A program made the translations under genes and the position numbers. Shown here one piece after another: positions 1 to 34,202 of a stretch of 34,202 bases of DNA. The notes beneath the pieces were generated by a model. It was not told where the DNA came from. It saw only the letters and a list, made by a program, of their open reading frames with translations, and did not search any database. How positions within the stretch are numbered: position 1 is the first letter of the stretch; each line of letters begins with the position of its first letter. The stretch lies in the IMG/VR virus record IMGVR_UViG_3300031647_000028. One strand, written 5' to 3'. This DNA comes from a virus.

Positions 1-62
1 CAACTTCATTAAGAAGCCACCTAAGATAGGTGCTATGCTTGTTAATAGACTAATCACAAGAC
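1..62. repeat. Window-end overlap: nt 1-62 are identical to nt 34141-34202 (unit genome 34,140 bp, circular or circularly permuted)
   Basis: Direct comparison of the first and last 62 nt shows identity. The repeat lies inside the 5' end of minus-strand ORF 33766-34197, which favours an assembly or circularisation overlap over a physical terminal repeat. Confidence 0.9.
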
Positions 63-173
63 TTTAGCCAAGCATCTAACTTGAGCATTATTCGGTTACA
101 CATCAACTTAACCTTATTAATAGCAGTGACCTTTAAGTATCTACCTCTACTGTCTCTAGTCTTTTGGTCTGTT

Positions 174-425
174 CTAGCCATGGTCTATCCTCATGTGTTT
201 CCAAATTTGGTCAATCTTTTTAGACTGAGCGTCTAGCATTTTCTCAATCTTTTCAGTCGTGTGAAGAAACTCATCACGATGTATAAAGTCTTTATGCAAA
301 CCTATCTGACAGCTAGTCATATTATGCTCTAAGTCTTTAATATCCTTCATTATTGATTTAACAACTCCGCCTGTTATAGCTGAGAGAACACTGACAAATG
401 CCAATATTATTTCTGATAGTTCCAT
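174..425 (-). CDS. Small membrane-anchored protein (N-terminal TM helix, charged C-terminal part); holin- or i-spanin-like
   Basis: 83-aa ORF. Hydrophobic segment IILAFVSVLSAITGGVV is followed by a K/D/E-rich region. AAGGA lies upstream of the ATG. It sits in a cluster of membrane proteins. Confidence 0.35.
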   Translation of the reverse strand: MELSEIILAFVSVLSAITGGVVKSIMKDIKDLEHNMTSCQIGLHKDFIHRDEFLHTTEKIEKMLDAQSKKIDQIWKHMRIDHG

Positions 426-448
426 TCATAATTCCTTAATCATTTTTT

Positions 449-1378
449 TTATAATAAATAAAGGCACTGTTGCCTATCCCAATCGTCATCAAAAACATGG
501 CTAATCATTTTTATAATAGGAAGCCTTACAGCTTCCTCTGAATTTGGAGAGCGCCCACTCAATTTGAAATTCCTTACCCCTAGACTGTAAAGATTATCAA
601 CATCCTTCTTAGTAGATATAATAAAACCTTTATCTTGTTTAGTTTTCAAAGCAAGACCTTGTATGACTTTTTCTCTAGGGCATAGATTATTATATAAATC
701 AACCTCCTTTCCAAAGTATAACTCTTGTTCTGTGTCTGTGGTCGCATTGTTACCCATAGCAACTAAGTCATAATGGTGTTTTCTTATACTGCAATTATAA
801 GTACATCTCTCATCTAGTAACACTTCAATTTTATTAATATTATTCAAAGACTCTATTAAGGCGTAATCTTTATTGTCGTCAGGGTGCAGAACAACTTTAT
901 CAAATCTATCTGTTAATGAGTTATAGTAAGATGCCGTTCTTTTATGTGGAAGGTCGTTAGTAACTTTAAGAATTGATGATTTTGTTTTTAGGTTGGGGTA
1001 CTTATCTTTTATATAGTCAAAAAGATAATCACTTGTAAGTATAACTCCATTACCCACATTAGGCTTGTTAGCGGTGTCTAGTAAAAAGTTACCAACATAG
1101 TCGCTTATATTAGTAGAGTCTATGTATGAATTTGTAAATGTAAAGAAAGTATTAATACCAAGAGAGTTAGTCTCGTCTATGTATTCTGTTACTCTTTTCT
1201 CATCATTTAAACGAAAAGCTCCTGTTGTTCTTCCACCATTCCAACGTGTTAGTAAAGAGCCATATATTGTTCCTATAGGTAGTTTTTTTCCATAAGTGTT
1301 CTCAATATAATTCAAGAATGGCAAGGGTAGAGAGTGGAATAAACTAGGTAAGGAGAAATGACAATCAGTAAAATTCAT
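449..1378 (-). CDS. 309-aa enzyme-like protein of unknown function; weak resemblance to the peptidase-U32 TIM-barrel pattern
   Basis: Long ORF. Segments GVILTSD, PNLKTKSSI, KVVLHPD and IEVLLDERCTYNC loosely recall U32-family blocks (recalled from memory, not searched). Its ATG overlaps the stop of the upstream 57-aa ORF (ATGA). Confidence 0.3.
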   Translation of the reverse strand: MNFTDCHFSLPSLFHSLPLPFLNYIENTYGKKLPIGTIYGSLLTRWNGGRTTGAFRLNDEKRVTEYIDETNSLGINTFFTFTNSYIDSTNISDYVGNFLLDTANKPNVGNGVILTSDYLFDYIKDKYPNLKTKSSILKVTNDLPHKRTASYYNSLTDRFDKVVLHPDDNKDYALIESLNNINKIEVLLDERCTYNCSIRKHHYDLVAMGNNATTDTEQELYFGKEVDLYNNLCPREKVIQGLALKTKQDKGFIISTKKDVDNLYSLGVRNFKLSGRSPNSEEAVRLPIIKMISHVFDDDWDRQQCLYLL

Positions 1379-1548
1379 AGTGTATTACTCATTCTTTCTT
1401 TCAGGTATTTGTACATAGTGAAATTTCCTATAACCTCGGTCTCTCTTTCATTTTTAAACCTAATCTCCCCCTTATCCCCCTTCCATTCTATAGACTTTAT
1501 ATTTGGATCTATACCTAGATTAAATATTGGGGGTTTTTCGTTTTTCAT
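1375..1548 (-). CDS. 57-aa hypothetical protein, translationally coupled on both sides
   Basis: Not in the supplied track (<60 aa). I translated it codon by codon: MKNEKPPIFNLGIDPNIKSIEWKGDKGEIRFKNERETEVIGNFTMYKYLKERMSNTL. ATG 1548-1546 overlaps the sulfotransferase TGA (1547-1545). Its TGA 1377-1375 overlaps the ATG of the 309-aa ORF. Confidence 0.5.
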   Translation of the reverse strand: MKNEKPPIFNLGIDPNIKSIEWKGDKGEIRFKNERETEVIGNFTMYKYLKERMSNTL

Positions 1549-2372
1549 AGGACCTCAGGGTAGAATTTTTCATAGAACGGTAAAAAATCACTGACAATGC
1601 TAGCGTTTAAATCGCTATATAAAATGTCGTCAAAGTCTTCAACTGTATCTGAATTAAACTCAAGAGTTGACACATTATGTAGGCATGGGGTTTTGTTTAC
1701 TATGTCTGCTAAATAATCTTCTTCAGGTTTATAGGGTTTAATTTTATCGAAGTCTATAGATATTTCTAAGAAATCATACATCTTCCTTATTTCAGACTGT
1801 GTGTCTGTCAATAAATCTTCAAACCTTATAATTAAGAAATCATTATTATTAAAAGAGCCGTCACTAAGCATGCTCATTATTCGATTCAGGTAAAAACCTA
1901 AAGCCCTGTTTTCTGTAGACAACAACCATAAAGCCCTTGACCTTTTACTTGATAAGTCTATATCTTTAGGATAAATTGCAGACTTTGTTGTAGCTGTCTT
2001 TTGATAATAACTCTCAAACGAGGCTAATATCCCCCTAATATCTCTAACCAACAATATTGCTTTAGCTTTCGGTCTTAATGCTTTTAACACTCTAAAATCT
2101 GTTGACCAGCCTCGGTCTTTGTCTATGATAATTTGATTTGTTTTTACTCCCGACCATGAATCTATAAAAGCATTTATAGCTGACTTAGTCCTGTCAATAT
2201 AGTTAAAAGAGTTTAGGCAGGGTGAGTCGTCTATAATATCTATCATCTTATCAACAATAAAATAGTTCTCACTATTGGAACACACGCACAAACGAGGGTC
2301 TTGAGATAGTATTTTAGAAAGTTTGGTTGACCCTGAGCGTGGCATCAAACCTAATGCGACATAATCAGTCAT
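1545..2372 (-). CDS. P-loop sulfotransferase-family protein
   Basis: N-terminal GLMPRSGSTKLSKIL matches the PAPS 5'-phosphosulfate-binding loop (xRSGST). LLVRDIRGILAS matches the RDPxDxxxS 3'-phosphate-binding motif of bacterial sulfotransferases. Confidence 0.65.
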   Translation of the reverse strand: MTDYVALGLMPRSGSTKLSKILSQDPRLCVCSNSENYFIVDKMIDIIDDSPCLNSFNYIDRTKSAINAFIDSWSGVKTNQIIIDKDRGWSTDFRVLKALRPKAKAILLVRDIRGILASFESYYQKTATTKSAIYPKDIDLSSKRSRALWLLSTENRALGFYLNRIMSMLSDGSFNNNDFLIIRFEDLLTDTQSEIRKMYDFLEISIDFDKIKPYKPEEDYLADIVNKTPCLHNVSTLEFNSDTVEDFDDILYSDLNASIVSDFLPFYEKFYPEVL

Positions 2373-2382
2373 AGTTAAATAA

Positions 2383-2772
2383 TTAGTTTTTTGGGTATTT
2401 ATCTTTTATCACTTTAATAGCATCACTCCAACCAACAATACCATTGTGATAAATATCATCCAGTTGCTCTATAATGCTAGGATATTCTACAGAGCGCTTA
2501 TCTGCATAAGTCATATTAGAAATTCTATCTACTTCTTTCTGTATTTCAAAAGCTACCAACCTTTGTTTTTCAGCAGCGTGAGCATCAACTAAAGATTGAT
2601 AAGCAGTAATTTCTGTAAATTCTTCATTTGGCGTATTGTCTTTAAACTGTACGTTACCTGTTGAGCCATTCCACTCAATAGCGTGAATATTTGCATCAAT
2701 AGTAAAGTCGAAGTTAATTGCTTCTCCATCAATTTGAATCATTCTGTCGTCTGTAATTACACATACATTCAT
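2383..2772 (-). CDS. Hypothetical protein, possible tail-fibre assembly/chaperone-like
   Basis: 129-aa ORF two genes downstream of the tail fibre. The C-terminal YADKRxxEYPSIxEQLDxIYHxGxxxW...IKxKYPK pattern resembles phage tail-assembly-chaperone-like domains (memory only). Confidence 0.3.
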   Translation of the reverse strand: MNVCVITDDRMIQIDGEAINFDFTIDANIHAIEWNGSTGNVQFKDNTPNEEFTEITAYQSLVDAHAAEKQRLVAFEIQKEVDRISNMTYADKRSVEYPSIIEQLDDIYHNGIVGWSDAIKVIKDKYPKN

Positions 2773-3071
2773 TAGTGCTCTCCTAATATTTTATTTTTTT
2801 TCTTAACTATCTTGTTAAATTCTTCTTGACCTTTTACAGTCTCATTTCTAAAACTCTCTAGTGCTTGAGTTTGACCTCTATTTGTATTAGACATCTCAAC
2901 TTGTAGCATAGGCATCCAACTCATAGAACACGCCCAATCATCCACTTCTTTACCTGTGTTTGGGTCTAGTCCTACCATCTTAGTGTACCAAGCACAACGC
3001 TTGATAACACCATCTACAGCTTCTTCACAAGTTGAACCTAAAGGGCAAAAGAACTCTACTTCTAATGCCAT
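2772..3071 (-). CDS. Hypothetical 99-aa Cys/Trp-containing protein
   Basis: The ORF is coupled by a 1-nt TAATG overlap to the tail-fibre gene and by a 1-nt overlap to the next gene. Confidence 0.55.
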   Translation of the reverse strand: MALEVEFFCPLGSTCEEAVDGVIKRCAWYTKMVGLDPNTGKEVDDWACSMSWMPMLQVEMSNTNRGQTQALESFRNETVKGQEEFNKIVKKKNKILGEH

Positions 3072-5428
3072 TAGTCTTTACTACAAACAATTACGTTTAT
3101 GTATTGAGGTGCAAATGCTGTAGGAGTTGATGAGCCTGAAGTGCCTGATACTGCTACAGTATGTGTATGAGCGCTCGCACTACTTGTAGCACCTGTGCCA
3201 CCTGCCCCTGTAGTTCCACTAGCAGAACCTGAAGTGCCTGAACCACCACTTGTGATACTACCTGCTAATGAGTGACTATGAGAGCTAGAGCCGCCCTTGC
3301 TGCTAGTAGAAGCATTAAATGAGTATTGAGCGCCAGAAGCCCTGTCAACATTACCAGGTGAACTACCCCAACCACTTTTTACTGAAAGACTATGATTATG
3401 ACTAGGCATCTGAGATACACTCAATGTATGCGAACCCGCACTTAAACTATGAGAATGAGAGTGACTAGGCGTACTATGAGTATGTGAAGCGCCTGAGTGA
3501 GTATGTGAAGCACCTGTGTGACTATGAGCGCCCGCACTAGAAGTAGTAGATGATGAATCACTAAAACTATGCGTGTGAGCTGTGCTAGGAGGTGAGCTAA
3601 ATGCGTGTGTACCACCTGTACCACCACCTGTACCACTAACTACTCTTAATCCTTTATCGTTATTAGTTGTGACCTGTGTCCAAGAGGTAGGTGCTGATGC
3701 TTGATAAAACACCATAACCGTTCCACTAGGAAAAGAGACAGGTGCTGAATAACCAAGGTCAGATAGTGTTAATGTACGAGTAGAGACTGTACCATTGGCA
3801 TCTGTAACGTGACCCGAAGTATCTGTTGTAACATTAATATCAATATCACTGATTACTGTAGCACCTGTTAAAGCACCTGAGTCCACACTAAAATCGTCTC
3901 CTGGATGTGAAGGATGAGCATAGTTATTAGCACTTGTGGCGATGCCGTCTAGTTTAGTATTATCAGCTGAAGTAAAGTTCTTTTGTGTAAGACCGTTGTC
4001 ACCTACTGAGTAAGTTGTATTGTTATCAGGGATAGTTACTGATTCGCTAGTACCATCGCCCTTATAAAGACTTACCGTATGACCTGATAATCTAAGAGCA
4101 TCTGTTGCGTGTAAAGAGCCTTTTTCGGTATCGTGTACAACGCTAGAAGGTAATGAATAATTGTTTGCACCTGTAGCTACGCCTGATAGTTTAGTTTGTT
4201 CAGCATCACTAAACTCGTTACTATTAGCATTAGCTTCATAAGCAGTCTTTATCTGAGCATTGGTTTGGTCTGCTGTAGCACCTGTTTCAATGCCATTTAA
4301 CTTAGCTGAGTTTAGCTCTGTATCTGTAACAGCGTTTGCTACAATTTGAGCATTAGAAGCAGTACCTGATAAATCACCACCCATAGTCGGGTCAGCTGAG
4401 ATACTTGTCCAAGTCATTGTACCATCAGCATCTGAGCCTAAGTATTGTCCTGCTGTACCATTACCTGTTACATTTAATTCTGAAGCGCCTACTGAGTTAG
4501 CATCAATCTGACCAGCAGCTACACTACCTAAAGTAGCTAGAGCCGCTAACCCTAAGTTTGTTCTAGCTGTACCTGCATTATTTAAGTCTGATAAGTTGTT
4601 AGTTTGTAATAAAGCACCTGAAAGAGAAGCATAAGCAGCAACCCAAGAAGAGCCTTCATACACAAACATAGCGTCACTGGTACTATTAAAGTATAAAGTA
4701 CCACCAGCTAAGGCATTACCATCATTATCTAATGTAGGGGCACTAGTTTTCTGACCTAAGTATCTATCATCAAATGAATCAAATGAAGCTAAAGCTGAAT
4801 CTCTTGCTGCTTCTGCCGCTGCTTGAGCAGTTGTGGCGCTAGAGGCTGAGCTACTTGCGTTAGTCTCTGAAGTTCCAGCGTTAGTTTCTGAAGTTCCTGC
4901 TGCTGTAGCTGATGTGCTTGCATTACCTGCTTGTGTTGTAGCAATACCAGCTTGAGTCGTAGCAGTAGAAGCCTTAGTCGTAGCAATACCAGCCTGTGCT
5001 GTTGCGGTTACTACATCTGCAGCGGTATCAATCGTGTCTTGGTTTGTAGCTACTAAGTCAGCGGCTGTTGCAACTGTATCTGCTGCTGTAAGAATTAAAT
5101 CTGCTGCTACTGCTGCTCTATCTGAGCCAGTTTGTACCTTATCAGCTTCTGCTAAAACTACATCAGCTGCTGTGGCAACTCTGTCTAATCCTGTTTGTAC
5201 TTTATCAGCCTCTGCAAGGACAACATCAGCATTGGTTAATACTAAATCTGCTGCTACGTTAGTCTCTGCTAATTCTGCTGCTGTTTTAGCTGTCTCAGCT
5301 GCTACCTTAACATCTAAGAATCGTTGGGTTGAGAACTTTTTAGAAGTACCACTATCATTGATTAGCACCTCTTCAGTACCTACCATTGTGGTTTTCTCGG
5401 TTAATGCTGAAATCTTAATTGATGCCAT
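3071..5428 (-). CDS. Tail fibre / receptor-binding protein
   Basis: 785 aa. Ala/Thr-rich coiled repeats are followed by DDRYLGQKTSAPTLDNDGNALAGGTLYFNS, which is typical of phage tail fibres. The C-terminus is Gly/Ser/His-rich with many HxH motifs and ends with a collar-like PQYINVIV. Confidence 0.75.
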   Translation of the reverse strand: MASIKISALTEKTTMVGTEEVLINDSGTSKKFSTQRFLDVKVAAETAKTAAELAETNVAADLVLTNADVVLAEADKVQTGLDRVATAADVVLAEADKVQTGSDRAAVAADLILTAADTVATAADLVATNQDTIDTAADVVTATAQAGIATTKASTATTQAGIATTQAGNASTSATAAGTSETNAGTSETNASSSASSATTAQAAAEAARDSALASFDSFDDRYLGQKTSAPTLDNDGNALAGGTLYFNSTSDAMFVYEGSSWVAAYASLSGALLQTNNLSDLNNAGTARTNLGLAALATLGSVAAGQIDANSVGASELNVTGNGTAGQYLGSDADGTMTWTSISADPTMGGDLSGTASNAQIVANAVTDTELNSAKLNGIETGATADQTNAQIKTAYEANANSNEFSDAEQTKLSGVATGANNYSLPSSVVHDTEKGSLHATDALRLSGHTVSLYKGDGTSESVTIPDNNTTYSVGDNGLTQKNFTSADNTKLDGIATSANNYAHPSHPGDDFSVDSGALTGATVISDIDINVTTDTSGHVTDANGTVSTRTLTLSDLGYSAPVSFPSGTVMVFYQASAPTSWTQVTTNNDKGLRVVSGTGGGTGGTHAFSSPPSTAHTHSFSDSSSTTSSAGAHSHTGASHTHSGASHTHSTPSHSHSHSLSAGSHTLSVSQMPSHNHSLSVKSGWGSSPGNVDRASGAQYSFNASTSSKGGSSSHSHSLAGSITSGGSGTSGSASGTTGAGGTGATSSASAHTHTVAVSGTSGSSTPTAFAPQYINVIVCSKD
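5105..5230 (-). repeat. Two tandem 63-nt (21-aa) repeats inside the tail-fibre gene
   Basis: aa 67-87 ADVVLAEADKVQTGLDRVATA and aa 88-108 ADVVLAEADKVQTGSDRAAVA. Confidence 0.85.
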
Positions 5429-5437
5429 TTATTACTC

Positions 5438-5683
5438 CTATTCTATTACTATGTATGTCGGTAAGTTACGTGGTGATGATTCAATTATGATACCAAAACC
5501 CTCACCTGAAGCTATCTCTGTATCAGGGGTGTATTCTATCCCGTACTCTCTAATCCACTGTCTCTTATTAGCAAGCATAGCTAATGTCTTACCCTTTCTC
5601 CACTGAAGGCGAACGACAGAAGGCTGTTTACGAGTTAAACTCCTAATTTTGCCGCGTCTGTCTATTCTAGTTTTCTTTGCCAT
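5438..5683 (-). CDS. Hypothetical basic 81-aa protein
   Basis: ORF in the late operon with a K/R-rich N-terminus. It shares a 1-nt overlap with the upstream gene. Confidence 0.5.
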   Translation of the reverse strand: MAKKTRIDRRGKIRSLTRKQPSVVRLQWRKGKTLAMLANKRQWIREYGIEYTPDTEIASGEGFGIIIESSPRNLPTYIVIE

Positions 5684-6243
5684 TACAGTCTAAATAACTC
5701 TCTTCGTCTGCCAATATTTTGTCTAGCCTTTAAAGCTGTAAGCTCATCTCGCATCATCTCAGCCATTGGTGCGAAGCTTCTAATAACTTTAGCGTCTTTT
5801 CTTGGTGCTATCTTACCACTTTGTGCGCCATAAGTGCTTGATTTTACTGAAGTTTTAGAGTCTCCAGGGGTCTTAGTCATTGAGTGTTCTGACTTATAAG
5901 TAGTAGCTTCAATCTTACCTTTCTCATTGTTAGCTTTAAGCTGAGAACCTGAGTATGTTGGGGCTTTAGAATCACCTTTAACCGACTCAAGCTCCTCATC
6001 AGGAGACATCATGTCATCTAGCATAGCCATCAGGTTGTCCATTTCAGATTCTTCTTCAGGATCATCAGCAAAGTGAAGAGCATTAGCTTTCATGTACTCT
6101 TCTTCAGACATCTCATCTTCATACTTATTGAATGTCTCTTGTAACATGTGCATCCATACTTCTTGTAGCTTACACTTGAATCTATCAAGCTCTAATCCAC
6201 CAGATGTTGAGTCTTCTAATATATCAAACATAGTTCTTCCCAT
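5683..6243 (-). CDS. Hypothetical acidic 186-aa protein (head-module position)
   Basis: ORF downstream of the capsid gene with a D/E-rich centre. Confidence 0.5.
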   Translation of the reverse strand: MGRTMFDILEDSTSGGLELDRFKCKLQEVWMHMLQETFNKYEDEMSEEEYMKANALHFADDPEEESEMDNLMAMLDDMMSPDEELESVKGDSKAPTYSGSQLKANNEKGKIEATTYKSEHSMTKTPGDSKTSVKSSTYGAQSGKIAPRKDAKVIRSFAPMAEMMRDELTALKARQNIGRRRELFRL

Positions 6244-6460
6244 TTGTGTTTAATCGTTTGTTCTCACGCATATTCCAACGGTGTGTATCAGCTGCAAAAG
6301 AGCGATAATCTTGACCAAATTGGAAATTAGTGCAGAATGTTAGTTCATAGTAAGAAGGTTCTCCGCAGTCTGGACAGACTTGTGGTTCTTCACGTTTACT
6401 GTAAGAAACTATATTATCTTCAGTATGGTTATTTTTACATTTATAAGTAAATAGCGGCAT
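6224..6460 (-). CDS. Putative zinc-ribbon protein (FmdB-like)
   Basis: 78 aa. YKCKNNH...VCPDCGEP resembles a small zinc-ribbon regulator pattern. Confidence 0.4.
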   Translation of the reverse strand: MPLFTYKCKNNHTEDNIVSYSKREEPQVCPDCGEPSYYELTFCTNFQFGQDYRSFAADTHRWNMRENKRLNTNGKNYV

Positions 6461-6483
6461 AACTAATCCTAATTAATTCAGAA

Positions 6484-6509
6484 TAGCCCTCTCATCTAGA
6501 CAAGGGCTA
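6484..6509 (-). terminator. Hairpin after the major capsid gene (possible terminator/attenuator)
   Basis: On the minus strand, a 7-bp stem UAGCCCU/AGGGCUA with a 12-nt loop is followed by UUCUGAAUUAAUU. It begins 19 nt after the capsid stop codon. Confidence 0.4.
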
Positions 6510-6527
6510 CGCTTAACTAACTAACTA

Positions 6528-7445
6528 CTACGACTGTGGACATACGAACGCTACACCAGCGTAATCACGTAATCCAGAAACACCGTAAATAGTATCAGCA
6601 GTAAACAAGTCACCTAAGTATTCTTGTTTGTACTGAGTTTGCGAACGAACGCCAACTTGCTCTGCAAGAACTAAAGCGTCTTTATGCATTAACATACCTA
6701 CACGACCAGTTGTACTGATTGAAGGACAGTTATTAGTTACCAACACATCTACACCGTAGATTTGTCCGATAGTACCATTCTTAATAGCATCACCGTTACC
6801 AATGAACTGTTGCTCAGTGAAACGTGCGATAGCTAATAAGTCATTAGCAGCTACTGGAGGTAGCACTAAAGAACGGTTATCCATAGGAACATCAGAATTA
6901 TCTAACTTGAGAATCATCTGTCTGATACCAGCGTCAGTAAGAGTTGAAGCATTACTAGAGTTACCAGTGTATAACGTAGTACCGTCACCGATTACAGCTT
7001 TCTCCCATAAATTAGCGGCTGCGCCACCTGCTGTTCCACCTTGGAACTCTTCAGCTAAAGCGAATAAGTCATCTTCCACTTGATTAGCTAGTGCATAACC
7101 AGCGTCATCAGTGTAGAACTTACGCATTGAAGCTAATGCTTGAACTTCAGCAATATCTTCAATCAACTTCGAGTATTCGTAGTGTTTGTTAATGCTAATT
7201 GCTACAACACCTGCTGTATCAGCAATCATTGTAACCTGTGAATTAGCAGCTTTTACAGATGCAGTACCACGAGCAGGAACAGGGATATTAATAGTATCGC
7301 CTTTCTTACCTTTGTGAGACATCTTTGTAACTAAGTTTGCAACAACTAAGTTTTGTTTGTACGCACCAATAACTTCATCCGACCATAGAGCAGGGATGAA
7401 ATTAGCTGATGTTGTAATCGTACTATGGTTAGTACCTAAACCCAT
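6528..7445 (-). CDS. Major capsid protein
   Basis: 305 aa, immediately after the scaffold-like gene. The N-terminal ...FIPALWSDEV... motif and the size fit podovirus HK97-fold capsid proteins. A hairpin follows the gene. Confidence 0.7.
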   Translation of the reverse strand: MGLGTNHSTITTSANFIPALWSDEVIGAYKQNLVVANLVTKMSHKGKKGDTINIPVPARGTASVKAANSQVTMIADTAGVVAISINKHYEYSKLIEDIAEVQALASMRKFYTDDAGYALANQVEDDLFALAEEFQGGTAGGAAANLWEKAVIGDGTTLYTGNSSNASTLTDAGIRQMILKLDNSDVPMDNRSLVLPPVAANDLLAIARFTEQQFIGNGDAIKNGTIGQIYGVDVLVTNNCPSISTTGRVGMLMHKDALVLAEQVGVRSQTQYKQEYLGDLFTADTIYGVSGLRDYAGVAFVCPQS

Positions 7446-7466
7446 CTTATTTCTCCTTATTGAGTA

Positions 7467-8264
7467 TTATTTAACGCGCCCTTCCTGGTATGCAATAGTT
7501 ATCTCATCTGATAAATCTGCATACCTTTGAGGGTCGCTCACTTGTAGGTTGATTAAATCACTCCTACGATACATCTTCTTACCACCAACAGAATCTCCTG
7601 AAGATCGAGTCTCTGAACTGGTTTGTCGCATTGCCTTCTTTCTCTTATTTTCTTCAGCCTTATTTACTGCTTGTGTCTTATCGATCATTGAAATTTGCTT
7701 CCAAGTACCTAATAATTCATTTGCAGAGTTGAAGTCATAATTAGCATCGGCTCTGCGGAACAGCTCGGTACGAATACCACTCTCTCCCACCCACTTTTGA
7801 AAGTCGCTATTACCAATAACATCCATGAAATCAGGATGAGTTGACTCTAACTGTGTTAAATTAGCTTTTTGGGCTGACTTAACGTTACCTTCTCTAGCTT
7901 TGACAATTTCTGGATGATTTTCTATCGCTGAGTTAACTGCTTTCGCAGGGTCATCGTAAAAATTATCTTCAAAACTGACATTTTCTTCTGTTGTCTCAGC
8001 AGTTTGACCAGCCTGTGACTTGGACATAAGTTGTTCGATTAGCTGACGCTGATCTCCGACTGTCTGACCTTGTGAACCAAACGCCCTTTCGACATTTTGG
8101 TGCATGTTAATCACATCCTCTAATGACTTCCCAGCATACTTCTCTGGAACTACATATTCTGGCTCTGCTTGAATTTCTTCTTGCTGAACCTCTTGTGTAA
8201 TTTCTTGAGTTTCTGTTACCTGTTCGCCTACACCTTCGGGTGCTACATCTACTACTATACTCAT
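7467..8264 (-). CDS. Scaffolding protein
   Basis: 265 aa, acidic and Gln/Glu-rich, predicted helical. It lies between the portal and capsid genes. Confidence 0.5.
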   Translation of the reverse strand: MSIVVDVAPEGVGEQVTETQEITQEVQQEEIQAEPEYVVPEKYAGKSLEDVINMHQNVERAFGSQGQTVGDQRQLIEQLMSKSQAGQTAETTEENVSFEDNFYDDPAKAVNSAIENHPEIVKAREGNVKSAQKANLTQLESTHPDFMDVIGNSDFQKWVGESGIRTELFRRADANYDFNSANELLGTWKQISMIDKTQAVNKAEENKRKKAMRQTSSETRSSGDSVGGKKMYRRSDLINLQVSDPQRYADLSDEITIAYQEGRVK

Positions 8265-8303
8265 ACCTTTGGTCTCCGTCCTCTTCAGGATTGTGAAGTT
8301 TGA

Positions 8304-8540
8304 TTAATGTGGAGTCGTTCCCGATTGTTCCACGGCTATTGTAGTTGCAGATTCCAAACTAAGTAAATAGCCTAGTACCTTCAACTGACCCTTGGCATCC
8401 CAAAGAGCCTGCTCATTGTTGATAGTCTCAATGTCTCGAGTATTATCTTCAATGGTTTCTAGTTCTTGCATTAGGTCTAGCCAACCTTCTGCTTCGAATA
8501 ATTCTATTCTATCTTTTAAGAATTGCTCATCTGACTTCAT
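8304..8540 (-). CDS. Hypothetical acidic 78-aa protein
   Basis: The ORF overlaps the portal stop by 4 nt. Confidence 0.5.
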   Translation of the reverse strand: MKSDEQFLKDRIELFEAEGWLDLMQELETIEDNTRDIETINNEQALWDAKGQLKVLGYLLSLESATTIAVEQSGTTPH

Positions 8541-10501
8541 TGAACAAACCTATTAATTTCTGTTTCTTGTGCAATCTTTCTGGCATTTGCCATGTTTAAA
8601 GCAGTCTCAGACTTCAAGTGATCCACTTCAGGGAAGTTTCTAGCTGTTTCAGAGTTCTTATTCTGAATATCAGCTTTAGTTTTCTCTAATGCAATAGAAT
8701 CTTTCTGTAATTTAAGTACCTTTTCTTGAATCTTAATCTCATTAGGTGCAAGTTCTTGAGCTTCAGCGTACCACTTAGCAGCCTTGGCTTTCTCTTCTTC
8801 AGTTTCAGCAACAGTTTTCTGAATATCAGCTTGAGCTTGTTGCATCTGTAACTGCATGTGAGCTTGTTCCATCTGTTGAGATTCAGGATTAGGCTGATTA
8901 CCTTGCATAAGTTGCTGAACAATCTGATCTCTGTTGTGCATTGATGAGTTTTGTATCATTGACAACAAAATAACATCGAAAGCAGGTGAATCTTTAGGTA
9001 CTGCCTGAAGCATTTGCACCATTTGGGTCATCTCTAGCTCTTTAGCCATGATTCCCATAGTTGAATACGGTACAAACTTGTAATCAGCTACTGGATAGCG
9101 ATCAACATCAAACTGAATCTTTCTCCACATCGACTTATTGATCATTGGGATCAGGAAAGTGTTCTGGAAATTCATCAAAGTACGCTTTTGACGCTTAATT
9201 GATGCAGATTGAGTCATTGACATACCAGAAGAAGTAGCTCTTTCGGCTGAACCAAGGTCAGCAGAGCCAGTTCCCATCTGTATCATGTTTTGTAATGAGG
9301 CGACCTGGGTATAAGTATTTTGGTCTGTAGTTCCCAAAGTCAGAGGCATGATAGCTTGTCTTGGATCACCATTCGTTAGTATAGTCTTACCTGGTCGAAC
9401 CTCAAACTTTACACCCCTTGGTAATCTGGTCGCATCTGCTGCCATCATAGGAGTGGTCGTTAGGGCAAGAGAGTCGATTCTAGCTCGCATCTCTGTATCA
9501 AGTGCTTTTTGAGGGTTGTAACCCTTCTCACAAACACCTCTTCCCCAGAATTTATTAGGAACAATGTCATGCTGGTAGACAATGAAAGGTCTATCTTTCA
9601 TCATGAACGCATTTTCTTCAGCTCTAAGGATATATTCGTCATTAACAATCGTTACAACTGCTTCAACTAGCTCATCTTTAGCTTTATTAGTGTATTCAAA
9701 GTCGTCTTGATCTTTTGATTTAGTTAAAAATCTCTTAGGTACTAAACCCCAATACTCGGTAATCTTAACCGAATCGCCTTCGTCAGCTTGCTTAACTTCA
9801 GGGTCGAAGCCAAAGCGAACAGTGTCATAATCACCATCAAGGGGAACATCACGATAAATACCAGACTTAATACCAGACACAACATGATGTCTCGGCTTAA
9901 TAACTTCATGCGCACAACCAAGTGCTTCCTTGATAGAGTTAGCTGATGGATCAATTAAGAACTCCTTAGGAGAAATAGGCTCGATTTTCACATCTATTGA
10001 TGGAATTTCTTTTAATGTACGAGTTGTAGTCATCGTTCCTTCTACAGGTTCTTCCGATGGCACTCTTTCTATGTTCTGTTCAACAACAATCTTACCAATA
10101 CCAGTACCGTAGATAGCAGCATTAAGGAATACCTCGCAGATAGCGTCTTTAGCACCAGTCTTTTCAAGGTCTTCTTGTAATAGGTTACGAATGTACTCAA
10201 CATCTGAAGGATCTGTGTCCAACATATCGTCTTGAATGTCAAACCACTTGCCACGACCGAACGTAGCTTCTTCTAATTCAGCAACTGATGCCTCGACCGC
10301 TTGTTGTAAAGCAGGAGATATGATTCTTGACTTCTCTGAAGAGCGTAATCTGTCTGAACCAACCCAGATACCACGCCAAAGTCGGTAATATTCATCCCAC
10401 TTATCAACATAGTTCATATCACGATGATCACGCCATCCTTCTAGTCTATATGTAAGCCAAGATGCTAGAGCTTTATACTGAGTTTCTTTCTGATCGAACA
10501 T
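8537..10501 (-). CDS. Portal protein
   Basis: 654 aa, directly downstream of TerL. Size and position are typical, and the C-terminus is a Gln/Glu-rich coiled tail. Confidence 0.7.
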   Translation of the reverse strand: MFDQKETQYKALASWLTYRLEGWRDHRDMNYVDKWDEYYRLWRGIWVGSDRLRSSEKSRIISPALQQAVEASVAELEEATFGRGKWFDIQDDMLDTDPSDVEYIRNLLQEDLEKTGAKDAICEVFLNAAIYGTGIGKIVVEQNIERVPSEEPVEGTMTTTRTLKEIPSIDVKIEPISPKEFLIDPSANSIKEALGCAHEVIKPRHHVVSGIKSGIYRDVPLDGDYDTVRFGFDPEVKQADEGDSVKITEYWGLVPKRFLTKSKDQDDFEYTNKAKDELVEAVVTIVNDEYILRAEENAFMMKDRPFIVYQHDIVPNKFWGRGVCEKGYNPQKALDTEMRARIDSLALTTTPMMAADATRLPRGVKFEVRPGKTILTNGDPRQAIMPLTLGTTDQNTYTQVASLQNMIQMGTGSADLGSAERATSSGMSMTQSASIKRQKRTLMNFQNTFLIPMINKSMWRKIQFDVDRYPVADYKFVPYSTMGIMAKELEMTQMVQMLQAVPKDSPAFDVILLSMIQNSSMHNRDQIVQQLMQGNQPNPESQQMEQAHMQLQMQQAQADIQKTVAETEEEKAKAAKWYAEAQELAPNEIKIQEKVLKLQKDSIALEKTKADIQNKNSETARNFPEVDHLKSETALNMANARKIAQETEINRFVQ

Positions 10502-10574
10502 AAGTGTTTGATTTCTCTAGGAATTTAGGCGTAATATATCATAAACGCAATTAAAAAGGAGACTTTCTTTATAT

Positions 10575-11825
10575 TTAATATCCTGCGACCTCATCTTCAG
10601 GCTGCCAATCGTCTTCAAGCTCGATTGTGTGGGCGAAATCAGCAACAGACACTTGATCAATGTACGCAAGAGCGTCCAACATATCATCATGTGATAATCT
10701 ATTAGGGAAATCAACCATCTGAGAGATAAACGGTCGCCAATCTCTATCTTCATTGAACGATATTTGACCATGTTCCATTCTACCTTGTAAAGACCATACA
10801 ATTCTGTCAGCCTTTTTCTTACCACCATGTCTCATCTCAATAATCGATACATATTGACCTTGTGTTCGCATCTCATCCTCTAAATAAGGCAAGATAGCGT
10901 TCTTCAGCGAACCAGTTTCAATACCAACAGTCGAAGATTCAACAATTACCGCAGATGTAAGTATCTTTCTAGCTGTTTCCTTGATATTCCAACGACCATG
11001 TAGTATATCTTTAACCCACCACTTGTCTCTATCTATCTTAACAATAGCAATAGCAGTTTCATCAAGTCTTGATCGTTTCAAATTACGTTCTTTCTCAATA
11101 GCTTCAAATCCAGCAGGATCAATAGCAATAACATACGACCCCTCTTCTGGTTCTTCTGCTGTTTTAAACCATTCCTCTTTAAACACACCACCAGAGAAGG
11201 TTTCAAAGGATGCTTCAAACTCTTGACGAAATGACATAGACGACATAGAGTCTCTTGCAGCTTCAATTTCATCATCAGGAATAAACGGGTTATCAGTTGA
11301 GTTAAACTGGAAGGCTTCCCAGTCATCTAGCTTCATTGCATCTTGATAAACGTCATAGAAGTGATTCTTACCTGCTGGAGTACCAATAAACATAGCACCA
11401 CCACGAACGTCCGCAAGAGTAGGTCGAATAATCTGTTCCCACACGTTAGGTTTCATAGAAGCGTACTCATCTAGTACAACATAAGCCAAACCAACACCAC
11501 GCAATGTATCAGGTCTATCAGATCCTTTCAAATAGATCTTCCTACCGTTTACAAGCGTTAATACAGCAGTGTTCTCATGAGCAGCAACGATCAAATCTTC
11601 ACCTAGCTCTTTTAACATCGCCCACATAATGTCTTTAGATTGTTGAAACGTAGGACCAATATAAAACACGTCTTTTGAATCAGACTGTAAAGCTTTAATT
11701 AACAAGATCCAAGCAGCAAGCCTAGACTTACCGAATCTACGTCCAGCAGCCACAGCTTTAAATCTAGCAGTTGAATTGAATATCTCTAACTGAGCAGGAT
11801 GAAGGTCAACGTTTAATTCAGGCAT
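10575..11825 (-). CDS. terL: Terminase large subunit
   Basis: Walker A-like AAGRRFGKS, Walker B-like VVLDEYAS, and a C-terminal nuclease-like IAIDPAG...D motif. 416 aa. Confidence 0.85.
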   Translation of the reverse strand: MPELNVDLHPAQLEIFNSTARFKAVAAGRRFGKSRLAAWILLIKALQSDSKDVFYIGPTFQQSKDIMWAMLKELGEDLIVAAHENTAVLTLVNGRKIYLKGSDRPDTLRGVGLAYVVLDEYASMKPNVWEQIIRPTLADVRGGAMFIGTPAGKNHFYDVYQDAMKLDDWEAFQFNSTDNPFIPDDEIEAARDSMSSMSFRQEFEASFETFSGGVFKEEWFKTAEEPEEGSYVIAIDPAGFEAIEKERNLKRSRLDETAIAIVKIDRDKWWVKDILHGRWNIKETARKILTSAVIVESSTVGIETGSLKNAILPYLEDEMRTQGQYVSIIEMRHGGKKKADRIVWSLQGRMEHGQISFNEDRDWRPFISQMVDFPNRLSHDDMLDALAYIDQVSVADFAHTIELEDDWQPEDEVAGY

Positions 11826-11925
11826 CCTTCTTTTCCTTTTGTTCTTTAACTAACTTCCTAAGCTTTTCAAGTAGCTTACTTTGCCTAGCTTGTCTAGCCC
11901 AGTAATTTTCAGGTAGTTCATTCAC
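11818..11925 (-). CDS. Possible 35-aa GTG-start ORF bridging terS-like and terL
   Basis: VNELPENYWARQARQSKLLEKLRKLVKEQKEKKDA. The GTG overlaps the upstream TGA, and its TGA overlaps the TerL ATG (ATGCCTGA). No clear SD. Confidence 0.2.
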   Translation of the reverse strand: MNELPENYWARQARQSKLLEKLRKLVKEQKEKKDA

Positions 11926-12308
11926 TCTATAACCTCACCTACTTCAATTATCAAATCATCATCTTGCTTAGTTTTAGGATTAACAAGTTTAGCAGGATCA
12001 GTATCAGCTATCTTAGCCTCTATTCCAGTAGAAGCACCAACATTAATAATAATCTTAGAGTCTTGTTTTGTTCTACTAGGATCAACAGCTTTATGAACAG
12101 GCAAGATACGATCAATACACATCTTCAAACAATGAACATCACCATCCATAGCCATATCAACAATCTTCTGTACGATGTCAGGCCCTTTCTCGGTCATCAT
12201 TTCTCTAGCTAGTAGTGTGTACTTGTTACGAATACCCTTAGGTCTTCCTAAAGGATTCATAGCCTTACCCTTCACCATTGCAGGATTACCACGTCTTTTC
12301 TCTGTCAT
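11922..12308 (-). CDS. Putative terminase small subunit / DNA-binding protein
   Basis: 128 aa, first gene of the late operon and immediately upstream of terL. It has a basic N-terminus RRGNPAMVKGKAMNPLGRPKGIRNK. GGGAG lies upstream of the ATG. Confidence 0.4.
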   Translation of the reverse strand: MTEKRRGNPAMVKGKAMNPLGRPKGIRNKYTLLAREMMTEKGPDIVQKIVDMAMDGDVHCLKMCIDRILPVHKAVDPSRTKQDSKIIINVGASTGIEAKIADTDPAKLVNPKTKQDDDLIIEVGEVIE

Positions 12309-12395
12309 TTAATTATCTCCCTGTAAGAGGTTAAAGTATCATTATTATATACTGAAGCAAATACATAAACATAAACAATATCAATATATTATGAC

Positions 12396-12424
12396 TTGAC
12401 AGTATTCGTTTCGTCAGCTAAAAT
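12396..12424 (+). promoter_or_regulatory. Near-consensus sigma70-type promoter facing ORF-free DNA
   Basis: TTGACA (12396-12401), 17-nt spacer, TAAAAT (12419-12424). Confidence 0.45.
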
Positions 12425-12753
12425 CCTTCTTAACTAGTTAGCCAACACATAGTAGTAATCACTTATCCCTTCTAAAGCTAACATAGTTAATGCGGATAGC
12501 CTCTTATGGCTATATTCCCATTTCTCCTCTTTTTTGAAATCCCGTTTTTTCTGTCTTGGGTATAGCATCCATTACTGCAAGCAAGCAAGTGAGCCTCCCC
12601 CTATCGATTAGCTTAAAAGCTAAAAAGATACACTCTTAAACATAGCTTAAAGCCTTACATAGCACCGATTAAACGCCAGCTTACACAATATGAGAGATAA
12701 AAAGAAAATGAGTAGGATTAGCAACCCAGGCTTATTTACTCCAAACCCTTATA

Positions 12754-12949
12754 GATCCTGGCTAACAATTAACTAAGCATCTACTAATCTTATTGATCTA
12801 ATGATCCTGGCCTTCATAGATCACTTAATCCTGGTTGATCTCTTCTAACTGATCAACTTCTATTCATTCCAGATCGTATGATCCTGGATCGTTTTATCTT
12901 TGATCGTAGCTAATTTATCTTTTATCGGAGCAAAAACGCTTGATCCTGG
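12754..12949 (+). repeat. Five dispersed GATCCTGG-type 8-mers (iteron-like)
   Basis: GATCCTGG at 12754, 12803, 12880 and 12942; AATCCTGG at 12827. All are in the same orientation. Each fuses a GATC and a CCWGG site. Confidence 0.8.
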
Positions 12950-12958
12950 ATTGATTTA

Positions 12959-13027
12959 ACTTCCAAAAACCATTTGACAGACTTCCAGAAGTTTAATTTA
13001 ACTTCCTACATGACTTCCAATGCTTCC
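12959..13027 (+). repeat. ACTTCC short direct repeats
   Basis: ACTTCC at 12959, 12981, 13001 and 13013; GCTTCC at 13022. TTTAACTTCC occurs twice. TTGACAG at 12974. Confidence 0.7.
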
Positions 13028-13040
13028 CAGGCTTTAAAAA

Positions 13041-13082
13041 TTACCAGGTATTGATCAAACTATTTACCAGGCTATGATCAAA
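13041..13082 (+). repeat. Two 19-nt direct repeats TTACCAGG-NNN-TGATCAAA, 23-bp period
   Basis: 13041-13059 ttaccaggtattgatcaaa and 13064-13082 ttaccaggctatgatcaaa. Confidence 0.8.
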
Positions 13083-13185
13083 AAGTTATTAACAATTATT
13101 AATACAAAATAATGCTTTGACAGTAGTATCTTAACACCTGGCCGCCAAATACTTATCCACTAAGTTATACAAAAGCAACAGGCAC

Positions 13186-13209
13186 AAAAAAACCAGCAAT
13201 TAATGCTGG
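13186..13209 (-). terminator. Rho-independent terminator (minus strand) after the leftward early operon
   Basis: Minus-strand RNA reads CCAGCA-UUAAU-UGCUGG followed by U7. It lies about 100 nt downstream of the stop at 13305. Confidence 0.65.
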
Positions 13210-13304
13210 CTTAATATTCCCCCCTTTTAACTGATCAACTGAATAACTGATCTATTACCGCTTGAATCATTAGATCAACCGCCATTAACGCCTGGATCAA
13301 CTGA

Positions 13305-13628
13305 TCAAGCATTGGCAAACGCTTTTAGATCGTTCAAATGATCTTCCAGGATTTGATCGTTACCCGTTACAAGATCCCAAAAGCCAGGCTTGATCTGATA
13401 CGCTCTCATTCCTACAACCTTTTCGGGGAAGCCTTTATATAATCTCATAATGTTTGATCCATCTGCATGAGCCATAGTCAAAGATAGTTTATTTTCAAAC
13501 CCTCCCAGGCCTCCAAACTGCCAACCTTTCAAAAAGTTAATATCGCTATCGTTATAAACCTCCTCCAGGCTTGCATTTAGTATCCATGTATCTAAAGCTA
13601 TTAATTTTCTTGTGTTTGATCTTCCCAT
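13305..13628 (-). CDS. Hypothetical 107-aa early protein
   Basis: ORF with a 1-nt overlap to the upstream gene. No recognisable domain. Confidence 0.55.
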   Translation of the reverse strand: MGRSNTRKLIALDTWILNASLEEVYNDSDINFLKGWQFGGLGGFENKLSLTMAHADGSNIMRLYKGFPEKVVGMRAYQIKPGFWDLVTGNDQILEDHLNDLKAFANA

Positions 13629-13816
13629 TACATGCCCGCCTTTATTATTAGTAGTTGATCTAATACACTTTGTTTAGATCCTTTTAAGTTATATTCCACC
13701 TTTGCCATTTTATAAGCCGAAGTGCCTGATTTTTTCATACCTAAAATTTCAAGCTTTAGCGCCTGGATCAAAGATAGAAACCTAAAACAATTAATTTCTT
13801 TTTGTTTAATTAACAT
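13628..13816 (-). CDS. Hypothetical 62-aa early protein
   Basis: ORF with 1-nt overlaps on both sides. Confidence 0.45.
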   Translation of the reverse strand: MLIKQKEINCFRFLSLIQALKLEILGMKKSGTSAYKMAKVEYNLKGSKQSVLDQLLIIKAGM

Positions 13817-14097
13817 TAGTTAACCTCCGTTATTGAATTGATCAATGCATCTTGTAAATGGATCGTTGCAAGTGTTTCGCTGTTAATACTTTGAAACGTG
13901 TATCCGATGTTATCGGCCAGGTTAAAAGACTCTACCAGGCTTGCATCATTTTCGGCCAGGTATTGCATTGCCTTATGGTAGTAAATTATCTCTTGCTCCT
14001 GGCACCACTCTATCGCTTGATCGTAATCTTCAAACTTCATAATTTCACCGTGATATGTATCATCTACTGAGTAACTTTCTTTTATATCGTTTTGCAT
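13816..14097 (-). CDS. Hypothetical strongly acidic 93-aa early protein
   Basis: GGAG upstream of the ATG. About 18 D/E versus 3 K and 0 R by my count. Confidence 0.55.
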   Translation of the reverse strand: MQNDIKESYSVDDTYHGEIMKFEDYDQAIEWCQEQEIIYYHKAMQYLAENDASLVESFNLADNIGYTFQSINSETLATIHLQDALINSITEVN

Positions 14098-14146
14098 AAT
14101 CTAATCTCCATGATTAAAAACAAGATCAAAATTGATCCATGCCGAA

Positions 14147-14180
14147 ATTATAACCTGGCCTGGCCTGGCATATTATTCAA
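14147..14180 (-). promoter_or_regulatory. Promoter-like element with a 22-nt spacer made of three abutting CCWGG sites
   Basis: On the minus strand: TTGAAT (14180-14175), then a 22-nt spacer containing GCCAGGCCAGGCCAGG, then TATAAT (14152-14147). It lies upstream of the 93-aa gene. Confidence 0.3.
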
Positions 14181-14222
14181 TTTGAAATATTAATTTTATT
14201 AAAAATCCCTATGTTACGGGCG

Positions 14223-14257
14223 AAAAAAAACCCACCTTAGTAAAAACTTTAGGCGGG
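14223..14257 (-). terminator. Rho-independent terminator (minus strand) inside the leftward early operon
   Basis: Minus-strand RNA stem CCCGCCU/AGGUGGG (7 bp, one G-U pair) followed by U8. Confidence 0.6.
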
Positions 14258-14258
14258 C

Positions 14259-14313
14259 TTTACGTTAACCGTTACGTGATCGTTACGTTGGCGTTACGTT
14301 GGCGTTACACGTT
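14259..14313 (+). repeat. Five CGTTACGT-like units with an exact 11-bp period
   Basis: Units start at 14259 (tttacgtt), 14270, 14281 and 14292 (cgttacgt), and 14303 (cgttacacgt). The array overlaps the last codons and stop of the 87-aa ORF. Confidence 0.85.
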
Positions 14314-14557
14314 GACCAGGTTGTAAGTTACCGTTGCTAGGGATCACGGGCATATCATCAAAGGGAGTGAAAAACACTCCGCCTTCATTACCCTCATCAT
14401 CACAGCTTGCCAAAATATACGTGCCATCAGTAAAGATAATCATCGGAGCAGATTTATTCCAACCCAAATTCTTTAGATCCCTGGTAGTGGTGTATTCAAT
14501 TTTTTCAACTATCTTGCCTTCAAACAATTTAGTTGCATCTCCAATCCAATCTCTCAT
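14294..14557 (-). CDS. Hypothetical 87-aa early protein
   Basis: ORF with a 4-nt overlap to the upstream gene. No recognisable domain. Confidence 0.55.
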   Translation of the reverse strand: MRDWIGDATKLFEGKIVEKIEYTTTRDLKNLGWNKSAPMIIFTDGTYILASCDDEGNEGGVFFTPFDDMPVIPSNGNLQPGQRVTPT

Positions 14558-14892
14558 AGTCTGATCTCCATTGATCCACCAAAAGGTTTAACACAGCCAC
14601 TTCCTGGAGAATAATACCAAACAAAATCTTTTTGGAATATATGGCCTAAATTCAAATGATCAAGAATACCATTCAATCGCTCTTTAGTAGTTACGGTTTG
14701 CCAACCTCCATCACTAAGCGTTATTGTTTTTCTCTTTTGGCCAGGATTTTCACTATCATTAAACCAGGCAATAGCGTTACCATGCAATCTCATAACGCCA
14801 TCACTAACACTCATATTTTGCTTATTCATTTTTCTATTATCAAACATTGTTTGAACACTATCTTTAGTTATTTGTCTCATTTTTTGCTCCAT
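14554..14892 (-). CDS. Hypothetical early protein (112 aa; more likely 108 aa from the ATG at 14880)
   Basis: First gene after the leftward promoter. The second in-frame ATG (14880) has GGAG 7 nt upstream, and the first ATG has no SD. Confidence 0.55.
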   Translation of the reverse strand: MEQKMRQITKDSVQTMFDNRKMNKQNMSVSDGVMRLHGNAIAWFNDSENPGQKRKTITLSDGGWQTVTTKERLNGILDHLNLGHIFQKDFVWYYSPGSGCVKPFGGSMEIRL

Positions 14893-14911
14893 GCTTTATT
14901 TAAGAAACCAA

Positions 14912-14939
14912 ATCATACCATGGGTATATACTTTTGCAA
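14912..14939 (-). promoter_or_regulatory. Leftward early promoter (sigma70-like, extended -10)
   Basis: On the minus strand: TTGCAA (14939-14934), 16-nt spacer, TGgTATGAT (-10 at 14917-12). Confidence 0.5.
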
Positions 14940-15015
14940 CACTTAAATTTCAAAATAAAAGTTATACATCAAGTTATACAAGGCTTTGACGCCTTCACTC
15001 CAACCATACGTTACG

Positions 15016-15183
15016 TTATCAACACGTATGTATAAGTAGTTATCCACAATCACGTTAAATTGTTAACAACTAAGGCAAAAGGTAAGAGTTATCCACTTAT
15101 CCACAATCCTATACAATTGTTATCAACAGCTTTATCCACTATGCAAGTCATTGATTTAACAGTAAAAACTGAAGTTATCAACA
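15016..15183 (+). promoter_or_regulatory. Array of seven same-orientation DnaA-box-like 9-mers
   Basis: TTATCCACA at 15040 and 15097 (perfect). TTATCCACT at 15089 and 15132. TTATCAACA at 15016, 15120 and 15175. Confidence 0.7.
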
Positions 15184-15198
15184 GAAAAAGAGGCCACT

Positions 15199-15237
15199 AA
15201 TAATAATAATAATAAAAAAAAGAAAAAAGAAAAAAGA
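15199..15237 (+). repeat. C-free A/T-rich tract (AAT)5-A8-G-A6-G-A6-G-A; candidate DNA-unwinding/bent element
   Basis: Read directly. 39 nt with no C and three G on the plus strand. Confidence 0.6.
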
Positions 15238-15286
15238 TTTAGATCAATCGAACGTTAATCAATTTAAGTTAATTCAGTATATGCTA

Positions 15287-15315
15287 TTGACACACCGTAT
15301 TTAAACGAGTACAAT
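15287..15315 (+). promoter_or_regulatory. Rightward early promoter (sigma70-like)
   Basis: TTGACA (15287-15292), 17-nt spacer, TACAAT (15310-15315). Confidence 0.6.
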
Positions 15316-15384
15316 ATGAAACATATAACGCTGAAGTCCACGTTATAAGCGGGTTTAACGTTGTGTTAAGCTAGTTTTTAAAGG

Positions 15385-15414
15385 TCGTTACGAAGTAGTA
15401 CGAAGTCGTTACGA
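15385..15414 (+). promoter_or_regulatory. Operator-like direct repeats in the rightward leader
   Basis: TCGTTACGA at 15385 and 15406 (21-bp spacing) flank tandem TACGAAGT units. They lie between the promoter and the first gene. Confidence 0.4.
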
Positions 15415-15433
15415 TCAAACAATGGAGTAGTTT

Positions 15434-15730
15434 ATGACAAACAAAGAAGCAAGGGCAATCTGGCCAATGTTAAGTTTAAAAAGAGATCATCAAGTTGGTA
15501 TAAGTAATCAAGAAAGAATCAAGTTATTAGATATCGATATTGATGTATTGATCTTTATACAATCTCATCACAGAGTTACAACTAACAAAGTATATGCAAC
15601 CAAATACTTTAGAGATTATGGTTTTTCAACGATCAAACGAGCAATTGATAAATTATACAAAGCTAAAATCATTTCAAAAACTGTTGATTCGATAGATGCA
15701 AGGAAACGTATTTTGGAGTTAATAACATGA
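15434..15730 (+). CDS. MarR-like winged-helix DNA-binding protein
   Basis: 98 aa. ...STIKRAIDKLYKAKIISKTVDSIDARKRILELIT resembles the MarR recognition helix, wing and DxR motif. GGAG lies 7 nt upstream. First gene of the rightward operon. Confidence 0.5.
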   Translation: MTNKEARAIWPMLSLKRDHQVGISNQERIKLLDIDIDVLIFIQSHHRVTTNKVYATKYFRDYGFSTIKRAIDKLYKAKIISKTVDSIDARKRILELIT

Positions 15731-15963
15731 AGGAATTAAAAGAAAATATCAAGAATCTAGTTGATGAAAGTAGAGATTGTAAAGCGAAGCTTCAGGATCT
15801 ATATACGGCCGTTACGGGCGAGTTAACTGATGTCAGCATGCATAGTCATATAGACGTTGTAAACATGGCCATGATCGCTAAAGAAGCTAATGATTTAATA
15901 AGCTATACAACTTCAGATGAGTATGTTTCTTTGTTTAATCTAATGCAAGAGGATGAGTCATGA
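15727..15963 (+). CDS. Hypothetical acidic 78-aa protein
   Basis: ATGA overlap with the upstream gene. Confidence 0.5.
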   Translation: MKELKENIKNLVDESRDCKAKLQDLYTAVTGELTDVSMHSHIDVVNMAMIAKEANDLISYTTSDEYVSLFNLMQEDES

Positions 15964-16184
15964 TCATAGAAATCAAACCAAACGAATACATAAACACGGA
16001 TCATATTATTTACTTTAAAAGATCAATGGATATTAAACACGGATTTAATAACACTATCACTGAGCATTGGCATGTATATGTCGATTTAGTTGGGCGTAGC
16101 ATCACTATAAACTTTGATCAAGATGAAGCTGAAGCTAACGTATTGATCCGTAAACTACTAAAGGCCTGTAATGAAAACATTTAA
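15960..16184 (+). CDS. Hypothetical 74-aa protein
   Basis: ATGA overlap with the upstream gene. Confidence 0.5.
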   Translation: MIIEIKPNEYINTDHIIYFKRSMDIKHGFNNTITEHWHVYVDLVGRSITINFDQDEAEANVLIRKLLKACNENI

Positions 16185-16410
16185 AGCAAGATTTAACGAG
16201 TATGAAGTTATGGAAACAGTTAGTGGATTATATCTAACTACTACATTACCAACTGATCATACGGAGTGGAGCGATAGTTATTGGGAAGACTTTTTGTTAT
16301 CGAATGTTGCTGAAGCTTACGAGGATCTACCAGCCGAGGATATTATGGCTATGATCCATGAAACAACTTCAGTATTTATGGGAATGATCAAGGAAAAAGA
16401 AAATGTTTGA
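16171..16410 (+). CDS. Hypothetical acidic 79-aa protein
   Basis: ORF overlapping the upstream gene by 14 nt. Confidence 0.45.
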   Translation: MKTFKARFNEYEVMETVSGLYLTTTLPTDHTEWSDSYWEDFLLSNVAEAYEDLPAEDIMAMIHETTSVFMGMIKEKENV

Positions 16411-16525
16411 TATTATGCTTGGAGCATTGATCTTATACATGGCCTTCAAGTTAACATACTTGATCGAATACAACGATAAAATAATTAATAGAGGTGAAGA
16501 TGAACACAACGTTAATTATCCTTAG
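16403..16525 (+). CDS. Possible 40-aa small membrane protein
   Basis: Not in the track. MFDIMLGALILYMAFKLTYLIEYNDKIINRGEDEHNVNYP. The ATG overlaps the upstream stop (ATGTTTGA). Confidence 0.3.
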   Translation: MFDIMLGALILYMAFKLTYLIEYNDKIINRGEDEHNVNYP

Positions 16526-16634
16526 TTTGATCTATATATCTCTAGAAGCCTTTACTTACCTACTCTACAGAGATTACAAAAGATCACAAGTAGAGTATAA
16601 GAAGTGTATAATAACAATTTTAAAGAGGAGATAA
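16500..16634 (+). CDS. Possible 44-aa small membrane protein
   Basis: Not in the track. MNTTLIILSLIYISLEAFTYLLYRDYKRSQVEYKKCIITILKRR. GAGGTG SD lies upstream. Confidence 0.35.
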   Translation: MNTTLIILSLIYISLEAFTYLLYRDYKRSQVEYKKCIITILKRR

Positions 16635-16636
16635 TC

Positions 16637-16846
16637 ATGATTGATTACGAAAAAGAAGATCAAAGATCTGAAGAGTTATACGATGAACACGTTGATGCTT
16701 TAGCACACCTACCAAGAGAGATTTGGGATGAAGTTAGACACCTACCAACAGTCCAAGCAATATCTTTGGGCGGTCAACTATTATTTGTCAAAAGACAGAA
16801 GGATAGAAACAAAGCAATTGCTGATTCTATTTGGGGGGAAAGATAA
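16637..16846 (+). CDS. Hypothetical 69-aa protein
   Basis: Track ORF 16604-16846 trimmed to ATG 16637, which is preceded by AGGAG. Confidence 0.5.
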   Translation: MIDYEKEDQRSEELYDEHVDALAHLPREIWDEVRHLPTVQAISLGGQLLFVKRQKDRNKAIADSIWGER

Positions 16847-17082
16847 TGGGATATTTTTCTAATTTGCATTTAGAGATGCAAGAAGATAATGCTCACACAC
16901 AAAGTGAAGAGCCAGATTTTATGGCCTATGCTCATGAAGTTATGGCGACTGAAGAGTTTGCCAGGGATATGGTTGATCATGATCGAGGTTATGATGAATA
17001 CAAAGAAAAGAGAGCTGGAGTCTTTCCCGAGATTGACTTAGGCTTTTTAGACATAAGAAAAGGAGATAAAAATGGAAGCTAA
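16846..17082 (+). CDS. Hypothetical acidic 78-aa protein
   Basis: Track ORF (TTG at 16831) trimmed to ATG 16846, which overlaps the upstream TAA (TAATG). Confidence 0.5.
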   Translation: MGYFSNLHLEMQEDNAHTQSEEPDFMAYAHEVMATEEFARDMVDHDRGYDEYKEKRAGVFPEIDLGFLDIRKGDKNGS

Positions 17083-17659
17083 AACACTAAACATTTATGA
17101 AAGATTAGCAATGGCTAGAAACATGATCACGGGCGTTAAAAAGAAAGCGAGCAATCCCTTTTTCAAGAGCAAGTATGCTGATCTAAACAGCGTTATGGAT
17201 GCCTTAGCACCTTCATTGATCGAGTGTAATCTGATCTATGTTCAGTATGCTAACCGTATTGATGGAGTTGATGTATTAACAACCGAGTTGGTTAACATTC
17301 CCAATCCAGAAGAGAAGATCATAAGCCACACGCACCTGGTTATACCTAGTGCTGATATGCAAAAGCTTGGAGGTGCAATTACCTATGCAAGGCGTTATGC
17401 TTTAGTCACTATGTTTGGCCTAGAAGCCATTGATGATGATGGCAATGTTGCATCTGGAAAGGCAAAGCCAGCAACGGCTACACAAGAACACAACGCACGG
17501 ATGCTTGCTGGAAAGAAAGCATTAGACAAGGCGAAGAAAGAAAATGATTATGACTCTGCTAGTGATATGTATGACTATGCAGAGAAAAACGGATTTATAC
17601 AGATCTGTGACTATTATCACCAGCTATTTGATTCTAATGAGTCAAGTGAAGGTATGTAA
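17072..17659 (+). CDS. erf: ERF-family single-strand annealing protein
   Basis: FKSKYADLNSV...LGGAITYARRYALVTMFGLE matches the conserved ERF core (G-x-x-x-TYxRRY). Confidence 0.75.
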   Translation: MEAKTLNIYERLAMARNMITGVKKKASNPFFKSKYADLNSVMDALAPSLIECNLIYVQYANRIDGVDVLTTELVNIPNPEEKIISHTHLVIPSADMQKLGGAITYARRYALVTMFGLEAIDDDGNVASGKAKPATATQEHNARMLAGKKALDKAKKENDYDSASDMYDYAEKNGFIQICDYYHQLFDSNESSEGM

Positions 17660-17770
17660 ATTAAGCTGATCACAAAGCTTTTTCGGGGGTACTCCATGTC
17701 CTCGTTATTATTTCGATGTGCGAGTTGCTGGCGTTACCAGCTAACTTAATTTTAATAAAAGGAGTAAGAA

Positions 17771-18031
17771 ATGTCAGAATCATATGATAATACAAACCGC
17801 GGCCAGATCTGGAAAAACGATGATATTAAATCAGATAAGCACCCTCAATTCAAAGGCTCATTAAACGTTGATGGGGTAGAGTATTGGGTATCAGCCTGGA
17901 CAAGAAAGGAAGGAGCAAACCCTAAAGCACCAGCATTAACATTTAGCATTGCTAAGAAGGAAGACAAAGTAGCTGAAGTATCTGCTGATACAGTAGCACA
18001 AGATGGATTTGATGATGCGATCCCGTTTTAA
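17771..18031 (+). CDS. 86-aa protein with an SSB-type acidic C-terminal tip (mini-SSB or SSB-tip mimic)
   Basis: It ends in DGFDDAIPF (compare E. coli SSB ...MDFDDDIPF). It sits next to the ERF gene. AAGGAG SD lies upstream. Confidence 0.5.
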   Translation: MSESYDNTNRGQIWKNDDIKSDKHPQFKGSLNVDGVEYWVSAWTRKEGANPKAPALTFSIAKKEDKVAEVSADTVAQDGFDDAIPF

Positions 18032-18056
18032 ATAACAACATATAGGTAATAAAATC

Positions 18057-18719
18057 ATGGAGTATTCTATTATTGATAATGTAATTATCAACCACACACC
18101 ATACGATATAGAAGATTACACGGGGGCAAGCCTCCAATCTCTATTGACTAATAAAACAACCAAGCTATCGTTTAAGTTAACGGTATTCTTTGGTTATAAC
18201 GCTAGTAAAAATTCAGTTAGTCACACTATTGAAGTAACAGAAAATCAATACACAGCCTTGGCTGGAGCAGTTATTGATAAGAACAAAGATATGTTATTAA
18301 ACAATAAACAGATCCTATCTGATGATGAGTTATTTGGTAAACCTAGTACAACTACGTTACGTACTCGTAACGACTCTACTAATACTAATACTATACTTAC
18401 TACTATAAATACTAATACTAATACTAATACTAAGAAGGATCAAATTGAAAACTTCATTCCGAACGAGGCTTCAGAGAAAGCAGTTAGAGATAAGCACGTT
18501 GGCATAACAGCCAGCCAGGCTAATGATCTAATTCAGTCATTCAAAGATCAGATGCTGAATAGAACGGCCAAGTGGCAAGATCTACAGTCATGCTTTAGAA
18601 ACTACTTGAGAAAGGATTACATTGGTATTGATCAGTCAACTAAAAAGAAAGGCACGTTTGCTGGCATGAGTGACTCACGTAAAGCATTGATTGCTATGAA
18701 GCTGGGGGCAACACAATGA
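18057..18719 (+). CDS. Two-domain protein, weak replisome-organiser/replication-initiation candidate
   Basis: 220 aa. The N- and C-terminal parts are joined by a T/N low-complexity linker. The C-terminal W-x-D...F-x-N-Y-L pattern recalls DnaD/organiser-type domains (memory only). It sits in the recombination/replication module. Confidence 0.3.
   Translation: MEYSIIDNVIINHTPYDIEDYTGASLQSLLTNKTTKLSFKLTVFFGYNASKNSVSHTIEVTENQYTALAGAVIDKNKDMLLNNKQILSDDELFGKPSTTTLRTRNDSTNTNTILTTINTNTNTNTKKDQIENFIPNEASEKAVRDKHVGITASQANDLIQSFKDQMLNRTAKWQDLQSCFRNYLRKDYIGIDQSTKKKGTFAGMSDSRKALIAMKLGATQ
18355..18433 (+). repeat. Inverted CGTTACG pair plus a 61-nt G-free TACTAA-type hexamer repeat
   Basis: CGTTACG (18355-61), tact, CGTAACG (18366-72). 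Then 18373-18433 has no G and carries repeated tactaa/aatact units. Confidence 0.85.
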
Positions 18720-19165
18720 CTGAAGATGAAGTAAACACGCTGGCCAATGAGTTAGTAGAAGAGTTAATTGTATTCAACAAGATCAAGATGAACGTTAAGA
18801 ATATTTGGGCGACCAAGTTGATTGACTTCTTTTTGAGTGAGAAGCAAGACTACAACCTATTCCAGCACTCCAAGGTTATGAAGAGTATTCCGAAGATCCC
18901 AGCTGATGGTATCCAAGCATTACTTGAGTTGATTAAACAACAGAACAACCAGATGGAAACCAAGCTTATATCCAACACTACACACTCTAAGCCTAACTAT
19001 AGTAAGATATGGGATAAGTCTGATGAAAAGGCCAAGGCTTGCTTCTATGATACGTTTGATCCACAAGATGTATCGCCAGCAACCAAATGGTTTTCGAGAG
19101 AGTATTTCAGAGAGATTGGCTGGACTGAAAAACAAATTACAAGGACACTAGGATTGCCTTGGTAA
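18716..19165 (+). CDS. Hypothetical 149-aa protein
   Basis: ATGA overlap with the upstream gene. No recognisable motifs. Confidence 0.5.
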   Translation: MTEDEVNTLANELVEELIVFNKIKMNVKNIWATKLIDFFLSEKQDYNLFQHSKVMKSIPKIPADGIQALLELIKQQNNQMETKLISNTTHSKPNYSKIWDKSDEKAKACFYDTFDPQDVSPATKWFSREYFREIGWTEKQITRTLGLPW

Positions 19166-19196
19166 AACAATAATAATTAACGGGGGAAAGAATGTT

Positions 19197-19655
19197 ATGA
19201 AAAAAGCAGTAAAACAATACACACTTACTGATGGATCTACTTGGACAGCATTAGAGTTAAGTAAAAAATTAAATCTAACAACAACAGCTTGCAGATACAG
19301 ATTAGATCAGTCTAATAAAGTGGAGTGGGTAATGCGTGTTCAACATAAAGCGATGGGTCGCAAGAAAAAACATACTTGTAGAAAATTTACCTTATCAGAT
19401 GGATGCGTATTATCAGCCGAAGAGTGTGCAAAAAAATATAATATTTGCACTTCAACAATGTATGCAAGGTTACAAAGAAATATTAGAGATGTAGATACTC
19501 TTGGAAAGATACCCACAAAAGGAAGACAAAGCAACATTCATGCTGGATATGTGCCAATAGAAAAACAGCCAAACATTATTAAAAAATCTATTATGAAGCG
19601 TAATGCTTATGATCCAATGAGTAGACTATTCATGATGCTAGGAGCTGGAGCATGA
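19197..19655 (+). CDS. DNA-binding protein with two tandem HTH-like repeats
   Basis: YTLTDGSTWTALELSKKLNLTTTACRYRL and FTLSDGCVLSAEECAKKYNICTSTMYARLQR are internal repeats resembling NUMOD1/HTH modules. Confidence 0.4.
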   Translation: MKKAVKQYTLTDGSTWTALELSKKLNLTTTACRYRLDQSNKVEWVMRVQHKAMGRKKKHTCRKFTLSDGCVLSAEECAKKYNICTSTMYARLQRNIRDVDTLGKIPTKGRQSNIHAGYVPIEKQPNIIKKSIMKRNAYDPMSRLFMMLGAGA

Positions 19656-19945
19656 GTTATTACAATACTAACAATGAAGAGGGTAGTGCCCTTTCACGTT
19701 CAAGAGAAAATACTCAAAACCAAGAGGAGTTGATACTTGCTATCTTCAATAAAGAAGAGCGTCTTTCACCTGATGAAGTATTGGATGTATGTAACGAGGA
19801 GCATAACTATCCAATAACAAGTGTTAGGCGTGCCATGACAAACCTAACCAACAAAGGGCTGTTGATCAAAACAAATATATTTAAAAAGGGTAAGTACGGA
19901 AAGATGACACATACCTGGAAGCTTTCAAACGGAGAAATAAGATGA
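19652..19945 (+). CDS. Winged-helix DNA-binding protein
   Basis: EELILAIF...SPDEVLD...ITSVRRAMTNLTNKGLLIKT...GKMTHTWKL fits an HTH-plus-wing pattern. Confidence 0.45.
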   Translation: MSYYNTNNEEGSALSRSRENTQNQEELILAIFNKEERLSPDEVLDVCNEEHNYPITSVRRAMTNLTNKGLLIKTNIFKKGKYGKMTHTWKLSNGEIR

Positions 19946-20139
19946 AATTTCATGATGATGCGTTATGTAAACAAAAGATAGAGTGTATTCTTGGCTTCCT
20001 TAAAGAGATCAATGACATAGTTGAGTACCCAAGATCAGACAGAGAGCAGTTCATTAGATGCTCATTAGAGCAAGCATTGCAAGACTTGCAGTACCTGGAT
20101 AACGAGTTAGACCTTGGTGAGGATGAAACGCACTCATGA
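19942..20139 (+). CDS. Hypothetical 65-aa protein
   Basis: ATGA overlaps on both sides. Confidence 0.5.
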   Translation: MKFHDDALCKQKIECILGFLKEINDIVEYPRSDREQFIRCSLEQALQDLQYLDNELDLGEDETHS

Positions 20140-20528
20140 AGCATACATTCTATGTAACACCCGTTCCAGCAAGCCGACCTAGAGTAACAAGATGGTCAAC
20201 CTTTTATCCTAAGAAATATACAGAGTTCAGAGCTTCCATGAAAGTTGCATTGGGGGATGTGCAGTTTGTACCCTTTCAGACGAACGTATATGCGAAATTA
20301 GACTTCTTTGTGCAAATCCCTAAGTCTTGGTCGAAGAAGAAGAAATTAGAGTACCAGGGTCGTTTCTGTGACAATAACGCAGATATTGATAATTACTGTA
20401 AGGCTATACTAGATTCATTAAATGGTATATACTACGAAGACGATCGACAAATTGTGATGATACGTGCAAGAAAATATTGGTCGAACACTCCACGGATCAA
20501 GTGTGAGTTCTTAAAAATGCAAGACTAA
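20136..20528 (+). CDS. rusA: RusA-family Holliday junction resolvase
   Basis: ADIDNYCKAILDSLNGIYYEDDRQIV matches the RusA DxDNxxKxxxDxL...DD catalytic signature. 130 aa. Confidence 0.85.
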   Translation: MKHTFYVTPVPASRPRVTRWSTFYPKKYTEFRASMKVALGDVQFVPFQTNVYAKLDFFVQIPKSWSKKKKLEYQGRFCDNNADIDNYCKAILDSLNGIYYEDDRQIVMIRARKYWSNTPRIKCEFLKMQD

Positions 20529-20542
20529 ACTTGGGGAAGTTA

Positions 20543-20710
20543 ATGACAACAACAGAAATGTGTATAAAACTAGCTGAAGACTACGCTGACCGTGCCACTA
20601 AAGGTGGTGCTAACTATGATGATGCGTATGAGCATTATCTAACGAGATGTTTGAATAGGAACGAGAAAGAATTGAAACAACAGGTTGATGTTCAAGGTCT
20701 TAATCCCTAG
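20543..20710 (+). CDS. Possible 55-aa hypothetical protein
   Basis: Not in the track. MTTTEMCIKLAEDYADRATKGGANYDDAYEHYLTRCLNRNEKELKQQVDVQGLNP. GGGGAAG lies upstream of the ATG. Confidence 0.4.
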   Translation: MTTTEMCIKLAEDYADRATKGGANYDDAYEHYLTRCLNRNEKELKQQVDVQGLNP

Positions 20711-20869
20711 TAATTTAGTGCGTGAATAGTTGAAAAAACACTATGGGGGGTGAAAAAACAAATCTGAGGAGATTCCTATCCACGCGTGCTAACTATACCA
20801 TATTCCAACAAATAGTCAAGTGTATCTATAGTGTATAATAGTATTATTTATAGCACACAATAGGGCATT

Positions 20870-21037
20870 ATGGCTTCTCACCAGATCAATATCAAAGTAG
20901 ACACAGACGATTTATCTTTCATAGACACAAAAGCAAAACGCTACGGGTTAAGTCGTAGCGCAATGATTAAGTTGTTTGCTTTAAACGCTGAGATGAACGT
21001 TAGCGTACCTTCCAAACTACAGAAGCCTAAGATTTAA
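20870..21037 (+). CDS. Ribbon-helix-helix (Arc/CopG-like) DNA-binding protein, 55 aa
   Basis: Not in the track. MASHQINIKVDTDDLSFIDTKAKRYGLSRSAMIKLF... fits a beta-strand plus two-helix RHH pattern. TATAAT lies at about 20834-20839 upstream. Confidence 0.5.
   Translation: MASHQINIKVDTDDLSFIDTKAKRYGLSRSAMIKLFALNAEMNVSVPSKLQKPKI
20925..20960 (-). terminator. Rho-independent terminator of the late operon, lying inside the RHH coding sequence
   Basis: Minus-strand stem CGCUACG/CGUAGCG (7 bp, 8-nt loop) followed by UUUUGCUUUUGUGU. It lies about 75 nt past the stop at 21034. Confidence 0.5.
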
Positions 21038-21549
21038 GGATTGTTTTTTAGATAACGCTTTACTTTGCTGAAGTAATCTGAGTCTTTCTTTCCTTTATAA
21101 CTACCACCATGCCTCCAATCTTTAATGAAGTCATCTAAGTTACCGTTTTGTCTGGCGTAAGTGTTCTCCATCATCTTTTCAGTAAGCTTCTTGTAGTCTT
21201 CCTTGTCCTTTTTAGACGTAAGCATACCAACACCAGCATCAGGATTGTTAACGTCAGCGTAGTCAAGTCTTGGGTCGTAACCCTTTATAGACTTTTCATT
21301 ACCGTGTATGTTAAATAATTTTGATTGAGTCATAAAGCGATCAGCATAATTCTGTAGATCTTTATCTTTGAATTTTTGACCACTTAACCTTCTACCAGTT
21401 AGTTGTACTGGCCCGAAAGCAGTTGACCCAGTTGCAGGGGCGTGAGAGGTTCTACGCCATCTATTATTCCCCCACTGCTTAGTATCAAGCATATCGGTTT
21501 CAGCACTACGTATGGCCGCGTAAAGTTGTTTAGGCGTAAACATTCCCAT
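21034..21549 (-). CDS. Putative lytic transglycosylase-like (SLT-like) protein
   Basis: IRSAET...TGSTAFGPVQLT...TYARQNGN loosely follows the SLT motifs (E-S/T, G-x-x-Q, AYNxG). It is the last gene of the internal-virion-protein block. Confidence 0.35.
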   Translation of the reverse strand: MGMFTPKQLYAAIRSAETDMLDTKQWGNNRWRRTSHAPATGSTAFGPVQLTGRRLSGQKFKDKDLQNYADRFMTQSKLFNIHGNEKSIKGYDPRLDYADVNNPDAGVGMLTSKKDKEDYKKLTEKMMENTYARQNGNLDDFIKDWRHGGSYKGKKDSDYFSKVKRYLKNNP

Positions 21550-22424
21550 TAGCCACAGATTCCTTTTAACTTACCAAGTAAATCAGCAGATTGAGCGTCA
21601 TCAAGACCAACATTAATCATTGCAGACTTCATCATGTCAGACTTAGAAGCTTCATCCATAGGTTTGCCAGAAAGCATACCTTCGCCAACTTCTTGATCAA
21701 GGCCAGCATCCATACCTTTAATTTGGTTGTAAGCTGTCTGAGCGTTTTCACTTAGATCTTTAACATCTTCAGGGTTGATTGCATCAAACATTTCAGGAGA
21801 CATTGCTTCAAAACTAGTAGTCCAGTTTTCAACTGAGTCTTCTTCTTCAATCGCCATTTCAGCTTCAACATCGGCATCAACATCTACAGCATCCACTTCA
21901 GCTAATCTTCTTTCAATATCGGCCATCTTAGCAGGACGTTCAGCTTTACGCTTCTCAATACCAGCCATAACATCTTCAGTAGGCACTTGCTCATCAGACG
22001 TGGTAACCTCACCATCTTTAATACTAACAGGTTTCATGTAAGTTTTGAATGAGCCATCACCATCTCTGCTGCCTTCTAGCCCTCTATCTTGGCCTTCTCC
22101 GCCCACATCTTGACCATCAGCATAAACAAGGTTGTCTTCATCGTCATAGACTTCCATGTTATCCATTTGAGCAAGAAATTCTTGATCAGTCGGAGCTTTC
22201 TCTTGGTAAGATTCAGAGTCACCAGTCCAGTCGCTAGGAGCTTCTTCTGGGTTGCTTTTAAAGTATGAAGCCCATCTGTCAGTACCAAACTCCGTACCAC
22301 CATCCTCAGTGATTGGGCCAGTATTAAATAAGTTACCAGCCTCTAAAGCATCAGTAAATCTTTTTCTGTTTAATTCTTTTAGTTGTCTCTCGGTTAACAT
22401 TGAACCGTCTGCGCCTCTTGCCAT
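21549..22424 (-). CDS. Acidic hypothetical virion/internal protein
   Basis: 291 aa, very D/E-rich, with a 1-nt overlap to the next gene. Confidence 0.45.
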   Translation of the reverse strand: MARGADGSMLTERQLKELNRKRFTDALEAGNLFNTGPITEDGGTEFGTDRWASYFKSNPEEAPSDWTGDSESYQEKAPTDQEFLAQMDNMEVYDDEDNLVYADGQDVGGEGQDRGLEGSRDGDGSFKTYMKPVSIKDGEVTTSDEQVPTEDVMAGIEKRKAERPAKMADIERRLAEVDAVDVDADVEAEMAIEEEDSVENWTTSFEAMSPEMFDAINPEDVKDLSENAQTAYNQIKGMDAGLDQEVGEGMLSGKPMDEASKSDMMKSAMINVGLDDAQSADLLGKLKGICG

Positions 22425-22434
22425 GTTACTTCTC

Positions 22435-25329
22435 CTATTGAATTTTTTGTTCTATTTCTTCAGCTTTATGATTTACACTTGTCTTGAGTCCGGTGTACAT
22501 ATATACCGGTAATATTTCTTTAATCAAACCAGTGATTTCTTTCATTTTTAATGGGGTATCGATATTGAAATCCATTTTTGCTACAGAATTATTTATCTTC
22601 TTCATGCCATCCCTATCAACCAATAGCTCAAATACACTTCTATCCATATTTTGCTTTGTTTTAAAGTCTAACATTCTAGAGCCTAGTCTAGTCATTTTCA
22701 TAGTAATACTAGATATCCGGTCTCTAATTTGAGAAGATACATATTTTGCATCAAGACCTTTAGCAATTTTACCAACAGGATCTAACTCTTGAGGGTTTAT
22801 TGTCGCACCCAACTTTGAAACATCAATCCCGTGCATTGCATCAATAACCTTAGCAAAGTCTTTCAGATCTTGAGTATAACCTTTACCCATTATATCATTT
22901 ATAATTTTAGCGTTTGCTTTGTCACCAAGCCAATGATAAGCACCCATAGGCTGAGTTTTAAGAGTTTCCACAAACTCCCTTCTAACTCTCTCTAACACGG
23001 CTGTCCTGGTTGAAGAGTCAAGCATTTTCAAATCTTTAAAGAATTTAACTCTCTTTTGAGGACTACCAATAATACCTTGTGCTAATTTTTTATAGCTAGG
23101 CCAAAAATCACTTGTGGTTAGAAAATGATCTGCAACTTTATTTCTTTCAACTTTAAGAGCATCGTCAAGAGTTCCCATTCTCATACCAAGATAATCAGCA
23201 TCTGTTTGTAGTTTATCAAGTTCACCTCTCATTCCAGGTATTCCATCGATAACATCTTTATTTTTTGCTAGTTCTTTAGCAAGCTTCTTACGATCTAAAA
23301 CTCCATTGACTACTGTCTTAGTGTATAGCTTGGCAATCATTGCGTCACGAGCAAGCTGAGGGCCTTCTTTGCCAGCTACGTTCATATACTGATCAAGAGC
23401 TTCACGGTTCTTTAGGATAATGTTAGCAACTTCAGAAGAATATCTCTTTTTACCGATTTGAGCAATAGCTTCAGCATCAAACGGAAGACCTACCTTTTCA
23501 AAATATAACTTATCAATACTTTTTAACTCTAAGTCAAACTCTTCTGGCAATAGTGATCTTAAACCACCACGACTACCATCTTGTCTTGTATGACCCATAG
23601 CATCATCTAACTGTTTAACTCTACGCAATTCAGATGGATCTCTTGTTTCACGTTTAAGTTTATTAATTAATCGTTTCAAAGAGTCAACCTGAGAAAACGT
23701 AAGCTCTGGAGATTGCAAAGTTTCCTGTCCGGTTATCTCGTTCTTTACATTTCTTGGTTTTAGAAGCTTGATAATTTTAATATCAGCTTCAGACCCCTTT
23801 CCAAATAGATCACGAGCATTATTTTCTTCTACAAACCTCCAGAAATCTTCAACTGCATCCGATGGGATTTTAACTCCCATTTCATCAGCTTTCCACTCTA
23901 ACTCATCATACAAAGGTTTAACCTCTGCTCTAGCCAAGCTCTCACGTTTAGCTATTAATTTTTCAATAGCAATACCACGATCAAGATCAGACATAGTTGG
24001 ATCAAGCCTTTCTTGTAAGTTTACAATACGATCATCAATATTAGATCTAGCTTTAATTAATCTCTGTTGGCGAGCTTGCATACCTTTCTTAATAGCTGTA
24101 TCAGACCAAGGTAGCTCTGTGTATCTACCACCAAATATTTTATCTGCATTTACCTCAACTAATTCTTTCATCCTGTCTAGTTCCATCTGGAAACCGTGCC
24201 TAAATGAAGAGTTTGTTCTGGCTAATTTAACTAATTCAGCATGAGCTGTTGGGCTTTGGTTTGCCGCAGCAATTAAAGGAAAGTCTCCAGCATCCCATTT
24301 AACGCCAATCTTATTTAAATCTTTCAAGATCACGTCAATATCAGGATTCTCTTCGATAATTTTATTTAATATACCTTTAACGTATGTAGTGGCAAATGCT
24401 TTTTGAGCGTCATTAGGGTTGTTCTTAACTTCTTTAAACTTCCTGATAGCAGATCCACCAGTGTTAAATAAAGCAGACGTAACCGGAGCTGATATAGTTG
24501 CAGCAGGTATAGTAGCAGCTAAAGCGCCAATAGTCCTCCAACTTCCTGTCTCTGGCTCACCTGTATAAGACTCTTCTAGAGATCCACCAAGATCGCCACC
24601 ACCTTCAGCGCCCATACCAACAATTTGTAAGCCCATAGCTCTTGCTAGTACAGTAGTAATCTTACCTCCGGTTTTAACTAGCAATCCGTATGGATCAGAG
24701 AAAGCCTCAACACCAGAACCAAGATATCTATGAATATCATTAGGCGGTTTTTTACCAGTTTGATCAACATCTAAATTAAACAGCTCTTGATACCCATGCT
24801 GATAATTCATGTAGTTTTCACCAAAAGTTTGATATAGATCTTCAAGAGCATTTTCTTTGTTAGAAAGAGATGGTAGAGATGACTTGGTCATAAGGTTAAA
24901 TGTATTTTTAGCTAAGTCTCCGCCAAACTGTGAAACTGTTTCACTAAATGGTTGTGACGCTATATCTTCAATTGGATCAACTACCAGTGTTTTAAAAAAT
25001 GCGCCCACCATTGACGGTGTGCTTGTAATGCCTGATTCGATACGGTCAATATAATACTCACTAAGGTCTGTGTATCTATTCTCTCCAGACTGCCCCTGCT
25101 CTAATTTAGAAGCGTAATCCATTAACTGATCATCTGTCATAGATTTAAGATCTACAGAGCCTGCTGTTTGCTCTCTAGGGGTTTCACCAGCAAGTTTAGC
25201 AATGTAAGCTGTTAAATCTTCATCACTCATCTTACTCATTTCATCATCATAAGCAGATTTTGCTACAGGGTCTTTTGTGTGAACCTTATCATCTGTGTCA
25301 GTCCATGTTCCATCAAACTTTGTAGTCAT
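22435..25329 (-). CDS. Large internal virion (ejection) protein candidate
   Basis: 964 aa, the largest ORF. It lies downstream of the tail-tube genes, as do the T7 gp15/16-type proteins. No enzymatic motif seen. Confidence 0.4.
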   Translation of the reverse strand: MTTKFDGTWTDTDDKVHTKDPVAKSAYDDEMSKMSDEDLTAYIAKLAGETPREQTAGSVDLKSMTDDQLMDYASKLEQGQSGENRYTDLSEYYIDRIESGITSTPSMVGAFFKTLVVDPIEDIASQPFSETVSQFGGDLAKNTFNLMTKSSLPSLSNKENALEDLYQTFGENYMNYQHGYQELFNLDVDQTGKKPPNDIHRYLGSGVEAFSDPYGLLVKTGGKITTVLARAMGLQIVGMGAEGGGDLGGSLEESYTGEPETGSWRTIGALAATIPAATISAPVTSALFNTGGSAIRKFKEVKNNPNDAQKAFATTYVKGILNKIIEENPDIDVILKDLNKIGVKWDAGDFPLIAAANQSPTAHAELVKLARTNSSFRHGFQMELDRMKELVEVNADKIFGGRYTELPWSDTAIKKGMQARQQRLIKARSNIDDRIVNLQERLDPTMSDLDRGIAIEKLIAKRESLARAEVKPLYDELEWKADEMGVKIPSDAVEDFWRFVEENNARDLFGKGSEADIKIIKLLKPRNVKNEITGQETLQSPELTFSQVDSLKRLINKLKRETRDPSELRRVKQLDDAMGHTRQDGSRGGLRSLLPEEFDLELKSIDKLYFEKVGLPFDAEAIAQIGKKRYSSEVANIILKNREALDQYMNVAGKEGPQLARDAMIAKLYTKTVVNGVLDRKKLAKELAKNKDVIDGIPGMRGELDKLQTDADYLGMRMGTLDDALKVERNKVADHFLTTSDFWPSYKKLAQGIIGSPQKRVKFFKDLKMLDSSTRTAVLERVRREFVETLKTQPMGAYHWLGDKANAKIINDIMGKGYTQDLKDFAKVIDAMHGIDVSKLGATINPQELDPVGKIAKGLDAKYVSSQIRDRISSITMKMTRLGSRMLDFKTKQNMDRSVFELLVDRDGMKKINNSVAKMDFNIDTPLKMKEITGLIKEILPVYMYTGLKTSVNHKAEEIEQKIQ

Positions 25330-26450
25330 TATTTTCCTCGTCTTTTAAGTTCTTGTCTGGCAAGCTCAAGCTTTTGAGCTGTTGTGAAAAATTGAGCTGT
25401 ACTTGGTCGAATCCACTTACTCAAAGTGTCCTTATCATATCTGTTCTCGTATTTTGATGTGTAATCATCAACTTTAGAGTTGTATTTTTCTTGATCTAAT
25501 TGACCAATTCTAACAAGCATTTCTTCAATATCATTTAATGTTTGAGCGGATGTATCACCTGATATAAACCTTGAAATTGAGTTTGCTATTCTTTGACCAA
25601 GACCACCGATCTTCATAACTTGCTGAACTTCAGGGTTTGAGATTCTCTTATCAGAGTTAAATTTAGCTAGGATTCTTTCCATCTGTGGCATGGCAGCAGT
25701 ATTACCATTTCTAACCTGATTAACAATATTTATTCCAGTTTCAATAGTAGAAATATTCTCTTTAAGATTTTTAGTCTCACCAGTAAATTGAGCGTTCATA
25801 CTCTCAAGAGCTTTTGTGTCTATGTTTTGTTTTTTGTCTGATGTTAAATCAGTTGGTTGAGACGAAGGTGTAACAACAGCTGATTGTACTTTTGCAAGCC
25901 CTGGGTCTTGTTTCATTTGAGAAAGTCTATTTTCAAGAGCGTTCATCCAAGGGTGTATAAACGTATCAGTAGTAGCACTAACTTGCGCAACATCAGGTGA
26001 TGAATTTGCAATAGCACTAATATCGTCTTCACTTAAAAAATAATTTCTTCTCTCGGCTTCTTTACGAATATCTTCTCTTTTGTCTTTTCTAACAGCTTGC
26101 CATTTCTTTGTAGTAGAAGAATCAGTCATGTCGTTAGCCATCTTCATAATTTGCTGATAATCATCCATCTGACCAAGATTTTTAAAGGCATTAGCCATTT
26201 GAACCATTTGTGAGTAAGTTGTAGGATTAGGAAACATAGCTTGGACTTCTTGTCTAGCTTGTTGCTTAACTTGAGCAGGAGTTTGGTATCCTGCAGCTTC
26301 CATTGCAGCACCACCAAGCATACCACCAGCTTGAGCCATTACAGCAGCAGCAACACCGCCTTCTCTAATCTTAGAATAATCAAGACCAGTTTGTCTATTA
26401 GCTACCTTCTCTTCAGCTAAAGCGTCATAAACATTTCCTAATTCTGCCAT
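25329..26450 (-). CDS. Internal virion protein candidate
   Basis: 373 aa, helical and Gln-rich. Called from position. Confidence 0.35.
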   Translation of the reverse strand: MAELGNVYDALAEEKVANRQTGLDYSKIREGGVAAAVMAQAGGMLGGAAMEAAGYQTPAQVKQQARQEVQAMFPNPTTYSQMVQMANAFKNLGQMDDYQQIMKMANDMTDSSTTKKWQAVRKDKREDIRKEAERRNYFLSEDDISAIANSSPDVAQVSATTDTFIHPWMNALENRLSQMKQDPGLAKVQSAVVTPSSQPTDLTSDKKQNIDTKALESMNAQFTGETKNLKENISTIETGINIVNQVRNGNTAAMPQMERILAKFNSDKRISNPEVQQVMKIGGLGQRIANSISRFISGDTSAQTLNDIEEMLVRIGQLDQEKYNSKVDDYTSKYENRYDKDTLSKWIRPSTAQFFTTAQKLELARQELKRRGK

Positions 26451-26460
26451 GATGTCTCCT

Positions 26461-27228
26461 TTAAGTTTTTTTAGGTGGGTTAACGTATCTATCTACAGCA
26501 CCTGCCATACCGCCCCACATACCAGCAGAAGCATCAGACATTTGTTTAGCAGCACTAGCTTGCATATTACCTGCTGTTCCAGCAATACCAGATAAATTAG
26601 CACCAATACCCTGACCAGCCTGACCATAAGTTGCAGGTAAATTACCCAAGCCTTGAGCAAGAGATAAGTCACTAGCATATCGACCTCTGTAAGTATCTTG
26701 TATAGCTTGAGCTTTATCGTAACCAGCAATCTGAGCTTGAGCATCTTGTTGAGCTTGAGCATCAAGTAGAGAGTTCATTTGCATTTGACCACCAGTTGAA
26801 CCAAACATACCTTGAGCTACAAGTCTATTTTCACGTTCAAGTCTTTGTTGTTGTTGTCCTGGAGCATATAAAGCTTTTTGTTGCTCGTAGAATTTTTTAC
26901 CCATTGCAGCAGGATCAGTTCCAAGTGCGTTTGCTTGCGTTCTATTAGATTTTGCTGAAGCCATTGAAGCATCATACTGAGCTTGCATTTCTGGAGACAG
27001 GGTTTGTAAAGATGTTCTTGACTCAGGATCAAAAGTTGTAGCACCAAATACACCACCTACGTTCCAAGGTTGTGAGCGTTCCCAAGCTAATTGAGCAGCT
27101 TGCTCTTGAGCGCTTGTAGATTCCCTAGCAGCTTTACTTGCCATATAGCCAGTTCCTAAAGCAACGCCAGCATTTAGTAAAGGCTTATTCCAGTCCTCGT
27201 TCCATTTAAAATCATCCCAAAAAGCCAT
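26461..27228 (-). CDS. Gln/Gly/Ala-rich internal virion protein candidate
   Basis: 255 aa, low-complexity QAQ/GG-rich. Called from position. Confidence 0.35.
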   Translation of the reverse strand: MAFWDDFKWNEDWNKPLLNAGVALGTGYMASKAARESTSAQEQAAQLAWERSQPWNVGGVFGATTFDPESRTSLQTLSPEMQAQYDASMASAKSNRTQANALGTDPAAMGKKFYEQQKALYAPGQQQQRLERENRLVAQGMFGSTGGQMQMNSLLDAQAQQDAQAQIAGYDKAQAIQDTYRGRYASDLSLAQGLGNLPATYGQAGQGIGANLSGIAGTAGNMQASAAKQMSDASAGMWGGMAGAVDRYVNPPKKT

Positions 27229-27239
27229 GTTATTTCTCC

Positions 27240-28295
27240 TTAATAATCTGATACACCGACTTCATCGGCAACATCTTGTTCATCGGCAGCAGTATATCCA
27301 CCACCTGTGTTATTGTCATTTCCATCAAAACTTGTAGCAAAGTCCATATCCTCTTTAGAGAATCCGCCTTCATAATAATCTCCAGCTACAGTGCCTTCAG
27401 AAGTATTCATACTTCCGTAACCATCGTTACCACCAAAATAATTACTAATAGAATTGCTAACACCATTAAACATTCCAGCAAAATCACTCACTGAGCTAGG
27501 CTCTTGAGTTATCTCAAACATACTTCCTCTGTTATTTATTGCTAAACTTTCACCTGGAGCTTTCATACCATAGCCAGTTGATTTATCTTCAACTTGAACA
27601 TTACCTGGAGTCCATGTTTCATTATAGTTTGCAACAGAAAGATCAGATTCTTTTACAATGTCTTGAATACTTTTTCCTGATCTTAGCTCGTCAGCCATAA
27701 ATTCCATACCTACATTTCTTGCTGCGTCAAATTCACGCGTACCTTCTTTAAATCCCAAGGATTTAGCAACACCTGTTCCTAGACTACCTACCTCAGCTTT
27801 CCATTCTCCTGGGCTAATAGCTCTTCCTAACTCTTGTCCAGCTATTCCGCCAATATTAGATAGGGCTATAGCTTCTTGAAGAGAGCCAGCTTGTGAGCCT
27901 AGTATAGAAGAGCCTAAGTAAGACCCTATGCCTCCCGCTGGGTTTTTACCCATAGCATAATCAGTAAGAGACGAAATAGGCGCGCCAGTAAGGAATCCAC
28001 CAACTTGCGCTAAATCTCTACCACTAATACCATCATCTTTCCAGTAGTCATAGTAATCTTGAACTTCTTTTTCTCTTGGTGTTAATGCTGGTCCAGCTGG
28101 AGTTGGAGCTTCAAAATTATAGTTTCCGTCACTAATATTACCAGCAATATCAAGACCAGCAGACAAAGCAGGATTGACTGATTGCTGACTATCAAGCCAA
28201 CGTCTATAATACTGATTCTGTCTAAACATACCGTCTTGACCTAATAAGTTATTAAGCCCTGCATTAGCTGTTAAATTTTCTAGTGCTGTTGACAT
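27240..28295 (-). CDS. Hypothetical structural protein
   Basis: 351 aa, Gly/Ser-rich, in the structural block. Confidence 0.4.
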   Translation of the reverse strand: MSTALENLTANAGLNNLLGQDGMFRQNQYYRRWLDSQQSVNPALSAGLDIAGNISDGNYNFEAPTPAGPALTPREKEVQDYYDYWKDDGISGRDLAQVGGFLTGAPISSLTDYAMGKNPAGGIGSYLGSSILGSQAGSLQEAIALSNIGGIAGQELGRAISPGEWKAEVGSLGTGVAKSLGFKEGTREFDAARNVGMEFMADELRSGKSIQDIVKESDLSVANYNETWTPGNVQVEDKSTGYGMKAPGESLAINNRGSMFEITQEPSSVSDFAGMFNGVSNSISNYFGGNDGYGSMNTSEGTVAGDYYEGGFSKEDMDFATSFDGNDNNTGGGYTAADEQDVADEVGVSDY

Positions 28296-28742
28296 TTAAG
28301 CTCCGTTATCTCTTCTAAGTGAGCAACTTGTTCCACCATTGTGTGAGGTGTTAGCACCTGTAACTGAATGACCTTCCCATAGATAAAAGGAAGCCGAGCC
28401 ATTTCCTGTAAAAGTACCATCGCTTGTAACCATACGATATCCTGTATTTAGTATTACATCCCATCGTGTATCGCCACCTGGTCCTACACTGTAAGAGGAG
28501 GATTTGATAGCGGCAACATAGGTACTCTTTAGTTGAGCAATAGCGTTTTCTAAGTTCTGTGAATCAGGTGCTAAGCTAAAACTATAAAGCGTAGTCTCTG
28601 ATGAATAATCTCCAACACCCCAAACCTTGGTACTTCCAAAGTAAACCTCGCCTACCGCAGAAGGAGAGCTTACAGTAGAACCGTTACTCTCTATCGTATG
28701 AGTGTACCAGTTTAAAGAAGTACCGTTGAAAGTTATTGACAT
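28296..28742 (-). CDS. Hypothetical structural protein
   Basis: 148 aa, Ser/Thr/Gly-rich and beta-like. Confidence 0.4.
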   Translation of the reverse strand: MSITFNGTSLNWYTHTIESNGSTVSSPSAVGEVYFGSTKVWGVGDYSSETTLYSFSLAPDSQNLENAIAQLKSTYVAAIKSSSYSVGPGGDTRWDVILNTGYRMVTSDGTFTGNGSASFYLWEGHSVTGANTSHNGGTSCSLRRDNGA

Positions 28743-29143
28743 TATGTTGTACTAATAGTTAATGTTGTTCCTGACAACGAAGCCTTCACACCACCAAGTG
28801 CAGAAGATGTCGCAGCAGGTAAAGTGTAAGTAGTTATACCAGCAACTACAGCCGCAGCCGCAGTAGTTACAAATGCTGTTGTGGCTAATTTAGTTGTATT
28901 GTCTCCAGTAGTAGGAGTTGGTCCAGTTGCCTCGCCTACAATGGTCGCTGTTCCAGAAACCGTTAAGTTGTTAATAGCGAAGGCTTCACTAGATGATCCA
29001 TTTAGATTAGCTTTAGTATTAACTGCTGTTTGAACAGCTGAAAACTCAGTGTTAAAATCTGTTCCAGAGATTACCTTGGCTGCATCTGAATCAGATAAAG
29101 CGTCTTTACCACTCCAGTTTACTGCAATTGTATAGTTACTCAT
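28742..29143 (-). CDS. Small tail-fibre-like / tail-associated protein
   Basis: GDNTTKLATTAFV is a motif common in phage tail-fibre proteins. 133 aa. Confidence 0.45.
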   Translation of the reverse strand: MSNYTIAVNWSGKDALSDSDAAKVISGTDFNTEFSAVQTAVNTKANLNGSSSEAFAINNLTVSGTATIVGEATGPTPTTGDNTTKLATTAFVTTAAAAVVAGITTYTLPAATSSALGGVKASLSGTTLTISTT

Positions 29144-30726
29144 CGTATCTTCCCTTGTTTATATAATAATGTCATATCTTGTAATGAAGAGGTAGAGCCA
29201 TTGGTTTCACCACTCATCTCTAGTTGTAAATACTTAGCACTTCCTGTTAGAGGAATATTGTATTCTTTCATTCCAAAAATAGGTGCGAATTTAGATGTAC
29301 CAAATAAAGATGTTGTAGCTCCAAATAAAGAAGCTGTTCCCGAGCTTCCTGGATTTAGCAAGAAGTTTGTTGTATTAGATGGCTCGATACTAAAGTCTTT
29401 ATACCACTTAACACCAATAGTAGTTCCTGATCCACCTGAAATTACAGCTTTAATCTTCTTTAGGATAGAAGCCATAGCGCCTTGACCCAAGTCTATCCAA
29501 GTAGTTTTAAATGTTCCTGTGTAAGATGCAGACGTATAAGTTCCACCGCTCACATAATCCTTATCATAATACCCTTCATAAGTAGCTATTGATCCCGCTA
29601 TCTGACCTATTAAAAAGCCCTTAGAGTCTGTGTAAGCCATGCTAGATGGGTTTCTATCATCATCGAATGACCATGTTGTTATTCTTGGAGTGCCTGAAGG
29701 AGTTTCATGCTTAATATCAAAGACATAGGTTATGTTTAAATCAACAAAAGATAAAACATAAGTACCTTCGTTCTCAACATACAACGCTTTAGCATTTGAA
29801 CTTTGAGAGATGTTTCTAATAATTGTATCTTTGATTGTTAAAGATAAGTCTTGTAGTGGTACATTATCCTTCTCTGTTGTTCTGCTTAAAGACCTTACAC
29901 CTGTTGAAGATAGGAAGTATAAATCATCACCAACCGACTGTATTGAGTCTCTTGAAACACAACCAATACCTCTAATAACTTCGTCTAATACCATAGTAGA
30001 TGGTTCAGATGGTCCGCCATATATGACGATGTTACTCTTACCAAAGATAACTAGCTTTCCATAGAATGGAGCAATAGCTACAATATCATCTGTTCCCCAA
30101 ACGGTTTTCAAATCAACCGCACCAGCAGCACCTGAACTCCACTTATGAGCATTTAAAGTATCAGAGTAATAAACAACATCCTTCTCTTCAGTAATACCGC
30201 CTACCCATAGCCTTCCGTAGAATCCCATTCCACAGCTTGGATTAAAAGTGGTTACACCAGCGGGTGCGTTATATCCAGAAGTAGCAGGCAACGCCGCCCA
30301 AGTAGTGCCATCCAACTCTATAGGTATATGACCAGATTGAACGCAGTATAGCTCACGATTAAAGTCTATCATTTGCCAGTCAGAGGCAGAGCCTCCAGTA
30401 GCATAAGCAGCAGTCCAAGGGGAGTTAGGGGCAGTAAAGTCTACTGTGTACATATTAGTACCTACAGCGGCAACTACAACACCCGTACTTGTCTCACCTA
30501 TAGCACCAATCTTAGCAGTTGTCTTTAATATATTCTGCTTAACGCCTTTTCTAAATGAGATACGACCTGATTCTCTTAAAACAATATTATCCGCTTCAGT
30601 TAACCATGATTGATCGATAGCGGCAGGATTTGCCTGAACGTTTAAACCATTCAGTCCTAAATTATCTAATGGAGTATATTCTAATCTAGCTGACATACCA
30701 ATCACTTTCGTATTTAGTATTGCCAC
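29140..30726 (-). CDS. Tail tubular protein B / nozzle-like protein
   Basis: 528 aa, beta-rich, directly after the tube-A-like gene. The track start is a GTG at 30726, and an alternative ATG lies at 30696. Confidence 0.4.
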   Translation of the reverse strand: MAILNTKVIGMSARLEYTPLDNLGLNGLNVQANPAAIDQSWLTEADNIVLRESGRISFRKGVKQNILKTTAKIGAIGETSTGVVVAAVGTNMYTVDFTAPNSPWTAAYATGGSASDWQMIDFNRELYCVQSGHIPIELDGTTWAALPATSGYNAPAGVTTFNPSCGMGFYGRLWVGGITEEKDVVYYSDTLNAHKWSSGAAGAVDLKTVWGTDDIVAIAPFYGKLVIFGKSNIVIYGGPSEPSTMVLDEVIRGIGCVSRDSIQSVGDDLYFLSSTGVRSLSRTTEKDNVPLQDLSLTIKDTIIRNISQSSNAKALYVENEGTYVLSFVDLNITYVFDIKHETPSGTPRITTWSFDDDRNPSSMAYTDSKGFLIGQIAGSIATYEGYYDKDYVSGGTYTSASYTGTFKTTWIDLGQGAMASILKKIKAVISGGSGTTIGVKWYKDFSIEPSNTTNFLLNPGSSGTASLFGATTSLFGTSKFAPIFGMKEYNIPLTGSAKYLQLEMSGETNGSTSSLQDMTLLYKQGKIR

Positions 30727-31354
30727 TGTCTAGCATGATAGCTTGATTAAGTATTTCTTTGTATTCCATAGCTATTACACTAGATTGAGTTCCACCGTCT
30801 TCACCACGCTCTGCTACAGCTCTCATCCAAGCACCAATAACAACAGGCTTTTCTGGTATTTTAATTGCGGTAGCTGAAAGTTTTAATACATCTTGATATT
30901 TAACAATGTCAAATGAAATGGTTTGGACTTTATTAGGCTTAGGCTCAAAATCAATCTTTAAGTTGTTTGAAGAGTCAACACCGTTAAAAGCATAATATGA
31001 AGGATCGCCTGAATTATCGCTAGGGTATTTCATTGCATTTAAATGTGTACGACTAATCTGATTAAGGTGAGTGCCTTGATCTTGATTTATAACATCGATA
31101 ACTTTTATCTCTTGTCCAGACGATAAATTATAGTTTCTAGTGCCTACTACTGTAGGTACGTCAACAGTTTCACGAAGGACTAGCCAATCGTGGTAAGCTT
31201 CAATATTACTTTTAGAGTCGTTAATCAGTGAGCCAATAACCTTCTGATAGTCGGTTACTGTTGTGCTGTCATTGATATTACCCGACCAGTCGGTAGCAAT
31301 GGTTTCTTCTCTCAACCTGATTAGGACTTCATTGATAAGTTCTCTAAAGGTCAT
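30686..31354 (-). CDS. Tail tubular protein A / adaptor-like protein
   Basis: 222 aa. Position and N-terminal pattern (MTFRELINEV...HDW) are typical of podovirus adaptor/tube-A proteins. GGAG SD present. Confidence 0.4.
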   Translation of the reverse strand: MTFRELINEVLIRLREETIATDWSGNINDSTTVTDYQKVIGSLINDSKSNIEAYHDWLVLRETVDVPTVVGTRNYNLSSGQEIKVIDVINQDQGTHLNQISRTHLNAMKYPSDNSGDPSYYAFNGVDSSNNLKIDFEPKPNKVQTISFDIVKYQDVLKLSATAIKIPEKPVVIGAWMRAVAERGEDGGTQSSVIAMEYKEILNQAIMLDSGNTKYESDWYVS

Positions 31355-31374
31355 TAGGTTCTCCGTTTGGTTGC

Positions 31375-31404
31375 ATTATAATACAAAAACTTCAGTTAAA
31401 TCAA
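31375..31404 (-). promoter_or_regulatory. Sigma70-like promoter upstream of the tail-tube genes
   Basis: On the minus strand: TTGATT (31404-31399), 18-nt spacer, TATAAT (31380-31375). Confidence 0.4.
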
Positions 31405-31512
31405 TTACTTAGAAGATTTCTTTTTAGTTGTCTCTTTCTTTTTAGTTTCACCTTTAAGTTCTGCTTTTGCTTTTACTTTTTTATTTGTAACTTCTATGTT
31501 ATATCTTAACAT
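31405..31512 (-). CDS. Possible 35-aa lysine-rich protein
   Basis: Not in the track. MLRYNIEVTNKKVKAKAELKGETKKKETTKKKSSK. AGGAG lies 7 nt upstream. Confidence 0.35.
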   Translation of the reverse strand: MLRYNIEVTNKKVKAKAELKGETKKKETTKKKSSK

Positions 31513-31527
31513 CTTATTTCTCCTTTA

Positions 31528-31692
31528 TTATTGAGGTTGTGGACATTTACAGTCACACGTTTGTTGTGGATTTATCATTTGCATACTACCTTGCATTACC
31601 TGTTGAGGCATTGACATCATTTGATTAAAGAAAGCAAAAGCTGTTGCTGTTACAATCATACTTGCTAAAAAGATTATTGTAGATTTATTCAT
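31528..31692 (-). CDS. 54-aa exported/membrane protein with a Q/M/P-rich, Cys-containing tail
   Basis: Not in the track; translated codon by codon. MNKSTIIFLASMIVTATAFAFFNQMMSMPQQVMQGSMQMINPQQTCDCKCPQPQ. ATGA overlap with the upstream 114-aa gene. Confidence 0.45.
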   Translation of the reverse strand: MNKSTIIFLASMIVTATAFAFFNQMMSMPQQVMQGSMQMINPQQTCDCKCPQPQ

Positions 31693-32033
31693 AGTGATAA
31701 CGGGTTTCCTGTTGAGTTTACTTTAGTATCAACACGATCTTGGTCTTTTCTTAATGCTTTTATTTTTTCAGACAAGCTAATGATAGCTCCTGAGTTTACT
31801 CTTGTAATTGCTTCTAGCGCAGTATCGTCATATGTATATGTATAAACAGGTGTTTTTTCATGAGAAGAAACATTTAGTGCCTCTATATCAGCTAGTACCG
31901 TCTCGTACTTCTGAAGAGCTAACATCCCTGAGAATACTAAACCACCAATAGCAATAGCTATAGTTACAATCCAGCTTGCTGACATCTTCTTACCTTCTAA
32001 TGCTTCTTTAATAAAATTGATTATTGCTTCCAT
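31689..32033 (-). CDS. Membrane-anchored 114-aa protein (i-spanin-like architecture)
   Basis: TM segment ASWIVTIAIAIGGLVFSGMLAL followed by a soluble helical region. Confidence 0.4.
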   Translation of the reverse strand: MEAIINFIKEALEGKKMSASWIVTIAIAIGGLVFSGMLALQKYETVLADIEALNVSSHEKTPVYTYTYDDTALEAITRVNSGAIISLSEKIKALRKDQDRVDTKVNSTGNPLSL

Positions 32034-33222
32034 ACCATTCCCTGTTATCGTTAATTTTTACGCTATTGTAACCGTTTAAGATGCCACTATCGGTCATTCC
32101 TATCGAACTATAAAATGCTTGGTCTTGATACCAATCATCGTTATCTTCTAATTCTACTGACTCACTCAATGTGATACCTGTGTAACTGCTTATATCTACT
32201 GTGTCCACCAGTGCTACTTGTGTCATAACTGTGATGGACTTAATTAGGTTTAATGTTTGCAGCGCATCTGTTGTAGCTTCACCAACTTGTACGTCTTGCT
32301 TGGCTGTTGTAGTCTTAGCAATAACTACTATAGACTTCTTGATAGTCTTCTTAACTTGCTTCTTGACGGTCTTCTTAACCACCTTTTTTACTTGCTTCTT
32401 AACTGACTTTTTTGCTACTACTTTGGTGGCAGGTTTAACTACAGTCTTGGCTTGAACTTTTGGGGCTACTACAGCTACTGTTTTAACCTCAGCCTTAGTC
32501 TCTTCTTTTACTTCGACCACTACTTCAGCAACCTCAACCGTCTCTACTACTTTGACCACTTCCTCGACAACCTCTTCAGCTACCTCCTCAACTATTTCCA
32601 TCAAAGGTTCTAGCTGTATCTCTTCAACCTTCATTACTTCACCACCATTATCAATAATATCGTTAATGATTTCCTCAAGAATCTCATCAGCAACCTTATC
32701 GTGATAGTCTATAGATAGTGTAGGGTTCGTTAATCTAATATCATCAGTACCACCTCTATCAGATATACCACCGATAGTGAATGATATAAACTCAACATCA
32801 GGTAGTATTAGAGGGTTACTGTATATACCTGAGATAGTTACATAGTTATTACCTGCAGCACCAACGTCATAAGAGCCTACTTCTGAATCTAGTGAGTTAC
32901 TATTAGCATCATACAAAACCACACCTGCGTAGATAGTAGCATCAACAACAGACATATAATCCACAGACCAATTAATACCACTCATAAGTTGGTCTTCACC
33001 CACATAATCAGATACCTTGACCAACTCGTCTGTTTTATTAAGATGGTTAGGACTGCCTGTAAATATAACGGGGTCAGTAGGGCTATGGCTATGAATGTTC
33101 GGGTAGTCATAGATACCATCTAAGAATCCGTCAGTAGGATTAGGGTCTAGGACGTTGCCCGTGTTTAGTGCTTGGCTAGTTCCAATTAGAAGTAGAAGGT
33201 TTAAAGCTAGTAACTTTTTCAA
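32008..33222 (-). CDS. Exported 404-aa protein with an acidic EV-rich block and a basic VKKx-repeat block
   Basis: N-terminal signal-like MKKLLALNLLLLIGTSQA. aa ~178-247 is E/V-rich. aa ~251-307 is K/V-rich with (VKKx)n repeats. Confidence 0.5.
   Translation of the reverse strand: MKKLLALNLLLLIGTSQALNTGNVLDPNPTDGFLDGIYDYPNIHSHSPTDPVIFTGSPNHLNKTDELVKVSDYVGEDQLMSGINWSVDYMSVVDATIYAGVVLYDANSNSLDSEVGSYDVGAAGNNYVTISGIYSNPLILPDVEFISFTIGGISDRGGTDDIRLTNPTLSIDYHDKVADEILEEIINDIIDNGGEVMKVEEIQLEPLMEIVEEVAEEVVEEVVKVVETVEVAEVVVEVKEETKAEVKTVAVVAPKVQAKTVVKPATKVVAKKSVKKQVKKVVKKTVKKQVKKTIKKSIVVIAKTTTAKQDVQVGEATTDALQTLNLIKSITVMTQVALVDTVDISSYTGITLSESVELEDNDDWYQDQAFYSSIGMTDSGILNGYNSVKINDNREWYGSNNQFY
32302..32472 (-). 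repeat. 12-nt periodic repeat encoding VKKx units
   Basis: KKSVKKQVKKVVKKTVKKQVKKTIKKS. cttcttaac-type units are visible on the plus strand. Confidence 0.7.
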
Positions 33223-33766
33223 CTTTGACTCCCGTGTTTAGTGAACCGTCTTTGTTTAAGTAGCCTGCGTCAATAAGTATTTGCTTATTAGCTACATATT
33301 CTTGAAAGTCAGGTCTCAGCTCAGGGTAAGCGTTCCAATATCCTGCAGCTGCACTACCAATCTTACCTTTAGCAGGACAAGGTGTGCCTGACATAATCAT
33401 AGCTTGGAATACTCTAGGGTCTTGACATAATAAAGCAATAGAGGCTACCTTCATACCACCCTTACGCAATTCACGACTAAGTTTGAGTCTCTCACAGTTA
33501 GCATCAATCACAGTAGTACCAAATGATAATCCAATCACATTTGATTGAACACCACCACTAACACCACTAACACATACATCAGAATTACTTACTGAGATAC
33601 TTGGAGCTTTAGCACCACCTACAGGTTGGTTCTTATGGTCAACCGTAGAGGCGCTTGTGTTGTTTGAAGTAGAATTAACAGTTGAGTTTGATGTAGTAGT
33701 GGTTGTATAGGTGTTGTCAACAGCGTGAGCTGTAGTAACAAGCAATGCTAGTAATAGTGCTTTCAT
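33176..33766 (-). CDS. Exported 196-aa Cys-containing protein
   Basis: Sec-type signal MKALLLALLVTTAHA, a T/S/N-rich linker, and a Cys-containing domain of unknown function. Confidence 0.5.
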   Translation of the reverse strand: MKALLLALLVTTAHAVDNTYTTTTTSNSTVNSTSNNTSASTVDHKNQPVGGAKAPSISVSNSDVCVSGVSGGVQSNVIGLSFGTTVIDANCERLKLSRELRKGGMKVASIALLCQDPRVFQAMIMSGTPCPAKGKIGSAAAGYWNAYPELRPDFQEYVANKQILIDAGYLNKDGSLNTGVKVEKVTSFKPSTSNWN

Positions 33767-34197
33767 TATCTCCCCTTAGCAAGTGATGCACCGAAGTACA
33801 TTTCAACTATTAAGCTAGTCCATCCGAATATCTCATCATACTTAACCAAGCCTCTAACCATCGTATATTCAACAGTATCAGAAGTAATATCAAAACCTAG
33901 AAAGCTAATACCTTCAGTAACGATAGGAATAGCAGTAGGAAGGTCAAATATAATAGGAGCAAGGACATAAACAGTAATCAAGGCAAGCATCACCCAAATG
34001 ATTAATCGTCTGTTTAAGGCAGCCATAGGGCTTTCTTTATTAGCAGCGATACGAGCAGCATCTACAGCTTGTGATCTAGCAGCAAACGCATCTAGCATTT
34101 GTGACTGTTGTTCTGCTTTAGCTTGTTGATTAAGAGCAAACAACTTCATTAAGAAGCCACCTAAGATAGGTGCTATGCTTGTTAATAGACTAATCAC
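33766..34197 (-). CDS. Multi-pass membrane protein, possible holin (3-TM type)
   Basis: 143 aa with a GTG start. A hydrophobic N-terminus is followed by a Q/A-rich helix, then LIIWVMLALITVYVLAPIIF and a C-terminal hydrophobic segment. The architecture recalls GTA-type 3-TM holins (memory only). Confidence 0.35.
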   Translation of the reverse strand: MISLLTSIAPILGGFLMKLFALNQQAKAEQQSQMLDAFAARSQAVDAARIAANKESPMAALNRRLIIWVMLALITVYVLAPIIFDLPTAIPIVTEGISFLGFDITSDTVEYTMVRGLVKYDEIFGWTSLIVEMYFGASLAKGR

Positions 34198-34202
34198 AAG
34201 AC
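34141..34202. repeat. Second copy of the 62-nt window-end overlap
   Basis: Identical to nt 1-62. Confidence 0.9.

Follow-up and report, generated by a model that had tools for sequence, protein, structure and literature searches.

Why should a phage keep, directly behind the genes for its tail fibre and a fibre-assembly-like chaperone, a sulfotransferase gene, a gene for a second putative enzyme and, between the two, an open reading frame (ORF) of only 57 aa? The question is raised by positions 449–2372 of the window, by which we mean the whole stretch of viral DNA analysed (34,202 nucleotides, IMG/VR record IMGVR_UViG_3300031647_000028), which belongs to a marine podovirus whose portal and adaptor proteins are of the SU10 type. 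An initial annotation had described this region as a three-gene module of acquired cargo, possibly including a sulfotransferase and its peptide substrate.

Organization of the Cassette

The cassette consists of three minus-strand ORFs of 275 aa (1545–2372), 57 aa (1375–1548) and 309 aa (449–1378). They are coupled by ATGA stop/start overlaps, as had been claimed, and both overlaps can be read directly in the sequence: ctATGAaaa at 1545–1548 joins the stop of the 275-aa ORF to the start of the 57-aa ORF, which is preceded by GAGG, and ctATGAatt at 1375–1378 joins the latter to the start of the 309-aa ORF. Translational chaining makes all three genes part of the late structural operon. The position assigned to the module was likewise confirmed: it follows the fibre and the chaperone-like genes, and a small membrane protein comes next. 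The upstream anchor of the slot, on the same strand, is a 785-aa tail fibre (3071–5428; PHROG tail-fibre families 38058, 22284 and 24456), followed by a conserved 99-aa core ORF (orf99, 2772–3071, minus strand, 82–87% identical in relatives), which has the fibre on one side and the Tfa-like gene on the other. The latter encodes a 129-aa two-domain tail-fibre-assembly-like protein (Tfa129, 2383–2772, minus strand), matching phrog_9114 (4e-13), phrog_1787 and, weakly, phrog_4912, ‘tail fiber assembly’. The downstream anchor is an 83-aa membrane protein (orf83, 174–425, minus strand), which is homologous to a 77-aa ORF of the related phage L019 (BLASTP E 1e-9) and weakly matches phrog_462.

In a consensus scan neither promoter-like nor terminator-like sites were in excess, the count of the latter not exceeding the shuffled expectation, and the cassette has no detectable signals of its own; a weak hairpin with a T-run (462–475, minus strand), which overlaps the 309-aa gene at its 3′ end, is an uncertain terminator-like candidate. 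The defence-system models of PADLOC gave no match.

A Swappable Slot Behind the Tail Fibre

That the region is a swappable accessory cassette is shown by synteny with the relatives L019 and L020, rather than by GC content. These phages are 77–87% identical to the window phage at the amino acid level in portal, capsid and orf99, and where the slot between the Tfa gene and the orf83 homologue lies they carry a second fibre (388 aa) and a second Tfa (106 aa). The N-domain of Tfa129 is 74% identical to that of L019, its C-domain only 46%, and DNA identity to the sister phages drops from 80–98% to 50–60% at about position 2590, a mosaic breakpoint that corresponds to Tfa129 codon ~61 and hence to the joint of the N- and C-domains. 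At the downstream boundary no DNA or tblastx similarity to L019 or L020 was found, their contigs ending soon after. The Tfa C-domain is widespread in viral contigs, the gene after Tfa-type genes in about 12 other lineages is usually another fibre, and the C-terminal part of the 785-aa fibre is shared with the fibres of L019, L021 and L023. Slots behind fibre genes are classic sites of accessory ‘moron’ genes and, as in the swapping of morons and fibre cassettes, a replaceable insert is found here amid conserved late genes; unlike moron cassettes, the region has neither a promoter or terminator of its own nor a deviant GC3, and it differs from the known cargo in carrying a sulfotransferase and a U32-like enzyme. 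The cassette would have been assembled by domain-boundary recombination in chaperone genes.

Base composition had also been taken as a sign of acquisition. The low overall GC is real, with 0.334 in the cassette against 0.381 in the contig and 5.9% of same-size windows equally low, but the flanking core genes are just as poor (Tfa129, 0.331; orf83, 0.357), and a second region at 14.5–16.5 kb lies below the cassette. GC3 is 0.27–0.35 in the cassette genes, which is not lower than the 0.21 of the fibre and the 0.29 of the capsid. The contrast in GC is therefore attributed to the Ala/Gly/Thr-rich amino acid composition of the structural proteins. The argument for a foreign origin was rejected because GC3 shows no foreign mutational signature.

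Ten loci of the population are 99.9–100% identical, and the cassette is identical in samples from many metagenomes even where orf83 was exchanged, as in strain L015, in which orf83 has strongly diverged. Among cultured phages, megablast of the region returned only one chance-like match of 40 nt.

A Predicted PAPS-Dependent Sulfotransferase

The 275-aa protein matches the Pfam families Sulfotransfer_3 (PF13469, 2e-16) and Sulfotransfer_1 (PF00685, 1.8e-13), both above the gathering cut-offs, and phrog_27463 (1e-25). The two PAPS-binding motifs ascribed to it from its letters are borne out by an alignment of 25 family sequences: the 5′-phosphosulfate-binding loop is P11-R-S-G-S-T16, with PRSGS invariant, and the 3′-phosphate-binding motif is R110-D111...S118, with R110 and S118 invariant, which aligns with VRDGRASVHS of TPST1; further invariants of the sulfotransferase alignment (A2) are DK.R.W and H232. 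The single sequence found no match in the PDB, whereas the family profile retrieved TPST1 (1.3e-11), TPST2 (4e-9) and the OLS/CurM sulfotransferases (3e-8/3e-6). With an AF2 model of pLDDT 73, the top 13 Foldseek matches are all TPST2 or TPST1 (E 2e-9, TM ~0.52), and the best 50 of the 99 PDB fold matches at E ≤ 1e-3 are all sulfotransferases, 3-OST and NDST ranking below the TPSTs as solved relatives. A pattern scan of IMG/VR for closer relatives found none. To judge from the agreement of motifs, profiles and predicted fold, the protein is a bona fide PAPS-type sulfotransferase, TPST-like and of the Sulfotransfer_3 type; HMM and structure searches thereby place it among the sulfotransferases and, as described below, the 309-aa protein in the U32 fold.

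The P-loop sulfotransferase fold is common to this protein, to TPST1/TPST2 (PDB 5WRJ, 3AP1) and to RaxST (Sulfotransfer_3), and the 5′-phosphosulfate loop (PRSGST against PRSGTT) and the Arg and Ser of the 3′-phosphate-binding motif are shared, together with a Lys equivalent to K158 of TPST2. On the other hand, identity is only ~20%, and the setting is a phage fibre module rather than the secretory pathway or the raxX-raxSTAB cluster. The catalytic base of TPST2, which we take to be Glu99 in CGEETR, is not conserved in the clade: with the modest confidence that the alignment allows around this loop, it falls on variable A/T/S/N residues, and the window protein has S-N-S. Moreover, no tyrosine in acidic context occurs in the window fibre, and of five further large neighbouring proteins that were inspected four have none either. 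Because the catalytic Glu is not conserved and the fibre has no such tyrosine, classical tyrosine sulfation of the fibre is not indicated.

A Shortened Chaperone Domain Between the Enzyme Genes

The 57-aa ORF resembles the neighbouring Tfa129 (BLASTP E 7e-10, 35% identity) and the 133-aa Tfa of L019 (E 1e-10, 41% identity). It aligns to Tfa residues ~17–70, keeps the invariant N..W..G..G motif within the N-domain core N-I-x-A/S-I-E/Q-W-x-G-x-x-G-x-I/V-x-F common to the two-domain chaperones (35–41% identity), and ends exactly at the N/C domain joint; an N-domain HMM matches it at E 7e-25, although the model itself includes this ORF. In contrast with the two-domain chaperones, the first ~15 residues and the whole C-domain (EQLD...W...IKxKYPK) are lacking, and the product is therefore no complete chaperone. 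No other relatives were found in 5.8 billion proteins. Homology thus identifies this ORF as a free-standing paralogue of the fibre-type-specific N-domain of Tfa129 next to it, and its product would be either a fibre-binding remnant that has been maintained or a relic that is neutral but still open. The frame is open despite roughly 60% divergence from its paralogue, with a chance expectation of 0.5–1% and 6–8 stops in the other frames. Its sole SNP in the population is synonymous, and with loci so nearly identical that only this one SNP is available, dN/dS analysis is impossible. Whatever the function of the cassette, the chaperone domain joint appears as a recombination point for fibre-slot cargo, of which the 57-aa ORF is the footprint.

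A U32-Like TIM-Barrel Protein

The 309-aa protein itself has no Pfam match, and PDB sequence searches with either U32-like profile gave none; its link to U32 came only through the fold search and hhalign. The AF2 model (pLDDT 84, pTM 0.85) has as its top PDB match the U32 protein Mk0906 (5D88; E 1.2e-5, TM 0.60 normalised to the target) and as its top BFVD match a ‘Peptidase’ of Escherichia phage OLB35 (E 5e-12). A profile search of the family gave 1972 representatives at E ≤ 1e-3; PF01136 is matched by 15 of 86 family members (best 9e-8), and hhalign of the family profile against UbiU/UbiV/RlhA/TrhP of Escherichia coli gave a probability of 88% (E 3e-6) over 121 columns, covering the central barrel strands. 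The U32 resemblance, initially described as weak, is real and stronger than was claimed, and by predicted fold and profile the protein probably belongs, within the U32 TIM-barrel superfamily, to a large branch of ~2,000 representatives that is uncharacterised.

The characterised U32 members are all O2-independent, prephenate-dependent Fe-S hydroxylases (PMC6747719, PMC10990095, PMC6599085, PMC5727448), in which the canonical four-Cys motif CX6CX15CX3/4C, or its UbiU/UbiV variants, binds a [4Fe-4S] cluster (PMC6747719). With UbiU/UbiV, RlhA, TrhP and Mk0906 the 309-aa protein shares the TIM-barrel fold, and with the U32 hydroxylases a cysteine-rich segment after the equivalent barrel strand. 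The canonical motif is absent, only C192, C196 and C233 being conserved with no upstream CX6C; in its place the family has a predicted metal, perhaps Fe-S, site of three Cys and one His, C-X3-C-X5-H...X30-C (C192-X3-C196, invariant H202 and C233; alignments A3/A4), whose CX3C can be aligned with C193/C197 of UbiV at E 0.31. WNGGR, HPDDN and FKxxGR are invariant motifs of the family’s own. With its roughly 2,000 sequence clusters and this site, the family offers enzymology a concrete object of study.

Genomic Contexts of the Two Enzyme Families

The sulfotransferase clade is mostly phage-borne, and in several phages that are unrelated to one another its members come immediately after a large fibre gene or a chaperone gene. 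In L034 a fibre is followed by an 81-aa Tfa C-domain protein and then by the sulfotransferase, in L053 and L055 proteins of 765 and 598 aa precede the sulfotransferase and a conserved 119-aa ORF, in L057, L066 and L068 it again lies by fibre or chaperone genes, and in the bacterial L065 it sits amid three large surface proteins. Most of these large neighbours owe the label ‘fibre-like’ solely to their size, their position and weak domains, PHROGs missing most of them, and no domain is common to all of them: relatedness is confined to subsets and does not extend to the window fibre. Some clade members do not lie beside fibres, namely that of S-SCSM1, flanked by an exonuclease and an HNH endonuclease, and that of the bacterial L067, near pilin genes. 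A sulfotransferase clade recurrently linked to phage fibre genes is a useful finding whatever its function.

The U32-like family, sought in viral contigs with a tighter sub-alignment because the first alignment had no conserved block, is found in other phages amid nucleotide-sugar epimerases and dehydratases, carbamoyltransferase, glycosyltransferase (including GT2), PIG-L, UDP-glucose dehydrogenase and radical-SAM genes, in some cases near fibres; these sugar and radical-SAM clusters differ from the quinone or RNA modification contexts of UbiU/UbiV, RlhA and TrhP. The two families meet only in the near-clonal population of the window, in none of seven other U32-like and none of ten other sulfotransferase contexts, nor is any small ORF beside members of either family related to the 57-aa ORF or shared among them. 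The co-occurrence expected of a three-gene module is thus missing, and the three genes are, on their distribution, no conserved team. Literature searches returned no report of a sulfotransferase combined with a U32-like enzyme, no characterised function for such a phage sulfotransferase and nothing functional on U32 in phages.

Proposed Function and Alternative Explanations

The best explanation of the whole, to which we assign a probability of roughly 55%, is a fibre-slot accessory cassette with independently acquired enzymes, in which the sulfotransferase acts on a fibre-associated target. Its most likely function is to tailor, late and in the cytoplasm, a substrate that is associated with the fibre or belongs to the cell surface. 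At this late stage the sulfotransferase would draw on host PAPS to O-sulfate its target in the cytoplasm; this target would most likely be the fibre, another virion surface protein or a glycan thereon, modified during assembly, and the particle would thereby change in charge and in its adsorption properties. The U32-like enzyme may act separately on a carbohydrate-type substrate, in a tailoring step that is metal-dependent and possibly of the hydroxylase type; the two enzymes would represent independent acquisitions and not one pathway. For enzymes that tailor the virion and are encoded in structural operons, phage-encoded glycosylation of virions is a precedent. If the fibre or virion is the substrate, sulfation would join the short list of modifications of phage particles, with glycosylation and methylation, and would help to explain how adsorption is tuned by marine phages in an environment rich in sulfate and sulfated polysaccharides.

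A host-surface target is a tentative but tangible alternative. The sulfotransferase, perhaps with the U32-like enzyme, would act in the cytoplasm of the infected host on a polysaccharide of its envelope or on an LPS precursor and so mask the receptor, leading to superinfection exclusion or to fewer progeny lost on cell debris. The company of nucleotide-sugar and glycan-tailoring genes kept by U32-like relatives speaks for it, as does the use of post-fibre slots by morons, and the RmlA/RmlD-type or heptosyltransferase genes a few kb from the sulfotransferase homologues in L057, L066 and L068 mean that a host-glycan target fits these contexts equally well. However, no glycosyltransferase, flippase or other envelope gene was detected in the ~26 window ORFs scanned, a cassette expressed late, together with the structural genes, has little time to remodel the envelope before lysis, and the closest solved relatives are protein, not carbohydrate, sulfotransferases. 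That the gene turns up repeatedly right behind fibre or chaperone genes of unrelated phages suggests that it is linked with the fibre, and the evidence tilts to a fibre-associated target over a host glycan.

In a more specific and rather doubtful version of the fibre reading, the TPST-like clade would travel with fibre modules and sulfate the fibre or its glycan, the 57-aa protein serving as an adaptor that docks one or both enzymes on the nascent fibre; if true, this virion sulfation would be, for phage receptor-binding proteins, a post-translational modification not described before. Less can be said for a two-step pathway, in which both enzymes would share a substrate: the U32-like enzyme would hydroxylate one of its carbons independently of O2, in the manner of UbiU/V, RlhA and TrhP, and the sulfotransferase would esterify the new hydroxyl. 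Translational chaining of the two genes, the O2-independent hydroxylases among characterised U32 members (PMC6747719, PMC10990095, PMC6599085, PMC5727448) and the Cys/His cluster after the equivalent strand are in its favour, but it is improbable given two families never found together outside one population, a site departing from the four-Cys motif and no prephenate- or substrate-related genes. Neutral hitch-hiking of recombinational debris in a permissive slot, with a dead 57-aa relic and enzymes that play no role in the phage, would agree with the high mosaicism of the slot and with a trio unique to one clonal population; it is made quite improbable by the intact catalytic and cofactor motifs of both enzymes, by the open 57-aa frame and by a cassette that stays identical across metagenomes while the adjoining orf83 is exchanged.

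The analogy with RaxST/RaxX, in which the co-translated sulfotransferase would sulfate the 57-aa precursor on Tyr46 or Tyr48, is the least probable of all and was rejected: the coupling of an open ORF of RaxX-like size to a TPST-like gene is suggestive, but RaxX is a ~60-aa precursor with a double-glycine leader and a sulfated Tyr in acidic context (PMC6637879), whereas the 57-aa ORF is a chaperone N-domain paralogue, has no such leader, carries Y46 and Y48 flanked by Lys instead of Asp/Glu and has no counterpart beside other clade members, the TPST catalytic Glu is absent, and no peptidase-containing ABC exporter or type I secretion gene was detected by Pfam or PHROGs in ~26 window ORFs (every ORF of at least 350 aa and some of the small ones). 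The 57-aa product is no sulfated peptide precursor, which removes an attractive but unsupported RiPP reading of the locus.

Gene Calls Within the Population

The 57-aa ORF, which had been regarded as unannotated, is called by public gene callers on all 23 contigs that carry it. The 771- and 785-aa fibres called in the population have the same sequence and differ only in the start site chosen by the gene caller.

Genome and operon setting

The window, which stems from Antarctic/Southern Ocean samples, is probably a complete genome of about 34.2 kb. At loci with identical copies of the sulfotransferase gene, the genes following that of the 83-aa membrane protein (orf83) are those of the far end of the window; in L009–L012, which belong to the phage's own near-clonal population, orf83 is succeeded by 143-, 196-, 404- and 114-aa ORFs matching this end, so that the contig is circularly permuted and the late operon spans its ends (window 1-600 and 31500-34202), continuing with genes for an SU10-type adaptor and other virion proteins. 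The capsid protein is approximately 33% identical to those of the freshwater cyanopodoviruses Pf-WMP3 and A-4L and approximately 25% identical to that of pelagiphage HTVC011P, and no cultured phage close at the DNA level was found.

The listed genes of this continuous operon, all on the minus strand, are transcribed in the following order: the 785-aa tail fibre (3071-5428), the 99-aa orf99, the 129-aa tail-fibre-assembly-like protein (Tfa129, 2383-2772), the 275-aa sulfotransferase (1545-2372), the 57-aa ORF (1375-1548), the 309-aa U32-like protein (449-1378) and orf83 (174-425). The ATGA stop/start overlaps described in the initial annotation were confirmed by reading both junctions directly: ctATGAaaa at 1545-1548 joins the 275-aa stop to the 57-aa start, which has GAGG a few bases upstream, and ctATGAatt at 1375-1378 joins the 57-aa stop to the 309-aa start, coupling the three genes translationally. 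Upstream, 10 nt separate the Tfa129 stop from the sulfotransferase start, before which no Shine-Dalgarno sequence is obvious. Sites resembling promoters or terminators do not exceed their frequency in shuffled sequence, and the sole candidate is a weak hairpin at 475-462.

An exchangeable slot behind the tail fibre

The sister phages L019 and L020, both IMG/VR contigs, have portal, scaffold, capsid and orf99 in common with the window (77–87% amino acid identity); where the window has its three genes, the interval from their Tfa-like gene to the homologue of orf83 is filled by another fibre (388 aa) and another Tfa-like gene (106 aa). Judged by this synteny, the cassette region is cargo, as had been proposed. 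In about 12 other lineages, a gene of the Tfa C-domain type is usually followed by a further fibre gene.

The DNA identity between the window and L019 is 80–98% across orf99 and the first ~60 Tfa codons and falls to 50–60% beyond ~2590, a breakpoint that is the joint between the N- and C-domains of the Tfa gene. Since the N-domain of Tfa129 is 74% identical to that of L019 and the C-domain only 46%, the latter being nearer to that of another locus, L022 (64%), the exchanged unit starts at the chaperone C-domain. The 57-aa ORF, itself a copy of the N-domain, stops at this same joint, as would be expected of a leftover of repeated recombination there. A second joint lies just downstream of the cassette, because in strain L015 the three cassette genes are identical to those of the window while orf83 shows 55 differences; in this strain (L015:4028-4407, against window 174-425) the variant orf83 is accompanied by an extra 43-aa ORF.

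The cassette had also been regarded as foreign on account of its AT-richness. The low GC content stands (33.4%, against 38.1% for the contig, with 5.9% of contig windows of the same length equally low), but it cannot be read as a sign of foreign origin: the adjoining core genes are similarly low (Tfa129, 33.1%; orf83, 35.7%), the region at 14.5–16.5 kb lies below the cassette, and the third-position GC of the three genes (0.27–0.35) is no lower than in the fibre (0.21) or the capsid (0.29). The contrast is thus an amino acid composition effect of structural proteins rich in Ala, Gly, Thr and Ser.

The three gene products

The 275-aa protein was proposed to be a P-loop sulfotransferase, and this is borne out. 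It matches Sulfotransfer_3 (2e-16) and Sulfotransfer_1 (1.8e-13) in Pfam and phrog_27463, of unknown function (1e-25), and has 47 homologues at 24–36% identity; in an alignment of 25 sequences the 5'-PSB loop P11-R-S-G-S15 is invariant, together with D84-K85-x-R87-x-W89, R110, S118-F119 and H232. The family profile matches the tyrosylprotein sulfotransferases TPST1 (1.3e-11) and TPST2 (4e-9), then the OLS and CurM polyketide sulfotransferase domains (3e-8 and 3e-6), and then cytosolic SULTs. Similarly, the top 13 PDB matches of its AlphaFold model (pLDDT 73) are all TPST2 or TPST1 (E 2e-9, TM ~0.52), followed by the CurM sulfotransferase, 3RNL, the OLS sulfotransferase and heparan-sulfate 3-OSTs. 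On motifs, profile and predicted fold, the protein is thus a genuine PAPS-type sulfotransferase of a TPST-like branch. Although TPSTs are its closest relatives in profile and fold, their catalytic glutamate, the one within CGEETR, aligns to non-conserved positions of the phage clade, and for this reason the protein is not classed as a TPST.

The 309-aa protein was said to recall U32-family TIM-barrel enzymes, a likeness that is strengthened here. The protein itself has no Pfam match; however, when searched one by one, 15 of the 86 members of the family hit PF01136 (best 9e-8), and the family profile aligns with a profile of four E. coli U32 proteins, UbiU, UbiV, RlhA and TrhP (88% probability, E 3e-6, 121 columns), over residues 59–189. 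Its confident model (pLDDT 84, pTM 0.85) is a (beta/alpha)8-type barrel, whose best PDB match is the U32 protein Mk0906 (5D88, E 1.2e-5), the rest being generic TIM barrels, and whose closest viral counterpart is a protein labelled 'Peptidase' in Escherichia phage OLB35 (E 5e-12, TM 0.71 normalised to target). A word-indexed search found 13 relatives, and a profile search of 1.84 billion representatives returned 1,972 at E≤1e-3 and 455 at E≤1e-30, so the family is sizeable, consisting of 260–350-aa proteins with no described function.

The characterised U32 proteins are O2-independent, prephenate-dependent hydroxylases with [4Fe-4S] ligands in a CX6CX15CX3/4C motif or the UbiU/UbiV variants of it (PMC6747719, PMC10990095, PMC6599085, PMC5727448). 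In the window family the pattern is instead C-X3-C, followed after six residues by a His and another 36 residues on by the third Cys, all past the equivalent barrel strand, and the CX6C pair is missing; the CX3C can be placed on UbiV C193/C197, without statistical support. In the 86-sequence alignment C196, H202 and K272 are invariant and W46, G49, R50 (WNGGR), F81, N83, S135, E185, C192, C233, G275 and R276 are at least 90% conserved, to which the window's subfamily adds HPDDN (165–169) and Y203. Because the fold and profile link it to U32 while the CX6C pair is missing, we place the protein in a putative divergent branch of the superfamily with a variant candidate metal site and assign it no reaction.

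The 57-aa ORF is homologous to residues 21–66 of Tfa129 (BLASTP E 7e-10, 35% identity) and to its counterpart in a sister phage (E 1e-10, 41%). Tfa129 matches phrog_9114, phrog_1787 and, weakly, a 'tail fiber assembly' PHROG, and consists of two modules: an N-domain that co-varies with fibre type and a C-domain (EQLD...W...IKxKYPK) widespread among viral contigs. Aligned with it, the 57-aa ORF spans N-domain residues ~17–70, keeps the invariant N..W..G..G core and lacks the whole C-domain; beyond exact copies on 23 contigs, it has no other relatives among 5.8 billion proteins. The chance expectation of its frame staying open is 0.5–1%, the two other frames of the same strand hold 8 and 6 stops over it, and its single SNP in a population otherwise 99.9–100% identical is synonymous. 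We conclude that it is a stand-alone chaperone N-domain, maintained or at least undecayed so far.

Co-occurrence and gene neighbourhoods

All ORFs of 68 loci were searched with HMMs built for the N-domain and for the sulfotransferase and U32-like families. Only in the window's own population (L009–L018) is a sulfotransferase gene accompanied by a U32-like one; no sulfotransferase is present in the other seven U32-like contexts, and no U32-like gene in the other ten sulfotransferase contexts. The proposed three-gene module is therefore not a conserved unit. Small ORFs overlap the start of U32-like genes in L062/L063 (64/74 aa) and L001 (49 aa), and one of 59 aa follows the sulfotransferase of L057; they show no kinship with the 57-aa ORF and mostly none among themselves.

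The sulfotransferase clade recurs beside fibre genes. In L034, an unrelated 52-kb phage contig fetched solely via the Tfa C-domain, a 435-aa fibre with a C-terminus of the S74 type comes first; next is an 81-aa protein of the Tfa C-domain type, followed by a sulfotransferase (25% identity to that of the window) and a small membrane protein; further downstream (L034:3736-7002) are 648- and 434-aa ORFs that by eye resemble a PrkA-type kinase and a DUF444/YeaH-type protein. L053/L054 and L055/L056 carry homologous 765/598-aa proteins, then the sulfotransferase, then a conserved 119-aa ORF, with Gly_rich_2, fn3 and GpJ-like tail proteins nearby. In L057 three 428–487-aa ORFs precede the sulfotransferase, and a Gly_rich_2 protein and a heptosyltransferase are close. 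In the phage contigs L066 and L068, bearing clamp-loader, sheath or neck genes, it comes after a shared module of ~109 aa, C-terminal in a 1,369-aa protein, and before 895/762-aa or 296-aa ORFs, with RmlA/RmlD-type genes a few kb away. Among bacteria, the sulfotransferase of L065 lies between three large fn3/Ig-like/PG-binding surface proteins. Some members do not fit this pattern: in Synechococcus phage S-SCSM1 the gene is flanked by an exonuclease and an HNH endonuclease, in S-SKS1 its neighbours are hypothetical proteins, and in a bacterial MAG there are pilin genes nearby.

The 119-aa ORF, of unknown function and missing from the window, directly follows the sulfotransferase in three phage contexts (L053:7889-8248, L055:6274-6633, L066:7807-8166; 27–58% identity) and is possibly the true partner of the clade. 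The 109-aa ORF just upstream of the L066 sulfotransferase (L066:6640-6969) is 69% identical to the last 109 residues of the L068 1,369-aa protein (L068:2866-6975), itself just upstream of the L068 sulfotransferase and containing weaker repeats of the ORF's N-terminal ~29 residues.

The closest viral U32-like relatives (40% identity; the T4-like L062/L063) adjoin an NAD-dependent sugar epimerase/dehydratase and a carbamoyltransferase, and more distant ones lie in clusters of 4–7 radical-SAM genes with GT2, split transketolase, epimerase, PIG-L deacetylase and UDP-glucose dehydrogenase; the L004 cluster adjoins an S74 fibre protein, and the L001 gene accompanies an ABC-like ATPase. L004 (1-16891; a T4-like, gp23-bearing JGI 3300060453 contig) holds eight radical-SAM genes, of which one is truncated at the end of the locus, with GT2, split transketolase, NAD-epimerase, PIG-L deacetylase, UDP-glucose dehydrogenase-like and U32-like genes next to its S74-type fibre, a large unexplained island resembling sugar- or aminoglycoside-like biosynthesis. 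L001 (826-10034; also L002 and L003) has a RiPP-like cluster of a 49-aa ORF, the U32-like protein (P0003), three radical-SAM enzymes and, beyond a 1,050-aa ABC-like ATPase, one more radical-SAM enzyme, in which the U32-like protein may act on a peptide. In cyanophage P-RSM1 a U32-like domain is found inside a 524-aa protein with annotated tail-fibre genes on either side. In an Akkermansiaceae MAG (bacterium UBA7331, L064:6899-8903), a tandem pair of U32-like paralogues of 324 and 341 aa comes immediately behind the ATP synthase operon, an arrangement that recalls the UbiU-UbiV heterodimer.

Possible role of the cargo

The recurrence of the clade right after fibre or chaperone genes in unrelated phages and near bacterial surface proteins, together with the TPST-like fold and the inferred late expression, suggests that the acceptor is fibre- or virion-associated, either a protein or an attached glycan, a reading to which we give a probability of roughly 0.35. 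The enzyme would sulfate it in the cytoplasm, before assembly, with host PAPS as donor; no glycosyltransferase, exporter or PAPS-synthesis gene was found among the ~26 window ORFs scanned, and no defence-system model matched the window. It is doubtful that this fibre sulfation is also served by the orphan N-domain as an adaptor.

Remodelling of a host envelope glycan by the enzymes is a somewhat less probable alternative, favoured by the sugar-gene contexts of the enzyme relatives and the rml or heptosyltransferase genes nearby in three loci. A pathway in which the U32-like protein hydroxylates and the sulfotransferase then sulfates has no co-occurrence support and appears improbable. Still less credible is pure debris. 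The analogy with RaxST/RaxX, which drew on tyrosines near the C-terminus of the 57-aa ORF (Y46 and Y48, its only two, both within T-M-Y-K-Y-L-K), is the least probable and was rejected, as the ORF has Tfa N-domain homology and no double-glycine motif.

Both enzyme superfamilies and accessory cassettes behind fibre genes are already known. This particular cargo of the fibre slot is new, and so are the recognition of the ~2,000-cluster U32-like family with its 3-Cys+His site and phage sugar/radical-SAM contexts and the recurrent fibre linkage of a TPST-like sulfotransferase clade; the literature searched yielded nothing on the functional role of the cargo, the U32-like family or the sulfotransferase–fibre linkage.

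Other features of the genome

Within the structural operon, a 528-aa protein (29140-30726) has hits both to phrog_5107 'amidase' (lysis category, 1e-55) and to PHROGs of virion-structural and internal virion proteins, and may be a lytic protein associated with the virion. Positions 17072-17659 encode a single-strand annealing protein of the ERF family (Pfam 1.8e-25), and an SSB gene was called near the structural operon in L009, of the window's population; such recombination functions are in keeping with the strong mosaicism of the fibre region. The fibre itself (3071-5428) has a duplicated 'AADVVLAEADKVQTG' segment near its N-terminus and, in its C-terminal part, a long Ser/His-rich stretch with HxH-type repeats (HTHSFS..., SHTHSGASHTHSTPSHSHSHS), a pattern that resembles metal-binding fibre tips such as that of T4 gp37.

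Follow-up and report, generated by a model that had tools for sequence, protein, structure and literature searches.

SeqA sequesters clusters of GATC at oriC and at the dnaA promoter, phage P1 times the cleavage of its pac site and initiation at oriR by their methylation state, both being gated by Dam, and Dam also controls Mu mom and IS10. Phage genomes are expected to lose palindromes that are targets of restriction or methylation. In Escherichia coli and Salmonella, intragenic clusters of GATC have been suggested to stop transcription in the hemimethylated state, above all at low temperature, a function which is hypothetical (Henaut 1996; Riva 2004, PMC493266). Here we analysed a stretch of 34,202 nucleotides (the window), which is the complete circular genome (34.1 kb, with a 62-bp end overlap) of a podophage, and in which a zone at 12720-14770 is densely filled with GATC and CCWGG. 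Like oriC, the zone has several clustered DnaA boxes and an AT-rich element as neighbours, and like P1 pac/oriR it has GATC repeats in or beside the small-terminase region, near DnaA boxes and iteron-like repeats.

The zone was recovered at 97-99.9% identity in independent assemblies from other samples, which rules out an assembly artefact. The closest variants and relatives come from samples which, from their identifiers, we take to be polar marine. DNA searches of GenBank phages, run at two sensitivities, left the zone without a match and returned a single 40-bp hit for the genome as a whole, and searches with the large terminase (TerL) and portal proteins found only distant cultured relatives (22-48% identical). 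A TerL search of genomes for the host returned two short MAG contigs only, which are probably binned phage DNA. Rfam and tRNA scans were empty, and GC skew follows the direction of transcription only. No methyltransferase motif was found in the complete genome, neither DPPY/NPPY nor PCQ...ENV being present in any real ORF, and Pfam and/or PHROGs searches with the 40 larger ORFs matched no methyltransferase family. Relatives were collected with the small-terminase gene (TerS) as anchor, giving 58 from IMG/VR and 447 confirmed matches among metagenome contigs, 80 of which were fetched.

Motif excess and selection on the DNA

Exact counting found 28 CCWGG (12726-14764) and 39 GATC (12754-14658) in the zone, out of 50 and 158 in the whole window, while the density elsewhere in the window predicted 1.4 and 7.6 sites, respectively. 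The excess is about 17-20-fold for CCWGG and about 5-fold for GATC, and the binomial probability was 1.5e-21 for at least 28 of the 50 CCWGG falling in 6% of the genome and 3e-14 for at least 39 of the 158 GATC falling in the zone. When all 4-6-mers were scanned, CCAGG, CCAGGC, GATCA and CCTGGC came out as the four most locally clustered words, all in the zone. Fitting a maximal-order Markov model to the zone itself was uninformative, since CCAG and CAGG there lie almost entirely inside CCWGG. GATC forms clusters of 11 sites in 12754-12942 (about 190 bp) and 11 in 13233-13392 (160 bp), and 11 of the 39 sites fit, on one strand or the other, the hexamer TGATC(A/G) whose repeats flank the cleavage point in P1-type pac sites; the candidate pac core conserved here has none of the motifs. 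A sequence-only reading of this DNA had given the same totals, and its listed positions were right except that one CCWGG lies at 13565 and not 13564. It had also judged CCWGG to be near expectation elsewhere, and the 0.69/kb that we measured outside the zone bears this out; its statement that GATC is raised in the plus-strand early operon agrees with our counts there (GATC 43 observed vs 18.7 by synonymous resampling, CCWGG 7 vs 1.3, GGCC 10 vs 3.5). GATC and GGCC are over-represented in early genes and under-represented in late ones; all 30 GGCC of the window fall in 12181-23361, and positions 1-7500 have only 2 GATC. This contrast, which could be due to mosaic ancestry, is imperfect, because the late-operon parts at 7.6-12.1 kb and 21-25.6 kb have normal GATC density.

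The sites are selected at the DNA level. Synonymous-codon resampling of the five ORFs with late-gene usage gave 4.1 +/- 0.9 CCWGG (maximum 8 in 1000 trials) against 14 observed, and 6.7 +/- 2.0 GATC (maximum 14) against 18 observed. As the resampled genes never reach the observed counts, the excess, which runs over coding and non-coding DNA, is not a codon artefact, as the sequence-only reading had argued. One-mismatch neighbours of CCWGG number 10 against 36 expected, all six classes being depleted. Codon alignments showed that the sites were built by synonymous and non-synonymous substitutions that are missing from the homologous genes of relatives, for example TTA to CTG in o62/o93 together with changes in adjacent codons. 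Only 2 of 81 population variants touch motif bases (alignment-edge columns set aside), though these bases make up 14% of the zone; close variants keep the sites and have newly gained further ones. The earlier proposal of a recently acquired foreign segment is rejected, because the five ORFs have site-free homologues in relatives and the sites arose by point substitutions in place; GC is unchanged (36.9% in the zone vs 38.1% overall). Across 427 island GATC sites from 11 loci we noticed no flanking consensus, and therefore the bare 4-bp palindrome is the selected unit, as expected for a methylase or a methyl-reader. An all-pair spacing histogram of the same sites showed no clear periodicity, local 10-bp arrays being seen in two relatives only (L049 and L037).

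Layout of the zone and its flanks

The zone lies between the origin-like region and TerS (Table 1). It takes in two predicted terminators, iteron-like repeats, the site arrays and five small ORFs that are genuine genes. Downstream of TerS follow TerL (10575-11825) and then an SU10-type portal.

Table 1. Features mapped in and around the zone, in window coordinates
Feature	Position	Strand	Remarks
Small terminase-like gene (TerS, DUF5681)	11922..12308	-	Pfam match; heads long leftward late operon
Conserved motif-free regulatory block	12309..12719	.	0 GATC, 0 CCWGG, 0 GGCC in 411 bp
Predicted TerS-proximal TATAAT promoter	inside 12309..12719	-	conserved in 11 aligned subclade members
Predicted back-to-back promoter, TTGACA-17-TAAAAT	12396-12424	+	conserved in 11 aligned subclade members
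Strongly conserved core	12530-12601		TTTTTTGAAATCCCG ... TGAGCCTCCCCC; conserved in 11 aligned subclade members; candidate TerS recognition (pac) element
Non-coding site arrays	12720..13150	.	composite GATCCTGG four times, at 12754, 12803, 12880, 12942
DnaA box TTATCCACT	13153	read on +	sole DnaA box inside the zone
Predicted intrinsic terminator of leftward small-gene operon	stem 13190-13212	-	T-run on minus strand
Conserved 27-aa ORF (MLDQLI...)	13235..13318	-	Asp-Leu/Asp-Gln codons supply conserved GATC
o107	13305..13628	-	107 aa, all-helical; gene holds 7 GATC, 4 CCWGG
o62	13628-13816	-	small early gene
o93	13816-14097	-	small early gene
Promoter-like element, putatively of o93 sub-operon	14124..14168	-	perfect TATAAT, (CCAGG)3 directly before (14144-14168), two GATC after; read from sequence
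Internal terminator-like hairpin with T8 run	about 14222-14262	-	of intrinsic type
Four 11-bp CGTTACGT repeats	14270-14310		after hairpin with T8 run
o87	14294-14557	-	small ORF
o112	14554-14892	-	Kyano_Gp96 / phrog_554 family
Origin-like region	15016..15260	+	seven DnaA boxes on one strand, two perfect TTATCCACA
Rightward early operon	15287..20528	+	wHTH protein, Erf, SSB-like, RusA, others; predicted promoter 15287-15315

In the motif-free block next to TerS no conserved RNA fold and no Rfam family was found, and a non-coding RNA reading of the 300-nt conserved block downstream of the 12396 promoter was dropped because its consensus fold reached only -3.5 kcal/mol with almost no covariation. 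The site arrays begin about 410 bp upstream of TerS, at the same place as in relatives, and 12720-13304 holds 11 CCWGG and 17 GATC together with four iteron-like ACTTCC repeats (12959-13018), for which relatives have TGGAAGTTAAA. The relatives' counterpart of the arrays is unalignable, yet it has GATC arrays and TGGAAGT(TAAA) repeats, and in the array-free L003 it is about 250 bp shorter. The terminator at the left end of the small-gene operon and DnaA-box-like sequences are conserved in relatives. The word GATCCTGGC is also found in the 5' end of 16S rRNA genes (primer 8F), a likeness which we judged a coincidence produced by the overlap of GATC and CCTGG.

All five zone ORFs have homologues in relatives, those of o62/o93 occurring in L003, L022, L059-61 and L134, and an analogue of the 27-aa ORF, also small and hydrophobic, is present in L134 and L049. 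Together o62 and o93 carry 5 CCWGG and 6 GATC, and o87 and o112 carry 5 of each. Against Pfam and PHROGs the five ORFs matched only families without assigned function, and o93, o107 and o112 had no match in PDB by sequence. o107 is rare, with only 8 clusters in 5.8 billion proteins, and its AF2 model (pLDDT 74, shallow alignment) gave no Foldseek match in PDB and no recognisable DNA-binding fold. Copies of CGTTAC, as in the repeats after the T8 hairpin, recur at 15009, 15386 and 15407, on either side of the early control region.

The AT-richest 60-mer of the genome lies at 15198, just after the seven-box cluster. The origin-like region has no CCWGG and a single GATC, at its right edge (15242), and none falls inside the cluster (15016-15183) or the A-rich run (15190-15235); 14893-15433 as a whole has only 2 GATC (15242, 15413), both outside boxes and run. 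A 7-9-box DnaA cluster occupies the same relative position in L059, L061, L083, L126, L022 and L003, and none was found in the available DNA of L049 and the L134 clade, which have the densest GATC islands. Alongside the iteron-like repeats, the DnaA box and the site arrays, no replication initiator or helicase could be recognised among the early phage proteins, which do include Erf, RusA and an SSB-like protein.

The island in related phages

Upstream of TerS, about a quarter of some 106 related loci show this island, which is made of GATC (up to 33/kb) or CCWGG (15/kb), at times with GGCC. CCWGG islands were found in L143 (15/kb) and L048, and both motifs are combined in the phage studied here. 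Another quarter or so has essentially none of the three motifs in that stretch; 29 relatives are essentially without GATC or CCWGG upstream of TerS, with GGCC at most 1.3/kb, and several are almost motif-free over 10-20 kb, with for example 0 GATC in 17-20 kb. Thus the relatives bear out the remark of the sequence-only reading that phages normally deplete such palindromes. It had also proposed that the motifs be followed through related phages: distant homologues do not keep the individual CCWGG sites, but the island stays in its position while its motif switches, and the sites are conserved among close variants. When all 4-, 5- and 6-bp palindromes were examined in the 2.6 kb upstream of TerS of about 100 relatives, no other G/C-containing one was enriched, and enrichment of AT-only palindromes is due to the AT-richness of intergenic DNA.

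Motif switching and purging in relatives fit a strong interaction with methylation or restriction. The lineage reverses palindrome shedding at a fixed genomic position with the motif swapped between relatives, which implies that DNA marks written by the host bring a benefit that is strong and portable. Among at least 120 IMG/VR loci listed with CCAGGC in three neighbouring copies, local enrichment of CCWGG stayed within about 6-fold in every case, and we found no account of such islands in the searchable literature on GATC/CCWGG clusters in phages. Its presence in relatives suggests that phages may make use of host methylation in a manner not described before.

Explanations and comparison with known systems

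Our leading reading, held tentatively and at somewhat less than even chances, is that the zone is a region sensing methylation state, written by host enzymes, which would couple replication to early shut-off and to late and packaging functions. Of the options offered by the sequence-only reading, a sensing or SeqA-type region and an origin-timing region are the most plausible, because the zone adjoins the origin-like DnaA-box cluster and the terminase genes. On this view a small lytic podophage that depends on its host would have its control region here, with a DnaA-box/AT-rich origin on one side and the start of the late operon on the other, and selection would have packed this region through point substitutions with GATC, CCWGG and some GGCC up to the limit set by sequence constraint. 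As we recognised no methyltransferase in the phage, the marks would have to come from enzymes of the host; we assume Dam, Dcm or SeqA in the host, and we infer the methylation of the sites, a reader and the regulatory consequences. The methylation state of the arrays may then serve as a replication-coupled signal. The incoming genome would be fully methylated, the first forks from the adjacent origin would leave the island hemimethylated and later unmethylated, and a reader of that state, SeqA-like for GATC, would coat or vacate the region, so that early genes and origin re-firing are turned off while late transcription and packaging are licensed from the neighbouring promoter/pac block. The early enrichment and late depletion of GATC and GGCC are as hemimethylation-dependent early shut-off would select. 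As both the DnaA-box cluster and the 12309-12719 promoter/pac block are motif-free, methylation cannot gate them directly, unlike oriC or P1 pac. This speaks against the reading, as do the lack of clear helical phasing between GATC pairs, the normal GATC density of some late-operon parts and the lack of a DnaA-box cluster in the available DNA of L049 and the L134 clade. We know of no reader of hemimethylated CCWGG or GGCC. A bolder joint claim, which we consider doubtful, is that an abundant family of uncultured marine podophages carries a kilobase-scale "methylation-site island", rapidly re-tooled to whichever palindrome (GATC, CCWGG or GGCC) the methyltransferases of the host of the moment modify, as an epigenetic clock or sensor without a methylase of its own, with o107 as a new reader or modulator of GATC state, and that this is the first regulatory use of Dcm-type arrays.

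The sites may instead bind a phage protein irrespective of methylation, the o107 family in the case of GATC, which would coat the origin-pac DNA for initiation of replication or packaging or for protection. Homologues of o107 are confined to relatives with a GATC island (11 of 11 bearing loci, 7 lineages; none in relatives without one), longer words or phasing occur in some non-coding arrays (same-strand ACCAGGCA in L048, GGATCTGG at 10-bp spacing in L049 and L037, the four composites here), CCWGG has a mild G(-1)/C(+1) flank preference, and TGGAAGT iteron-like repeats lie beside the arrays. However, 4-5 bp is too short for a specific binder, GATC has no flank consensus and the context of intragenic sites varies freely; L022, L083, L037 and the CCWGG islands lack o107, whose model has no recognisable DNA-binding fold, and both the choice of canonical methylase targets and the purging in relatives are left unexplained. 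We regard this alternative as unlikely.

A sink or decoy, in which the number of sites titrates host SeqA, a methylase, a restriction enzyme or a methyl-dependent nuclease and sites gather where constraint is weakest (non-coding DNA and accessory early genes), appears less probable again. It would account for the avoidance of conserved cores and the filling of variable DNA and fast-evolving small ORFs, for the lack of clear phasing or a flank rule and for the enrichment of the rightward early operon, and restriction-type pressure on the same motifs is strong in relatives. Extra unmethylated sites, however, should increase sensitivity to type II restriction, and CCWGG is sharply local (10.7/kb in zone genes vs 1.4/kb in the early operon), at the same position in all relatives; to our knowledge no phage decoy of this type has been described. 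Slightly less probable still is a recombination hot spot by pac, where dense m6A promotes strand exchange for circularising terminally redundant ends or for Erf/SSB/RusA recombination-dependent replication. The recombination genes, the missing initiator or helicase, the adjoining TerS and the contig ends of population variants, which cluster in the zone, agree with it, and Dam methylation enhances RecA-mediated recombination (PMC12403123), but the published effect is modest, and this explanation covers GATC alone, neither CCWGG nor GGCC. A neutral origin by acquisition, by mutational or repair bias or by codon effects is largely refuted and highly improbable: very-short-patch (Vsr) repair favours CCWGG over CTWGG and palindrome usage is mosaic along the genome, but such repair would give a modest excess and not a 17-20-fold one, the depleted neighbours extend beyond its substrates (CTWGG/CCWAG) to all six classes, resampling excludes codon effects, homologous genes in relatives lack the sites, the GC content of the zone is unchanged, and sites are kept and still being gained in the population.

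The sensing reading, if true, would give Dcm-type sites a regulatory role and let a viral contig signature reveal the methylation specificities of an unidentified host; the analysis also singles out candidates that can be tested, namely the o107 family, a conserved core without the motifs for pac, and the cluster of DnaA boxes for the origin. Compared with palindrome avoidance in phages, the same motifs are purged in many relatives and in the late genes of this phage, while the island shows the opposite trend within the same genome. As in Dam-controlled promoters (Mu mom, IS10 transposase, pap), (CCAGG)3 stands just upstream of TATAAT at 14144-14168, but those promoters use 2-4 sites in a specific protein-binding site and here dozens stand in arrays. 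As in E. coli and Salmonella, GATC clusters lie within coding sequences, but those clusters have at least 4 sites within tens of bp, whereas here three motifs are involved and the density is kept up for kilobases. In P1, pacA contains 7 sites within 162 bp and the phage makes a Dam of its own, whereas here 39 to more than 60 sites spread over 2-2.6 kb upstream of TerS, no methylase was found and the conserved candidate pac core is motif-free. The SeqA-read clusters at oriC and the dnaA promoter are comparable in local GATC density (11 in 245 bp in oriC vs 11 in about 190 bp and 11 in 160 bp here) and in the proposed logic of replication, hemimethylation and reading; on the other hand, the DnaA boxes and the AT-rich run are free of GATC here, the island extends for 2 kb through genes of a lytic phage with no clear helical phasing, and the enrichment takes in CCWGG and GGCC, which stand in for GATC in some relatives. 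Should the proposed replication-coupled switch be real, the oriC/SeqA and P1 pac paradigm would extend to lytic environmental phages.

Target-site excess between the late and early operons

The window ends 1-62 and 34141-34202 are identical over 62 bp, so the record is a complete circular assembly of ~34,140 bp. Judged by its gene content, the phage is a podophage, with recognisable late genes for a TerS-like DUF5681 protein, TerL, an SU10-type portal and adaptor and a capsid protein, and an early operon that encodes a wHTH protein, Erf, an SSB-like protein and RusA. Nothing in this gene content was recognisable as an integrase, replication initiator, polymerase or DNA methyltransferase, no methyltransferase catalytic motif lies inside a real ORF of the complete genome, and no close GenBank relative of the phage was found. 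The late/structural operon also includes, at 1545-2372, a gene for a protein with a sulfotransferase domain (Pfam Sulfotransfer_1/3; gene calls on identical contigs). The zone rich in CCWGG and GATC (12720-14770) occupies the gap separating the late and early operons.

Features of the control region and its surroundings
Feature	Position	Strand or direction	Remarks
Late operon	from TerS (12308) round the circle to 21034	leftward	
Motif-free conserved block	12309-12719		back-to-back promoters and strongly conserved core; none of GATC, CCWGG, GGCC
Promoter TTGACA-17-TAAAAT	12396-12424	away from TerS	conserved
Conserved core TTTTTTGAAATCCCG...TGAGCCTCCCCC	12530-12601		~250 bp upstream of TerS, downstream of the 12396-12424 promoter; candidate pac/TerS-binding element
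Non-coding site arrays	12720-13150		include the iteron-like repeats
Iteron-like repeats	12959-13018		four ACTTCC
DnaA box and intrinsic terminator	13153-13212		
Conserved 27-aa ORF	13235-13318		
Five small genes	13305-14892	leftward	interrupted by TATAAT promoter-like element and second hairpin terminator
o107	13305-13628		107 aa, all-helical model
Promoter-like element upstream of o93	14144-14168	minus	perfect TATAAT directly after CCAGGCCAGGCCAGG, i.e. (CCAGG)3, then two GATC
11-bp-spaced CGTTACGT repeats	14270-14310 (four tandem), 15009, 15386-15413		flank early control region on both sides
DnaA-box cluster	15016-15260	one strand	seven boxes, two perfect TTATCCACA; then genome's AT-richest 60-mer; divergent early control region
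Early operon	starts 15434	rightward	

Exact counting gave 28 CCWGG (12726-14764) and 39 GATC (12754-14658) in the zone, the same numbers that the sequence-only reading had obtained by hand, out of 50 and 158 in the whole window. At the densities seen elsewhere in the window the zone should hold 1.4 and 7.6 (binomial probabilities 1.5e-21 and 3e-14). That reading had also proposed a check of all 4-6-mers, and when these were scanned without bias the four most locally clustered words of the window were CCAGG, CCAGGC, GATCA and CCTGGC, all at the zone. Its claim that the excess is not a codon artefact held as well, since in 1000 trials of synonymous-codon resampling the five ORFs reached a mean of 4.1 CCWGG (maximum 8) against 14 observed, and of 6.7 GATC (maximum 14) against 18 observed. 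The GC content of the zone is normal (36.9% vs 38.1% for the window), and its sequence was recovered in independent assemblies from other samples at 97-99.9% identity.

Homologues of all five ORFs were found in related phages, and codon alignments with those lacking CCWGG showed how the sites of the window originated, namely by GCA-TGG to GCC-TGG, by TTA to CTG with the next codon beginning with G, and through amino-acid changes (Ile to Ala, Asn to Gln). Nine of the coding CCWGG sites lie in the frame xxC-CTG-Gxx, and CTG, otherwise rare, makes up 15% of Leu codons here vs 3% in late genes. One-mismatch neighbours of CCWGG numbered 10 in the zone vs 36 expected, with all six classes depleted, as near-cognate conversion under directional selection predicts; Vsr repair is expected to deplete CTWGG/CCWAG only. 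Among close population variants the zone has 86 variable positions, of which 2 fall in motif bases once the alignment edge is set aside, the motifs making up 14% of zone bases. Sites are also being gained in variants, by T-to-G at 13178, which creates CCTGG, and by GATG to GATC in L074. Judged from these sequence comparisons, the sites of the zone are selected as DNA. The near-identical variant contigs L001, L002 and L073-L076 tend to end in or beside the zone (13100-15000), and another, L071, has a ~165-bp insertion near 14890 with an additional 63-aa ORF; these breaks and the insertion suggest a microdiversity hot spot.

Outside the zone, the raised GATC noted earlier in the rightward early operon was borne out (43 observed, 18.7 expected) and extends to CCWGG (7 and 1.3) and GGCC (10 and 3.5). 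Early genes of both directions are enriched in all three motifs; depletion in late genes affects GATC (66 observed, 87 expected) and GGCC (9 and 21) but spares CCWGG. All 30 GGCC sites lie within 12181-23361 and none in the remaining 23 kb; 1-7500 holds two GATC; CCSGG (CCCGG/CCGGG) is absent from the genome, with ~17 expected, and the six CCGG sites all fall in 22490-24668. The early/late contrast could reflect selection by expression class or origin distance, or mosaic ancestry from motif-avoiding relatives; for the depletion, the normal GATC density outside the islands of the relatives L059 and L134 points to the mosaic.

The island in related phages

Relatives were gathered from IMG/VR and metagenomes with TerS as the anchor, and 106 non-identical loci could be scored over the 2.6 kb upstream of it, an island being called at GATC >=10/kb or CCWGG >=4/kb. 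Islands were present in 24 loci, the GATC-type ones having 10-33 GATC/kb and coming from at least seven lineages; the class also takes in CCWGG-only loci such as L143 and L048 (CCWGG 12-15/kb, GATC scarce). Another 53 loci were ordinary (GATC ~1-5/kb), and 29 had no GATC or CCWGG and no or nearly no GGCC, several of these being almost free of all three across 10-20 kb. A weaker CCWGG excess was noticed in L149, L151 and L154, and GGCC rises alongside in the window, L083, L086 and L126; no other G/C-containing palindrome was enriched in the window and relatives. As in the window, the excess spans a ~1-kb non-coding stretch and neighbouring small genes, and L049 carries 31 GATC within 1.7 kb of ORFs. 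The island thus belongs to the family as a whole, and its motif is interchangeable. As to conservation of the motifs in relatives, which the sequence-only reading had raised, island position is kept and close variants rarely vary at motif bases, but homologous genes occur without the CCWGG sites.

The non-coding order is conserved: terminator, DnaA box(es), TGGAAGT(TAAA) repeats, variable array, motif-free core (...GGGAGGCTCA...), promoters and TerS. Iteron-like repeats are conserved within the otherwise unalignable array region, as TGGAAGTTAAA in L022, L084, L086, L088, L126 and L134, and L003, which has no arrays, is ~250 bp shorter at that position. No flank consensus and no clear helical phasing were seen across 427 island GATC sites pooled from 11 loci, which implies that the selected unit is the bare short palindrome; CCWGG tends mildly to have G at -1 and C at +1. 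ORFs matching C5 (PCQ...ENV) or N6/N4 (DPPY/DPPW/SPPY) methyltransferase motifs, by motif match only, were found in L008/L009, L014, L027-29, L050, L058, L091/92, L108, L136, L137, L148 and L157, and none of these loci was scored as a GATC or CCWGG island.

The seven DnaA boxes at 15016-15260 and their A-rich run are free of the three motifs, with a single GATC (15242) at the right edge, and clusters of 7-9 boxes stand at the equivalent position in L059, L061, L083, L126, L022 and L003. The region is likely a DnaA-dependent origin, or else a promoter that titrates DnaA or is regulated by it; the phage carries no recognisable initiator. For the candidate pac core, neither a conserved RNA fold nor an Rfam match was found. 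The element at 14144-14168 is a possible promoter with the triple CCWGG as its -35 region, and the CGTTACGT repeats look like operators of some regulator.

Possible functions and known systems

The words involved are canonical methylase/restriction palindromes only, exchangeable among relatives and purged in sister lineages, which argues that being methyltransferase targets is what matters about them; as the phage has no recognisable methylase, the marks would come from host enzymes. The zone adjoins the origin-like DnaA-box/AT-rich element and lies upstream of the late promoter and the candidate pac core, and would be the first region hemimethylated once replication begins. Given this position, we tentatively favour a replication-coupled sensor of methylation state, which would silence early genes, keep the origin from firing again and clear the way for late transcription or packaging.

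That a phage protein coats the arrays is unlikely, its best support being o107, whose homologues are restricted to GATC-island relatives (11/11 loci, 7 lineages), together with some longer or phased words in the non-coding arrays; however, o107 is missing from several island-bearing loci and has no recognised fold or family. A 5.8-billion-protein database holds only 8 clusters of it. A sink or decoy, in which the number of sites would count and they would gather in the least constrained DNA, agrees with the motif-free cores and with the lack of a spacing or flank rule, but is hard to square with a CCWGG peak that is sharp and conserved in position, and with restriction kinetics, and we consider it distinctly improbable. 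We give slightly less credence still to a recombination hot spot, which would combine m6A-enhanced strand exchange (PMC12403123) with the Erf/SSB/RusA module; it explains GATC only. A neutral origin by foreign segment, Vsr bias or codon effect is very improbable, being contradicted by normal GC, synonymous resampling, all-class neighbour depletion and site-lacking homologues, the first and last of which speak against the recently acquired foreign segment that the sequence-only reading had offered as an option.

It is textbook knowledge that GATC clusters occur at origins and pac sites and that phages avoid palindromes. The searchable literature gave no description of a kilobase-scale island running through genes, of its gain by recent substitutions, of CCWGG and GGCC use beside GATC with motif switching in relatives, or of such an island in a phage with no recognisable methylase, and a limited IMG/VR probe gave no comparable CCWGG island elsewhere among the matches listed. 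We know of no reader for CCWGG or GGCC. The proposed sensor would resemble oriC/dnaA sequestration by SeqA, P1 pac and oriR, and Dam-controlled promoters. In oriC and P1, however, DnaA or terminase sites are gated directly, whereas the conserved cores here are motif-free, which excludes direct gating in that manner; the zone is classed with the methylation-site clusters of replication/packaging control regions.

Follow-up and report, generated by a model that had tools for sequence, protein, structure and literature searches.

The window analysed here, that is, the whole 34,202-nucleotide stretch of viral DNA held as IMG/VR record IMGVR_UViG_3300031647_000028, has contig ends that overlap by 62 nt, which fits a circular, complete genome of about 34.1 kb. 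Terminase, portal and capsid genes are present in the circularly assembled genome of this small marine phage. The relatives of the portal protein are distant (20-25% identity), a megablast comparison of positions 14000-16500 with isolated phages gave no match, and no RNA genes were found anywhere in the window by Rfam or tRNA searches. The host is likely Candidatus Thioglobus (SUP05/Thioglobus-type Gammaproteobacteria). Genes of the early region are ordered Erf, SSB-like, 220 aa, 149 aa, Ren-like and RusA; the product of the 149-aa gene had no match (PHROGs, Pfam and NCBIfam among the searches). The genome has only two divergent transcription units, and an array of DnaA boxes lies between them. 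The block is bounded by two promoters and does not adjoin dnaA or dnaN. The cumulative GC skew has its minimum at about 14.5-15.5 kb, but skew tracks gene orientation throughout the genome, so that its switch at the array is uninformative and was rejected as evidence for an origin.

Both promoters named in the initial annotation were recovered by a consensus scan. The leftward promoter is sigma-70-like (14912-14939, - strand; TTGCAA-16-TATGAT with a TG element, 9/12) and would drive the 112-aa gene and the other leftward genes; its -35 hexamer, TTGCAA, is kept in the related phages L002 and L166 and is different in L005 and L020. The rightward early promoter is a closer match (15287-15315, + strand; TTGACA-17-TACAAT, 11/12), with CTATTGACACAC conserved. 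Promoter-like sites show no excess in the region overall, and the two promoters are supported because both sites are conserved in relatives. Around the predicted rightward transcription start is the inverted repeat ATAACG-N10-CGTTAT (15325-15346), of which a similar version occurs in L002 and L005; as read from the sequence, it may act as an operator. The early 5' leader carries two exact copies, 21 bp apart, of the operator-like 9-bp palindrome TCGTTACGA (15385-15414, + strand). This pair is conserved in L002, L004 and L005, and L020 has a variant. The TCGTTACGA copies and repeats of the ACGTTAA type flank the array, and phage proteins therefore probably bind nearby.

The array had been described as seven 9-mers with no more than one mismatch to the DnaA-box consensus TTATCCACA, and all seven are found on the + strand within 15016-15183. 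Box A (TTATCAACA, 15016-15024) is followed by box B (15040-15048), by the overlapping boxes C (TTATCCACT) and D, which start at 15089 and 15097 (15089-15105), and by boxes E (TTATCAACA, 15120) and F (TTATCCACT, 15132), a tandem pair with a 3-bp gap (15120-15140). The proximal box G (TTATCAACA, 15175-15183) is directed at the triplets described below. Boxes B and D are perfect copies of TTATCCACA and the other five have one mismatch each. In five lineages box A is either TTATCAACA or TTATCCACA. Two weak DnaA-like boxes that the initial annotation missed, TTATACATC and TTATACAAG, start at 14962 and 14974 (14962-14982, + strand; 12 nt start to start) and include two direct copies of AAGTTATACA; at this place relatives carry TTATCAACA plus TTATAAACA or TTATTAACA. 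A further element, TTGTTAAYAAC (15060-15070, - strand), is conserved with a pairwise identity of 0.96 across five lineages. In relatives its reverse complement is TTATTAACA, which is box-like and in the opposite orientation, and it may also bind DnaA.

Clustering of the boxes is far beyond chance. The whole window contains 19 matches with at most one mismatch, compared with 10.6 +/- 3.5 in dinucleotide shuffles, and 7 of these 19 are packed into 170 bp; the largest 170-bp cluster in each of 300 second-order Markov sequences held one match (175 sequences) or two (125 sequences). The additional box reported at 13153 is a genuine TTATCCACT and is half of a tandem pair, TTATCCACT-AAG-TTATACAA, which is also found in L002. 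A repeat search recovered only families derived from the boxes, and no inverted-repeat framework. A GATC-rich stretch at 12750-13400 was considered as a Dam/SeqA-type origin part and rejected: it is not conserved in L002 or L166, and GATC sites do not cluster in the Thioglobus-type origin either.

The co-oriented box nearest to box G ends 34 bp upstream. Within this gap, between boxes F and G, there is a predicted IHF-consensus site, CAAGTCATTGATT (YAANNNNTTGATW; 15144-15156, + strand), which had been overlooked in the initial annotation. Downstream of box G, positions 15199-15237 do form the C-free tract first described, (AAT)5-A8-G-A6-G-A6-G-A. The sequence after box G is better parsed as a 13-nt spacer (GAAAAAGAGGCCA, 15184-15196, + strand), followed by CTA ATA ATA ATA ATA ATA at 15197-15214 and then, at 15215-15237, by a run rich in A (A7 G A6 G A6 G A). 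On the - strand the middle part forms six DnaA-trio-like NAN triplets, 3'-GAT(TAT)5-5', equivalent to five 5'-TTATT-3' motifs (CTA(ATA)5 on the + strand), and together with the A-rich run these make up the proposed unwinding element. In helix stability, 15198-15242 ranks lowest or second lowest in the genome among stretches of 30-45 bp. There is no GATC within 15184-15241, the nearest being at 15242, and the repeat search found no 13-mer repeats in the unwinding element.

Bacterial origins contain a basal unwinding system (BUS; Richardson 2016, Pelliciari 2021 and 2023) made up of DnaA boxes and DnaA-trios, both of which are required for strand separation by DnaA. By the published rules of the BUS, the box may have up to 2 mismatches and the spacer may measure 0-16 nt, with 13 the commonest length; three or more consecutive NAN triplets (consensus 3'-G/A-A-T-5') follow on the strand whose 5' tail leads away from the box. 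The phage module has the same order of parts: a proximal box with one mismatch to TTATCCACA (15175-15183), 13 nt to the first trio, six triplets running 5'-wards on the - strand in agreement with (.A.){3,}, and then AT-rich DNA. Six trios are engaged by the B. subtilis complex. The orientation of the trios was checked against E. coli R1 with its unwinding element and against dnaA-dnaN origins. The first phage triplet is 3'-GAT-5' and the other five of the six are 3'-TAT-5' rather than the preferred 3'-G/A-A-T-5' (GAT or AAT); TAT-type triplets are common to host origins too. As for a second co-oriented box in tandem with the proximal one, the tandem pair of the phage is at 15120/15132; such a pair occurs in about 57% of bacterial origins and so is not obligatory.

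A chromosomal BUS typically lies beside dnaA or dnaN, whereas this module sits on a phage genome; given the phage genes and the circular assembly, it is a copy carried by the phage and not a chromosomal oriC. A strict scan (a box with at most one mismatch and at least six triplets) of about 650 kb of DNA from related phages gave matches only in the array-bearing loci L155, L156 and L166. Relaxing the grammar to two mismatches and five triplets produced many chance matches, and only the strict form is informative.

The conservation of the boxes in relatives, which the initial annotation had left to be checked, extends to the whole module. Box positions, the IHF-like site, spacer length and trios are in register in five lineages, with only 2 gap columns across 205 bp, and identity is 0.88 in box columns compared with 0.53 between boxes. 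Variation within the boxes falls mainly at positions 5, 6 and 9. The trios are 100% identical in the five lineages, and the 13-nt length of the spacer is invariant in these and in L231. The IHF-consensus match is perfect in four of the five lineages and has one mismatch in L020. The A-rich run is nearly invariant in four lineages, while L166 and L231 have other AT-rich sequence there.

The grammar recurs independently in a second, distantly related phage group (L226, L227 and L231), which has 8-10 co-oriented boxes, an IHF-like site and a gap of again 34 bp. A 13-nt spacer and trios come next, and AT-rich DNA leads on to a consensus early promoter. L231 itself has an IHF-consensus match with the same 34-bp gap and 13-nt spacer. 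No replication proteins were recognised by PHROGs among 10 early-region ORFs of this group. A point against the origin reading given below is that L151 and L152, whose terminase is 98% identical, have no array at all, which indicates an exchangeable module rather than a requirement of this type of virion. The distant relative L008 was not counted as carrying the module, since its at least nine TTATCCACAGG boxes end in a box with no trio run after it.

The same module occurs in bacterial origins. The pattern TTATCMAC-N14-CTAATAATAAT matches in at least 120 bacterial genomes, mostly Gammaproteobacteria; among the matches listed (at least 120), at least two additional boxes are close by in 78, and an ORF with a DnaN-like N-terminus follows in 38. 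Pfam assignments gave the order dnaA, module, dnaN, recF and gyrB in L102 and dnaA, module, dnaN and recF in L076; in L029 dnaA is just upstream of the module and the N-terminus of the downstream gene is DnaN-like. The dnaA-dnaN module is found also in Candidatus Thioglobus. The proximal box of the Thioglobus-type oriC is TTATCAACA, the variant seen in phage box G, and its unwinding part is also free of GATC. Among the matches listed, Thioglobus-type origins are the closest to the window at unconstrained positions (13/15 and 12/15), but this closeness of the spacer is limited to the window's own lineage and is not shared by its sisters, and host-specific mimicry was accordingly downgraded to suggestive. 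The phage differs from the compact Thioglobus-type origin in that its upstream boxes are more numerous (7-9 consensus boxes, compared with 2-3) and strictly co-oriented.

The left half of E. coli oriC consists of the DnaA sites R5M to I2, an IHF site, R1 and the unwinding element. The E. coli sequence, verified in 5425 genomes between mnmG and mioC, reads R1 (TTATCCACA), 13 nt and then CTAATAAGAG, so that R1, a 13-nt spacer and CTAATAA have their counterparts in the phage, as do the TTATT motifs on the T-rich strand. In both, the boxes are co-oriented toward the unwinding element and an IHF site, predicted in the phage from its match to YAANNNNTTGATW, separates the proximal box from the other co-oriented boxes upstream; the gap from the proximal to the next box, counted on the sequence, is 34 bp in the phage and about 46 bp in E. 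coli. Unlike E. coli oriC, the phage block has neither GATC-containing 13-mers nor a right half of oppositely oriented boxes.

The initial annotation had also drawn a parallel with P1 oriR and pSC101, and this comparison fits poorly because no Rep gene or Rep-type iterons were found: the flanking genes include no Rep family and the repeat search revealed no 17-22-bp iterons, although a divergent Rep may escape recognition. The origins of P1 oriR, pSC101 and RK2 oriV do resemble the phage block in combining, on a mobile replicon, DnaA boxes, an AT-rich region and an IHF site. Origins of this type require a Rep protein and iterons, with DnaA as a helper, and a recent review notes that DnaA has not been reported to contact the unwinding element of plasmids in its single-stranded form. 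The box-to-trio geometry of the phage is, in contrast, of the chromosomal type.

We consider the 14960-15240 block to be probably a DnaA-dependent replication origin built on the plan of gammaproteobacterial chromosome origins. The idea of an oriC mimic that recruits host DnaA, put forward in the initial annotation, is strengthened by the BUS grammar, by the identity with dnaA-dnaN modules, by conservation, by recurrence in the second phage group and by low helix stability; that the phage has no initiator at all is doubtful, as discussed below. Judged from the sequence, host DnaA would occupy the seven to nine co-oriented boxes, and an IHF-type bend in the 34-bp gap would fold the upstream DnaA array back to the proximal box. 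A DnaA-ATP oligomer could then extend from 15175-15183 across the 13-bp spacer onto the triplets of the - strand, leading to melting of the AT-rich tract at 15197-15240 and to loading of the host helicase and replisome. Transcription directed outward from the flanking promoters would generate negative supercoiling and aid opening. Later in infection, the phage Erf, SSB-like and RusA proteins may support the formation of recombination-dependent concatemers for packaging. DnaA and IHF binding, unwinding and helicase loading are all predicted steps in this scheme.

The replication genes of the phage bear on how complete its dependence on the host would be. Searches with PHROGs, Pfam and NCBIfam detected no helicase, primase, polymerase or initiator ATPase in the window, in agreement with the initial annotation. 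A complete lack of a phage initiator is doubtful because of the 220-aa gene (18057-18719), which occupies the position of lambda O and is a candidate for an O-like initiator. Homologues that share its N-terminal domain and linker match 'replication initiation O-like' and primosomal PHROGs. The 220-aa protein itself had no match in Pfam, PHROGs, NCBIfam or a PDB profile search; its AlphaFold model (mean pLDDT 69, pTM 0.38) found no Foldseek match in PDB or BFVD at E <0.001, and BLASTP showed no similarity to the recognised initiator of L151. As to whether an initiator takes the place of the array in phages that lack it, the signs are mixed: a recognised initiator occurs in L151, which has no array, but in the window the array is accompanied by the O-like candidate.

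A second candidate unwinding site is located inside the 220-aa gene at 18354-18432 (+ strand), where the conserved palindromes ACGTTACGT and TCGTAACGA precede a trio-like tract of about 17 CTA/ATA triplets, which codes for the T/N-rich linker of the protein. Positions 18385-18429 are the least stable 45-bp stretch of the genome. Early gene order and the AT-rich tract in the DNA for the interdomain linker resemble the lambda origin, in which the sites and AT tract are within the initiator gene. This likeness concerns 18354-18432 only, as the box array is intergenic and made of DnaA boxes. A phage protein, either the 220-aa O-like candidate or a binder of the ACGTTAA or TCGTTACGA sites, may participate in the origin at the array. 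Tentatively, and as a possibility that we would not ourselves expect to hold, these small marine phages may have no initiator of their own for the array origin. An enhanced copy of the host module, its boxes more numerous and better oriented than those of the compact host origin, would both fire replication and divert DnaA from the host chromosome, with a second origin in the 220-aa gene being driven later by phage protein. On that reading, this would be the first mobile element for which use of the whole chromosomal mechanism, DnaA box through DnaA-trio, had been shown.

An O-like candidate with a melting tract of its own also means that the working origin could be there and that the box array could be regulatory; gating of transcription was the alternative raised in the initial annotation. 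The array would then be a DnaA-responsive control region, at which occupancy, reflecting the replication and energy state of the host, decides the relative use of the leftward and rightward promoters, and the origin would lie elsewhere, most likely in the 220-aa tract. DnaA is a transcription factor at many promoters, and such a role suits both the place of the array exactly between the two divergent units and the AT-rich, palindrome-flanked tract of the O-like candidate gene. The boxes are, however, clear of both core promoters: of the seven, the nearest lies 77 bp from the leftward -35 hexamer and 104 bp from its rightward counterpart. Regulation also leaves unexplained the invariant 13-nt spacer, the invariant trios and the identity with the dnaA-dnaN module, and the second phage group keeps the grammar with no divergent promoter to control. 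We regard a purely regulatory array as unlikely.

The array might instead be a sink for DnaA comparable to datA, which is a box cluster with an IHF site. Present on a multicopy phage, many high-affinity boxes and an IHF site would titrate or inactivate DnaA and stop host initiation, and the phage does have both an IHF-like site inside its cluster and more consensus boxes (7-9) than the Thioglobus-type origin (2-3). But co-orientation, the 13-nt spacer, the trios and the melting tract would be unneeded for titration and are nevertheless all conserved; datA has no need of adjoining trios or of DNA that is among the least stable in the genome. An origin could titrate DnaA incidentally, without this being its purpose, and we think it quite improbable that titration is the function of the array.

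Still less probable is that the repeats are iterons for a phage DNA-binding protein (such as the 98-aa protein, which is winged-helix-like, or the 220-aa protein through its N-terminal domain) and resemble DnaA boxes by chance. The commonest variant, TTATCAACA, does deviate from the E. coli consensus at position 6, and other short repeats (ACGTTAA type and TCGTTACGA) flank the array. The sites nevertheless stay TTAT[C/T/A][C/A]AC[N] across lineages whose flanking proteins are 56-61% identical, and also in the second group with its different early genes, while those of L166, L231 and L008 shift toward the universal TTATCCACA. Moreover, TTATCAACA is native to the Thioglobus-type oriC as its proximal box, and box, spacer and trios together match bacterial origins.

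T5-like phages have eight conserved DnaA boxes in the first-step-transfer region, for which a role in injection stop or membrane anchoring has been proposed, not shown; these boxes form pairs inside inverted repeats of the terminal repeat, no trios or unwinding tract adjoin them, and they are regarded as unrelated to replication. An equivalent signal in the present phage is hardly credible: its boxes share the variants TTATCAACA and TTATTAACA with the T5-like sets, in which some pairs are also 3 bp apart, but they all point the same way, are internal to a genome that assembles as a circle and are coupled to an unwinding module.

Some plasmid and phage origins are known to contain DnaA boxes, with DnaA assisting a Rep protein, and no description of DnaA-trios in a phage was found in the literature searched. 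A functional module would mean that the chromosomal unwinding system is portable and has been taken over by viruses, and would account for the replication of a 34-kb phage that has no detectable replication enzymes. It would also provide a natural substrate of about 280 bp, with co-oriented boxes, an IHF bend, a 13-bp spacer and six trios, for tests of origin sufficiency. In uncultured phages, the same signature could be used to predict origins and hosts, here SUP05/Thioglobus-type Gammaproteobacteria.

Between the divergent early promoters of the window, seven 9-mers resembling DnaA boxes (15016-15183) lie where the initial annotation had placed them, all on the + strand. When one mismatch is allowed, the window holds 19 sites (shuffled sequence, 10.6 ± 3.5), and seven of the 19 fall inside 170 bp, a span for which 300 second-order Markov sequences gave a maximum of two. 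Likewise, the earlier description of the C-free tract (15199-15237) and of both promoter-like sites holds. Overlooked were two weaker boxes at 14962 and 14974, 12 bp apart, a conserved site (15060-15070) that resembles a box in reverse orientation, and a perfect IHF-consensus site (15144-15156).

What was described as an A/T tract is an array of triplets, in fixed register with the last box. This proximal box, TTATCAACA (15175-15183, + strand), is followed directly by the 13-nt spacer GAAAAAGAGGCCA and then by the triplets CTA ATA ATA ATA ATA ATA on the + strand, or 3'-GAT TAT TAT TAT TAT TAT-5' on the - strand. The published search rule for bacterial basal unwinding systems specifies a DnaA box with up to two mismatches, a spacer of 0-16 nt, of which 13 is the commonest length, and three or more NAN triplets, located on the strand that extends as a 5' tail from the box. 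The window satisfies every one of these sequence rules: its spacer is 13 nt long and its triplets number six, as many as the trios that engage seven DnaA protomers in the B. subtilis cryo-EM structure. Five copies of TTATT also stand on the - strand of the tract; in single-stranded form, this motif is reported to be bound by E. coli DnaA. Nearest-neighbour parameters applied to the whole genome place the minimum of 30-bp helix stability at 15198-15227, and 15198-15242 is the second least stable 45-bp segment (-42.4 kcal/mol; genome mean -55.8, sd 3.6).

The same register is found in E. coli oriC, where R1, read in the TTATCCACA direction, is followed by 13 nt and CTAATAAGAG. The oriC query sequence matched one chromosomal locus only, with 100% identity, in 5425 of 5426 genomes; in the one genome inspected, this locus lies between mnmG and mioC. 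Scanning one bacterial genome per species with the pattern TTATCMAC-N14-CTAATAATAAT gave at least 120 matches. Among those listed, most are from Gammaproteobacteria (Competibacteraceae, Acinetobacter, Kangiella, Woeseiaceae, Methylococcales, Alteromonadaceae and Thioglobus), 78 of 120 have at least two further DnaA boxes within 400 bp, and at least 38 of 120 have an ORF with a DnaN-like N-terminus no more than 200 nt downstream. Matches in Pelagibacteraceae look like false positives, having one coding-like sequence in common. Pfam searches of two Thioglobus-type loci (L102 and L076) gave the order dnaA, module, dnaN and recF, with gyrB too in L102; in a third (L029), dnaA lies immediately upstream by Pfam and the downstream gene has a DnaN-like N-terminus. 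The module of box, spacer and trios is thus predicted to be the chromosomal origin of many Gammaproteobacteria.

At position 6, the commonest phage box variant differs from the E. coli consensus, a concern answered by the Thioglobus-type origins, whose proximal box is TTATCAACA. At the 15 positions left free by the pattern, the window is closest, among the matches listed, to L102 (13/15) and the Thioglobus locus L029 (12/15), most others scoring 4-8. The spacers of the sister phage lineages have no such close match to Thioglobus-type origins, and for this reason we regard host-specific copying of the origin by the phage as suggestive only. The predicted Thioglobus-type oriC (L029 7575-7800, L102 and L076) is very compact, at about 200 bp from dnaA to dnaN, with one reverse box by the dnaA stop codon, one or two forward TTATCAACA boxes and five trios after the proximal one; no GATC was seen in the L102 and L029 origin stretches inspected.

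Conservation of the boxes in related phages, which the initial annotation had proposed as a check, is borne out by four further lineages that carry the array (L002/L004, L005/L006, L020 and L166) and whose array-flanking proteins are 56-61% identical among lineages. The five-lineage alignment of the 205 bp from the first box to the end of the trios has only two gap columns, column identity is 0.88 in the boxes versus 0.53 between them, and the 18-nt trio run shows no differences. Within the boxes, positions 1-4 and 7-8 are near-invariant and positions 5, 6 and 9 carry most of the variation (TTAT[C/T/A][C/A]AC[N]); those of L166 are mostly the canonical TTATCCACA and TTATACACA. Such a pattern would be expected of sites for a universal host protein and unexpected for a co-evolving phage protein.

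Running the bacterial-scan pattern on IMG/VR uncovered a second phage group (L226, L227 and L231), which has few proteins in common with the window phage, at 27-63% identity, and all its genes on one strand. Its layout (for example L231 10120-10400) comprises 8-10 co-oriented boxes, an IHF-consensus site, a 34-bp gap before the proximal box, as in the window, a 13-nt spacer, CTA(ATA)4, AT-rich DNA and a consensus early promoter, TTGACA-17-TATAAT. SSB, an HNH endonuclease and NinB are among its early genes, and a PHROGs scan of 10 early-region ORFs recognised no initiator, helicase or primase. The module in this group appears to be an independent recurrence. A distant relative (L008; 112-aa protein 40% identical, GC 0.45) carries nine or more TTATCCACAGG boxes across 1 kb of non-coding DNA (4030-4990), with a GC-rich hairpin after the last box and no trios.

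The contig begins and ends with the same 62 nt (1-62 and 34141-34202), and the window is therefore apparently a circularly assembled, complete phage genome of about 34,140 bp; alternatively, the genome has short terminal repeats. Two divergent transcription units start from the 540-bp intergenic region 14893-15433. The leftward unit begins with a 112-aa gene of the Kyano_Gp96 family and continues with small genes and a 1-kb stretch free of ORFs. A gene without family match, placed where a small terminase would lie, comes next, followed by large terminase, portal, scaffold and major capsid, and the unit crosses the contig junction to tail and internal-protein genes. Genes of the rightward unit (15434-21037) code for a small winged-helix-like protein and several unknown ones, for Erf, an SSB-like protein, the 220-aa and 149-aa proteins, a Ren-like protein, a second winged-helix-like protein and RusA. 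No close relative was found among isolated phages. Hydrothermal-plume metagenomes (Kilo Moana, Tahi Moana) are the source of the homologues, some of them on contigs binned as Candidatus Thioglobus, which is suggestive of SUP05-type gammaproteobacterial hosts. Among the structural genes is a 275-aa sulfotransferase-family gene (1545-2372), and the relative L151 has a PAPS reductase. Both may be auxiliary genes related to sulfur, as would suit a sulfur-oxidising host.

The ORF-free stretch (12310-13305), upstream of the gene in the small-terminase position, gave nothing in Rfam. It contains a conserved terminator hairpin with compensatory changes (13190-13212), a conserved tandem DnaA-box pair (13153-13173), a conserved block at about 12540-12620 and a strong promoter-like site on the + strand (12396-12424) that could drive a small RNA. 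There are 24 GATC sites in 12500-13499, many within TGATCCTGG repeats that are not conserved in L002 or L166.

The 220-aa gene (18057-18719) occupies the position of lambda O, in the order Erf, SSB-like, 220 aa, 149 aa, Ren-like and later RusA. The earlier view that the phage encodes no initiator is doubtful. Family and fold searches with this protein were without match, but homologues with its N-terminal domain and T/N-rich linker match 'replication initiation O-like', primosomal and 'replication initiation protein' PHROGs (E-values 1.5e-5 to 4e-3). The linker-encoding DNA includes the least stable 45 bp of the genome (18385-18429). In five lineages, nearly all codons of the T/N/I run are ACT, AAT or ATA (genome-wide, ACT is 41% of Thr codons), and the DNA (within 18354-18432 of the window) reads (ACT AAT / ATA)n, giving about 17 CTA/ATA triplets; the uniform codons could alternatively come from replication slippage. 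The tract is preceded by ACGTTACGT and TCGTAACGA, and in relatives by TCGTTACGA, palindromes that use rare codons (TCG, 5% of Ser; CGA, 7% of Arg). It looks like a second, lambda-type in-gene origin or a platform for phage-protein binding.

The early 5' leader (15385-15414) holds the only two other exact TCGTTACGA copies in the window, which start at 15385 and 15406, 21 bp from each other. They are kept in relatives, as is an inverted repeat, ATAACG-N10-CGTTAT (15325-15346), at the predicted transcription start, and both look like candidate operators for a phage regulator. Short ACGTTAA-type repeats, CACGTTAAG / ACGTTAAT, lie to the left and right of the array in all lineages (15051-15058 and 15253-15260 in the window; more copies in L002, L005 and L020), with 3-4 copies to the left in some lineages and copies directly right of the A-rich tract in all. 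They may be sites for a phage protein acting at the proposed origin, and a phage DNA-binding protein probably acts in this region as well.

On evidence that is computational throughout, we rank first a DnaA-dependent, oriC-type origin, perhaps assisted by a phage protein, a prediction we consider fairly probable, because the conserved spacing, orientation, trios, IHF site, low helix stability and identity with chromosomal modules would all be expected of an origin opened by DnaA. None of these features is needed for an injection signal, a DnaA sink or a region controlling the promoters. The main alternative, that the array regulates both promoters and replication begins within the 220-aa gene, seems unlikely to us; the two can both hold, two origins being present in phage P1, for example. 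The proposed likeness to P1 oriR and pSC101 fits poorly: in these, as in RK2, the leading part falls to a Rep protein and its iterons, with DnaA as helper, unlike in the element described here. Another difference is from the DnaA-box sets of T5-like phages, which are situated in inverted repeats of the terminal repeat and thought to be unrelated to replication. No report of DnaA-trios in a phage was found in the literature searched. By sequence, the element fits the definition of a basal unwinding system, without being a chromosomal origin.

The large terminase is 81-100% identical in the best 80 of 575 matching IMG/VR stretches (L148-L225), and their early regions are mosaic. Two relatives with 98% identical terminases (L151, locus 6174-6622, and L152) lack the box array and have other early genes in its place, among them one for a recognised replication initiation protein; a DNA methyltransferase and a PAPS reductase are present too. 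The array is therefore part of an exchangeable early module.
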